Shown one piece after another: positions 1-32,000 of a stretch of DNA of 32,000 bases (the stretch's first letter is position 1; each line of letters opens with the position of its first letter). Made by a program: the position numbers and the translations under genes. Origin of the DNA: Candidatus Bandiella numerosa. GTDB lineage: Bacteria > Pseudomonadota > Alphaproteobacteria > Rickettsiales > Midichloriaceae. The stretch is taken from the NCBI RefSeq assembly GCF_029981845.1, contig NZ_CP104164.1:1023583-1055582 (forward strand), written 5' to 3'. The notes beneath the pieces were generated by a model. That model saw only the letters and a list, made by a program, of their open reading frames with translations. It was not told the DNA's origin and made no database searches.

Positions 1-920
1 TTGGTTTTAGACCTACTCTTAACTGTCACGATGCAGTAAAAGCACTAAATACAGCGGTTATGAGGAAACCAATTAACTGTATAGTTGAAGTTGATATTAG
101 GAAATTCTTTGACAATGTTAATCACTATTGGCTTCAACGCTGCTTAGAAGAAAGAGTAAAAGACCGTAATTTATTATGGTTGATACGAAAATTCCTTAAA
201 GCAGGATATGTTGAAGAGGGTAGAATAGTAGCAACGGAAGTCGGGTGTCCACAAGGCGGCAACCTAAGTCCGTTATTAGCAAATATCTATCTACATTACA
301 TACTAGACTTGTGGTTTGAGAAACAAGTTAAACCACAGGCCAAAGATCATATGGAACTTATTCGTTACTGTGATGATTTTGTGGTGTGCTGTAAGAGTGA
401 GAATGATGCAAAACAGTTTCTAGAGATGCTTCAAACTAGATTAGAGAAATTTGGTTTAGCAATATCAGCAGATAAAACTAAAATTCTAAAATTTGGAAGA
501 CAAGTTTGGAAACAAACTCAAAGATGTGATAAGAAAGTAGAAACTTTCGATTTTCTTGGATTTACCCACTACTGTGGGAAGAGCAGACATGGATATTTCG
601 TAATGGGACATAAAACCAGCAGAAAGACTCTAAGTCGCAAACTTAAAGAAATCAAAGAATGGTTGAAAGCTATACGCAACAAGATACGTCTTAAAGAATG
701 GTGGCCAACTTTAAAATCTAAATTGACGGGACACTATAATTATTTCGGAATAAGTGGAAATTACCGCTGCTTAAATAAGTTTTACTACTTGGTATGCTTA
801 ATGGTGTTCAAGTGGATAAATAGAAGAAGTCAGAAGAAAAGTATGACTTTTGAATTTTATAACAACTATTTAAAATATAACCCATTACCAATTCCGAGGA
901 TAAGTTATGCACTGTATTGA
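1..920 (+). CDS. Group II intron-encoded reverse transcriptase/maturase (5' end outside window)
   Basis: The frame is open from base 3 (GFRPTLNCHDAVKALN...), upstream of the listed ATG at 60. RT motifs present: VDIRKFFDNVNH, CPQGGNLSPLLANIYLH, and RYCDDFVV (YxDD catalytic box). The C-terminus is maturase-like (LTGHYNYFGISGN). No HNH/En domain before the stop at 920. Confidence 0.9.
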   Translation, partial: GFRPTLNCHDAVKALNTAVMRKPINCIVEVDIRKFFDNVNHYWLQRCLEERVKDRNLLWLIRKFLKAGYVEEGRIVATEVGCPQGGNLSPLLANIYLHYILDLWFEKQVKPQAKDHMELIRYCDDFVVCCKSENDAKQFLEMLQTRLEKFGLAISADKTKILKFGRQVWKQTQRCDKKVETFDFLGFTHYCGKSRHGYFVMGHKTSRKTLSRKLKEIKEWLKAIRNKIRLKEWWPTLKSKLTGHYNYFGISGNYRCLNKFYYLVCLMVFKWINRRSQKKSMTFEFYNNYLKYNPLPIPRISYALY

Positions 921-948
921 GAGTCTATATGGCGAATATCATATTGAA

Positions 949-981
949 GAGCTGTGTGCGGGAAAGCTGCAAGCACGGTTC
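949..981 (+). ncRNA. Group II intron domain V
   Basis: GAGCTGTGTGCGGGAAAGCTGCAAGCACGGTTC. Outer helix GAGCUGUG/CACGGUUC, inner helix closed by a GAAA-type loop. It closely resembles the consensus GAGCCGUAUGCG..GAAA..CGCACGUACGGUUC, and lies 28 nt after the RT stop codon. Confidence 0.8.
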
Positions 982-1008
982 TGTAGGGGGAGTTATAACA
1001 CAAACTCT

Positions 1009-1680
1009 AAATTTCAAAATAATTTTAATGAGGAGTATAATGTTATGACTTCTACCAGACAAACAATATTCTTAGATCCAATTGATGATAATAAAAAAAC
1101 AGTATTGCTACAAATCAGAAACACAAGTGATAAATCAGGATTAGAAATTGAATCTAAAATTAGGTCGGCGATAGAAAGTAAAGGTTATAGAATAGTAAAT
1201 AGTACCCAAAGTGCCAATATAATGATTCAAGCCAATGTATTGCAAGTAGGAAAAAACACATTAGAAAATCCATTCCAAGCGTTAACTGGAGGCTATGGTA
1301 GTGGACTGGAAGGTTTCGCAACAGGAGCTGCAATAGCAGGAGCCACAGGAGGAAGTGGGAGAAGTATGCTTGGTATAGGATTGATTACAGGAATAGGTAA
1401 TACAGTGTTAGATGCAGCAGTGGAAGTAGTGAACTTTACAATGATAACAGATTTACAAATAAGTGAGAAAGCAGATGGAGAATATGTCAGTGAGAGTAGT
1501 GATGCCAATTTAAAGCAAGGAACAAGTGGGTATAAAAAATCCAGATGGGAGAAGAAGACAAATTGGAAGAAGTATCAAACGAGAATAATGAGTGTAGCAA
1601 AGAAAACCAATTTGAAATTTGAGGAGGCAGAGCCAAAGTTAACAGAAGGGCTAGTGAAATCAATATCAGGGTTATTATAA
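1009..1680 (+). CDS. traT: TraT surface-exclusion / complement-resistance lipoprotein, 3' exon only (signal peptide and lipobox not in window)
   Basis: Colinear with F TraT from about residue 25: QTIFLDP, TVLLQIRNTSDK, KGYRIV, IQANVLQVGK, VEVVNFTMITDLQISEK, LKQGTSG, KYQTRIMSVAKKTNLKFEEAEPKL. The listed ORF 907-1680 reads in frame out of intron domains V/VI, so its first ~34 codons are not traT. An internal ATG at 1045 is preceded by GAGGAG. Confidence 0.8.
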   Translation, partial: KFQNNFNEEYNVMTSTRQTIFLDPIDDNKKTVLLQIRNTSDKSGLEIESKIRSAIESKGYRIVNSTQSANIMIQANVLQVGKNTLENPFQALTGGYGSGLEGFATGAAIAGATGGSGRSMLGIGLITGIGNTVLDAAVEVVNFTMITDLQISEKADGEYVSESSDANLKQGTSGYKKSRWEKKTNWKKYQTRIMSVAKKTNLKFEEAEPKLTEGLVKSISGLL

Positions 1681-1698
1681 ACAAATAGAAAGGTAAAT

Positions 1699-2034
1699 AT
1701 GAGAGTTCAAGTAGGAAAATATATAAGAAAGTTTCAAGAAAACACCGTAATAAGTGGGGTAATAATAGAGGAGCCGCATATAGGGATTAATCAGGAAAAT
1801 GAGGTAACAGGAATTAGTTGGATGCATATAAGAGAATATAACTACAAGGAATGTGAGGTATTTATAAGGAGTGAAAGGATAGCAAGATATTGCAAAGAAA
1901 ACAGAGGGAAACTAGAAATTGGCAAAAGAGTCAAGGTAAGAGGAACGTTTAGTGAAGGGAAAAAAGTAGATTATATGTTGCTGGACAGCTATGGAGAAAT
2001 CACCATAGGTGAAGAAGATGAATTGAACAAATGA
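1699..2034 (+). CDS. Small hypothetical protein, possible OB-fold (distant paralogue of the next gene)
   Basis: 111-aa ORF with a GAAAGG RBS-like motif. Purine-loaded like the tra genes. It shares the pattern hydrophobic strand ... IGKRVKVRGTF with KAGKKVIVRGEL of the downstream SSB-like ORF. No family recognised with certainty. Confidence 0.4.
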   Translation: MRVQVGKYIRKFQENTVISGVIIEEPHIGINQENEVTGISWMHIREYNYKECEVFIRSERIARYCKENRGKLEIGKRVKVRGTFSEGKKVDYMLLDSYGEITIGEEDELNK

Positions 2035-2057
2035 TAGGGGAAAGGAGGCTTAATAAA

Positions 2058-2513
2058 ATGGTAAGAGATAGAAATATAGTTGAGTTAAGTGGCAGATTAG
2101 TCAGGGATATATGGCTAAGAGAGACTAAAGAAGGAAATGTGTATGGGATGGTAACGGTAGTAGTGAGGGGTAAAACAGAGAAGAAGGTAGATTTTTTTGA
2201 AATATTTGTGTGGAACAAAAGAATAATAGATCATTTTGGTAAGCATCTAAAAGCAGGTAAGAAGGTGATAGTAAGAGGGGAGTTAAGCAAATCAGAAAAA
2301 GGAGTATTTATCAATGTATTTGAGGATTATGGGGTAATGATATGCGTGGATGTGAGGGAGTTAAAAGCAAAAGCAGGAGAAGAATGGATAAGAGAGTTAG
2401 AAGAAGAGAATAAGGTATATGAGGAGAAGCTAAAAAAGTATGAGGAGGAAGTATCGAAAGAAGGAGTAGAAAGAGAGTTAGAGGAGGGTGTGGAAGTAGA
2501 TGTAATAAGGTGA
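2058..2513 (+). CDS. SSB-like OB-fold protein with Glu/Lys-rich C-terminal tail
   Basis: Strong RBS AAAGGAGG (2041-2048) before ATG 2058. The layout NIVELSGRLVRD...GNVYGMVTVVV...DFFEIFVWNKRIIDHFGKHLKAGKKVIVRGELS matches that of bacterial single-stranded DNA-binding proteins. The tail is charged and coiled-coil-like rather than the classic acidic tip. Confidence 0.55.
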   Translation: MVRDRNIVELSGRLVRDIWLRETKEGNVYGMVTVVVRGKTEKKVDFFEIFVWNKRIIDHFGKHLKAGKKVIVRGELSKSEKGVFINVFEDYGVMICVDVRELKAKAGEEWIRELEEENKVYEEKLKKYEEEVSKEGVERELEEGVEVDVIR

Positions 2514-2587
2514 GAATTATCAAATAATAAATTTAGGAAACTAGTTCCTAAAAAAACAAATAATAAATTAAAAAAGGAGAATAAAAA

Positions 2588-3016
2588 ATGAAGACAGTAA
2601 AAATAATTAAAAAAATGCAAACAGGGTTTGCCAATATATTGGTGAAAGGGCATTTAAAACTGGAGGGAATAAAAGAAGAATGCTTAAGATGCAGAGAAAG
2701 AAAAAGTGGAGAAGATAAGAAAATAAAGAGTGCTTTACAGGCATGCTCTTTAATTATACTTGGAGTTTTAATATTGTATCCAGAATATGGATTAGCAGGG
2801 ATTACTGATATTGCTGGTATAAAAACGCTAACAAAGAAAGTGCAGGATGATTCACAGGGATATTTAATACCGATGGTATTAAATGCAGCAGGGATAGCGA
2901 CAGCGGGTTTTGCATTAATATCACAGAGATGGACAATGTTAATGTTTGGAGCTGCATATTTAATATTTGTGAATGTATTTTTTGGATTTGTAAATGGCTC
3001 ATTCAAAGTAAGTTAA
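2588..3016 (+). CDS. traA: TraA-like F-type propilin
   Basis: Sits immediately upstream of traL-traE-traK-traB. RBS AAGGAGA is present. Long basic leader (~70 aa), then a ~70-aa region with two hydrophobic helices (YLIPMVLNAAGIATAGFALI, LMFGAAYLIFVNVFFGFV), as in F propilin. The assignment rests on topology and position, not on sequence identity. Confidence 0.6.
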   Translation: MKTVKIIKKMQTGFANILVKGHLKLEGIKEECLRCRERKSGEDKKIKSALQACSLIILGVLILYPEYGLAGITDIAGIKTLTKKVQDDSQGYLIPMVLNAAGIATAGFALISQRWTMLMFGAAYLIFVNVFFGFVNGSFKVS

Positions 3017-3027
3017 GGTGGGGGATA

Positions 3028-3315
3028 ATGTACGATAGGAATGTAATACTAAGATATTTAGATAACCCGACAAGAATAGCATTTTGGACGGTGGATGAAA
3101 TGGCGGCATTATTTGTGCCGCTAGCACTTGGATTTATATTTAGATTTCCAGTTACAGGGGTGGTGTTGAGTATAGCGATATATAATGCACTTAAATATGT
3201 AAAGCAAAACATAGGAGGAGGGTTTTTAAGGCATGCTATATATTGGTATTTACCTGGGATGCATAGACAGCTTAAATCAAAGGTAAGGTCTGATATTAGG
3301 GAGTATATTGGATAG
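3028..3315 (+). CDS. traL: TraL, F-type T4SS inner-membrane protein
   Basis: ATG 3028 is preceded by AAGGTGGGGG. RYLDNPTRIAFWTVDEMAALFVPLALGF matches the TraL family N-terminal motif. Positioned between the pilin gene and traE. The listed ORF 2929-3315 starts too early (it overlaps the pilin gene). Confidence 0.8.
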   Translation: MYDRNVILRYLDNPTRIAFWTVDEMAALFVPLALGFIFRFPVTGVVLSIAIYNALKYVKQNIGGGFLRHAIYWYLPGMHRQLKSKVRSDIREYIG

Positions 3316-3319
3316 TGAT

Positions 3320-3865
3320 ATGAGGATAGAAAGGTGGAATCAGAGTGTAGAGAAGTTATTAAAGCAGAGGAATGGGTTTTTAGTAATATCTTTAGGATTG
3401 ATGATAGCGAATATCATGCTTGGACTAATGTTATTTGGGAAGAATGAGAGGGTGATAATAGTACCTGCGTATATGAAGCAGAATGTGTGGAGTGAAGGGA
3501 GTTTAGTATCGGAGTCATATATAGAAGAGATGGCTTTATTTTTTAGTAAGCTGATGTTGGATACAACGCCTGACAGTCATGGATATAGAAAGGATGTGAT
3601 ACTTAGATATGTGGCCCCTCAGCATTATCATGATGTTGAGAAAAGATTAATAAGTGATGCGGAAAGAATGAAGAAAGAGGGAGTAACTACTGTATTTGCG
3701 CCAAAAGAGATAATAGTAGATGTTAAGGGATTAAAAGCTGAGATAGTGGGTGTGCTAACGAAATATATAGCAGGATCGAGAATGGGACAGAGTAAGGAGA
3801 TATATGAGATAGAGTTTGGGTATAGTGGTGGAATATTTATGTTAAAGAATTTTAAAAGTAAATAG
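3320..3865 (+). CDS. traE: TraE, F-type T4SS assembly protein
   Basis: Single N-terminal TM helix (FLVISLGLMIANIMLGLMLF) followed by a periplasmic domain. The overall pattern (VIIVPAYM..., ESYIEEMALFFSKLMLD) parallels F TraE. Canonical position. The alternative TTG start at 3308 overlaps the traL stop. Confidence 0.85.
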   Translation: MRIERWNQSVEKLLKQRNGFLVISLGLMIANIMLGLMLFGKNERVIIVPAYMKQNVWSEGSLVSESYIEEMALFFSKLMLDTTPDSHGYRKDVILRYVAPQHYHDVEKRLISDAERMKKEGVTTVFAPKEIIVDVKGLKAEIVGVLTKYIAGSRMGQSKEIYEIEFGYSGGIFMLKNFKSK

Positions 3866-3873
3866 GGATAATT

Positions 3874-4692
3874 ATGACAATAACAAAAATAGAAAAAAAG
3901 ATAATACAAATAAGTAGTGTAAGAGCAAAAGGCGGGAAAAGCAGAAAAAGCGAAAAAAAGGTAAGGGTTTTAGAGTATTTGATTTTATAACATTTGGGCT
4001 TATAAAATTTGGACTGGCGGTGTTTACAATGTCATTGGTAGTATTTGGAGTAAGTGAGGAGGGAGTAGCTGGAACGCAGAAATATGGATTAGAAGAGAAT
4101 AAAAGGATAGAGGGATATATGTCGAGGAATGAGGCAAATAGAGTAAAAATAGAAGGAGACAGGATAGTTGAGGTAATAGGGCTTGGGGAAGAATTTGGAC
4201 TTGAGAGTGACGAGAGATTAGGTCAAATATTTGTTAAATTGTTAGATGTAAATAGCAATAAGAATGCAGTATTTACAGTGGTGACGGAAAAGGGGAAGAC
4301 GCAAGACATAAGTTTAAAATTAAAGAAGGGAGGGGGAATTTATACTGATAAGTCAACTTGATTCTGAAAAAGCGAGTGAGAAGCTGATAGGAAGTAAGCA
4401 TATAAGGCATGATGAGATTGTAAACATGATTAAATATGTTAGGGGAGTCCCGTTAAAAGACAAGGGACAAGGTTATTTGAGTAAAGGTGGACTGGAGATA
4501 GAATTTGAAGGAGATAAGGTGGTAGGAAAGTACCGAGTAGAAGTATGGAAGTTATGCAATAAAGGAAAGGGCCAGAAGACATTACATGAAAAGCAGTTTG
4601 CTGGAGATGGAGTTGCAGCGATTATGTTAGAAAGCAGGACTTTAAGAGAGGGAGATGAGACGAAATTATATAAAGTAATATATAGTAGGTAA
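3874..4692 (+). pseudogene. traK: traK (secretin-like core component) disrupted by two frameshifts at homopolymer runs
   Basis: TraK-like sequence is spread over three frames: ATG 3874 to stop 3988; frame 3918-4361 (signal-like helix, SRNEANRVKIEGDRIVEV, FTVVTEKGKTQDISLKLKKGGG); frame 4336-4692 (EFILISQLD ... LYKVIYSR). The shifts coincide with the A7 run 3953-3959 and the G5 run 4332-4336. Confidence 0.7.
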
Positions 4693-4696
4693 AGTT

Positions 4697-5965
4697 ATGA
4701 CAAATCAAGAAGTTAATAATCAAGACAAAAGTAAACAGGCTCAAGGAATGAGAATTTGGGGGAGTTTAAGTGTAAGTGGCAAGCAATGGGTGGTAGCAAT
4801 AGTATTATTTACGGCACTTGGGACAGCTGGATTATTAGTGATGAAGCAAGTAAAGTCTACATGGACTACTGGGGATAGTAAAAAGGAAGAGGAGAAAACA
4901 CTCTATAAAGGACAGATAGAGTCTGTAGGAGATAAAGTGGATTCAGAAGCTGCGTGGAGGTATCAGCAGGAGAGTAAAATACAAGCATTACAAGATGGAA
5001 TATCGGGTATTAAGGAAGATTTAACAAAAGCAATCAATGCAAATGAGGAAGAAAGCATAAGAAATAGTGAAATAAGTGAAGTAGAATTATTAAAAGAGGA
5101 AATAGCGGCACTTAGGGATTTAATAGGGGGAGTGGCAAATCATGATCGAGTAGGTGGTGCGGGAGAAATGAAGCCATTTATAGAGAAGAAGGAGCAAGGA
5201 ATAAGAAAAATTAAAATAGAGTTAGGAAGTGGTGATAAGAGGGAGAAAGTTAAGAATAAGGAAGATACTATACCGGCAGGAAGTTTTGCGAAAGCAGTAT
5301 TACTTGGGGGTGTAGATGCATCAACAGCATTAACATCATCAAGTGATCCAAGGCCTATATTAATAAGATTGATAGATAGGGGAACATTACCTAGGAAGTT
5401 TCAAAGTGATTTGAAGGACTGTCATATAGTTGGGAGTGGATATGGAGATTTATCGAGTGAGAGGGTATTTGCGAGGTTAGAAAAGCTAACATGTGTTGAG
5501 AGGACGAGTGGAGAAATAATAGAGACGGAAGTTGCAGGATATGTGACAGGAGAGTATGGGAGAGCGGGGATAAAAGGAATAGTGGTAGAAAAGGGAAGGG
5601 GATATTTGGCAAAGAGTGTTTTGGGAGGAGTGTTACAGGGAGTAGCTGGAGTATTTAATCCAAGTCAACCGGCAGTGATAAATCCAATGGGAGCATTTAT
5701 ACCAAAGAGAAGTACGAGTGATAAATTTAATGAGGGGATGATGTCAGGAGCAAGCAGCAGTATGGATAGGTTATCGAAATATTATATAGATAGGGCTGAG
5801 AGTATACAGCCGATTATTCAAATTGAAAGTGGGAGAATAGTGGATGTGGTATTTACAGAAGGAGCAGATATTGGAAGTAGTAGAGTAAAAGAGAGATTAA
5901 GTATTAAGGGTGTAATTACAAATATAGGTGAATGCGGCATTAGGAATTCTAGACACCTCTTGTAA
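4697..5965 (+). CDS. traB: TraB (VirB10-like), copy 1; native 3' end replaced from 5909 by transposon inverted-repeat sequence
   Basis: N-terminal TM helix, coiled-coil region and conserved C-terminal domain (PAGSFAKAVLLGGVDAS, ILIRLIDRGTLP, GYGDLSSERVFARLEKL, IESGRIVDVVF). The last 19 codons (GVITNIGECGIRNSRHLL) are read from the element A inverted repeat. Copy 2 has REKELEVSKQEVNDNEY there instead. Confidence 0.9.
   Translation: MTNQEVNNQDKSKQAQGMRIWGSLSVSGKQWVVAIVLFTALGTAGLLVMKQVKSTWTTGDSKKEEEKTLYKGQIESVGDKVDSEAAWRYQQESKIQALQDGISGIKEDLTKAINANEEESIRNSEISEVELLKEEIAALRDLIGGVANHDRVGGAGEMKPFIEKKEQGIRKIKIELGSGDKREKVKNKEDTIPAGSFAKAVLLGGVDASTALTSSSDPRPILIRLIDRGTLPRKFQSDLKDCHIVGSGYGDLSSERVFARLEKLTCVERTSGEIIETEVAGYVTGEYGRAGIKGIVVEKGRGYLAKSVLGGVLQGVAGVFNPSQPAVINPMGAFIPKRSTSDKFNEGMMSGASSSMDRLSKYYIDRAESIQPIIQIESGRIVDVVFTEGADIGSSRVKERLSIKGVITNIGECGIRNSRHLL
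5349..5908 (+). repeat. Inverted repeat arm (traB 3' region), partner at 31441-32000
   Basis: Reverse complement of 31441-32000 aligns base for base (coordinate sum 37349) with no indels. I counted about ten substitutions. The repeat runs off the right window edge, so it is at least 560 bp. Confidence 0.9.
5908..5950 (+). repeat. Element A terminal inverted repeat, left core
   Basis: GGGTGTAATTACAAATATAGGTGAATGCGGCATTAGGAATTCT matches the reverse complement of 10425-10467 at 35 of 43 positions. Weaker similarity continues inward for roughly 130 bp (e.g. AAGAAATATTTTTTAAAG, ATTTATAG, AATTAATTATTTT). Confidence 0.8.
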
Positions 5966-6165
5966 AGGAATGTATAAGAAATATTTTTTAAAGTGCATTA
6001 CCTCAATTTATAGCAAAATTAATTATTTTATACTGTTAATTCATAATAATTTATATTTTTATACCCTCTAAATAACCGGCAACTAGGGTATTTATAAAAA
6101 TGCATCTTTTTTAATAACCGCCGTTCTTATCGTATAATAACTTATTTAACGATAACATATTTTAT

Positions 6166-9100
6166 TTATGCAGCTTTGTTGTATAATAAAATCTCCTTTG
6201 CATCATCTAATGTAATATCTGCTTTTTTTAGATTATTAAAATCATATATACCTAGTAAATTAATATGTCTCCAAGTAATGATAGAACCGTGCTTTATAAT
6301 ATCTATTATCTCCTTTCTTTTTTCTGGGTCACAGCGCATAATTAGTTTTGTAAGCATCAAATAATTCCATAAGATAATTAAATTTTGTATTATCATTTTA
6401 CATTGCACTACTATTTCTTGATCCTCTGTTATACTCTGTGTAAATTCTTGGTTATTAGCAAAAAATATTATTGAAGAAAACCTATTAGATAACTCTCCTT
6501 TATTTAATTGTTTCTCTATTTGCTGCCTTAACTCTACATTATCAATGTACTTTAAGATAAATATGGATTTTATTATTCTACCAAATTCTTTAAGTGCTTC
6601 ATGTAATTGATGTTGTTTTGCATAAGAACTTAACCTACGTAAAATCCTAGAAGCTTGTGTGTTTCTGAGTTTAATTGTTACTATTAATCTTAAAATGCTA
6701 TCCCAGTTTTCTTCTATTACTGAGGTTTTGATATATCTTGCTGGTAAAACAGGAGTTTTGTGTTGCGCCTTGAGTATTTGCTTAGTACTTTTATTAAAAG
6801 CAAATATACTTTGTGCGGCAATATTTTTGATACGTGGAGCAAAATCTACTCCTATTAAATAGCATATAGCAAAGATTATTTCTGTATATCCATGTGTATC
6901 GGTAGAATGGGTATCTATATTCATGTCCGCATTACATAATAATCCATCTATTACATATCCTGCATCACGTTCTGAACTGCTAAAGATAGTTGTATAAAAC
7001 AACATCTGCCTTTCATCTAAAAAAGTATAAACGCTACTACCATGATTTTGGCCAAAATACTTAAATGAAAAATTTGCATTTAAGGATTCAGCCGATACCA
7101 CAAATTTTTTAGCATCCCCAGAACTATGAAGTAACTCTTTATCCTTTAAAAAAAGTGTTGGTAACCATAACTTACTCATAAATTGTATAAAACTTTTATT
7201 TATTGTACTTAAATTTTCTACTGTAAAATACCAATTTACTGTATTATACAATGTATTATAATTGATTCCTTTCGATGTATTTGATAATCTATGTAGTCCC
7301 ATATTAGTTCCTAATCCGAAAATTCCACCATAAAATATTTCTTTAGCAGGTTTTTTGCTTATGTTCTTGACCTTATAATGCTTAAAGCACTCAGTAAAAC
7401 TCAATATCTTATCTATTTCTGAAAAAATTTCCAAAACAGATTTATATTCATTTTTACTCAATAATGAAGAAATTTTATCATGCTCTCCTCTTTCTACTTT
7501 TGGTGTATGTAGTATGAATCTTCCGTTCTTATGAAATCTTATAAATTTGTTTGTTTTATCGGTTATATTACAATTTGTAATATAATATTGTTTTTCTAAT
7601 ATATCTTTTAATTTTAATAACAAATCTTTAATCTTTTTAAAAATTTTCCAACACCAGCTCTTTCTATAAGTGTCTCCTTCTCTTTTTCCCATACGTCATC
7701 TGATATTAAATAGGCTTCTATTGGGAGAAATTTATAAGAATTAAGTAAATTAACTTCTCCACTTTTTATAGCGTCAGATATTTTTGTCAATAGTACTGCT
7801 TTATATAGCGAAACATTGAATTGATCGTTAGTTTTTCCAAAAATAAGTTTCTGTTCTATGTTAGATAAAAATTTTCTAGGGGAAGTACTATTAATATCTC
7901 CTTTCTTCTTTTGATAATCTACAATAGCTTCCATTAGGTTACTAGATTTAGTTTCTGGATTAAATTCTACATAACGTACTATATCAGCAACTCTATTTTG
8001 GATTGTTCTAGAAAAACTTTCTAATACTTTGTAATATTCTGAGTTACTTAGTTCATGTAGTATTTCTTTTTCTAATTCTTGATATTTTTTTAACTCCTCT
8101 GTAGTTATTTGCTCACCTAATATACTTTGAAGTATAGTGATTTTTTCAGCATCCGTTAACTCTTTTAAAAATACTATTTTTCTAATTTTTTCTATACTTT
8201 CTTCTGATCTTTTAAAACCTTCTATTATAGATTGAGTTTTTTTATTCTTTTCCTCATTTTTATCTATTATTTTTTCTTCAATAGCTTTTTCAACTTTGTT
8301 TAATCTCTCTTGAGTGGAACGCAATAGTATATTTACCAGTGTATCTTGCCATGTGCAATATTGATAATTTATAAACGCAGCAAGATAAAGATAAATCTTA
8401 TTAGGATTATTAAGTGTACTAAGTTGTTCTATTCGTGCTTTTATAACCCATATAGCATAATACTTTGTTGCTTCAGGGGATAAATCTAATGATTTTATTA
8501 AAGGCTCTAATTCCTTAAATAAATTTTTTACAATTAAAAACCCTCTGATACTTTGTTTTATATTTTTTGGTCTTAAAGACTGATTTATGTTTTTGAGCCT
8601 TGCAACTAAATTTCTCGCATAAACTCCCTTACTATCATTTTTATCTAACAACGCATCTAATACTTCCTTATGTTCTTCTGTAATATTTATTTCTATTTTC
8701 TTGAGTGATTGAAACTCAAAAAGATTAAATGATTCTGTTATCATTTTAGCAAATACCCTGTAATTAGGCAGTTCTATTTTTTTTGATGTTAAGAAATCTA
8801 TAGCTGCAAAAAATATATTACGAGGGTGCATTTGTTGTGATGCCATATGATTTAACTCTACTTTTAACAAATCTTCATTGCTACTAAAAGAAGTAAAGCC
8901 ACTTATAGATAATATTAATCTTTTATGTTCTCTATATGTACGCTCCTTATAATCACTTATAGCTACCTCTCTATATCCTAATAATTTACTTATAAATATA
9001 ATATCTTTTTTCTTATAATCCTCTTTTTGAAAAAATCTTTTTGTTGCTTTAAAATAACCATATTGTAATAATAAACCTGCTTTTGCTTCTGGCTTTCTAA

Positions 9101-9227
9101 TTTGATATAGTAATTCCTGAAGTATAGGTTCTTGTTTAAAATACTTTTGTTGCTCATTAATGTTAAATATAGGAGGTTTGTCAAAGCTCATAGCTTGCTT
9201 AGGTGGGATTATCTCTATTATTTGCAT
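6166..9227 (-). pseudogene. tnpA: Tn3-family transposase of element A, split by a frameshift (ORFs 7614-9227 and 6166-7692)
   Basis: The two overlapping ORFs (537 + 508 aa) together have the length and layout of a Tn3-type TnpA. The C-terminal DDE region carries SGDAKKF, THSTDTHGYTEI and FAPRIKN-type motifs. The frames switch within 7614-7692, which contains A4T5A5 runs. Confidence 0.85.
6686..7577 (-). repeat. Segment of element A tnpA duplicated in inverted orientation at 13082-13972
   Basis: The translations are identical over about 297 codons in the ORF track. The only difference I found is an A7 run (7148-7154) versus a T6 run (13505-13510) in the other copy. Confidence 0.9.
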
Positions 9228-10089
9228 TACTCTTCTTCCCCTATTAATTCGACTGCTTCTTGCAAATCATTAAAAGAGGGTGTGCAATATATTTTAGTAA
9301 TATCTAAGCTTTCATGTCCTGCTAAAAATGCTACTTTTTCTAATCCTACCCCCATATCAACTAAATTTTTACAAAAACTATGTCTTAGTTGGTGTGGAGT
9401 AACATTTTTTAAATTACTACCTTTCACAATCTTTTTTAACATTAATTGTACTCCTTTGGAGTTAAATTACCTCTTTGTCCTTTAAATATTCTACTCTCTT
9501 TACCAATATTATCTGTATAGCCTATACTCAAAAAGGAATTACGACAATCTTTGTTTAATGGCATTTCTCTCGTTTTATCTCTTTTACCTAATTTCACTAT
9601 TATTTTTTCCTTTTCTCTCGCTTATAGTTATCATATCCCATGTTAACTCACATAACTCATTCACTCTTAAGCCTGTATTTAATAATATTTTTATAATTGC
9701 AACATTTCTTTTATTGGCAGTTTGTTCTACTTTTCTTTGTAATTCGTTTTGTTCTAATCTATCTAACCACTTAAATCCCACCTTTAATTCTTTTACATTT
9801 TTTGGTGTGGGAATATTATATTTTATCTTTTTTGTTCGTACCCCCAGCTTATGAACGCCTTTATACTAGCTATATGTCGATTAATTGTTTTAGGTTTTTT
9901 ATTTTTAATTAATTGTTTTTTGTATAATCTTAAATCTGTAGGGGTGATTTTATCTAATATTAATTTTTCATTATTAGCTTTTAGAAACCATTTTGCAAAA
10001 CTATTTAAATCAGATTGATAATTTTTTATTGTATTCTCACTTTTTTCATTTGCTTTTAAATACTCTAAAAATTTATCAATTATATTCAT
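9227..10089 (-). pseudogene. Tyrosine (XerC/D-, TnpI-like) site-specific recombinase of element A, broken into at least three frames
   Basis: N-terminal SAM-like domain (9823-10089: NTIKNYQSDLNSFAKWF, INRHIASIKAF). Middle piece (9584-9781: AIIKILLNTGLRVNELCELTW, catalytic Arg context). C-terminal piece (9227-9442: HQLRHSF, LAGHESLDITKIY with the catalytic Tyr). The pieces lie in different frames. Confidence 0.8.
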
Positions 10090-10247
10090 AAGTTATTATA
10101 CGATAAGTTTTTTATTAGATAATCTAGCCTAATCTATATCTTATACGATGACTCAGCCTAATAGTCAATATATAATGCCAATTATACGATATGATTTAAA
10201 AAGGAGTATTGTTTTAAGCTTGTCGCTATATAATATATTATACGCTT
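10090..10247. promoter_or_regulatory. Putative internal resolution site / recombinase promoter region of element A
   Basis: Four direct copies of TTATACG(A/C)T at 10096, 10141, 10182 and 10238, immediately upstream of the recombinase ATG (10089). This arrangement recalls the multi-motif resolution sites of Tn4430-type elements. Function is inferred only. Confidence 0.4.
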
Positions 10248-10424
10248 AATATTATAAATATCCAATAATAACATAACTTTATATTCGCCTATTATCCTTT
10301 TATTGAAGAAATATAAAAATATAGGTCATTATAGGTAATATCATAAAAATAATTAATTCCACTATAAATAGAGGTGTTACCTTTAAAAAATTTCTTCCTG
10401 TAACTCACTTTAAATGCAGTATAC

Positions 10425-10467
10425 AGAATTCCTAATACTAGATTTGTCTATATTTGTAATTATACCC
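10425..10467 (-). repeat. Element A terminal inverted repeat, right core
   Basis: The reverse complement reads GGGTATAATTACAAATATAGACAAATCTAGTATTAGGAATTCT, the partner of 5908-5950. It lies inside the first codons of the listed ORF 10414-12894. Confidence 0.8.
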
Positions 10468-12894
10468 AGCATTGTAAAATCAGATCAGAAAGAGTTCGCA
10501 ATAAATGAGATTAGAAGAACTGTGGAGAAAAATCAGTTATTACGGGAGCTTTATCATAAAAGCGTTGAGGTGATTGAAAAACTTGGGATTTCTCAACAGA
10601 ATGTCGAATATTATAATCTATTAGTAAATCAATACAGCGTTCATAAATTGAAAAATCTGAGTGATGTAAATCTAAAAAGACTGTATTTGCTATGCTACGT
10701 AAACAATAGATTTTTAAAAATTAATGATCATCTTATTGCTAGCTTCATTTACAAGGTAAATAAATTTGTGAAAGATGCTGATGAATATCAGAAAGAGGAA
10801 ATATATAAAGAGAAGTTAATTGATAAAGAGAATCGCAAATTAGCAGTCAAAGCCTTATTATTGTACATAGATAAAAAAGTGCAGGATAGTGAACTAAGAA
10901 CAAACGCTTTTAAAGTTGTTGAAGAAAAGAAATTCAAGAAATTTGTGAATGAAATTGCAAATCCTCACTTAACGCCAGATTTTTATAAATGGAAATATTA
11001 CAGCAAGCAATCTTCTGCTATAAAGTTGAATATAAGGTTGATTTTTAAGGTAATAGAGTTTGATAGTGCATCAACAGATATGAATGATGCTATAAAGTTT
11101 TTTAAAAAATATATCACGAGTAATAAATCATTTAGTGATTATAAATTTGAAGAAATTCCAGTAACTTTCATTCCTGCAGCACTAAAAAAATACATCCTTC
11201 TCAAAACAAAATCTGGTAAAAAGAGAATATTATCAGTTGATGCTGATAATTATGAATTTGTACTATATTTAGAGATTGAAAAAGGATTGGACAAGGGAGC
11301 TGTCACAGTTAAAGATAGCTTTAATTACAAATCATTGGATGATGAACTTATAGAACTTAATCTATGGAATAAAGAAAAAGATAATTTTATAACGGGTGTG
11401 TCAGAGCAGTTATTGACCACAGATTTTGATAAATTGATGTTAGTATCTGAGGATTTACTAGATGGTCGCTATAAAGAGGTTAATAAAAGAATAAGTGAAG
11501 GAGTTAATGACAAGATAAAAATCAGATATAATAAAAAAGGAGAAGTTTTGAGTTGGAGGCTGCCGTATAAAAAGGCGGATGATTCAAGCAATAATCCTTT
11601 TTATGACAAGATGAGCTTGCTTGAGTTAGAAGAAGTGATGAGATACACAAATCACCATACCAACTTCATGAAGCATTTTACACATGTACTCCCAAGTTAT
11701 ATCAAAACTACAGCGAAATATTCAGCTATATCAGCATGTTTAGTGGCAAAGGGAACTGGAAGTGATATCCACATAATGAAAGATATTAGCGATATAGATG
11801 AACAAGAGCTTATTTCAACATATAATAATTATATAAGATATGAAACTCTAACCAAAGCTAGTGATGAAATAATCAATGAGGTAGCTAAATTACCGATATT
11901 CATAAAATACAATCTATCAGATTATGGGATTCATGCTTCAGTTGATGGTCAGAAATTAGAAACAAAATACAATACAATCAAAGCTAGACACTCGAAGAAA
12001 TATTATGGATTAGGCAAGGGAATATCAGCTTATACCTTATTCGCTAATTGTTTGCCACTATGTACCAAAATAATCGGAGCTAATGAACATGAAAGCCACT
12101 ATCTTTTAGATGCGTTAAAAAGCAACACAAGTGATATTGAAATTTCTTCAGTATCAGGTGATATGCATAGCATAAACCGAGTTAATTTTGCTCTATTACA
12201 TATTTTTGGCTACAGATTTATGCCTAGATTTAAACAACTTGATCAAAAAGCTCAAAGAAATTTAGTAAGTTTTAAAGACCCAAAAGTATATCAGAAATAC
12301 CTAATCAAGCCTAATAAAAGAGTTAATAAAGAATTAATTAAAAAGGAGTGGGATAATATATTGCGTATTTTTGTAACACTTGCGACAAAGAAAAATACCC
12401 AAAGCAGGATTGTTAGAAAGTTGTCATCATTTAAATCAAATGACACATTAAAAGCATTGATAGAATTAGATAAAATAATAATGAGTCTTTATATTTTGGA
12501 TTATATAGATGACGAACAAATGCGTAAATCTGTGTATCGCTCGTTAAATAGAGGCGAATCTTATCATCAATTAAGAGCTGCAATAGCAAAAATCAGTGGT
12601 AGAAAATTAGCAGGGAAAAATGAAATAGAACTTGTGATTAACAATGAATCTGCTAGATTTATTGCGTTATGTATTATTTTTTATAATGCGTCTCTATTGT
12701 CGAATTTATATGAGTTTTGCCTAGAGAATAATATGACAGAGGAGTGTAGGAAAATTATTAAACTTTCACCCGTTGCTTGGCAGCATATTAGTCTTGTGGG
12801 TAAATACGAATTTAATAGAGATGGTTATGATATCATAAACTTAACTGAAATTGTAAGAAATTTTACGAAAAACTTAAAAGAATATTTGGAATAA
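10468..12894 (+). pseudogene. tnpA: Tn3-family transposase of element B, lacking about the first 200-230 codons
   Basis: Aligns by eye with element A TnpA from its residue ~230 onward (KRLYLLCYVNNRF vs KIYLYLAAFINYQ). The C-terminal DDE region carries HASVDGQK, SGDMHSINRVNF and FMPRFKQL. The apparent start at 10414 is inside the element A IR, so the ORF is chimeric. Confidence 0.85.
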
Positions 12895-13034
12895 AGTAAA
12901 CGGGAGTAGTATTGGAACAAAAATGGCATTTATGAAATTAACAGCTCGCTTGAAGCGCCAATTTATGTGATTTTTTTTAAAATGGATTTTAAAAACCTTA
13001 AATTATATATCTCTGAAGAGCACGGCATTCCATG

Positions 13035-13082
13035 CTTCTAGCTAATTGGTGAAAATTTTCGTACCTTCTGACTGGAAACCCC
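13035..13082 (-). repeat. Element B terminal inverted repeat
   Basis: The reverse complement reads GGGGTTTCCAGTCAGAAGGTACGAAAATTTTCACCAATTAGCTAGAAG. It shares GGGGT, TCAG, ACGAAAA and CAC blocks with the classical Tn3 IR GGGGTCTGACGCTCAGTGGAACGAAAACTCACGTTAAG. Its outer end abuts the element A tnpA fragment. Confidence 0.7.
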
Positions 13083-13972
13083 AAATTGTAATATAACCGA
13101 TAAAACAAACAAATTTATAAGATTTCATAAGAACGGAAGATTCATACTACATACACCAAAAGTAGAAAGAGGAGAGCATGATAAAATTTCTTCATTATTG
13201 AGTAAAAATGAATATAAATCTGTTTTGGAAATTTTTTCAGAAATAGATAAGATATTGAGTTTTACTGAGTGCTTTAAGCATTATAAGGTCAAGAACATAA
13301 GCAAAAAACCTGCTAAAGAAATATTTTATGGTGGAATTTTCGGATTAGGAACTAATATGGGACTACATAGATTATCAAATACATCGAAAGGAATCAATTA
13401 TAATACATTGTATAATACAGTAAATTGGTATTTTACAGTAGAAAATTTAAGTACAATAAATAAAAGTTTTATACAATTTATGAGTAAGTTATGGTTACCA
13501 ACACTTTTTTAAAGGATAAAGAGTTACTTCATAGTTCTGGGGATGCTAAAAAATTTGTGGTATCGGCTGAATCCTTAAATGCAAATTTTTCATTTAAGTA
13601 TTTTGGCCAAAATCATGGTAGTAGCGTTTATACTTTTTTAGATGAAAGGCAGATGTTGTTTTATACAACTATCTTTAGCAGTTCAGAACGTGATGCAGGA
13701 TATGTAATAGATGGATTATTATGTAATGCGGACATGAATATAGATACCCATTCTACCGATACACATGGATATACAGAAATAATCTTTGCTATATGCTATT
13801 TAATAGGAGTAGATTTTGCTCCACGTATCAAAAATATTGCCGCACAAAGTATATTTGCTTTTAATAAAAGTACTAAGCAAATACTCAAGGCGCAACACAA
13901 AACTCCTGTTTTACCAGCAAGATATATCAAAACCTCAGTAATAGAAGAAAACTGGGATAGCATTTTAAGATT
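13083..13972 (+). pseudogene. tnpA: Internal fragment of a second copy of the element A transposase gene (listed ORFs 13198-13512 and 13491-13979)
   Basis: Inverted duplicate of 6686-7576, identical at protein level, with a 1-nt shorter homopolymer causing a frameshift. Its left end is the element B IR. Its right end (13972) joins traG sequence with no recognisable transposon end. Confidence 0.9.
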
Positions 13973-16619
13973 TATCTGAATCTAGTTTTTCATTAATTCC
14001 TAAACTATTTTTTTCTGCAATTTTACTGTTTGTAATTAAATCCTTGCCCGCATTGTCATAAACAGATTTACCGGGGGTTGGATGTACTCCTTGTTTAATA
14101 TTTCCTTGTTCTTGATTAAATACTCCATATTGAGGTAGCTTCTTTTTTTCATCATCACCCAATACTTTGTCCATCACTTCTTGCTCTAATCCCACCTTCC
14201 CTTTTTGATGCTCAGCTTTATAGCCAGCGTCCATATTATTGATAATATCACTTTTCCTAAATCCAGGAATTAAGTCAGAAGATACTTTATTCGCAAACTC
14301 CTGTAGTAATATTCCTTTGTCTGCTGTTTTATCTGGATCAGCCAGCACTTGTATCGCCTTATCTCTGCCATATACCTCTCCATTTACCATTTTTCTATTT
14401 GCCACATAATCTACAAACTGCTCAGTTATATCTTCATTTACTCCTATCCCCAATCTCTCCGCTGTCTGCTTTTGATCTGATATCCTATCTGCTATAGCAT
14501 TATGTATATTTGCCATATTTGAATATCTCTCCATCTGATTTAAACTTGTTTCTAAATTCTCCGTTAGCTTCTTATCTTCTCCACTTCCCTCATTATATCT
14601 CACATCTTTTAAATGTGACGTTCCTACTTCTAAATGCTTTGTGACTCCTTGTGATTCCGCAAGACTCTTTCCTTCCTTTACAGCTTCGTCATATGACCCC
14701 TGACTCGAGAAGCTTGACCCTGCTCCAAATCCAAATATCTTCCCTCCTAAACTAAGTGATATTTCAGCTGCCTGCTTTGCACTATATCCCTTATCTTCTT
14801 GTAGTGAATTTGTAAATTGCGCTGTTTTATTTATACTATCTGCATATCTGCTACTTTCTGATATCTGCCACCCTCTACTTTGTCCCACATTCCTACTCAT
14901 ACTCTCAAGCAATCCTTTTGAATTATTAACTGACATCGCCTTTGCTTCTTCATATTGCTCACTAAAGTTTGCGGCCGCTGACCTCTCCTTAGATATGCTA
15001 CTACTAAAACCACTATCTATAGCTCTTGAGATACTCATCTTATCTGGAAGCCTTGACATATTCATTCCTTCTCCTGCGATCACTCCACTTCTTCCTGCTC
15101 CCGTCATAAACCCCTGTGACCCATCAAATCTTTCCATATCCATTCTTCCTGATTTATAACTAAGTCCCATGTCATGTTTAAATCCAGCTACATTCATCAT
15201 AGCTCTGCCACCATATGACACGCTATTAAGTGCTAGATTACCTGAGCTAACTTCATTTGATGCTGCTGATGCCGCTCCTGATATACCACTCGTCATTGTT
15301 CCCGCTAAATGCATAAATGATCCAACTCCTCCCTGCATCAATGAATATGATATGAATGGTATCGAACTTGTGCAAAATGCCGCTATCGCCTCTATATTAC
15401 CCTGAAGCGTCGTAAGTCCTACTGATGTCATCATGCTTAGCCCATCATTCCCTATGATGCCTTGGGTCTTATACTGCGCAACTGTACTCATTACCATATT
15501 TAATATCGCATATAAAGGTGCCCATAACTGCAGCCATATCAGTATCTGTAAATACTTACCAAGTATATTTATCCCAGTTGGCAACATTACCATTATCGCT
15601 ATAAATATAAATCCCCCATATGCTAAACAATCCATCACCACCTTAAGACCTATTAAAAATCCCGATGCCAATTCTCCTGTAGTTAAATACCAGGCTCTTT
15701 GCTGTATCGCCGCTTTTGATGCTGCATAGTTTAAACTCACATCCTCTATCGCATTTATCATCATCTCTTGCTTCAGTATACTCTCTGCATTTTCTGCAAT
15801 TCCAGACATAAATTGATAACTACTAGTTAACTTCTCATTAAAGTAATTCTCAAATACCACTTCAGATGTTGTTTTATCCCTGTTTGGCATATTTCTCCTT
15901 CCTAAATATCCAGCTACTGCTTTTGTTTCTTTTTCTAAATCTGTAGCCAGTTTTGTCACTCCCTCCTTGCAAGTAACTATATCTGTATGTTTAGTTGCCT
16001 CATCTCTATAACTAAATCCATTAATCGGGTTTGCATTTGTGCTTACTAATTCCCATATATTTTTACTTTCTTTTAAATCTTTAACTGTATACTTACCACC
16101 CATCATCGCCTCAAGCACCACACATTGCTCTATAAACCTGCTCATGTTCTCTTTCAGTACCCCATTCCTGATTCGATACTTATCCATATTCTTCAGAATC
16201 TTTGATGCAAACATCATCCCATTACCTCCGTAACTCTGATAATCTGGTAAACTAAAATACGTCTCAACTAAACCAGTCATGCTGTGACCTATACCACTTA
16301 TTATTCCAGCACTCATCCCAAGTACCCACGGCACATCTCCAACTGGCTTTTCAAATTTAGTTACTGGATCACTAATCATTATATCAGTCTTTGGCGCAAG
16401 CATCAGCGTTGTTGATAACCAAAACCAAAACATCCACTTTATTGGAACCATGGCCTTATTACTAACTATACTTGTAATTAACACCCATATTCCAAATAGC
16501 GTTGCAGCTATGTAAAATGCATATGAATACTCATCATGCTTAAATATTGTAGCTACTGCATTAAATACATACCATAACTGTTCTCCACCTCCGTAACTCC
16601 ATACCGTATAACTACTCAC
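13965..16619 (-). CDS. traG: TraG (F-type, mating-pair stabilisation/pilus assembly), native 3' end lost
   Basis: N-terminus MSSYTVWSYGGGEQLWYVFNAVATIF plus a polytopic membrane region are typical of the F TraG N-domain, followed by a long hydrophilic C-terminal part. The terminal Ser codon and the stop are supplied by the transposase fragment (junction at 13972/13973). Confidence 0.85.
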   Translation of the reverse strand: MSSYTVWSYGGGEQLWYVFNAVATIFKHDEYSYAFYIAATLFGIWVLITSIVSNKAMVPIKWMFWFWLSTTLMLAPKTDIMISDPVTKFEKPVGDVPWVLGMSAGIISGIGHSMTGLVETYFSLPDYQSYGGNGMMFASKILKNMDKYRIRNGVLKENMSRFIEQCVVLEAMMGGKYTVKDLKESKNIWELVSTNANPINGFSYRDEATKHTDIVTCKEGVTKLATDLEKETKAVAGYLGRRNMPNRDKTTSEVVFENYFNEKLTSSYQFMSGIAENAESILKQEMMINAIEDVSLNYAASKAAIQQRAWYLTTGELASGFLIGLKVVMDCLAYGGFIFIAIMVMLPTGINILGKYLQILIWLQLWAPLYAILNMVMSTVAQYKTQGIIGNDGLSMMTSVGLTTLQGNIEAIAAFCTSSIPFISYSLMQGGVGSFMHLAGTMTSGISGAASAASNEVSSGNLALNSVSYGGRAMMNVAGFKHDMGLSYKSGRMDMERFDGSQGFMTGAGRSGVIAGEGMNMSRLPDKMSISRAIDSGFSSSISKERSAAANFSEQYEEAKAMSVNNSKGLLESMSRNVGQSRGWQISESSRYADSINKTAQFTNSLQEDKGYSAKQAAEISLSLGGKIFGFGAGSSFSSQGSYDEAVKEGKSLAESQGVTKHLEVGTSHLKDVRYNEGSGEDKKLTENLETSLNQMERYSNMANIHNAIADRISDQKQTAERLGIGVNEDITEQFVDYVANRKMVNGEVYGRDKAIQVLADPDKTADKGILLQEFANKVSSDLIPGFRKSDIINNMDAGYKAEHQKGKVGLEQEVMDKVLGDDEKKKLPQYGVFNQEQGNIKQGVHPTPGKSVYDNAGKDLITNSKIAEKNSLGINEKLDSDKS

Positions 16620-18093
16620 TACCCTTTACCTCATTATAACTTGTAAACATATGTTGTAATTTCTTCTCAACCATATTTGTCTTTTCTATGACACTTATTG
16701 CTGTTAGCATCCTTTGATATGCTCCAAACCTCTTATCTGTTATTAACTTCCTTGTATCTGATATATTCCTCTTGAAGTTTTCTATATATGTTCCGTCCAT
16801 CTGCACTTTTGCAAGTTCGTCTATATTTACAGCTACAAAGTCCAGTACGCTCTCTAAATACCCAAGTATGTAGTCATATGCGATAGGCTCAGCATATTCA
16901 TGAATGTTTATTACTGAATTACCAACCATAAATGCATTTTGAACTGCAACTATCTTAAGTATCGGTATTTGCGTATTGTTTATTAAATTCTTCTCTTTAT
17001 CTGTTAAATTACCACTATGATCCCTCATTTTAGTTGCTATTCCCCTTAACATCTCTTCTATTTGCGGTACCAATGCTTTTGATTTATCAAACACCATCAC
17101 CGTAGTTCCAACTTTTAGGCATTTTTCTGTATTATCACATGAATATAGTTTCGCTTGCTCCCCACTCTTTGATTCCCCAAACATTAACGTATCTAATACC
17201 TCTGCTTCTTTCACAAGCGTTGCTTTTTCCACCGTCTTTAACTCAGCACTATCTCCACTCCCCTCTTTATACCTAATTATCGTACCACTTATACTCATGA
17301 AGAATTCTGCTGCTGTTTTATTTTCTCCTTCCAGTGTAGCAAATTGTTTCTTAATAGCAGCCCACGCTATGTTAAATTCATCTCCTAATTGATCCTTGTA
17401 TTGATTATCTTTCTTTGAATTTACTTTTTTTCTTTCATTTATATCACCACATTTATGCCTTGCTTCAGCCCAATCTTTAAATTCTGACGTATTAGTTCCC
17501 ATTGATTGGCATATCTGTTGATCTACTCTATCACTCTTTGGCCATGCACCTGCTACTAATGCTGATGCCGTCTCACAACTATTTATATTTAAACTATTGA
17601 TCTCCCTCGCTATATCATTTAACTTTTGCATTGTATTATATACCTGAGGCACATATGTCTGCAGGGCTAAATTAAATGCATATCCCGCTGCATTGCTTGG
17701 CACAGTTCTAAGTGCCTTGATCAAATCTTTCCCTATATGACTAAATGAACCCAAATGTGCGTCTATTCCACCACATCCTGCCTTAATTGACGGTGGCTGA
17801 AAATTAAACAACTGATAACTCTTTGTAGGCACCCTTGCATATATACTTCCTCCTGTGTAATATCCACCAGATTGTGTTTTATAGGATCCCGCACTTGTTA
17901 CATTTACTCCTCCTCCCATTGCACTAAATAAGTTTTCCATATCCTTCCCCACTCCAGCACTCACATCTCTTTTTGTGATTATGAATGTTGTTATTAATAT
18001 TGCATATACCAATATTTTTACTGCTCTTAATGCTCTTGCTACTATCACTGCGCTTCCTAACTTACCCAATTTAAATATTAGCATTCTCTTCAT
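16612..18093 (-). CDS. traH: TraH, F-type T4SS periplasmic protein
   Basis: GGYYTGGSIYARVP, SIKAGCGGIDAHLGSFSHI, NAAGYAFNLALQTYVP, INSLNINSCE and CDNTEKCLKV closely parallel F TraH (SGGSLYART, INAGCGGIDAYLGSFSFI, NAAGYFFDLALQTTVP, CNDSDKCLKV). Confidence 0.9.
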   Translation of the reverse strand: MKRMLIFKLGKLGSAVIVARALRAVKILVYAILITTFIITKRDVSAGVGKDMENLFSAMGGGVNVTSAGSYKTQSGGYYTGGSIYARVPTKSYQLFNFQPPSIKAGCGGIDAHLGSFSHIGKDLIKALRTVPSNAAGYAFNLALQTYVPQVYNTMQKLNDIAREINSLNINSCETASALVAGAWPKSDRVDQQICQSMGTNTSEFKDWAEARHKCGDINERKKVNSKKDNQYKDQLGDEFNIAWAAIKKQFATLEGENKTAAEFFMSISGTIIRYKEGSGDSAELKTVEKATLVKEAEVLDTLMFGESKSGEQAKLYSCDNTEKCLKVGTTVMVFDKSKALVPQIEEMLRGIATKMRDHSGNLTDKEKNLINNTQIPILKIVAVQNAFMVGNSVINIHEYAEPIAYDYILGYLESVLDFVAVNIDELAKVQMDGTYIENFKRNISDTRKLITDKRFGAYQRMLTAISVIEKTNMVEKKLQHMFTSYNEVKGSE

Positions 18094-18094
18094 A

Positions 18095-18919
18095 CTACCT
18101 ACCTTGACTTCTGATCAATTCTACTGCTTCCTTAGTTGCCTCTTTATTTACAACAAGTGCATCAACCCTTTCCTCTATCTCACTCTCACTTATATACCCA
18201 AATGCCAGTGGTATCATATCGCCACTTTTTGGATGTACTGCAATAAGCGCAGGCACCGCCTTAATTCCTAATTGAGTTGATACTCCATTATCCCTTTTTG
18301 CATTTTCAAATCCTTCCATCGGCACATCTCCTATCTGTACTGGCATTAAATCCCAACTATACTCATTTGCAAATCTCTTTACTACACTACTGAATCCTTG
18401 GCAGTATTTACAATCTACTCTAAAAAAATACATCAATCCATATTCCTTACTTAGCTCCCTTATCTTTTGCCTTTTGTTTTTTGATACCTCCTCCTTAGAT
18501 ATATGAAGCGCATTATATGATACTGGATGTTTAAGAGTTCTATCTAACTCTGGATTCTTGTATATCACTTTTTGCCATACCTCAGAGAACTTCTCACTCC
18601 TGTCTGCTATTTTCTCCTGTGTTTTTATATATTCTATTACATTTTTCTCAGTCGGCTTTATCATTGCATTATGCAGTTTACTTTCTACTTCTTTTTTGAT
18701 ATTCTCCACTTCTTGCGTAGGGGTTATAGCATTTGGCTTACTATTTTGTTCATGTGTATCAATCATTTCCTCGCTCTCTTTATTCCTTTCGTACCAATGC
18801 CAACCCCTCGCATGATTTTTGTAAAAGCTTTCATTACAATATCCACTATTTGTCATAGTAAGCACTATACTTACTATAAATATTACTTTTATAACTGATG
18901 TGGATACTGTTTTTTCCAT
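18095..18919 (-). CDS. traF: TraF, thioredoxin-fold T4SS protein, with an intact CxxC motif
   Basis: GWHWYE near the N-terminus and YGLMYFFRVDCKYCQGFS ... LGIKAVPALIAV ... AFGYISESEI parallel F TraF (GWQWYNE, YGIMFFYRGQD, VKYFPAMMLV, SYGFISQDDL). The ATG shares one base with the upstream vapC stop (TAATG). Confidence 0.85.
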   Translation of the reverse strand: MEKTVSTSVIKVIFIVSIVLTMTNSGYCNESFYKNHARGWHWYERNKESEEMIDTHEQNSKPNAITPTQEVENIKKEVESKLHNAMIKPTEKNVIEYIKTQEKIADRSEKFSEVWQKVIYKNPELDRTLKHPVSYNALHISKEEVSKNKRQKIRELSKEYGLMYFFRVDCKYCQGFSSVVKRFANEYSWDLMPVQIGDVPMEGFENAKRDNGVSTQLGIKAVPALIAVHPKSGDMIPLAFGYISESEIEERVDALVVNKEATKEAVELIRSQGR

Positions 18920-19314
18920 TAGCTACTCTTACTATATGCTGCCTTTAAATTTTTTATCATAGGATAATGCTTGATATTTAATGTCTTAAGCTCAAGACCT
19001 AAACATATTGCCGTTGCTCCTATTAAACCATCTGGTAATGCCACACTATGCGATTTATGATATTTCTGCTTATATAAACCACCTTCTTTCGCTATTTCTT
19101 GATTTATAGTTATAACTTCAAAATACTCCGTAAGGCCCTTTATTATATCACATTCCCTCGTATCTCTTGCTCCTGCATATAGTTCAGCTACTGTCACTAC
19201 CGATATACACTGCATCCCAGTTTCTTCTTCAAGTAAATCTCTAGCTTTTGGCTCTCCTTTTAAGTAATCTATAATTACATCTGTATCATATAGGTATTTA
19301 CCTTTTCCAGTCAT
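18919..19314 (-). CDS. vapC: PIN-domain toxin (VapC-like), module 1
   Basis: 131 aa with the conserved acidic pattern YLYDTDVIIDYL, VTVAELYAG, LPDGLIGATAI, and a C-terminal LNIKHY. Overlaps its upstream antitoxin ORF by 17 nt. Confidence 0.8.
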   Translation of the reverse strand: MTGKGKYLYDTDVIIDYLKGEPKARDLLEEETGMQCISVVTVAELYAGARDTRECDIIKGLTEYFEVITINQEIAKEGGLYKQKYHKSHSVALPDGLIGATAICLGLELKTLNIKHYPMIKNLKAAYSKSS

Positions 19315-19510
19315 CTCTCATACCTCTTAAATCAATTTCATATCCGTCCCATATTCCATATGCTTCTTTGAGCTTGCTTTTGTCATATTTCTGTAAAAAC
19401 TCATCTACCGCCTTCCTCACCAACTCTGACTTTGAGCTTCCTATTTTTTTAGCTAACTTATCTAACATTTCATTTGCACTGTTAGGTAAATATAATTGTG
19501 TCTTAAACAT
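19298..19510 (-). CDS. vapB: Ribbon-helix-helix antitoxin (VapB/CopG-like), module 1
   Basis: MFKTQLYLPNSANEMLDKLAKKIGSSKSELVRKAVDEFL has the strand-helix-helix pattern of RHH antitoxins. The start is placed at ATG 19510 because the upstream part of the listed 91-aa ORF contains the promoter. Confidence 0.6.
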   Translation of the reverse strand: MFKTQLYLPNSANEMLDKLAKKIGSSKSELVRKAVDEFLQKYDKSKLKEAYGIWDGYEIDLRGMRDDWKR

Positions 19511-19541
19511 TATGTTGCTGTATATTGTTACTATATCTTTT

Positions 19542-19570
19542 ATTATACTTTTTATGCTTTTTATAATCAA
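19542..19570 (-). promoter_or_regulatory. Sigma-70-like promoter for vapBC module 1
   Basis: The minus strand reads TTGATT (19570-19565), a 17-nt spacer, then TATAAT (19547-19542), 31 nt upstream of ATG 19510. Confidence 0.5.
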
Positions 19571-19583
19571 CATGATTTCTTTT

Positions 19584-19982
19584 TTATTTAATCCAATTCT
19601 CTACTTTAAGTCCTTCTATTCTAGCAAAATCTTTAATGTTATTTGTAACTAAAGTCATTTTCTTGCTTTTAGTTATTGATGCTATACAAATATCCATATC
19701 AGGAACTATCTTGCCTTGCTTTTTCAATTCTGACTTAATCTCCCCATATCTCTTTGCAGCACTGCTGTCAAAATCCAGTACCTTAATATTTCTTATAAAT
19801 CCTCTAACCGTTTCTATATTACCCTTTACTTGAGACGAGTTATACGCTCCAAAATATAATTCAGCTTCATTGATAGCTGTTGTGTGTATCTTATCTATAT
19901 CTATTGAACCTATCTTATTTACAAGAGCATTTTGACCTTGTAAAAAGTATATAATAGTATCTGAGTCTAGTACGTAATTCAT
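19584..19982 (-). CDS. vapC: PIN-domain toxin (VapC-like), module 2
   Basis: YVLDSDTIIYFL, NEAELYFGA, VPDMDICIASIT and TNNIKDF form a canonical PIN acidic residue pattern. ATGA overlap with the upstream antitoxin. Confidence 0.85.
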   Translation of the reverse strand: MNYVLDSDTIIYFLQGQNALVNKIGSIDIDKIHTTAINEAELYFGAYNSSQVKGNIETVRGFIRNIKVLDFDSSAAKRYGEIKSELKKQGKIVPDMDICIASITKSKKMTLVTNNIKDFARIEGLKVENWIK

Positions 19983-20257
19983 TGCATTATCTCCTCTTTA
20001 TTTATTCTGTGCTTTTTAATTATCTCTAATATCTCTTTACCTTGGTCATCTTTTATACTTCCAGCAAAACTCATTAAACTTCCTACTTCTTTTGCTTTCT
20101 TCTCTGCATACATTGCTACTGCTTCTGATATAATTTTACTTCTAGACATGGCATATCTTTCAGACATGCTGATTATTAAATTTCTTATTTTAGGACTAAA
20201 TGTAATTGTCACTGTTGGTCTTTGTGGCTCTTTCATAATATTATAATTATTTGTCAT
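19979..20257 (-). CDS. vapB: Ribbon-helix-helix antitoxin (VapB-like), module 2; start uncertain (20257 or 20236)
   Basis: PTVTITFSPKIRNLIISMSERYAMSRSKIISEAVAMYAEKK is RHH-like. The first ATG of the listed ORF (20266) lies inside the -10 box. ATG 20257 is 7 nt after the -10, compatible with a leaderless mRNA. Confidence 0.6.
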   Translation of the reverse strand: MTNNYNIMKEPQRPTVTITFSPKIRNLIISMSERYAMSRSKIISEAVAMYAEKKAKEVGSLMSFAGSIKDDQGKEILEIIKKHRINKEEIMQ

Positions 20258-20260
20258 GTA

Positions 20261-20293
20261 TTGCATTATACCATATTTATTACTCTAATGCAA
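20261..20293 (-). promoter_or_regulatory. Sigma-70-like promoter with embedded inverted repeat (candidate operator) for vapBC module 2
   Basis: The minus strand reads TTGCAT (20293-20288), a 17-nt spacer, then TATAAT (20270-20265). TTGCATTA (20293-20286) and TAATGCAA (20268-20261) are a perfect 8-bp inverted repeat spanning both boxes. Confidence 0.55.
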
Positions 20294-20349
20294 CTACTGC
20301 ACTTTATATAAATGCTATATTTATAACTTTTTTGCGCCATTATTAACAT

Positions 20350-21789
20350 TTATAACCCTCCATGATCCCTATTTTTATACTCTTCCTTATTGTATAAAGT
20401 CTCCTCATCTTTTGTATCTTTGCTCTTATCTCTCCCATCTGGCTTCTTCTGCCTACTTTCATTTAAATCTTCTGCTTCAGCAAACTTCTTCTCATATAAC
20501 TTCTGATCATCTATCTGCTCATTTATATCTTCTGTGTCATTTTTAGCTGCACCTACACCACCCTCTGCCATCACATCGTTTTTAATTGTATTAATCTCTC
20601 CTTCCATTAATCTTTGCGTATGCTCAAGCGCCTTCTTCATATCTCCCATCCTGCTCCATATATTCTTTTTCTTAATATCTTCAGACAAAAACTCAAAATC
20701 TATCTTCTCAAAATCTATCCCCTGCAATTCCTCTATGCTAAACCCAGTGCAATTAGGTGACTCTACATCTCCCCATCCCTTATTTATTAATCCTTTCTCC
20801 CTAGATTGCTTATTTATCTCCCTCGCTATTTTCGAATCATAACAACAATATGTTGTTCTTTTTATTATGCACGCTCCCAATACTCTACTACTACAAAATG
20901 TCCCAATTTCTACACACCTTTCTTCCTGCTTCATCTTCGCCAGATTCTTATCTCTTGCGCTACATTTTGCTCCTAACATCTTTCCCCATCCTCCTAACTT
21001 CGTACAACAATTTGTATATCCTCCTATTTTCTTATCACATTTTTCATTATTACCCTTAAACACCGAACCATTAGCTTTCCACTCACCCTGCATCTCCTTA
21101 AGTGTAGCCAACATCCCTGCAGCGTTCCCCATCTCATCATTTGCCTTGTAACTCATATCAAAGCATTTTCCATCTATGCACTTTATTTCCTCCCCACACA
21201 CAACTCTTTTTCTCTCCTCTATGTTATCCCTTTTAAATGATGGAGGCCTATACCTCTTCTCCTTTCTTATATATTTCTCACTTTCTTCACAATTATATAC
21301 TCTATTCTGCGCTACACACCAATCTCCCACCTTCTTTTTGCATTCTGTACTCTTTAGCTGGCAATATGATGCATCATCATATTGCGTGCAGTTATTCCTT
21401 GCATATCTCTTACATCTATATGCATCCTTATATCTCCAACAGTCCCTGTAAACAGTTTTTCCATTTATTACCCTACTTGCTCCTGGCTCTATACAATCTC
21501 TTCCAACTCTCTCACACTTCCCATTTAACTCTACTTCTTTTTCTTCTCGCTCTTTCCTTGCTTTTTCTATCACCTCATCCATATCTTCACTTACTTTATA
21601 ACCCTCTCCTGATACTCCAACACTTTTTTCTTTTGCATTAACTTCAATTATTAAAATAATTATTAATGCTATTATTAGCGCAATTCCAAGTAGCGGAATT
21701 TTAAAATATGTGCGTCCTAAAGATCCCGTACTTTCCATTTTTACCAATTTATCATCTTTTATTATCATAGCGGACAATCTCCATCCCAT
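20350..21789 (-). CDS. traN: TraN, C-terminal Cys-rich half with its own N-terminal hydrophobic segment
   Basis: CWRYKDAYRC, VVCGEEIKCIDGKCFD, GGYTNCCTKLGGWG, TFCSSRVLGACIIKRTTYCCYDSKIAREI and PNCTGFSIEELQGIDFEKIDF parallel F TraN (SCWAYRDTY, MVCGGDVFCLDGECD, YSNCCKDSGWG, EFCSKKVLGVCLEKKRSYCQFDSKLAQIV, PDCRGITVDELQKIQFSRLDF). TM/signal segment: YFKIPLLGIALIIALIIILIIEVNA. The start may be 21768. Confidence 0.85.
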   Translation of the reverse strand: MGWRLSAMIIKDDKLVKMESTGSLGRTYFKIPLLGIALIIALIIILIIEVNAKEKSVGVSGEGYKVSEDMDEVIEKARKEREEKEVELNGKCERVGRDCIEPGASRVINGKTVYRDCWRYKDAYRCKRYARNNCTQYDDASYCQLKSTECKKKVGDWCVAQNRVYNCEESEKYIRKEKRYRPPSFKRDNIEERKRVVCGEEIKCIDGKCFDMSYKANDEMGNAAGMLATLKEMQGEWKANGSVFKGNNEKCDKKIGGYTNCCTKLGGWGKMLGAKCSARDKNLAKMKQEERCVEIGTFCSSRVLGACIIKRTTYCCYDSKIAREINKQSREKGLINKGWGDVESPNCTGFSIEELQGIDFEKIDFEFLSEDIKKKNIWSRMGDMKKALEHTQRLMEGEINTIKNDVMAEGGVGAAKNDTEDINEQIDDQKLYEKKFAEAEDLNESRQKKPDGRDKSKDTKDEETLYNKEEYKNRDHGGL

Positions 21790-22946
21790 TCATCACTACC
21801 CCACCTTGTGCAACAATATTGAGTTGCTCTTAACTCAACATATAATCTTCCACTATTCCCAAATGCCAATTCTATTCTAATAGTATTATTTCCATCCCTT
21901 AAATACGGCACTAAATCCACGTTTGGGCTCGTGTTATAGAATCTTTTTGTATTGCACGTTCTTACTACACTTCCTGAATGTAAATTTGTGAATTCACCAT
22001 ATCCTCCATGCCAACTTCTTTCTCTCCAATATGGTCCATCCCCACCCATACTATTATATGCCTGCACCCCATTTACTGATATTCTGATCCAATCACTGTA
22101 TTGTATGTTAGTTACTCTGAATTCCTTTATAATATCTTTATTCTTTACTATAAAATTTATGTTTTTATCAATTATATGACATCTTCCACTATCTCGCACT
22201 TTATCTATTGTCCCTAAATACAAATTCGGGTAATTTGCTCTCCAAAATATATTCCCATCTATACTTCCTTGCACCATTCCTCCTGCATCATATCCACAAT
22301 CCATTTTTTCTATGCATTCCCCCATATTTTTTATACTTCGCTCGCAATAAAATAACTTATCCTCATCTTCTTCACATTTCTTATTCTCTCTTATCAACCT
22401 ACTATCTTCCACATCTACATAATATTCCTCAAACTCTACATTCTCACCTCCCACATTCTTATCCGCTATTTTACACTCTGTTTTTCCTTCTACATTCAAT
22501 CCTGATATCGGATTAGAAGTTACCGCATCACTCTTTTTTATAAATTCTTTATGCTGTAATTTCCCTGCTGTGTAATTTGACCTATGCGGATTCTCTGCAT
22601 ACGAACTCTTTGCAGCTCCTATCGCTTCCCTCACTCCTTCGTTTTCATCCTTCTCTTGTCCCTTTACCCTAGCGTCTCCCTTTGACCTTAATTCATACTC
22701 ACTGTATCCTGATTCCTTTGGCTTCTCTGTATATCCGTCTAATTCCTTTACTTGATTACTAAGCTCTCCCTTACCAGTCTCCCCCACATACTCTTTTGCT
22801 TCTTTTTTATAATCATCTATGTAATTAAAATTATATTCTTCTCCCTTAACTTGCTTCACTTCCATTAATATCACTACGTTCAATATTAATAAAATTGCAA
22901 TTTTACTTTTGCTTCTTTCAACGCTAACTGGCTTTTTTAACCACAT
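21765..22946 (-). CDS. TraN N-terminal-half-like secreted protein
   Basis: Signal-like N-terminus (KIAILLILNVVILMEV). The region KLFYCERSIKNMGECIEK resembles F TraN YTCERDLQVEQYCTR. A beta-rich region ends in CCTRWGSDEWDGDCPL (compare F TraN VVWSESCPFSK). Located exactly where the traN 5' half is expected, after trbC. Confidence 0.55.
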   Translation of the reverse strand: MWLKKPVSVERSKSKIAILLILNVVILMEVKQVKGEEYNFNYIDDYKKEAKEYVGETGKGELSNQVKELDGYTEKPKESGYSEYELRSKGDARVKGQEKDENEGVREAIGAAKSSYAENPHRSNYTAGKLQHKEFIKKSDAVTSNPISGLNVEGKTECKIADKNVGGENVEFEEYYVDVEDSRLIRENKKCEEDEDKLFYCERSIKNMGECIEKMDCGYDAGGMVQGSIDGNIFWRANYPNLYLGTIDKVRDSGRCHIIDKNINFIVKNKDIIKEFRVTNIQYSDWIRISVNGVQAYNSMGGDGPYWRERSWHGGYGEFTNLHSGSVVRTCNTKRFYNTSPNVDLVPYLRDGNNTIRIELAFGNSGRLYVELRATQYCCTRWGSDEWDGDCPL

Positions 22947-23806
22947 ACCATTTCACCAGATTTATTAAATACACCTTCCACATACTCAAAGCTTACATTC
23001 CCTGCTATCTTATTATACTTTGTGCCATTGCAACTTACCGTATCTGCACCTAAATTACCTTTTTCTTCATTCTTGCTACATCCACCCTCCTTAACTCCAG
23101 CAATAACAAATGTTGGCACCACCTTCACTTCAAATTCTTTAAAACTCTCAGGATCTATTACAACTCCATATCCAGTCTTCCTCATCATCTCACTCAAATA
23201 CTTTGCTGTTTTTTTATAACTTCCTTCCTTAAATCCTCTCATCACTGGTACCCACCCCCTTACCTTTGCTTCTCTCACTATATTTTCCAGGTTATTGTCA
23301 CTTAATGACAATGATACAAAAACTAATTTCCTACATTTATTACTAAACCCCAAAATTTCACTACTGCTATTTTTTCCATCTGTAGCATCTACAGCACCAG
23401 CACCTTCAAATAATTTCGTTTCTTTTATATATTCATCCACTCCTTTAAAACTCTTCCTTTTTAGCTCATATGATTCTTTGGCATATTCCTTTGCTTTTTC
23501 TGTTGCATCATTTACATATTTATTAACTTCCTTCTTATTTAATTCCAATACTTTAGGATTATCATATTTCCTAACCTCTCCCTCATATTGTATTGCTTTT
23601 TTTGCTCCTGCTTCCGTAATCTCTCCTAATCCCATCTCTCCTATTATTTCTCTACCCTCTACTTTATTTACCAATTGCAAACATCCTAAAAAACACAGTA
23701 ACAATACTGCCATTGCTTTCTTTATTGCTTTCTTTATTACCTTCTTGCTCACCACCAAATTTAAAGGCTCTTCAGCTAAAAACTCTTTTTTTAAATTTAT
23801 TTTCAT
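22937..23806 (-). CDS. trbC: TrbC, F-type T4SS periplasmic protein
   Basis: LVFVSLSLSDNNLENIVREAKVRGWVPVMRGF ... GVVIDPESFKEFEVKVVPTFVI parallels F TrbC (ALYFVSFSIPEEGLKRMLGETRHFGIPATLRGM ... GVQIDPTLFSQYGIRSVPALVV). Canonical position after traU. Confidence 0.8.
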   Translation of the reverse strand: MKINLKKEFLAEEPLNLVVSKKVIKKAIKKAMAVLLLCFLGCLQLVNKVEGREIIGEMGLGEITEAGAKKAIQYEGEVRKYDNPKVLELNKKEVNKYVNDATEKAKEYAKESYELKRKSFKGVDEYIKETKLFEGAGAVDATDGKNSSSEILGFSNKCRKLVFVSLSLSDNNLENIVREAKVRGWVPVMRGFKEGSYKKTAKYLSEMMRKTGYGVVIDPESFKEFEVKVVPTFVIAGVKEGGCSKNEEKGNLGADTVSCNGTKYNKIAGNVSFEYVEGVFNKSGEMVCG

Positions 23807-23823
23807 TTTCTAAATCACCATAT

Positions 23824-24840
23824 TTACATAATACAGCAATATTTCTTGCGCCATACCAAATACCCAAAATCTTCTCCATTCCCTGGTATTTCTCTCCCCG
23901 CTCCCCATATTGCACTCAGTCTCCCGAATGGATTGCAGCACATACCACCCGTACTATTTGGTATCGGGAATGTCATTTGTAATTTATACTGCGTTTTCTT
24001 AACCTTAACCGCCAACTGCTTCTTGCACACATTACTCACAGTATCCCATGCAAGCCCTACTCTATGTAACCTTGCAATCACCTTTTCCACTATTAAACTA
24101 CTCGCCTGCACTCCTCCTACATGATTCTCTATAAACCCTCCGAATGGATATAACCCTCCATCACATCCTGCGCACCAAAATAAATTATCTGATGAAAATC
24201 CACTCGTTGCCATCATACAATCTGCACTACATGCAAGTTGTGCTATCGGGTTCCCAAATAATATCGCCTCAGGATTTAATATTGCATTTAACTCATCATT
24301 ATTCCAAAGTGGATCAAACTCACTTAAATACGCAACATCTATAGATGTTTGCTCTAAACATACAAAATCCGTCAATAACTCTAACCAATAGATAAGTGGA
24401 TATATATACCAATGTACATGATAAAAACTATGCTTAAGTGCCTCATTATTACTCTTCCTTGCCACACTCCCATGCTTCTTAGCGCTCTTCATTAACTGGA
24501 GCCCTCCAAGACTCACCATACAATATGGTGTCCTCGTAACATCAGCAAGCCTCGCTGGCTCCCAAAAGCTTATTGGTATTCCAGGTACTGGTAATTTCAC
24601 TCCTCCAACATCCTTCATACATAAACATGGGATTGTGCTTGGATTGTTCGTATCTTCCCTCCCACCTGAATATAAAGGTATATTCCCTATTTTTATTGGA
24701 AATATACAACTCCAACATATATCTGTAATCGGATTTACAAATTTACCAACACATGGTTCACTTCTTGCTTTTTCTAAATTACTTGCTAAGGTTAGAATTA
24801 TCGTTATTACTTGTAATAATGGTTTTATATACTTTAATCG
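23824..24840 (-). CDS. traU: TraU, F-type T4SS periplasmic protein; true start unresolved (frame open up to 25353)
   Basis: CVGKFVNPITDICWSCIFPIKIG, ISFWEPARLADVTRTPYCMVSLGG and later blocks closely match F TraU (CEGRFVNPITDICWSCIFPLSLG, ISYWEPMALTDVTRSPGCMVNLGF). A signal-like KYIKPLLQVITIILTLASN precedes them. There is no in-frame ATG/GTG/TTG between 24840 and 25026. Confidence 0.85.
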   Translation of the reverse strand, partial: RLKYIKPLLQVITIILTLASNLEKARSEPCVGKFVNPITDICWSCIFPIKIGNIPLYSGGREDTNNPSTIPCLCMKDVGGVKLPVPGIPISFWEPARLADVTRTPYCMVSLGGLQLMKSAKKHGSVARKSNNEALKHSFYHVHWYIYPLIYWLELLTDFVCLEQTSIDVAYLSEFDPLWNNDELNAILNPEAILFGNPIAQLACSADCMMATSGFSSDNLFWCAGCDGGLYPFGGFIENHVGGVQASSLIVEKVIARLHRVGLAWDTVSNVCKKQLAVKVKKTQYKLQMTFPIPNSTGGMCCNPFGRLSAIWGAGREIPGNGEDFGYLVWRKKYCCIM

Positions 24841-25020
24841 GTCACATTGTTGCTTACAGGTGGGCCCACTATTTTTTCCAAACCTTATGACTTCATACCA
24901 CCTGTGAGCTTCTATATGGATGTTGCTTTCTTCTGGATTTATCTCTATCTCTATGCTATATTCATTACATGAATTACGAATTACACTACTTACTTTTTTA
25001 TGAAAGACGAAGAGGTTACT

Positions 25021-25347
25021 ATGCATTATAAAACTTTTGATACTCATAAATACATTAAAAGCCTCCAAGAAAGCGGCTTTAATGAAAAACAAGCTGAAAT
25101 GCTCGTTAAATCCCTTCTTGAGTCCAGAGACTTTGACCTCTCTATTCTTGCTACTCGTGAACAGGTTGCCAGACTTGACGGTAAAATTGATAAGGTTGAG
25201 TCTAATCTTGAGAAAAAGATTATTGAAGTTAAATCTGAACTCAAAGAAAGTATCTCTAGTATTAAACATGATATGCTTAAATGGATTGTCCCTATGATGC
25301 TTACTATCGTCGGTATTGCAGTTGGAATTGCGCTGAAACTTCTTTAA
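25021..25347 (+). CDS. DUF1640-like small coiled-coil protein with C-terminal TM helix (opposite strand to the tra operon)
   Basis: MHYKTFDTHKYIKSLQESGFNEKQAEMLVKSL, then a coiled-coil, then WIVPMMLTIVGIAVGIALKLL. This matches my recollection of the DUF1640 family layout. RBS GAAGAGG lies 6 nt before ATG 25021 (alternative ATG at 25000). Family assignment is from memory only. Confidence 0.6.
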   Translation: MHYKTFDTHKYIKSLQESGFNEKQAEMLVKSLLESRDFDLSILATREQVARLDGKIDKVESNLEKKIIEVKSELKESISSIKHDMLKWIVPMMLTIVGIAVGIALKLL

Positions 25348-25349
25348 TA

Positions 25350-26474
25350 TCATTCTTCCATACCTATACTTTTACCTTCTTTTTTGGTATTTTTAGCCAA
25401 AGGTTTAAGATTACCAAAATCACTCAATTTCTTTGTCCACTCGTCGCTACTAAAAAGTGATGCTGCTTTTTCCTCACTTTCATGACAAATATTACTTAAT
25501 GTTACTCCTGGATAATTACATAGCGCCAATAATGTTTCTTTTATTTTCTTATCATCTGGATAAAGCTTATGTAATCTATCTAACTCCTCTTTTGCTATTA
25601 AAAAATATTCTTTTGCTAAATCATATCTTGCCAATCCTGCAAGCGAATCCAAATCCAATTCCTCATCCCCGCTATAAGAACGCCCTCGTCCTGCAGCACC
25701 ATACTCATTGATTGCTGCATATAGTATCTCTATTTTTTCTGATCTAGGATTTTGATATATCTCACTCTTTTCTAACTGCTCTGCTTTTTTCGCTAATAGA
25801 TCTCCTTTTAATTTATGTAAAATCCTCTTTTTATCATAAGGTCGCGCTATTTTTAACCCTATGTCACATGCCTTTATACCCTCCTTGATCTTATCTATAT
25901 CCCAACCAACTATTTTTGCTTTTCCTATATACGCATTAACATTCTTTTTATTTAGTGCTATCGCCTTATTATATTCTGCACCTGCAGCTGTGAATTCGCA
26001 TTTCCCACATAATGCATCTCCTTTGTTCACATATGCACTGTCTAGTTTGCTATCCAGCTTTATCGCTTCATTACTAGACTGTATCGCTTTATCATACTGC
26101 TTTTGTAAATTATATAATTCTGCAAGTCTATTATGTATCTTCGCATTCTTTGGCTCATAATTTAAAGCACTTTTTAATTTAAAAATCCCCTCAATAAAAT
26201 CACCCTGCTTAATGTGACATACCGCATCTAACTGCCGTTTTCTTGAGCGCTCTTTATTCCCCCAGGACTCTACTTCAATTGCAATTGCATCACAATAATC
26301 ACCGTATTTATCCAGATTTTCCATATGCTCATCAAGTTTTTTGGCCTCTATCTTCCACTCTTCCTCTCTTTTATCACTTCCTTCTCCTTTATCATGAGCA
26401 AAAGTTTGCGCTATAGCTCCACTCATAATTAAAAAACTTACCAAAGTTATTGGCACTATTTGATTAATTCTCAT
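25350..26474 (-). CDS. Secreted tetratricopeptide-repeat (TPR) protein
   Basis: Signal peptide (VPITLVSFLIMSGAIAQTFA). At least three consecutive TPR units (GDFIEGIFKLKSALNYEPKNAKIHNRLAELYNLQKQYDKAIQSSNEAIKLDSKLDSAYVNKGDAL...AEYNKAIALNKKNVNAYIGKA). ATGA overlaps at both ends couple it to neighbouring ORFs. Confidence 0.8.
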   Translation of the reverse strand: MRINQIVPITLVSFLIMSGAIAQTFAHDKGEGSDKREEEWKIEAKKLDEHMENLDKYGDYCDAIAIEVESWGNKERSRKRQLDAVCHIKQGDFIEGIFKLKSALNYEPKNAKIHNRLAELYNLQKQYDKAIQSSNEAIKLDSKLDSAYVNKGDALCGKCEFTAAGAEYNKAIALNKKNVNAYIGKAKIVGWDIDKIKEGIKACDIGLKIARPYDKKRILHKLKGDLLAKKAEQLEKSEIYQNPRSEKIEILYAAINEYGAAGRGRSYSGDEELDLDSLAGLARYDLAKEYFLIAKEELDRLHKLYPDDKKIKETLLALCNYPGVTLSNICHESEEKAASLFSSDEWTKKLSDFGNLKPLAKNTKKEGKSIGMEE

Positions 26475-27778
26475 ACCCCTCCTTCTCTTTTAGCTAAAGA
26501 GCCTCTAAGCACACAGAAAGACGAGTCTTCTACTAAATACCCTGTTTTTTCATCTATATGCCGCTTGGTTACTCTTTCGGCCGTGATTAAATATTCAGGA
26601 TGTTTATCAATGCATTTATTTTCTTCTTTGACCCTACCCCACTTATACTTATTACCTTCTATAAGCCTCTTTATCGCTTTTTCATCATAGCCCATGCAGC
26701 ATACACTACTAATTTCCCCATTCAATAACCTTAATATCTCATCCTGTGGACTAATATTTGCTATCACCCCCTTCATATGTAACCTTAAAGTGCGCAAATA
26801 TCCTTCTATGAATATTTTCTCTGCTTCATTCTCGAAATCTCCTATCAGCCCCCTCAGTATTATACCTTTGTAAGTTTTCAATCCGCATTGCTTGTCTTTC
26901 ACATCAATGTACGTAAGCACCCCTGCAACTAGTACTTTTTTCACTTCTTCTACTTCATCAAAACTTATTGCACTAAAATCACTCTCTAAATCCAAGTCAG
27001 CCTTTCCATTAAAATATCTGCCATACTTTCCAGTCTCTCCGTATCTGGATAACATGCGTGCAATATATTCAGCATTCTCCTTAGGGTTACTTTCAGTTTG
27101 CAACATCCATTTGATTAAATCACTTATTCCTGCTTTTTCTTTTTTTTCCTTCCATACTCCTTTCACCCCTTCCTCTATTAGATACATATTTACGTAATTG
27201 TCCTTCTGCTCTCCTGCTTTTCCATCTGATACCATTATCTTAATTAAGGCAGATATCAGCCATAAACCATCTTCTTCAAAATATTCTTGCTCTTTATTCA
27301 GCACACTAAATGGGTTGATGCATACATATTTATCATTAGCTATACTTATATACTCTTTGCCAAATTTTTGAGCTTCATTCTCAAAATCTCTTCCTGCATC
27401 CAATATGCATACCTTATCCTTCTGCTCTATAATACTATTTGACAGCTCTTGCATGAATCTTAATCCATCATTACTTGCTCTCTGATCACCCTCTACTACT
27501 GCAACATTATTATTAATCACTATTTCTCTATCAAATGGATACCAATAAAACTTACCTTTCTTTCTACCCCATAACTCCACACCTGAGGTTATGTTTGTCT
27601 CCTCAATTATATATTTGTCAGCCTCATCTTGATGGGTTTGATTATATTCTTCTGCGGTTTTTAACATACCAGCTATCCTATTTTTGTACTTTGTATATCC
27701 CCGCACTAAAGATATAAGAACTCCTGTACATCCCCCTATTGTTATTGACGCAATAATCATTTCAGAATTTATATACAT
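26471..27778 (-). CDS. Membrane-anchored TraC (VirB4)-like C-terminal-domain paralogue with degenerate Walker A and B motifs
   Basis: Alignable with TraC residues ~450-800: FYWYPFD/YYWYPFD, RFMQEL/VFMQEL, CINPFS/CLNPFS, KAGISDLIKWM/KAGIGDLAEWF, GKYGRYFNGKADLDLES/GAYGKYFNGKANIDFSA. GRSGAGKS is replaced by EGDQRASNDG, and IIFDEAWDL by IILRGLIGDF. N-terminal helix: IIASITIGGCTGVLISLV. Confidence 0.75.
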   Translation of the reverse strand: MYINSEMIIASITIGGCTGVLISLVRGYTKYKNRIAGMLKTAEEYNQTHQDEADKYIIEETNITSGVELWGRKKGKFYWYPFDREIVINNNVAVVEGDQRASNDGLRFMQELSNSIIEQKDKVCILDAGRDFENEAQKFGKEYISIANDKYVCINPFSVLNKEQEYFEEDGLWLISALIKIMVSDGKAGEQKDNYVNMYLIEEGVKGVWKEKKEKAGISDLIKWMLQTESNPKENAEYIARMLSRYGETGKYGRYFNGKADLDLESDFSAISFDEVEEVKKVLVAGVLTYIDVKDKQCGLKTYKGIILRGLIGDFENEAEKIFIEGYLRTLRLHMKGVIANISPQDEILRLLNGEISSVCCMGYDEKAIKRLIEGNKYKWGRVKEENKCIDKHPEYLITAERVTKRHIDEKTGYLVEDSSFCVLRGSLAKREGGV

Positions 27779-28494
27779 TATCCTACTTCCACCTCCTTTA
27801 TCTTAAGCACTTTTCCTTCTTGCCTCACTACCGCAGGAACTGCTTTTATCCCAAGCTGCTTTATCAGCACTCCTCTTTGATCAAAGTAAAAATCTAATTT
27901 ATACTCCTCTTCTAATTTAACAGGAGATCCTCCTGTTAATATTAACTTTGGCTTTATTTCTGATTCTTCGTATTTTTTAATTACATACTTTAATTGATCC
28001 TCGTCTTCCCCATCAAAAAATATTAACTCATATGGCATACTAACCACATCCAGTGGGTTTACCTTTGTTCCCTTCCTATGGAACACTATACCCCTTGCGT
28101 CTCTTAAATCTTCCTTTACCTCTATACTCGGATCGTATTCATATTCTCTTACTTCACTAACCCTTCCTAAATTTAAAGATTTGGGACTCTTAATTCTACC
28201 ACTTACCTCTTTCTTCATTCTTTCGTTATGCTCATCCAACTCTCCTCTTGCTTCCATATCACTTAACTTGCCCTTTATCTCCTCTATCGCATCTACTTCC
28301 TTAATTTCACTCGTCCTTCCAACCACTCCAAAATCTTTTGCCTTTGCATTAATTGAAAGTAATAAAAAACATATTACTATTAACATCGCTACCCCTACTA
28401 TAGCGATACCAGTTGTTGTTATAACTCTAACCCACCAATAAACCTTATCTTCTATTTTCTGGTTTTTACTATAATTCTTCCTAACCATCTCCAT
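27778..28494 (-). CDS. traW: TraW, F-type T4SS periplasmic protein
   Basis: DLRDARGIVFHRKGTKVNPLD, LIFFDGEDEDQLKYV, KLILTGGS and FYFDQRGVLIKQLGIKAVPAVV parallel F TraW (DIRDNEGRVFARQGEVMNPL, LYFINGDDPAQVAWM, KIILVQGS, VYFDQNGVLCQRLGIDQVPARV). Confidence 0.85.
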   Translation of the reverse strand: MEMVRKNYSKNQKIEDKVYWWVRVITTTGIAIVGVAMLIVICFLLLSINAKAKDFGVVGRTSEIKEVDAIEEIKGKLSDMEARGELDEHNERMKKEVSGRIKSPKSLNLGRVSEVREYEYDPSIEVKEDLRDARGIVFHRKGTKVNPLDVVSMPYELIFFDGEDEDQLKYVIKKYEESEIKPKLILTGGSPVKLEEEYKLDFYFDQRGVLIKQLGIKAVPAVVRQEGKVLKIKEVEVG

Positions 28495-30982
28495 ACATCT
28501 CCTTCGCTACCTGTTCTACCGCCTCTTCTAACTTCTTCCCATCTCCCTCATATCTTTTAACTCTCTCATACTCCTCCGGCTTTGTTGAATATAACACCCT
28601 AGAAAATGGTTCAAGTATCAATCTACCTATGCTCGCATGCTCAGATGTCATTATCATCACTTCTGAATACTCACCAGGCTTTGACGTTACCGACTCTAAC
28701 ATTTTCTGCTGATAATCATTGATCTTAAATTTTTCACTCTTCTTAAGTAACGCTATCGACTCACTCTTCTGCTTCAAACAACATAACCAATCACTATTCA
28801 TAAATGCAGCCTCAGCTCCAGGACTTGAATAAAAATCATCTAGATTCTGTGTTCCCACCACCAGCGCTCCTCTATACTTTCTAAGCGTTCTTGCAAGCCT
28901 CTCTATAAATTCTCCTCCCTGCTTACCCTTAAGTAAATCCCATGCCTCATCAAATATTATTGCACTCTCTACCTTCCTTCCCCCAAGTATCACCTGATTT
29001 GTAATCAGTAACATTAATATCTGTACTACAACTCTCTGCAAATCCTTCTTACTCTTTAACTCCTCTAATTCTGTTACAAAAAATCTCGCACTAAAATCTA
29101 TATTAGCCTTACCATTAAAATATTTCCCGTACGCTCCATCCCTCGTATATGGAAATAACATCGTCCCTATCCTTTGACACGTAACTCTATCCTCTTCCTG
29201 ATTCAAAAACCACTCCGCTAAATCTCCAATTCCTGCTTTAGATCCTTTCTCACTCCACACTTCCATTAACGCCTTCTCTATCAATGAATCTTCATAACTA
29301 CTTGTCCCTTCTTTCGGTGCTGCCATCATACTTATTATTGGCTTCATTACCGATAGCGCATCCTCTATATGCTCCTTTGACCTCTCATCTATACTGCTAA
29401 ATGGATTTAAACATAATCCCGATTCCGTGCTAAATTCTATAAACTGCCCATCTAACATCTTCACCTGCTTCTCAAAACTCCTTCCCACATCAAGTACATA
29501 TACCTTCCCTCCCCTCCTAAGTATACTTACCGCAAGCTCCTGCATAAATACTGACTTCCCAGCTCCACTCCTTCCTACTACCGATACATTGTAATTTGTA
29601 TTTCCTAAACTCTCATCAAATGGATACCAGTAGTATAACTGCCCTCTCCTTCCTGCAAGCAACATTCCTGCCTTTTTACATCCCTTTGACTCTCCTTGTA
29701 GTGGCATCATGTTAACAGGCTCATGCGATAGTGTCGTTCTTAACTTCTTTAAGTAACTCATATCTAACGCCATATCTTCTCCCCATAATAACGGCAATAT
29801 ACTCTTAAGTGATAACATCACCACAAACCTATCTCTCTTTAACTCCCATCCATTCGCTCTATATAAACTATTCACTATTTGCTCAGATGATCCTATACTC
29901 TCTTTTTTATCTATAAGTACTATCTGCATTCCAGTCCTTACCAACCTCTCATTCTTTTCTAATTGCTCCCTCACAAATTCCCATTCCTTCGCTTCTCGCT
30001 TAAGCGCCGGTATCCAATTCCCAAGTGGCGATGATGCCTGTGACTCCACCCTAGATGCTTTCGCCAACATCCCAGTCTTCTTAAGTTTTCCATTCTCTAT
30101 ATGAACCCCCAGATGAATTAGAAAACTACATGGTATTTTTAGATAATCATTAAACTGATCTCCTATTAAATTATTCATCAATCCAAATCCCCACGCTCCC
30201 GGATATCTCTTCACACTCAAAAATCTCATCTCATACTCACCCTCATCCATCGTTATACTATCCGCATTTAACCCATACTGTTTATCCTTATCTATTATTT
30301 GGTATTTTATTTCATTATGAGGATTCCACTCCCCTATACTCCTGCCACCACTCTCATTATAATTTAATATGTCACTCAAATAACTTATTAAATCTTCAGG
30401 CCTAAATACATGCGCTTCCCCACTCCTTGTTTCAAATGCAGATTTAACCTGCTCTTTTAATTCCGCAATCTTACTTCTTACTACTGGCCCTTTCTCACTC
30501 ACTGGCATTGATACCGATACCAACCCCCTAAAATCTCTTATCCTAAACTTCCCCTTACCCCTTCTACTCAACTCCTCAAAATACTTCGCTCTTTTTTCTT
30601 CTAATTTCCCGATTATGCTCCCCTTATTCTCTTTTACCTTCCAATTATCTATTATGTGCTCCACTTTCGGCATTGCAGATAATAAAAATTGTATATTTGA
30701 CCCCTCTGGCAATATACTTCCAAATAACCCTGATAATTCATTTTCTAACTTTCCCTCGCTCCCCACATATAATCCAATCTCAAATATAAATCCTATACTG
30801 CTACTTCCTAAAAATAACCCATGCTCATCATCGTAACTTTCATATGGCAATAAATCACTCAAACTATGATAACTTAAAAACTCTTTCGCTTTCCTCCTTA
30901 CCTCACTTCCTTTTAAGTTAGTCCCATATTCACTACTCTCTCCAAAATACTGAGCTATCTTTTTTGCTAAATTATTCAACAT
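28481..30982 (-). CDS. traC: TraC, F-type T4SS VirB4-family ATPase
   Basis: 833 aa. The N-terminus (LLPYESYDDEHGLFL...IGFIFE) parallels F TraC (LLPYRDYNQESGLFM...MGFMLE). Intact Walker A VVGRSGAGKS and Walker B AIIFDEAWDL. Canonical position after traV. Confidence 0.95.
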   Translation of the reverse strand: MLNNLAKKIAQYFGESSEYGTNLKGSEVRRKAKEFLSYHSLSDLLPYESYDDEHGLFLGSSSIGFIFEIGLYVGSEGKLENELSGLFGSILPEGSNIQFLLSAMPKVEHIIDNWKVKENKGSIIGKLEEKRAKYFEELSRRGKGKFRIRDFRGLVSVSMPVSEKGPVVRSKIAELKEQVKSAFETRSGEAHVFRPEDLISYLSDILNYNESGGRSIGEWNPHNEIKYQIIDKDKQYGLNADSITMDEGEYEMRFLSVKRYPGAWGFGLMNNLIGDQFNDYLKIPCSFLIHLGVHIENGKLKKTGMLAKASRVESQASSPLGNWIPALKREAKEWEFVREQLEKNERLVRTGMQIVLIDKKESIGSSEQIVNSLYRANGWELKRDRFVVMLSLKSILPLLWGEDMALDMSYLKKLRTTLSHEPVNMMPLQGESKGCKKAGMLLAGRRGQLYYWYPFDESLGNTNYNVSVVGRSGAGKSVFMQELAVSILRRGGKVYVLDVGRSFEKQVKMLDGQFIEFSTESGLCLNPFSSIDERSKEHIEDALSVMKPIISMMAAPKEGTSSYEDSLIEKALMEVWSEKGSKAGIGDLAEWFLNQEEDRVTCQRIGTMLFPYTRDGAYGKYFNGKANIDFSARFFVTELEELKSKKDLQRVVVQILMLLITNQVILGGRKVESAIIFDEAWDLLKGKQGGEFIERLARTLRKYRGALVVGTQNLDDFYSSPGAEAAFMNSDWLCCLKQKSESIALLKKSEKFKINDYQQKMLESVTSKPGEYSEVMIMTSEHASIGRLILEPFSRVLYSTKPEEYERVKRYEGDGKKLEEAVEQVAKEMYGDG

Positions 30983-31370
30983 CTACCCACCTGCCTCCTT
31001 CTATTACCGTATATAGATATGTCTCCCCTATGTAATCTCCCATCTCATCCTCAAATCCATTAATCCACACTCTCCCTGTCTGCTCCGGCACCCTTCTTAC
31101 TTCGTTTTGTAATTTTTTATTCTCTACCTCCCCTCTATACTCTTCAATAATTCTAAGCCTCACAAATCTACCGTGATTTTCCTTTATTGAATCAATTTTT
31201 CCTTTCCCTAGCTCTCCTTTTGTCACCATCTCATTTACTTCAGTCACTGACTTACATCCAGCTCCCATTCCTACTCCACACTCCGTTACTTTCTTGCCAC
31301 TACATCCAACTAAACCCGTAACTAATATTATAACCACTATTATTTTTTTCATCTTAATCACCCTTTTCAT
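30972..31370 (-). CDS. traV: TraV, T4SS outer-membrane lipoprotein (start 31370 preferred; ORF open to 31403)
   Basis: Signal peptide with lipobox LVGC (KKIIVVIILVTGLVGCSGKK), small size, located between traB and traC. AAGGA lies ~9 nt before ATG 31370. Confidence 0.7.
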   Translation of the reverse strand: MKRVIKMKKIIVVIILVTGLVGCSGKKVTECGVGMGAGCKSVTEVNEMVTKGELGKGKIDSIKENHGRFVRLRIIEEYRGEVENKKLQNEVRRVPEQTGRVWINGFEDEMGDYIGETYLYTVIEGGRWVDVE

Positions 31371-31386
31371 TTTGATTTTTCCTTTT

Positions 31387-32000
31387 TTAATATTCATTAT
31401 CATTTACTTCTTGCTTTGATACTTCTAATTCCTTTTCTCTCTTAATACTTAATCTCTCTTTGACTCTACTACTTCCAATATCGGCCCCTTCTGTAAATAC
31501 AACATCCACTATTCTTCCACTTTCAATCTGAATAATCGGCTGTATACTCTCAGCCCTATCTATATAATATTTCGATAACCTATCCATACTGCTGCTTGCT
31601 CCTGACATCATCCCCTCATTAAATTTATCACTCGTACTTCTCTTTGGTATAAATGCTCCCATTGGATTTATCACTGCAGGTTGACTTGGATTAAATACTC
31701 CAGCTACTCCCTGCAACACTCCTCCCAAAACACTCTTTGCCAAATATCCCCTTCCCTTTTCTACCACTATTCCTTTTATCCCTGCTCTCCCATCCTCTCC
31801 TGTCACATATCCTGCAACTTCCGTCTCTATTATTTCTCCACTCGTCCTCTCAACACATGTTAGCTTTTCTAACCTCGCAAATACCCTCTCACTCGATAAA
31901 TCTCCATATCCACTCCCAACTATATGACAGTCCTTCAAATCACTTTGAAACTTCCTAGGTAATGTTCCCCTATCTATCAATCTTATTAATATAGGCCTTG
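31387..32000 (-). CDS. traB: TraB (VirB10-like), copy 2, 5' part outside window; intact native 3' end
   Basis: About 98 percent identical at DNA level to 5349-5908, and continues past the copy-1 breakpoint with REKELEVSKQEVNDNEY and a stop. Followed directly by traV, as in F-type operons. Confidence 0.9.
   Translation of the reverse strand, partial: RPILIRLIDRGTLPRKFQSDLKDCHIVGSGYGDLSSERVFARLEKLTCVERTSGEIIETEVAGYVTGEDGRAGIKGIVVEKGRGYLAKSVLGGVLQGVAGVFNPSQPAVINPMGAFIPKRSTSDKFNEGMMSGASSSMDRLSKYYIDRAESIQPIIQIESGRIVDVVFTEGADIGSSRVKERLSIKREKELEVSKQEVNDNEY
31441..32000 (-). repeat. Inverted repeat arm (traB 3' region), partner at 5349-5908
   Basis: See the partner arm at 5349-5908. Identity stops exactly at 31441/31440, which corresponds to the element A IR junction 5908/5909. 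Confidence 0.9.

What the first reader, a model, noticed from the sequence alone, without database searches (positions are those of the whole stretch)
24838..25353. traU has no start codon of its own: its frame runs antisense through a complete DUF1640-like gene to an ATGA-coupled ATG
**traU start.** The TraU-homologous part begins near 24840 (signal-like KYIKPLLQVITIILTLASN, then CVGKFVNPITDICWSCIFP). Walking upstream in that frame, I find no ATG, GTG or TTG until 25026.

**Open frame.** The frame stays open to ATG 25353. That ATG overlaps the TGA of the upstream TPR gene as ATGA. The same coupling style is seen at traW/TraC-like (TAATG) and at TraC-like/TPR (ATGA).

**Antisense gene.** Positions 25021-25347 of this frame are codon-for-codon antisense to a well-formed plus-strand gene (RBS GAAGAGG, DUF1640-like N-terminus, coiled coil, C-terminal TM helix). 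That gene has 14 Leu codons, all CTY or CTG, and 10 Ser codons, none TCA. It therefore contains none of the three codons (TTA, CTA, TCA) that would create stops in the exact antisense frame, although neighbouring genes use TTA freely.

**Shared palindrome.** The plus-strand ATG (25021) and the nearest minus-strand ATG (25026) share one palindromic ATGCAT.

**Possible readings.**
- A cassette insertion removed the traU start, so traU is silent or uses a non-canonical start.
- TraU is made with a 110- to 170-residue N-terminal extension encoded antisense to another gene, giving a genuine overlapping gene pair.
- Convergent transcription of the small gene gates expression of traU through traG.
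Basis: partly seen in the sequence, partly recalled or inferred. Interest (0 to 1): 0.7.

Follow-up and report, generated by a model that had tools for sequence, protein, structure and literature searches.

The report
traU read antisense through another gene
In this conjugation gene cluster from a Rickettsiales-type bacterium, traU has no start codon of its own and is read from a start about 500 bases upstream, straight through the opposite strand of a small, conserved membrane-protein gene; about 35 related sequences keep both reading frames open against the local codon habit, making this one of the clearest comparative cases of a selection-maintained antisense gene overlap in bacteria.

Summary
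The minus-strand ORF 23824-25353 (509 aa) is TraU. It has no ATG, GTG or TTG between 25026 and its signal peptide. It stays open to an ATG that forms ATGA with the TPR gene's stop, and it runs codon-for-codon antisense to a DUF1640/CCDC90-like gene (25021-25347, +).

Comparative data show this is selected, not chance. Of 40 related DUF1640 loci, 35 have no TTA, CTA or TCA codon, and all 35 lie next to traU or, in another lineage, traH. Pooled counts are 0 of 429 Leu and 0 of 356 Ser codons. Paralogues outside tra clusters, one from the same MAG, carry 5-17 antisense stops. The genes are as AT-rich as their hosts.

The long ORF's first ATG overlaps the upstream gene's stop (traW, TPR or traF) wherever enough upstream sequence is available.

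The DUF1640 frame is strongly constrained (pN/pS 0.07). The leader frame is not (1.6), and neither is the spacer (0.70). Only ORF continuity is selected.

Best reading: a translated, sequence-free leader bridges an antisense-inserted gene, keeps traU coupled to the operon, and is removed with the signal peptide. Expression itself is untested.

The parts
23824..25353 (-). Long traU ORF (509 aa): leader, signal peptide and mature TraU
   Evidence: ORF list. Pfam TraU E 6e-113 at aa 203-508. The closest homologues P0001-P0004, P0012 and P0021 have the same long form.
25350..25353 (-). ATGA junction: the first ATG of the long ORF overlaps the TGA of the upstream TPR gene
   Evidence: An equivalent ATGA with traW, TPR or traF is seen in the 23 related loci where an upstream ORF of at least 60 codons could be seen, preceded by SD-like GGTGA/GAGGT.
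25021..25349 (-). Leader segment overprinted codon-for-codon on the antisense strand of the DUF1640 gene
   Evidence: Same register, no stops. On this DNA the leader frame has pN/pS 1.6 and the DUF frame 0.07.
24835..25020 (-). Non-overlapping spacer of the leader: open, but its sequence is unconstrained
   Evidence: No stops in the tra frame against 15 and 13 in the other two frames over the 89-codon linker (spacer plus signal peptide). pN/pS 0.70 with no codon periodicity. Independent spacers of 76-96 codons in L003 and L004 are also open.
24760..24834 (-). TraU signal peptide (KYIK / PLLQVITIILTLA / SNLEKARS), internal to the long ORF
   Evidence: hydropathy peak at aa 172-194. pN/pS 0.31 with coding periodicity. 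It aligns with the cleavable signal peptides of short TraU homologues (...VNA|EPC...VQA|EPC). Cleavage itself is inferred.
23824..24759 (-). Mature TraU (EPCVGKFVNP...) and stop codon
   Evidence: Pfam profile positions 1-305 of 306. pN/pS about 0.05 against close relatives.
25021..25347 (+). DUF1640/CCDC90-like gene (108 aa; alternative ATG at 25000 gives 115 aa): conserved N-domain, coiled coil, C-terminal TM helix
   Evidence: PF07798 E 4.4e-12. pN/pS 0.07 over 27 unique sequences. No TTA, CTA or TCA.
25009..25015 (+). GAAGAGG, candidate ribosome-binding site of the DUF1640 gene, 5 nt before ATG 25021
   Evidence: Read from the sequence. It lies in a block that is 100% identical in 9 loci.
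25021..25026 (.). ATGCAT palindrome: DUF1640 ATG on the plus strand, in-frame tra ATG on the minus strand
   Evidence: The minus-strand ATG is not universal: it is ATA-CAT in L015, L107, L109 and L111, and GCT-CAT in L004.
24960..25160 (.). Ultra-conserved core (95-100% identity in 9 loci): DUF1640 N-domain plus about 60 nt upstream of its start
   Evidence: Column identity profile. The flanking traU coding sequence is 87-96%.
25350..26474 (-). TPR-repeat gene, immediately upstream and coupled to the long ORF
   Evidence: Pfam TPR families. It is absent in L001 and L002, where traW itself is coupled to the long ORF.
26471..27778 (-). TraC-like 435-aa paralogue (ATPase-domain region) between traW and the TPR gene
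   Evidence: TIGR02746 TraC-F-type E 1.4e-30, partial. P-loop_TraG is weak.
27778..28494 (-). traW
   Evidence: About 90% identical to the traW of L001 and L002, which directly precedes the long traU ORF there. TraW_N is weak.

Best explanation
In this lineage of F-type conjugation clusters, a small DUF1640-family gene sits on the opposite strand between traW and traU. The lineage is Rickettsiales, close to Midichloriaceae such as Ca. Bandiella. In a sister lineage the same kind of gene sits between traF and traH.

traU has not kept a start of its own. Its translation begins at an ATG that overlaps the stop codon of the upstream gene (ATGA). It runs through about 110 codons that are the exact antisense of the DUF1640 gene, then through a free spacer, and then into the TraU signal peptide.

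Selection keeps this leader free of stop codons. It does so by forcing the DUF1640 gene to avoid TTA, CTA and TCA. It does not constrain the leader's amino-acid sequence.

The leader therefore acts as a translated bridge. It carries ribosomes from the upstream gene across the inserted antisense gene. That preserves translational coupling and, by inference, avoids polarity. Signal peptidase would then remove the leader together with the signal peptide, leaving normal periplasmic TraU.

**Shown:** both ORFs and their register; the conserved stop avoidance; the conserved coupled ATG; strong purifying selection on DUF1640 and on mature TraU; no sequence constraint on the leader.

**Inferred:** that the leader is actually translated from the coupled ATG; that the internal signal peptide is recognised and cleaved; that the benefit is coupling or anti-polarity; that DUF1640 is expressed from its own promoter.
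For: - **Closest homologues share the long form.** The closest TraU homologues (87-51% identity) all have it.
- **Direct coupling to traW.** In L001-L006 the long ORF starts in ATGA with the traW stop, and a DUF1640 ORF lies antisense in the same register.
- **Stop avoidance across loci.** 35 of 40 Rickettsiales-type DUF1640 loci have no antisense stop, with partner traU or traH. The per-locus chance is 1e-3 to 6e-9 for the 28 loci where it could be computed, except short L115 at 0.07.
- **Pooled counts.** 0 of 429 Leu and 0 of 356 Ser codons are stop-generating. The figures are 30 of 50 and 7 of 39 in non-tra paralogues, and 239 of 490 and 85 of 386 in the traU genes.
- **Turnover without stops.** Synonymous turnover among permitted codons occurs at the same Leu and Ser columns, with pS up to 0.5-0.7 between lineages.
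- **Host-like composition.** The genes are host-like in GC, 0.29-0.36.
- **Coupled ATG.** ATGA with an SD-like motif is conserved whether the upstream gene is traW, TPR or traF.
- **Open spacers.** Spacers of 76-96 codons are open, while each other frame has 4-16 stops.
- **No other start in three lineages.** The window type, the L015 type (ATA-CAT) and L004 have no canonical start between the DUF start and the signal peptide's hydrophobic core.
- **One-sided decay.** In L111 DUF1640 has two in-frame stops but the tra frame is intact.
- **Selection pattern.** DUF frame pN/pS 0.07, leader frame 1.6, spacer 0.70, signal peptide 0.31.
- **Wider trait.** A wider TraU clade without DUF1640 also has ATGA-coupled in-frame leaders and no Met at the signal peptide.
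Against: - There are no expression data of any kind.
- In several lineages (the traH type, L005, L016) an in-frame ATG, the ATGCAT palindrome, sits just before the signal peptide and could serve as an ordinary start. ATG 25047 or 25026 could do the same in the window.
- A signal peptide placed about 175 residues into a protein is unusual for a bacterial periplasmic protein.
- The SD-like sequence before ATG 25353 is weaker in the window than in L001.
- Reduced synonymous divergence of the DUF core among close relatives could reflect recombination rather than dual constraint.
- Many loci are related, so the counts overstate the number of independent events. About 10 lineages are distinguishable.
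Confidence: 0.65

Rival explanations
1. Productive TraU is initiated at an internal in-frame ATG: 25026 in the ATGCAT palindrome, or 25047. The upstream open frame is kept only so that ribosomes coming from the upstream gene keep covering the mRNA, giving anti-polarity and protection from pairing with the antisense transcript. The long fusion would then be a minor by-product.
For: - The ATG of the palindrome lies directly before a normal-looking signal peptide in the traH type (MHKCTHYRECFIKYAIILGLIVSF...), in L005 and in L016.
- In the window a GGAGG lies 15 nt before ATG 25047. An out-of-frame mini-ORF (ATG 25055, MYL*) ends in an ATGA on that ATG.
- The leader sequence is unconstrained.
Against: - The palindromic ATG is absent in the L015, L107, L109 and L111 lineage (ATA) and in L004 (GCT). 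These still lack any other proximal start.
- In the window type it would still leave a 65-aa presequence.
- The GGAGG depends on a CTC Leu codon found in only 8 of 27 unique sequences.
- Ribosomes entering at the coupled ATG cannot avoid making the fusion, because there is no stop.
Confidence: 0.2
2. traU uses a non-canonical start codon next to its signal peptide (for example ATA 24828), and the long open frame is irrelevant.
For: - ATA and ATT codons exist near the signal peptide.
- A wider TraU clade has a conserved ATA-CAT ('IH') at the start of the signal peptide.
Against: - The ATA at 24828 is not conserved. L002 and L012 read NTK where the window reads YIK.
- No SD precedes it.
- This reading gives no reason for about 200 stop-free codons upstream in about 35 loci, or for the codon distortion of DUF1640.
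Confidence: 0.04
3. The small-gene insertion destroyed the traU start, and traU is now silent or decaying.
For: - There is no proximal start.
- The cluster carries other insertions: TraC-like, TPR and Tn3 transposases.
Against: - Mature TraU is intact across the full Pfam profile. Its pN/pS is about 0.05 against close relatives and 0.2-0.5 at saturation.
- The same arrangement persists in about 10 diverged lineages and with two different tra genes.
Confidence: 0.02
4. The stop-free antisense frame is a by-product of composition or family-specific codon bias (foreign, GC-rich origin), not of selection for the tra frame.
For: In GC-rich distant DUF1640 homologues (median GC 0.62), 40 of 72 have no antisense stop by composition alone.
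Against: - The tra-linked genes have GC 0.29-0.36 and GC3 0.17-0.35, like their hosts.
- Non-tra paralogues in the same kind of genome, one in the same MAG, use TTA for 12 of 18 and 12 of 15 Leu codons and have 15-17 antisense stops.
- Synonymous sites have turned over without ever producing a stop.
Confidence: 0.01
5. The DUF1640 ORF is only a relic that is no longer expressed. The region is simply the 5' coding part of traU.
For: - Gene callers usually drop one of the two ORFs.
- In L111 the DUF frame carries two stops.
- No convincing sigma-70 promoter was found upstream.
Against: - DUF frame pN/pS is 0.07, with differences concentrated at its third codon positions (0.04, 0.019, 0.256).
- The leader frame on the same DNA gives 1.6.
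- The ORF, its RBS-like GAAGAGG and its C-terminal TM helix are kept in nearly all loci.
Confidence: 0.06

Closest known systems
Long antisense overlapping genes in bacteria (olg1/olg2 in Pseudomonas aeruginosa, PMC8850804; antisense OLGs of E. coli O157:H7, PMC9927249)
   Same: - A long ORF lies on the strand opposite an established gene.
- The case for function rests on conservation or purifying selection and on coding features.
   Different: - Per the abstract of PMC8850804, the P. aeruginosa embedded ORFs are evolutionarily novel. From my own knowledge, that genome is GC-rich and long antisense ORFs are compositionally easy there.
- Here the genomes are AT-rich, so stops should be frequent.
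- The embedded gene belongs to an old, widespread family.
- The overprinted partner is the leader of a conserved secretion-system gene.
- The overlap recurs with two different partners (traU and traH).
- The only detectable constraint on the overprinted frame is the absence of stops. The published cases have ribosome profiling; this one has none.
Canonical F-type traW-traU junction (F plasmid; here L010 = P0007, 80% identical TraU)
   Same: - Same gene order.
- traU is translationally coupled to the upstream gene by an ATGA overlap.
- TraU is a periplasmic protein with a cleavable signal peptide.
   Different: - In L010 the ATGA-coupled ATG is the first codon of an 18-residue signal peptide (MKAIFLILIFSSAALA|EPC).
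- In the window the coupled ATG and the signal peptide are separated by 173 codons, about 110 of them antisense to another gene.
Precursor proteins with an internal, cleaved signal peptide (Bradyrhizobium japonicum FbcH cytochrome b-c1 polyprotein; recalled from my own knowledge, not checked here)
   Same: A hydrophobic signal-like segment with an A-x-A/S site lies far from the N-terminus. Signal peptidase would cut there and release a periplasmic domain.
   Different: - In FbcH the upstream part is a functional membrane protein. Here the upstream part shows no sequence constraint and is probably discarded.
- Cleavage is not demonstrated here.
Long stop-free antisense frames explained by codon bias (classical caution about antisense ORFs; from my own knowledge)
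   Same: The codon-for-codon antisense frame is open because the sense gene lacks TTA, CTA and TCA.
   Different: Here the bias runs against the host's own usage and is absent from non-overlapped paralogues. Codon bias is therefore the consequence, not the cause.

Membership tests
TraU (PF06834), F-type T4SS | Full-length match to the TraU profile above the curated cut-off | tested here: met
   E 6.4e-113, 377.6 bits (cut-off 26.5), profile positions 1-305 of 306 at aa 203-508.
TraU (PF06834), F-type T4SS | N-terminal cleavable signal peptide directly after the start codon | tested here: not met
   The signal-peptide-like segment is at aa 174-198 of the only ORF with a canonical start. Cleavage is not testable.
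F-type conjugative T4SS cluster | Syntenic traV-traC-traW-traU-trbC-traN-traF-traH-traG | tested here: met
   Pfam hits for TraV, TraU, TrbC_Ftype, TraN, TraF, TraH and TraG_N in that order on the minus strand. traC was assigned by homology to the TraC genes of L001 and L002.
DUF1640 / CCDC90-like (PF07798) | Whole-protein score above the gathering cut-off | tested here: met
   46.6 bits against 33.5, E 4.4e-12. The best stretch covers only profile positions 1-27 of 175. tblastn relatives at 30-39% identity occur in many unrelated MAGs.
DUF1640 / CCDC90-like (PF07798) | N-domain, coiled coil and C-terminal transmembrane helix architecture | tested here: met
   Alignment A1 shows the conserved N-domain, a variable heptad-like repeat region and a hydrophobic C-terminus. 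Architecture was read by inspection only.
Antisense overlapping gene pair (dual coding) | Two long ORFs on opposite strands sharing the same DNA | tested here: met
   327 nt are shared, codon for codon.
Antisense overlapping gene pair (dual coding) | Evolutionary maintenance of both frames beyond compositional expectation | tested here: met
   DUF frame pN/pS 0.07. The tra frame has no stops in 35 loci against an expectation of 1e-3 to 6e-9 per locus, with paralogue controls.
Antisense overlapping gene pair (dual coding) | Amino-acid-level purifying selection on the overprinted frame | tested here: not met
   Leader frame pN/pS 1.6 in the overlap and 0.70 in the spacer. There is a compositional hint only: A-ending codons are depleted in Thr, Ala, Val, Ile and Gly.
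Antisense overlapping gene pair (dual coding) | Transcription and translation of both frames | not testable with these tools
   No RNA-seq, ribosome profiling or proteomics is available.
Translational coupling | Start codon overlapping the upstream stop (ATGA/TAATG) with an SD inside the upstream gene | tested here: met
   ATGA at 25350-25353. The same is seen in 23 related loci, with GGTGA/GAGGT upstream. Functional coupling is not testable.

The most novel reading that the evidence does not exclude
The traU and traH leaders and the DUF1640 genes form a dedicated, selection-maintained antisense module. Late tra genes can be translated only by ribosomes crossing about 330 nt that are perfectly complementary to the DUF1640 mRNA. 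Transcription of the small gene would therefore gate conjugation, through RNA duplex formation, RNase III cleavage or head-on transcription. The two products would both be tail-anchored membrane proteins encoded by exactly complementary codons: the DUF1640 protein, and the leader plus signal-peptide fragment. They might even interact.
Probability: 0.12. Interest if true: 0.9.

Novelty: new variant of a known kind. Interest (0 to 1): 0.78.

Why it matters
Long antisense overlapping genes in bacteria remain contested, because open antisense frames can arise from composition alone. Here the signal runs against composition.

- In AT-rich genomes a whole gene family has purged three otherwise favoured codons, but only in copies that lie under a tra gene's reading frame.
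- It has done so repeatedly, across about ten lineages and with two different partner genes.
- This gives a clean natural experiment, with internal paralogue controls, for how one strand's translation constrains the other strand's codon choice.
- It shows a mode of overlap in which only "no stop" is selected: a translated bridge rather than a second protein.
- For conjugation biology, it predicts that TraU and TraH in these elements are made as precursors with 130-260-residue disposable leaders.
- It also predicts that a small tail-anchored protein gene, or its mRNA, sits at a control point inside the transfer operon.
- For annotation, gene callers systematically drop one of the two genes or truncate the signal peptide.

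Tried and rejected
- **AlphaFold2.** Prediction of the 509-aa precursor with a 30-sequence alignment gave mean pLDDT 42.5. Even the TraU part was poor, so it is uninformative about the leader. No fold search was run.
- **Leader-only protein search.** The 173-aa leader returned only 4 proteins, fragments of the same arrangement. The word-index search handles this low-complexity sequence poorly.
- **Promoter and terminator scan.** No convincing plus-strand promoter lies upstream of DUF1640. There is a weak terminator-like hairpin at 25442-25462 (+). By eye, TGGATT-17-TATATT at 24934-24962 is only a weak candidate.
- **Rfam.** An E-value search of 23500-26000 found nothing.
- **PLSDB plasmids.** A tblastn search with the DUF1640 protein found no match.
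- **NCBIfam.** No family matched DUF1640 or the second small ORF.
- **Literature.** Full-text searches for DUF1640 with conjugative, Rickettsiales, Midichloria or Rickettsia terms, and for the RAGE tra clusters, found no description of this arrangement. The Orientia RAGE paper does not mention an antisense gene.
- **Frameshift origin.** I considered the out-of-frame ATG at 24848 (ATG TGA). It stops immediately, so I rejected it.
- **Alternative genetic code.** I rejected this because TGA clearly acts as a stop in all the ATGA junctions.
- **Dual constraint versus recombination.** Synonymous divergence of the DUF core is lower than that of traU in several pairs (0.15-0.26 against 0.66). I did not count this as proof of dual constraint, because recombination could also produce it and other pairs show no reduction.


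Full report
**1. The observation**

The minus-strand ORF 23824..25353 encodes 509 aa. Pfam TraU matches residues 203-508 over the full profile, E 6e-113.

A codon-by-codon walk finds in-frame canonical starts only at 25353, 25269, 25092, 25068, 25047 and 25026. There is none between 25026 and the signal-peptide-like segment at residues 174-198 (KYIK-PLLQVITIILTLA-SNLEKARS, then EPCVGKF).

ATG 25353 overlaps the TGA of the upstream TPR gene as ATGA. The two preceding junctions are TAATG and ATGA, both with strong GGAGG motifs.

The plus-strand ORF 25021..25347 (alternative ATG at 25000) scores above the Pfam cut-off for CCDC90-like/DUF1640, E 4.4e-12. It is in the same codon register as the minus ORF.

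- Its 14 Leu codons are CTT, CTC or CTG, and none of its 10 Ser codons is TCA.
- In traU, 63% of Leu codons are TTA or CTA and 14% of Ser codons are TCA.
- The chance of an open antisense frame is therefore about 2e-7.

**2. The arrangement is conserved**

The closest TraU homologues in a 5.8-billion-protein collection cover the whole 509-aa query, leader included. They are P0001 to P0004 at 87, 79, 72 and 64% identity.

Their contigs show the long ORF starting in a 4-nt overlap with the stop of traW, with no TraC-like or TPR gene in between. A DUF1640 ORF lies antisense in the same register.

L004 has a TraU only 51% identical and a DUF1640 protein only 23% identical. Its architecture is the same.

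L005 and L006 were annotated as a short GTG-started TraU plus a DUF1640 gene. That short TraU has a truncated signal peptide. Yet the frame is open to an ATG on the traW stop there as well.

A scan of one genome per species and a scan of JGI metagenomes with a DUF1640 alignment added 33 Rickettsiales-type loci. These include Ca. Bandiella numerosa and Midichloriaceae MAGs.

Of 40 such loci, 35 have no TTA, CTA or TCA codon in the DUF1640 gene.

**3. Two partner genes**

In one group the long ORF continues into TraU. In another group (L014, L101-L106, L108, L110) it continues into TraH, and the upstream coupled gene is TraF. In L101 the contig ends before the partner gene, so its assignment rests on its upstream gene end and leader, which match the TraH loci.

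In both groups the first ATG of the long ORF forms ATGA with the upstream stop. It lies 6-12 nt from the antisense of the DUF1640 stop, and an SD-like GGTGA or GAGGT precedes it.

The window and L092 differ only in having the TPR gene as the upstream partner.

**4. Controls against chance and codon bias**

- **Non-tra paralogues.** DUF1640 paralogues outside tra clusters have 17, 15, 5 and 1 antisense stops. They are L017, from the same MAG as L011 and L012, and L114, L112 and L113. L017 and L114 use TTA for 12 of 18 and 12 of 15 Leu codons.
- **Pooled counts.** Stop-generating codons are 0 of 429 Leu and 0 of 356 Ser in the 33 stop-free loci pooled (short or atypical L111 and near-duplicate L006 left out). 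They are 30 of 50 and 7 of 39 in the paralogues, and 239 of 490 and 85 of 386 in the partner traU genes.
- **Composition.** The overlapped genes are not GC-rich: GC 0.29-0.36 and GC3 0.17-0.35. Foreign composition therefore does not explain the pattern. It would in GC-rich distant homologues, where 40 of 72 are stop-free by composition.
- **Time.** Synonymous sites have had time to change, with pS 0.4-0.7 between lineages. The same Leu and Ser columns switch among CTT, CTC, CTG and TTG, or between TCT and TCC, without ever using a forbidden codon.
- **L055.** In the Peranema endosymbiont, traU has its own ATG and a good signal peptide. The antisense frame there carries a stop and no coupled ATG.
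- **L010.** This TraU is 80% identical to the window's, and the locus lacks the small gene. traW is coupled directly to an ATG-initiated signal peptide.
- **L111.** DUF1640 has two in-frame stops, but the tra frame is intact.

**5. What is and is not selected**

- **DUF1640 N-domain.** Over 27 unique sequences the DUF frame gives pS 0.41 and pN 0.027, a ratio of 0.07. Differences per site are 0.04, 0.019 and 0.256 at codon positions 1 to 3. The leader frame on the same DNA gives a ratio of 1.6. DUF1640 is therefore a strongly constrained protein, and the leader's sequence is a passenger.
- **Spacer.** In the window-type non-overlapping linker (the spacer plus the signal-peptide codons), the tra frame has no stops, while the other two frames have 13-16 each. 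pN/pS over the spacer is 0.70 with no codon periodicity. The adjacent signal peptide gives 0.31 with normal periodicity.
- **Frame preservation.** Linker lengths differ among lineages (32, 33, 34, 36, 41, 76, 89, 90 and 96 codons), yet the frame is always preserved.
- **Conclusion.** The only detectable constraint on the leader is continuity of the ORF.
- **Secondary signal.** A-ending codons are also depleted in Thr, Ala, Val, Ile and Gly (0.08-0.17 against 0.29-0.59 in the paralogues), but not in Lys, Glu or Gln. In the leader this removes Cys, Tyr and Trp codons. I record it as a hint of composition-level selection, not as proof.
- **Conserved core.** A 200-nt core at 24960-25160 is 95-100% identical in nine loci whose traU flanks are 87-96% identical. 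It covers the DUF N-domain and about 60 nt upstream.

**6. Mechanism**

The simplest account is that traU, and in the sister lineage traH, has no functional start of its own. It depends on the ATG coupled to the upstream gene, so any stop in the leader is lethal to the gene and is purged.

This fits several facts:
- The coupled ATG is conserved whichever gene lies upstream.
- Three lineages have no canonical start anywhere between the DUF start and the signal-peptide core (window type; the L015 type, with ATA-CAT; L004).
- The tra frame is kept where DUF1640 decays (L111).

The leader would stay cytoplasmic. The signal peptide would act as an internal signal-anchor, and signal peptidase would cut after A-R-S, giving a normal mature TraU. 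This step is inferred. Hydropathy shows only one borderline hydrophobic stretch in the leader besides the signal peptide.

The benefit is probably continuity of translational coupling, and avoidance of an untranslated gap of 400-500 nt, across a gene inserted on the other strand. That is also inference.

The main rival is that an internal ATG is the productive start while the upstream ORF only carries ribosome traffic. The candidates are the ATGCAT palindrome, or 25047, which has a GGAGG and a coupled mini-ORF in the window. This cannot be excluded for lineages that have that ATG, and both routes may operate.

Whether DUF1640 transcription gates traU and the downstream genes is open.

**7. A wider pattern**

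Of 108 TraU homologues fetched, 61 are called with at least 60 residues before the conserved Cys. About 38 of these, from another alphaproteobacterial clade, have a conserved Ile-His at the start of the signal peptide and no Met.

In the two loci examined (L116 and L117):
- The codons are ATA-CAT.
- The leader, of 114 or 148 codons, is open.
- It starts in ATGA with the upstream gene.
- No DUF1640 gene lies on the other strand.

The coupled, in-frame leader thus looks like a general solution in this TraU clade. The window represents the sub-case in which the leader is overprinted on a real gene.

**8. Comparison and novelty**

The closest known kind is the long antisense overlapping gene. Examples are P. 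aeruginosa olg1 and olg2 (PMC8850804) and the E. coli O157:H7 antisense OLGs (PMC9927249).

This case differs in four ways:
- The genomes are AT-rich, so selection acts against the mutational bias.
- The embedded gene belongs to an old family, and the overprinted part is a leader of a conserved secretion gene.
- The overlap recurs with two partner genes.
- The selected property is only "no stop".

Full-text searches found no description of it. I rate it a new variant of a known kind.

**9. Limits**

- There are no expression data.
- Many loci are related, and about ten lineages are distinguishable.
- The signal-peptide call rests on inspection and alignment.
- The structure prediction was uninformative.
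- The window's organism is inferred only from its nearest relatives: Ca. Bandiella numerosa, at TraU pS 0.17, and the MAG E14_bin-0687.

Noticed in passing
L116:3001-3400, L117:3001-3450; proteins P0032-P0109: A different alphaproteobacterial TraU clade also lacks a Met at the signal peptide. It has a conserved 'IH', encoded ATA-CAT, and is read from an ATGA-coupled ATG through a 70-190-aa in-frame leader. In the two loci checked, no DUF1640 gene lies on the other strand. Leaders are conserved within sub-groups (for example SFFQxLQxFWGxQYVYK).
   Followed up: partly
L014, L101-L106, L108, L110 (e.g. L103:1546-3468, minus strand): The same antisense overlap exists with traH instead of traU. The order is traF, then ATGA, then a leader antisense to a DUF1640 paralogue, then the TraH signal peptide. 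Here the palindromic ATG sits directly before the signal peptide (MHKCTHYRECFIKYAIILGLIVSF...).
   Followed up: partly
L097:3382-3570 (+), and the equivalents in L105 and L106: A second small ORF follows DUF1640 on the same strand and in the same frame. It is about 59-63 aa, with a coiled-coil-like N-terminus and a C-terminal TM helix. It too has no antisense stops, so the tra leader there crosses two embedded genes. It has no Pfam or NCBIfam match.
   Followed up: partly
L111:3001-3330: The DUF1640 gene carries two in-frame stop codons (ATR*QV and VK*LV), while the 455-aa tra-frame ORF across it is intact. This is a one-sided decay of the pair, or possibly sequencing errors.
   Followed up: no
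window 24960-25160: A 200-nt block is 95-100% identical in nine loci whose flanking traU sequence is 87-96% identical. It covers the DUF1640 N-domain, its start, the GAAGAGG motif and about 60 nt upstream. This could reflect dual constraint, a regulatory element or recombinational homogenisation.
   Followed up: partly
window 25045-25067 (minus strand): A GGAGG lies 7 nt before an out-of-frame ATG (25055). That mini-ORF, ATG TAT TTA TGA, ends in an ATGA on the in-frame ATG 25047. This is a possible internal re-initiation site. The GGAGG depends on a CTC codon present in only 8 of 27 unique sequences.
   Followed up: partly
window 25350-27778 (minus strand): A truncated TraC-like ATPase paralogue (435 aa) and a TPR-repeat gene (374 aa) are inserted between traW and the long traU ORF, relative to L001 and L002. 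All three junctions keep stop/start overlaps.
   Followed up: partly
tra-linked DUF1640 genes of 33 loci (pooled): A-ending codons are depleted beyond the three stop-generating ones: Thr 0.08, Ala 0.10, Val 0.15, Ile 0.13, Gly 0.17, against 0.29-0.59 in non-tra paralogues. Lys, Glu and Gln stay A-rich. The effect is to remove Cys, Tyr and Trp codons from the leader.
   Followed up: partly
window 60-1680, 6166-9227, 10414-12894: The window also holds a reverse-transcriptase fragment and a TraT homologue. It has two Tn3-family transposase copies: one split into two overlapping ORFs on the minus strand, one 826 aa on the plus strand. This suggests a mobile, rearranged element.
   Followed up: no
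window 21765-22946 (minus strand): A 393-aa Cys-rich ORF lies between trbC and traN. It has no Pfam hit and only a faint TraN-like NCBIfam match (E 5e-5). A gene in the same position is conserved in related clusters (371-430 aa in L002, L005, L007, L009 and L010).
   Followed up: no

Follow-up and report, generated by a model that had tools for sequence, protein, structure and literature searches.

A membrane-anchored TraC paralogue predicted to be catalytically inactive in an F-type conjugation gene cluster of Candidatus Bandiella numerosa

Introduction

Dead paralogues of motor ATPases frequently serve as regulators or scaffolds. Natural fusions of VirB3 and VirB4 occur in some type IV secretion systems (T4SSs), where VirB3 precedes a complete, active VirB4. 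The closest described counterpart of the protein presented here is RvhB4-II from the P-type rvh effector-secretion system of Rickettsiales. [quoted passage not shown] They evolve faster than the canonical VirB4 copy, and their role is presumed to be structural or regulatory (PMC4676284, PMC10732058). RvhB4-II is 'similar in size to RvhB4-I' (PMC4676284).

Here, we analyze a gene from a 32,000-nucleotide stretch of the genome of Candidatus Bandiella numerosa (Midichloriaceae, Rickettsiales; contig NZ_CP104164.1, positions 1,023,583 to 1,055,582), which we refer to as the window. The gene, named X, is located in an F-type type IV secretion (conjugation) gene cluster, beside an authentic TraC, and encodes an N-terminally truncated TraC paralogue (pseudo-TraC). 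Like RvhB4-II, X is a second VirB4-family gene beside a canonical one, its active sites have been lost, and the gene has been conserved. RvhB4-II is, however, a full-length protein of the P-type rvh effector-secretion system, with N- and C-terminal domains and a gene at a separate locus. X is without the N-terminal domain, has a putative TraL-like anchor, and is positioned inside the tra operon. Together with the derivation of X from F-type TraC, these differences suggest independent, convergent events.

The F-type TraC family (TIGR02746; PF11130 and PF19044) shares with X the C-terminal fold and the operon. Unlike TraC, X has neither the TraC_F_IV domain nor the Walker A, Walker B, and motif-E Thr-Gln residues, is about half as long, begins with a transmembrane segment, and scores below the family cutoffs. 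Long homologues of X resemble VirB3-VirB4 fusions, since they appear to join a TraL/VirB3-like segment to VirB4-like sequence. In contrast to these fusions, X is missing the N-terminal domain, the usual contact of VirB3, and its ATPase is predicted to be dead. A preliminary description of the window stated that no equivalent component had been described for F-type systems. This holds for the literature that we searched for F-type dead TraC paralogues or Midichloriaceae tra genes, where nothing relevant was found; however, Rickettsiales already offer a precedent, the dead VirB4 of the P-type rvh system.

Results

Organization of the pseudo-TraC locus

The reading frame of X is uninterrupted and has the coordinates, length, and start codon given in the preliminary description (Table 1). 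The start/stop overlaps proposed for both of its ends were found at the junctions with traW and with the gene for a tetratricopeptide repeat (TPR) protein, and the purine loading of X is that of the neighboring genes. The overlaps with both neighbors suggest that X occupies a translationally coupled position inside the assembly operon. The authentic TraC, which represents the parental family of X, matches the Pfam families TraC_F_IV (E 3e-70) and P-loop_TraG (E 1.5e-37), and scores 741 bits against TIGR02746, above the cutoff.

Table 1 Features of the pseudo-TraC locus, in window positions
Feature	Position	Strand	Length, sequence, or basis
X, catalytically dead (predicted), N-terminally truncated TraC paralogue (pseudo-TraC)	26471..27778	-	ORF, 435 aa, ATG start
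N-terminal transmembrane helix (predicted)	27704..27760	-	MIIASITIGGCTGVLISLV, residues 7-25; Kyte-Doolittle
TraC/VirB4 C-terminal-domain-like core	26642..27586	-	BLASTP alignment extent, residues 65-379
Former Walker A site	27455..27499	-	VVEGDQRASNDGLRF; without GxxGxGK[ST]; alignment and motif search
Former Walker B site	26840..26869	-	KGIILRGLIG; TraC has D678-E679 there
Motif D/E region	26744..26794	-	RTLRLHMKGVIANISPQ; two arginines kept, G and TQ lost
Authentic TraC	28481..30982	-	833 aa; intact Walker A and B
traW	27778..28494	-	238 aa; weak TraW_N match; syntenic TraW in related loci; stop overlaps X start (TAATG)
TPR protein with signal peptide	25350..26474	-	374 aa; Pfam TPR families; start overlaps X stop (ATGA)
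Antisense DUF1640/CCDC90-like gene	25000..25347	+	115 aa; Pfam PF07798 E 4e-12
traU	23824..24747	-	Pfam TraU E 6e-113, domain residues 203-508 of 509-aa ORF

The TPR gene has an AGGAGG Shine-Dalgarno sequence, and its orthologues directly follow X in loci L007 and L015 (BLASTP alignments from residue 1, E 1e-31 and 8e-16). Pfam-annotated contexts had indicated that the TPR gene is not conserved, which was overturned when genes lacking annotation were scanned. The TPR gene is missing next to X in loci L001, L004, L011, L009, and L017, and L005 contains a non-orthologous TPR gene upstream. Gene calls between X and traU include no DUF1640 gene in L001, L004, L005, L009, L011, or L017, and a blastn comparison of the window interval 26480-24761 found no counterpart in the other loci compared. 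The DUF1640 gene is cargo confined to the window lineage and lies outside the conserved unit. The three-gene block of X, TPR gene, and antisense gene that had been proposed is therefore preserved in part: X and the TPR gene recur together in three deep lineages, although the TPR gene is absent from several others, and the DUF1640 gene belongs to the window lineage alone. Opposite the DUF1640 gene, the traU reading frame has a long N-terminal extension that is probably a spurious read-through; the TraU proteins of related loci are 348-386 aa long.

The T4SS copy of the window looks defective, as its traG is truncated by Tn3. The window also carries two 99%-identical copies of traB together with Tn3 repeats, and the elements are multi-copy and rearranged.

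Homology to TraC and predicted fold

Pseudo-TraC and the adjacent TraC are 30% identical, with 50% positives, over 324 aa (BLASTP, E 3e-40), an E-value that places the similarity far beyond chance. The alignment connects residues 65-379 of X to residues 438-753 of TraC. No Pfam match to the TraC N-terminal domain PF11130 (TraC_F_IV) was found in X, and the part of TraC preceding residue 438 is not covered by the alignment. The NCBIfam profile of F-type TraC, TIGR02746, matches X at profile positions 407-629 of 800 with 106 bits (E 1.4e-30), which falls far short of its cutoff of 567 bits, and the match to PF19044 is weak (20.1 bits against a cutoff of 25.8). The VirB4_CagE profile gives X 32 bits, compared to the 106 bits of TIGR02746. 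This difference and the nesting of X among F-type TraC proteins argue against orthology of X with the VirB4 genes of the P-type rvh system. The six peptide matches quoted in the preliminary description are all present, and the structural motifs common to X and TraC are YWYPFD, FMQEL, LDxGRxFE, CxNPFS, and YGxYFNG.

The AlphaFold2 model of X is of moderate confidence (pTM 0.72, pLDDT 69), with the highest pLDDT in the TraC/VirB4 C-terminal-domain-like core. The top Foldseek matches of the model are the VirB4 C-terminal domain structures 4AG5/4AG6 (E 2e-9, probability 1.0), with TM-scores of 0.63-0.66 normalized to the target, and TrwK of R388 (8RTD/7O43) is matched as well. A sequence search of the PDB with the X family profile gave no matches, and only the fold search succeeded. 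The comparison by profiles and structure thus recovered the VirB4 C-terminal domain fold. The paralogy that had been proposed from short peptides is upheld by BLASTP, TIGR02746, and the Foldseek matches: X is a TraC/VirB4 paralogue derived from the C-terminal half of F-type TraC.

Loss of ATP-handling motifs

The Walker A region of TraC, VVGRSGAGKSVF, corresponds to VVEGDQRASNDGLRF in X. The motif GRSGAGKS within it is replaced by EGDQRASNDGLR, and the replacement is the same in all family members. The substitutions of G470 to E, G475 to A, and K476 to S are each conserved in 8-9 of the 9 X sequences. The Walker B sequence AIIFDEAWDL of TraC is GIILRGLIGDF in the window X, so that the Asp-Glu position is occupied by Arg-Gly (IILRGLI); the family consensus has Arg-Asp there (IILRDLI). 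The motif D/E sequence RTLRKYRGALVVGTQ of TraC has become RTLRLHMKGVIANIS. From the pattern RxxxGxxxxxTQ, X retains both arginines (R329 and R332), while the glycine is replaced by lysine and the Thr-Gln pair by Ile-Ser.

Searches for GK[ST], GxxGxGK, and hhhhDE across the whole X protein returned zero occurrences. Nucleotide-binding motifs that are intact but shifted were ruled out, because the motif search was empty and, in both the MAFFT and the BLAST alignment, the substitutions fall exactly on the motif sites. An audit covered the 76 columns of the TraC C-terminal domain with a conservation of 85% or more, and X keeps the TraC residue in 31 of them. Another 18 columns have switched to a different residue that is conserved among X proteins, including G470E, G475A, K476S, D678R, E679D, G710N, and T711I. 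The TraC arginines R698 and R701 are retained in X. We do not equate them with an arginine finger, since a literature search on the arginine finger of VirB4 gave no usable source. The preliminary description had reported the destruction of Walker A and Walker B, which is confirmed, and the motif-E Thr-Gln pair is gone too. With other residues in place of the Walker A lysine and glycines, the Walker B Asp-Glu, and the motif-E Thr-Gln, X is predicted neither to bind nor to hydrolyze ATP.

N-terminal membrane anchor

The hydrophobic segment of X formed by residues 7-25 reaches a 19-residue Kyte-Doolittle mean of 2.13, in agreement with the membrane anchoring predicted previously, and the 15 residues that directly follow contain five lysines or arginines. 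Longer homologues of X start with a putative TraL/VirB3-like segment, in which a basic N-terminus and an LNKP-type motif accompany two hydrophobic helices. The TraL family (Pfam PF07178) matches these long homologues with an E-value of 0.0014 and 19.3 bits, under the gathering score of 24.4. Alignment of the X N-terminus with TraL by hhalign has a probability of 94%, an E-value of 1e-7, and a score of 43; with reversed and shuffled controls, the score is at most 15. The window X possesses a single helix, which aligns with the second helix of the TraL/VirB3-like hairpin of the longer homologues. In the AlphaFold2 model of the long-form homologue P0009, the N-terminus is helical, at a low confidence (pLDDT 58) that is insufficient for a fold search. 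The notion that a single hydrophobic helix replaces the N-terminal half of TraC is accurate as to the one helix and the missing PF11130 domain; the helix is, however, probably the remnant of a TraL/VirB3-like hairpin. The N-terminus of X evolves fast (dN/dS 0.5-1.3).

Conservation, selection, and damaged copies

The substituted motifs are shared by at least ten intact homologues of X, down to 43% identity. All of the intact homologues are placed between traC/traW and traU, and the gene order traC-traW-X-(TPR or small gene)-traU, with start/stop overlaps, is found in at least eight independent loci.

The dN/dS values of X are well under 1. They range from 0.19 to 0.40 over all pairs, and from 0.29 to 0.40 in the unsaturated pairs that were bootstrapped (n = 7), with upper bounds of the 95% confidence intervals not exceeding 0.58. 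None of the 1000 bootstrap replicates reaches a dN/dS of 1 or more. The core, computed for residues 65-345, has values of 0.20-0.41, with no signature of positive selection. The sequence EGDxRASNDGLRF, which replaces the former P-loop, is highly conserved (dN/dS 0.07-0.5 at that site). The 98.8%-identical relative has 11 synonymous and 10 non-synonymous codon differences, which gives a ratio of approximately 0.26 by rough site counts. The dS between X copies is 0.25-2. In close pairs, the dN/dS of 0.29-0.40 for X compares with 0.03-0.06 for TraC, which corresponds to selection 5-10 times weaker on X.

Some X copies are nonetheless disrupted. The copy in L016 contains an IS insertion, those in L017 and L018 have in-frame deletions within an otherwise intact operon, and those in L019 and L020 carry a C-terminal frameshift. 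The damaged copies indicate that X is dispensable in at least some settings.

Distribution and exchange

The X family is tiny; at 50% identity it comprises four clusters out of the 1.84 billion representatives searched by profile, and it includes one Candidatus Midichloriaceae genome. After the X family, the profile-search scores fall from 545 to 172 bits, where real TraC proteins begin. The sequences P0028, P0050, P0053, P0055, P0093, and P0079 were considered as further short paralogues and rejected, as they are TraC fragments with an intact Walker A motif. A scan of GTDB genomes added just one X locus, and a scan of JGI metagenomes five. A plasmid database contained no X homologue, only genuine TraC proteins at about 25% identity. 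The family is restricted to uncultured bacteria, and some of its copies are decaying. The automated annotation 'conjugal transfer ATP-binding protein TraC', which is the JGI name for P0004, is misleading for X proteins.

X proteins form a monophyletic group (100% bootstrap) on a long stem, which arises from within the radiation of F-type TraC. The topology of the X tree differs from those of TraC, TraW, and TraU. The window and L009 are 75% identical in X and 48% identical in TraC, whereas L001 and L005 are 49% identical in X and 80% identical in TraC. Between the window and L004, the dS is 0.47 for X and 1.5 for the flanking TraC. The body of X (window 27639-26481) has 80-84% nucleotide identity to L001, L004, and L011, and its flanks 67-74%. 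The disagreement between the X and TraC phylogenies indicates recombinational exchange. Tight co-evolution with TraC is a poor fit to this discordance.

Discussion

The ATP-handling motifs of X have been lost, yet the gene is kept by selection in a small group of elements, and we therefore consider the protein to be probably a non-catalytic accessory subunit and not junk. Specifically, we see about an even chance that pseudo-TraC is an accessory subunit of the T4SS inner-membrane platform and a partner of TraC. X would have arisen as a duplicated and remodeled copy of the RecA-like C-terminal domain of the F-type VirB4 ATPase TraC. The TraL/VirB3-like anchor, represented by one helix in the window, would tether X to the inner membrane, and we infer that the TraC-like domain faces the cytoplasm. 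The retained structural core, including the motifs from YWYPFD to YGxYFNG and the two motif-D arginines, may enable X to dock onto the C-terminal domains of TraC or to intercalate with them. Such docking would scaffold or tune TraC activity, as has been proposed for RvhB4-II in the rvh system. The physical association of X with TraC or with the inner-membrane complex is putative, as is a regulatory effect on TraC.

Several observations speak against the partner model. An obligate, tightly co-evolving partner of TraC is expected to track the TraC tree, which X does not. X is under weaker selection than TraC, some of its copies are damaged, the traG of the window is truncated, and the confidence of the structural model is moderate.

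It is very improbable that X is a decaying TraC duplicate, a functionless pseudogene, even though every catalytic motif has been lost, insertion of an IS element, in-frame deletions, or a frameshift have damaged some copies, degradation of the host elements is visible, and selection on X is weaker than that on the neighboring genes. The reading frame is intact in at least ten diverged lineages with the same replacements at the dead motifs, and every bootstrapped pair, the most recent comparisons included, has a dN/dS significantly below 1. The gene has a fixed position and overlaps with its neighbors that suggest translational coupling. The dS of 0.25-2 between the copies argues against very recent copies spread by transfer. 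The dN/dS values and the conservation thus largely refute decay, in agreement with the earlier view of X as retained and not debris. In the tree, the conserved crown that follows the long stem is a pattern of neofunctionalization and not of decay. X could be imagined as a domain that no longer works with TraC and instead provides a platform in the cytoplasm, acting as receptor or chaperone, for instance in recruitment of the substrate or relaxosome, or forms a trans-membrane signaling or assembly pair with the periplasmic TPR protein. We regard this as unlikely. In its favor, the conserved replacement of the former P-loop suggests a new constrained surface, the 18 formerly invariant TraC positions hold different residues conserved among X proteins, and the orthologous TPR gene is found directly downstream of X in three deep lineages. 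F-type systems lack VirB11, which makes an additional cytoplasmic platform plausible. However, the signal peptide of the TPR protein indicates a periplasmic location, and most of X is predicted to lie in the cytoplasm; the TPR gene is missing beside X in five loci; and the sequence alone points to no ligand or partner.

X might be a dominant-negative or interference factor, the tethered dead C-terminal domain of which caps or poisons TraC hexamers, either of related elements that are co-resident or incoming or, under some conditions, of its own element, in the manner of a fertility-inhibition, exclusion-like, or brake module. The behavior of X as an exchangeable module, with a discordant tree and a body more similar than its flanks, would agree with interference, as would the multi-copy, rearranged elements, the intermediate strength of selection (dN/dS around 0.3) combined with the fast-evolving N-terminus, and the occasional loss of X while the rest of the operon stays. 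We nevertheless find interference improbable, since the core of X has no signature of positive selection, the gene lies inside the assembly operon, where it appears translationally coupled, and outside any regulatory, leading, or exclusion region, and the discordance is also explicable by gene conversion among co-resident copies. Furthermore, we know of no fertility-inhibition system that acts through a VirB4 mimic. A broader proposal, which we make tentatively and consider doubtful, is that a dead VirB4 subunit evolved independently at least twice in Rickettsiales-type T4SSs, as RvhB4-II and as X. X would then be a minimal, horizontally exchangeable module of a VirB3-like anchor and a dead C-terminal domain, which plugs into the TraC ring or inner-membrane complex, gates or brakes the motor, and possibly acts on rival elements.

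RvhB4-II is the only T4SS case of this kind to have been discussed, and more than a decade has passed without a functional explanation for it; X provides an independent, F-type example. The architecture of pseudo-TraC is much simpler, comprising only a membrane anchor and the C-terminal domain, and this compact construct is testable against TraC in heterologous F-like systems. X narrows the part of VirB4 that is relevant to the role of a pseudo-subunit, which, if the exchangeable-module reading is true, would be the C-terminal and not the N-terminal domain. As an independent example, X suggests a recurring selective value of non-catalytic VirB4 subunits in obligate intracellular bacteria.

Structure of the TraC paralogue X

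X is a short TraC paralogue without ATPase motifs, encoded in an F-type tra operon. The open reading frame exists as proposed in the preliminary description, and so do its overlaps: the traW stop and X start share TAATG, and the X stop and the start of the TPR gene share ATGA, a junction preceded by AGGAGG. Residues 65–379 of X align to residues 438–753 of the neighboring TraC with 30% identity and 50% positives (BLASTP, E 3e-40), and every peptide match previously listed by eye is found. Profile comparisons agree with BLASTP. The NCBIfam profile TIGR02746 (TraC-F-type) matches X with E 1.4e-30, although at 106 bits the match falls short of the cutoff of 567 and spans only positions 407–629 of 800. 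The sole Pfam match is a sub-threshold one to PF19044; Pfam detects no TraC_F_IV N-terminal domain in X.

The claimed loss of both Walker motifs is confirmed. Walker A is VVGRSGAGKSVF in TraC and VVEGDQRASNDGLRF in the window copy of X, Walker B is AIIFDEAWDL and GIILRGLIGDF, and motif D/E is RTLRKYRGALVVGTQ and RTLRLHMKGVIANIS, respectively. GK[ST], GxxGxGK and hhhhDE are absent from the whole X protein, including shifted positions. We audited 76 columns of the TraC C-terminal domain whose conservation among 32 TraCs is 85% or higher. X keeps 31 of them, including YWYPFD, FMQEL, LDxGRxF, NPF, YGxYFNG, and both motif-D arginines. Another 18 columns, including G470E, G475A, K476S, D678R, E679D (G in the window copy), G710N, and T711I, hold a different residue that is itself conserved in the X family; 22 are variable and five deleted. 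Thus, the structural core is preserved in X, whereas the nucleotide-binding residues that act in cis are gone.

The AlphaFold2 model of X, built from a 13-sequence alignment, has a pLDDT of 69 (84–93 in the core) and a pTM of 0.72. Its Foldseek matches in the PDB are to the VirB4 C-terminal domain of Thermoanaerobacter pseudethanolicus (4AG5 and 4AG6; E 2e-9 to 1e-8, probability 1.0, TM-score 0.63–0.66 normalized to the target), as well as to R388 TrwK/VirB4 (8RTD, 7O43, 7O42), DndH-C, and TrwB. Searching PDB sequences with the family profile gave no match.

The sole hydrophobic segment of the window X is formed by residues 7–25 (MIIASITIGGCTGVLISLV). Five lysines or arginines lie in the following 15 residues and none before the segment, a distribution from which the topology is predicted to be N-out and C-in, placing the TraC-like domain in the cytoplasm. 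The single helix described previously is therefore correct for the window copy, but not for the longer homologs (L001, L005, L007, L011, L015, and protein P0011), which have 30–50 additional N-terminal residues comprising a basic stretch, an LNKP-type motif, and two hydrophobic helices. This part of the protein is similar to TraL/VirB3. TraL is its top Pfam match, under the gathering score (E 0.0014), and hhalign aligns it to the elements' own TraL with 57 columns in register (probability 94%, E 1.2e-7, score 43), while reversed and column-shuffled controls score at most 15. We conclude that a charged linker joins the dead VirB4 C-terminal domain of the X family to an N-terminal hairpin that is probably TraL/VirB3-like. 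Only the second hairpin helix survives in the copies from the window and locus L009.

Origin, exchange and selection

In a neighbor-joining tree of the C-terminal domain (369 columns, 200 bootstraps), all X sequences form one clade with 100% support on a long stem; this clade is placed, with weak support of about 50%, inside the F-type TraC clade that holds the co-resident TraCs. The pattern points to a single duplication, after which X was rapidly remodeled and then conserved.

The X tree conflicts with those of the neighboring genes. Amino-acid identity between the window and L009 is 75% for X and 48% for TraC, and between L001 and L005 it is 49% and 80%, respectively. At synonymous sites, the window and L004 diverge by 0.47 in X and by 1.5 in TraC, with saturation in TraW and TraU. 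In blastn against L001, L004, and L011, the body of X (27639–26481) is 80–84% identical, and the flanks (traC, traW, traU) 67–74%. L015 has X despite its phylogenetically distant TraC. Together, these comparisons indicate that X has been swapped as a single gene by recombination among T4SS lineages.

X is under purifying selection. Its dN/dS (Nei-Gojobori) is 0.19–0.40 in all 21 pairs; bootstrapping of the seven pairs without saturation gives 95% intervals with upper bounds of at most 0.58, and none of 1000 replicates reaches 1. The ratio is 0.20–0.41 in the TraC-like core (65–345), 0.07–0.5 in the former P-loop segment, and 0.5–1.3 in the N-terminal anchor and linker. The window X differs from that of L013 (98.8% nucleotide identity) by 11 synonymous and 10 non-synonymous codons, giving a ratio of about 0.26 from an approximate count of sites, and from L019, upstream of the frameshift there, by 10 and eight. 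TraC, TraW, and TraU are more tightly constrained than X (0.03–0.16 in close pairs). Some copies are damaged. In the degraded element L016, an IS21-like insertion interrupts the gene; in-frame deletions shorten it to 344 residues in the otherwise intact operons of L017 and L018, and L019 and L020 have a frameshift near codon 415.

Distribution and genomic context

A search of 5.8 billion proteins yielded 11 X clusters of 98–43% identity, all metagenomic. An exhaustive profile search of 1.84 billion representatives gave four clusters at 50% identity; after these the score falls to 172 bits, from 545, and the hits become authentic TraCs. Shorter hits in that list were rejected as further X-like paralogues, being pieces of TraC in which Walker A is intact. 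Of 185,579 species-representative genomes, a single one carries X, an uncultured Candidatus Midichloriaceae (Rickettsiales) MAG carrying L001. Plasmid databases contain genuine TraCs and no X homologs. The X family is tiny, uncultured, and partly decaying. One source labels an X homolog merely "conjugal transfer ATP-binding protein TraC", and, in line with the preliminary description, our literature search turned up no description of an F-type equivalent.

In all loci with sufficient flanking sequence, X sits in an F-type operon, traL-E-K-B-V-C-W-X-...-U-trbC-N-F-H-G; in L015, the gene immediately before X is not traW but a staphylococcal-nuclease-like one. The three-gene block proposed at the traW-traU junction holds in part. 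The TPR gene is orthologous to that directly downstream of X in L007 (E 1e-31) and L015 (E 8e-16), with alignments that begin at residue 1 and cover the non-repeat motif EAKxLDxHMxNLxKYGDYC. The X lineages in these loci are those that diverge most, so the X-TPR pairing is probably ancestral. L001, L004, and L011 have no TPR gene, and L009, L005, and L017 instead have a conserved single-helix protein of 81–86 residues, without a family match. The DUF1640/CCDC90-like gene, antisense between the TPR gene and traU, was observed in the window lineage only; the long N-terminal extension of the 509-residue "TraU" frame is probably its spurious mirror image.

The two oppositely oriented traB copies are 99% identical (178/180 residues) until the plus-strand copy reaches Tn3 sequence. 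Therefore, the window contains portions of a pair of nearly identical tra clusters, with traT-ssb-traL/E/K/B on the plus strand and traB-V-C-W-X-...-G on the minus strand, which reflect either Tn3-mediated rearrangement or an assembly chimera. Because its TraG is truncated, the minus-strand copy is probably conjugation-defective. Coding-strand purine loading is extreme in the tra genes (14000–32000 and 1–6000; absolute GC skew 0.35–0.62, AT skew 0.1–0.3), far exceeding the Tn3 region. RHH-PIN modules similar to those in the traN-traF gap occupy the same position in L004, L005, L011, and L017. Related loci have a frame of 393–430 residues between trbC and traN, suggesting that the N-terminal module of TraN has been split or duplicated.

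Features of the window and of related loci (where named)
Feature	Position	Strand	Remarks
RVT_1 fragment and TraT-like gene	60-1680	+	group-II-intron-type reverse transcriptase (E 5e-30) directly upstream of, overlapping, surface-exclusion lipoprotein gene (E 2.5e-67)
traB copy	4697-5965	+	
Tn3-family transposase block	6166-13979		GC lower, 26-30%; no purine skew
Transposase gene, split in two ORFs	6166-7692, 7614-9227		
Perfect inverted repeats	6683-7577, 13082-13975		~900 nt
Transposase gene	10414-12894		826 aa
Transposase fragment	13491-13979		
TraG, truncated	13965-16619	-	884 aa vs 1189-1308 aa in related loci; abuts Tn3 fragment
RHH-antitoxin/PIN-toxin pairs	18919-20266	-	two, tandem
trbC-traN ORF	21765-22946	-	393 aa; no Pfam match; weak TraN-like NCBIfam match (E 5e-5)
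DUF1640/CCDC90-like coiled-coil protein	25000-25347	+	C-terminal transmembrane helix; Pfam E 4e-12
TPR protein	25350-26474	-	signal peptide
X	26471-27778	-	435 aa, ATG start
TraC	28481-30982	-	833 aa
traB copy	31387-31980	-	
SNase-like gene	L015 6984-7496		E 7e-22
Single-helix protein (MKNIINQIQNNKKLL...)	L009 7152-7397; L005 9422-9682; L017 7032-7277		80% identity L009 vs L005

Proposed role of X

The best-supported reading, to which we give about an even chance, is that X is a non-catalytic, membrane-tethered accessory subunit. In the putative mechanism, X would attach to the inner-membrane complex or to the C-terminal domains of TraC, and would scaffold or modulate the motor. The earlier view of X as a dead, retained ATPase-fold subunit is supported with amendments, its function being putative. 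We consider it very improbable that X is a pseudogene, since it is under purifying selection; the dN/dS of 0.19–0.40 lies below the value near 1 of a decaying duplicate and agrees with the earlier claim that X is maintained rather than debris. Exchange by recombination argues against strict co-evolution of X with any one TraC and is compatible with a dominant-negative or interference module, a reading that we find unlikely. It is rather unlikely that the fold has been reused for a different partner, perhaps in connection with the TPR protein.

The closest precedent is RvhB4-II, a divergent VirB4 paralogue of the Rickettsiales rvh P-type T4SS that has lost the ATPase active sites but is retained throughout Rickettsiales (PMC4676284); X shares with it the concept of a dead VirB4 paralogue. 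X differs in originating from F-type TraC, in having no N-terminal domain, in its putative VirB3-like anchor, and in its location inside the operon. X is therefore probably an independent, convergent case, and both its architecture and the convergence are striking.
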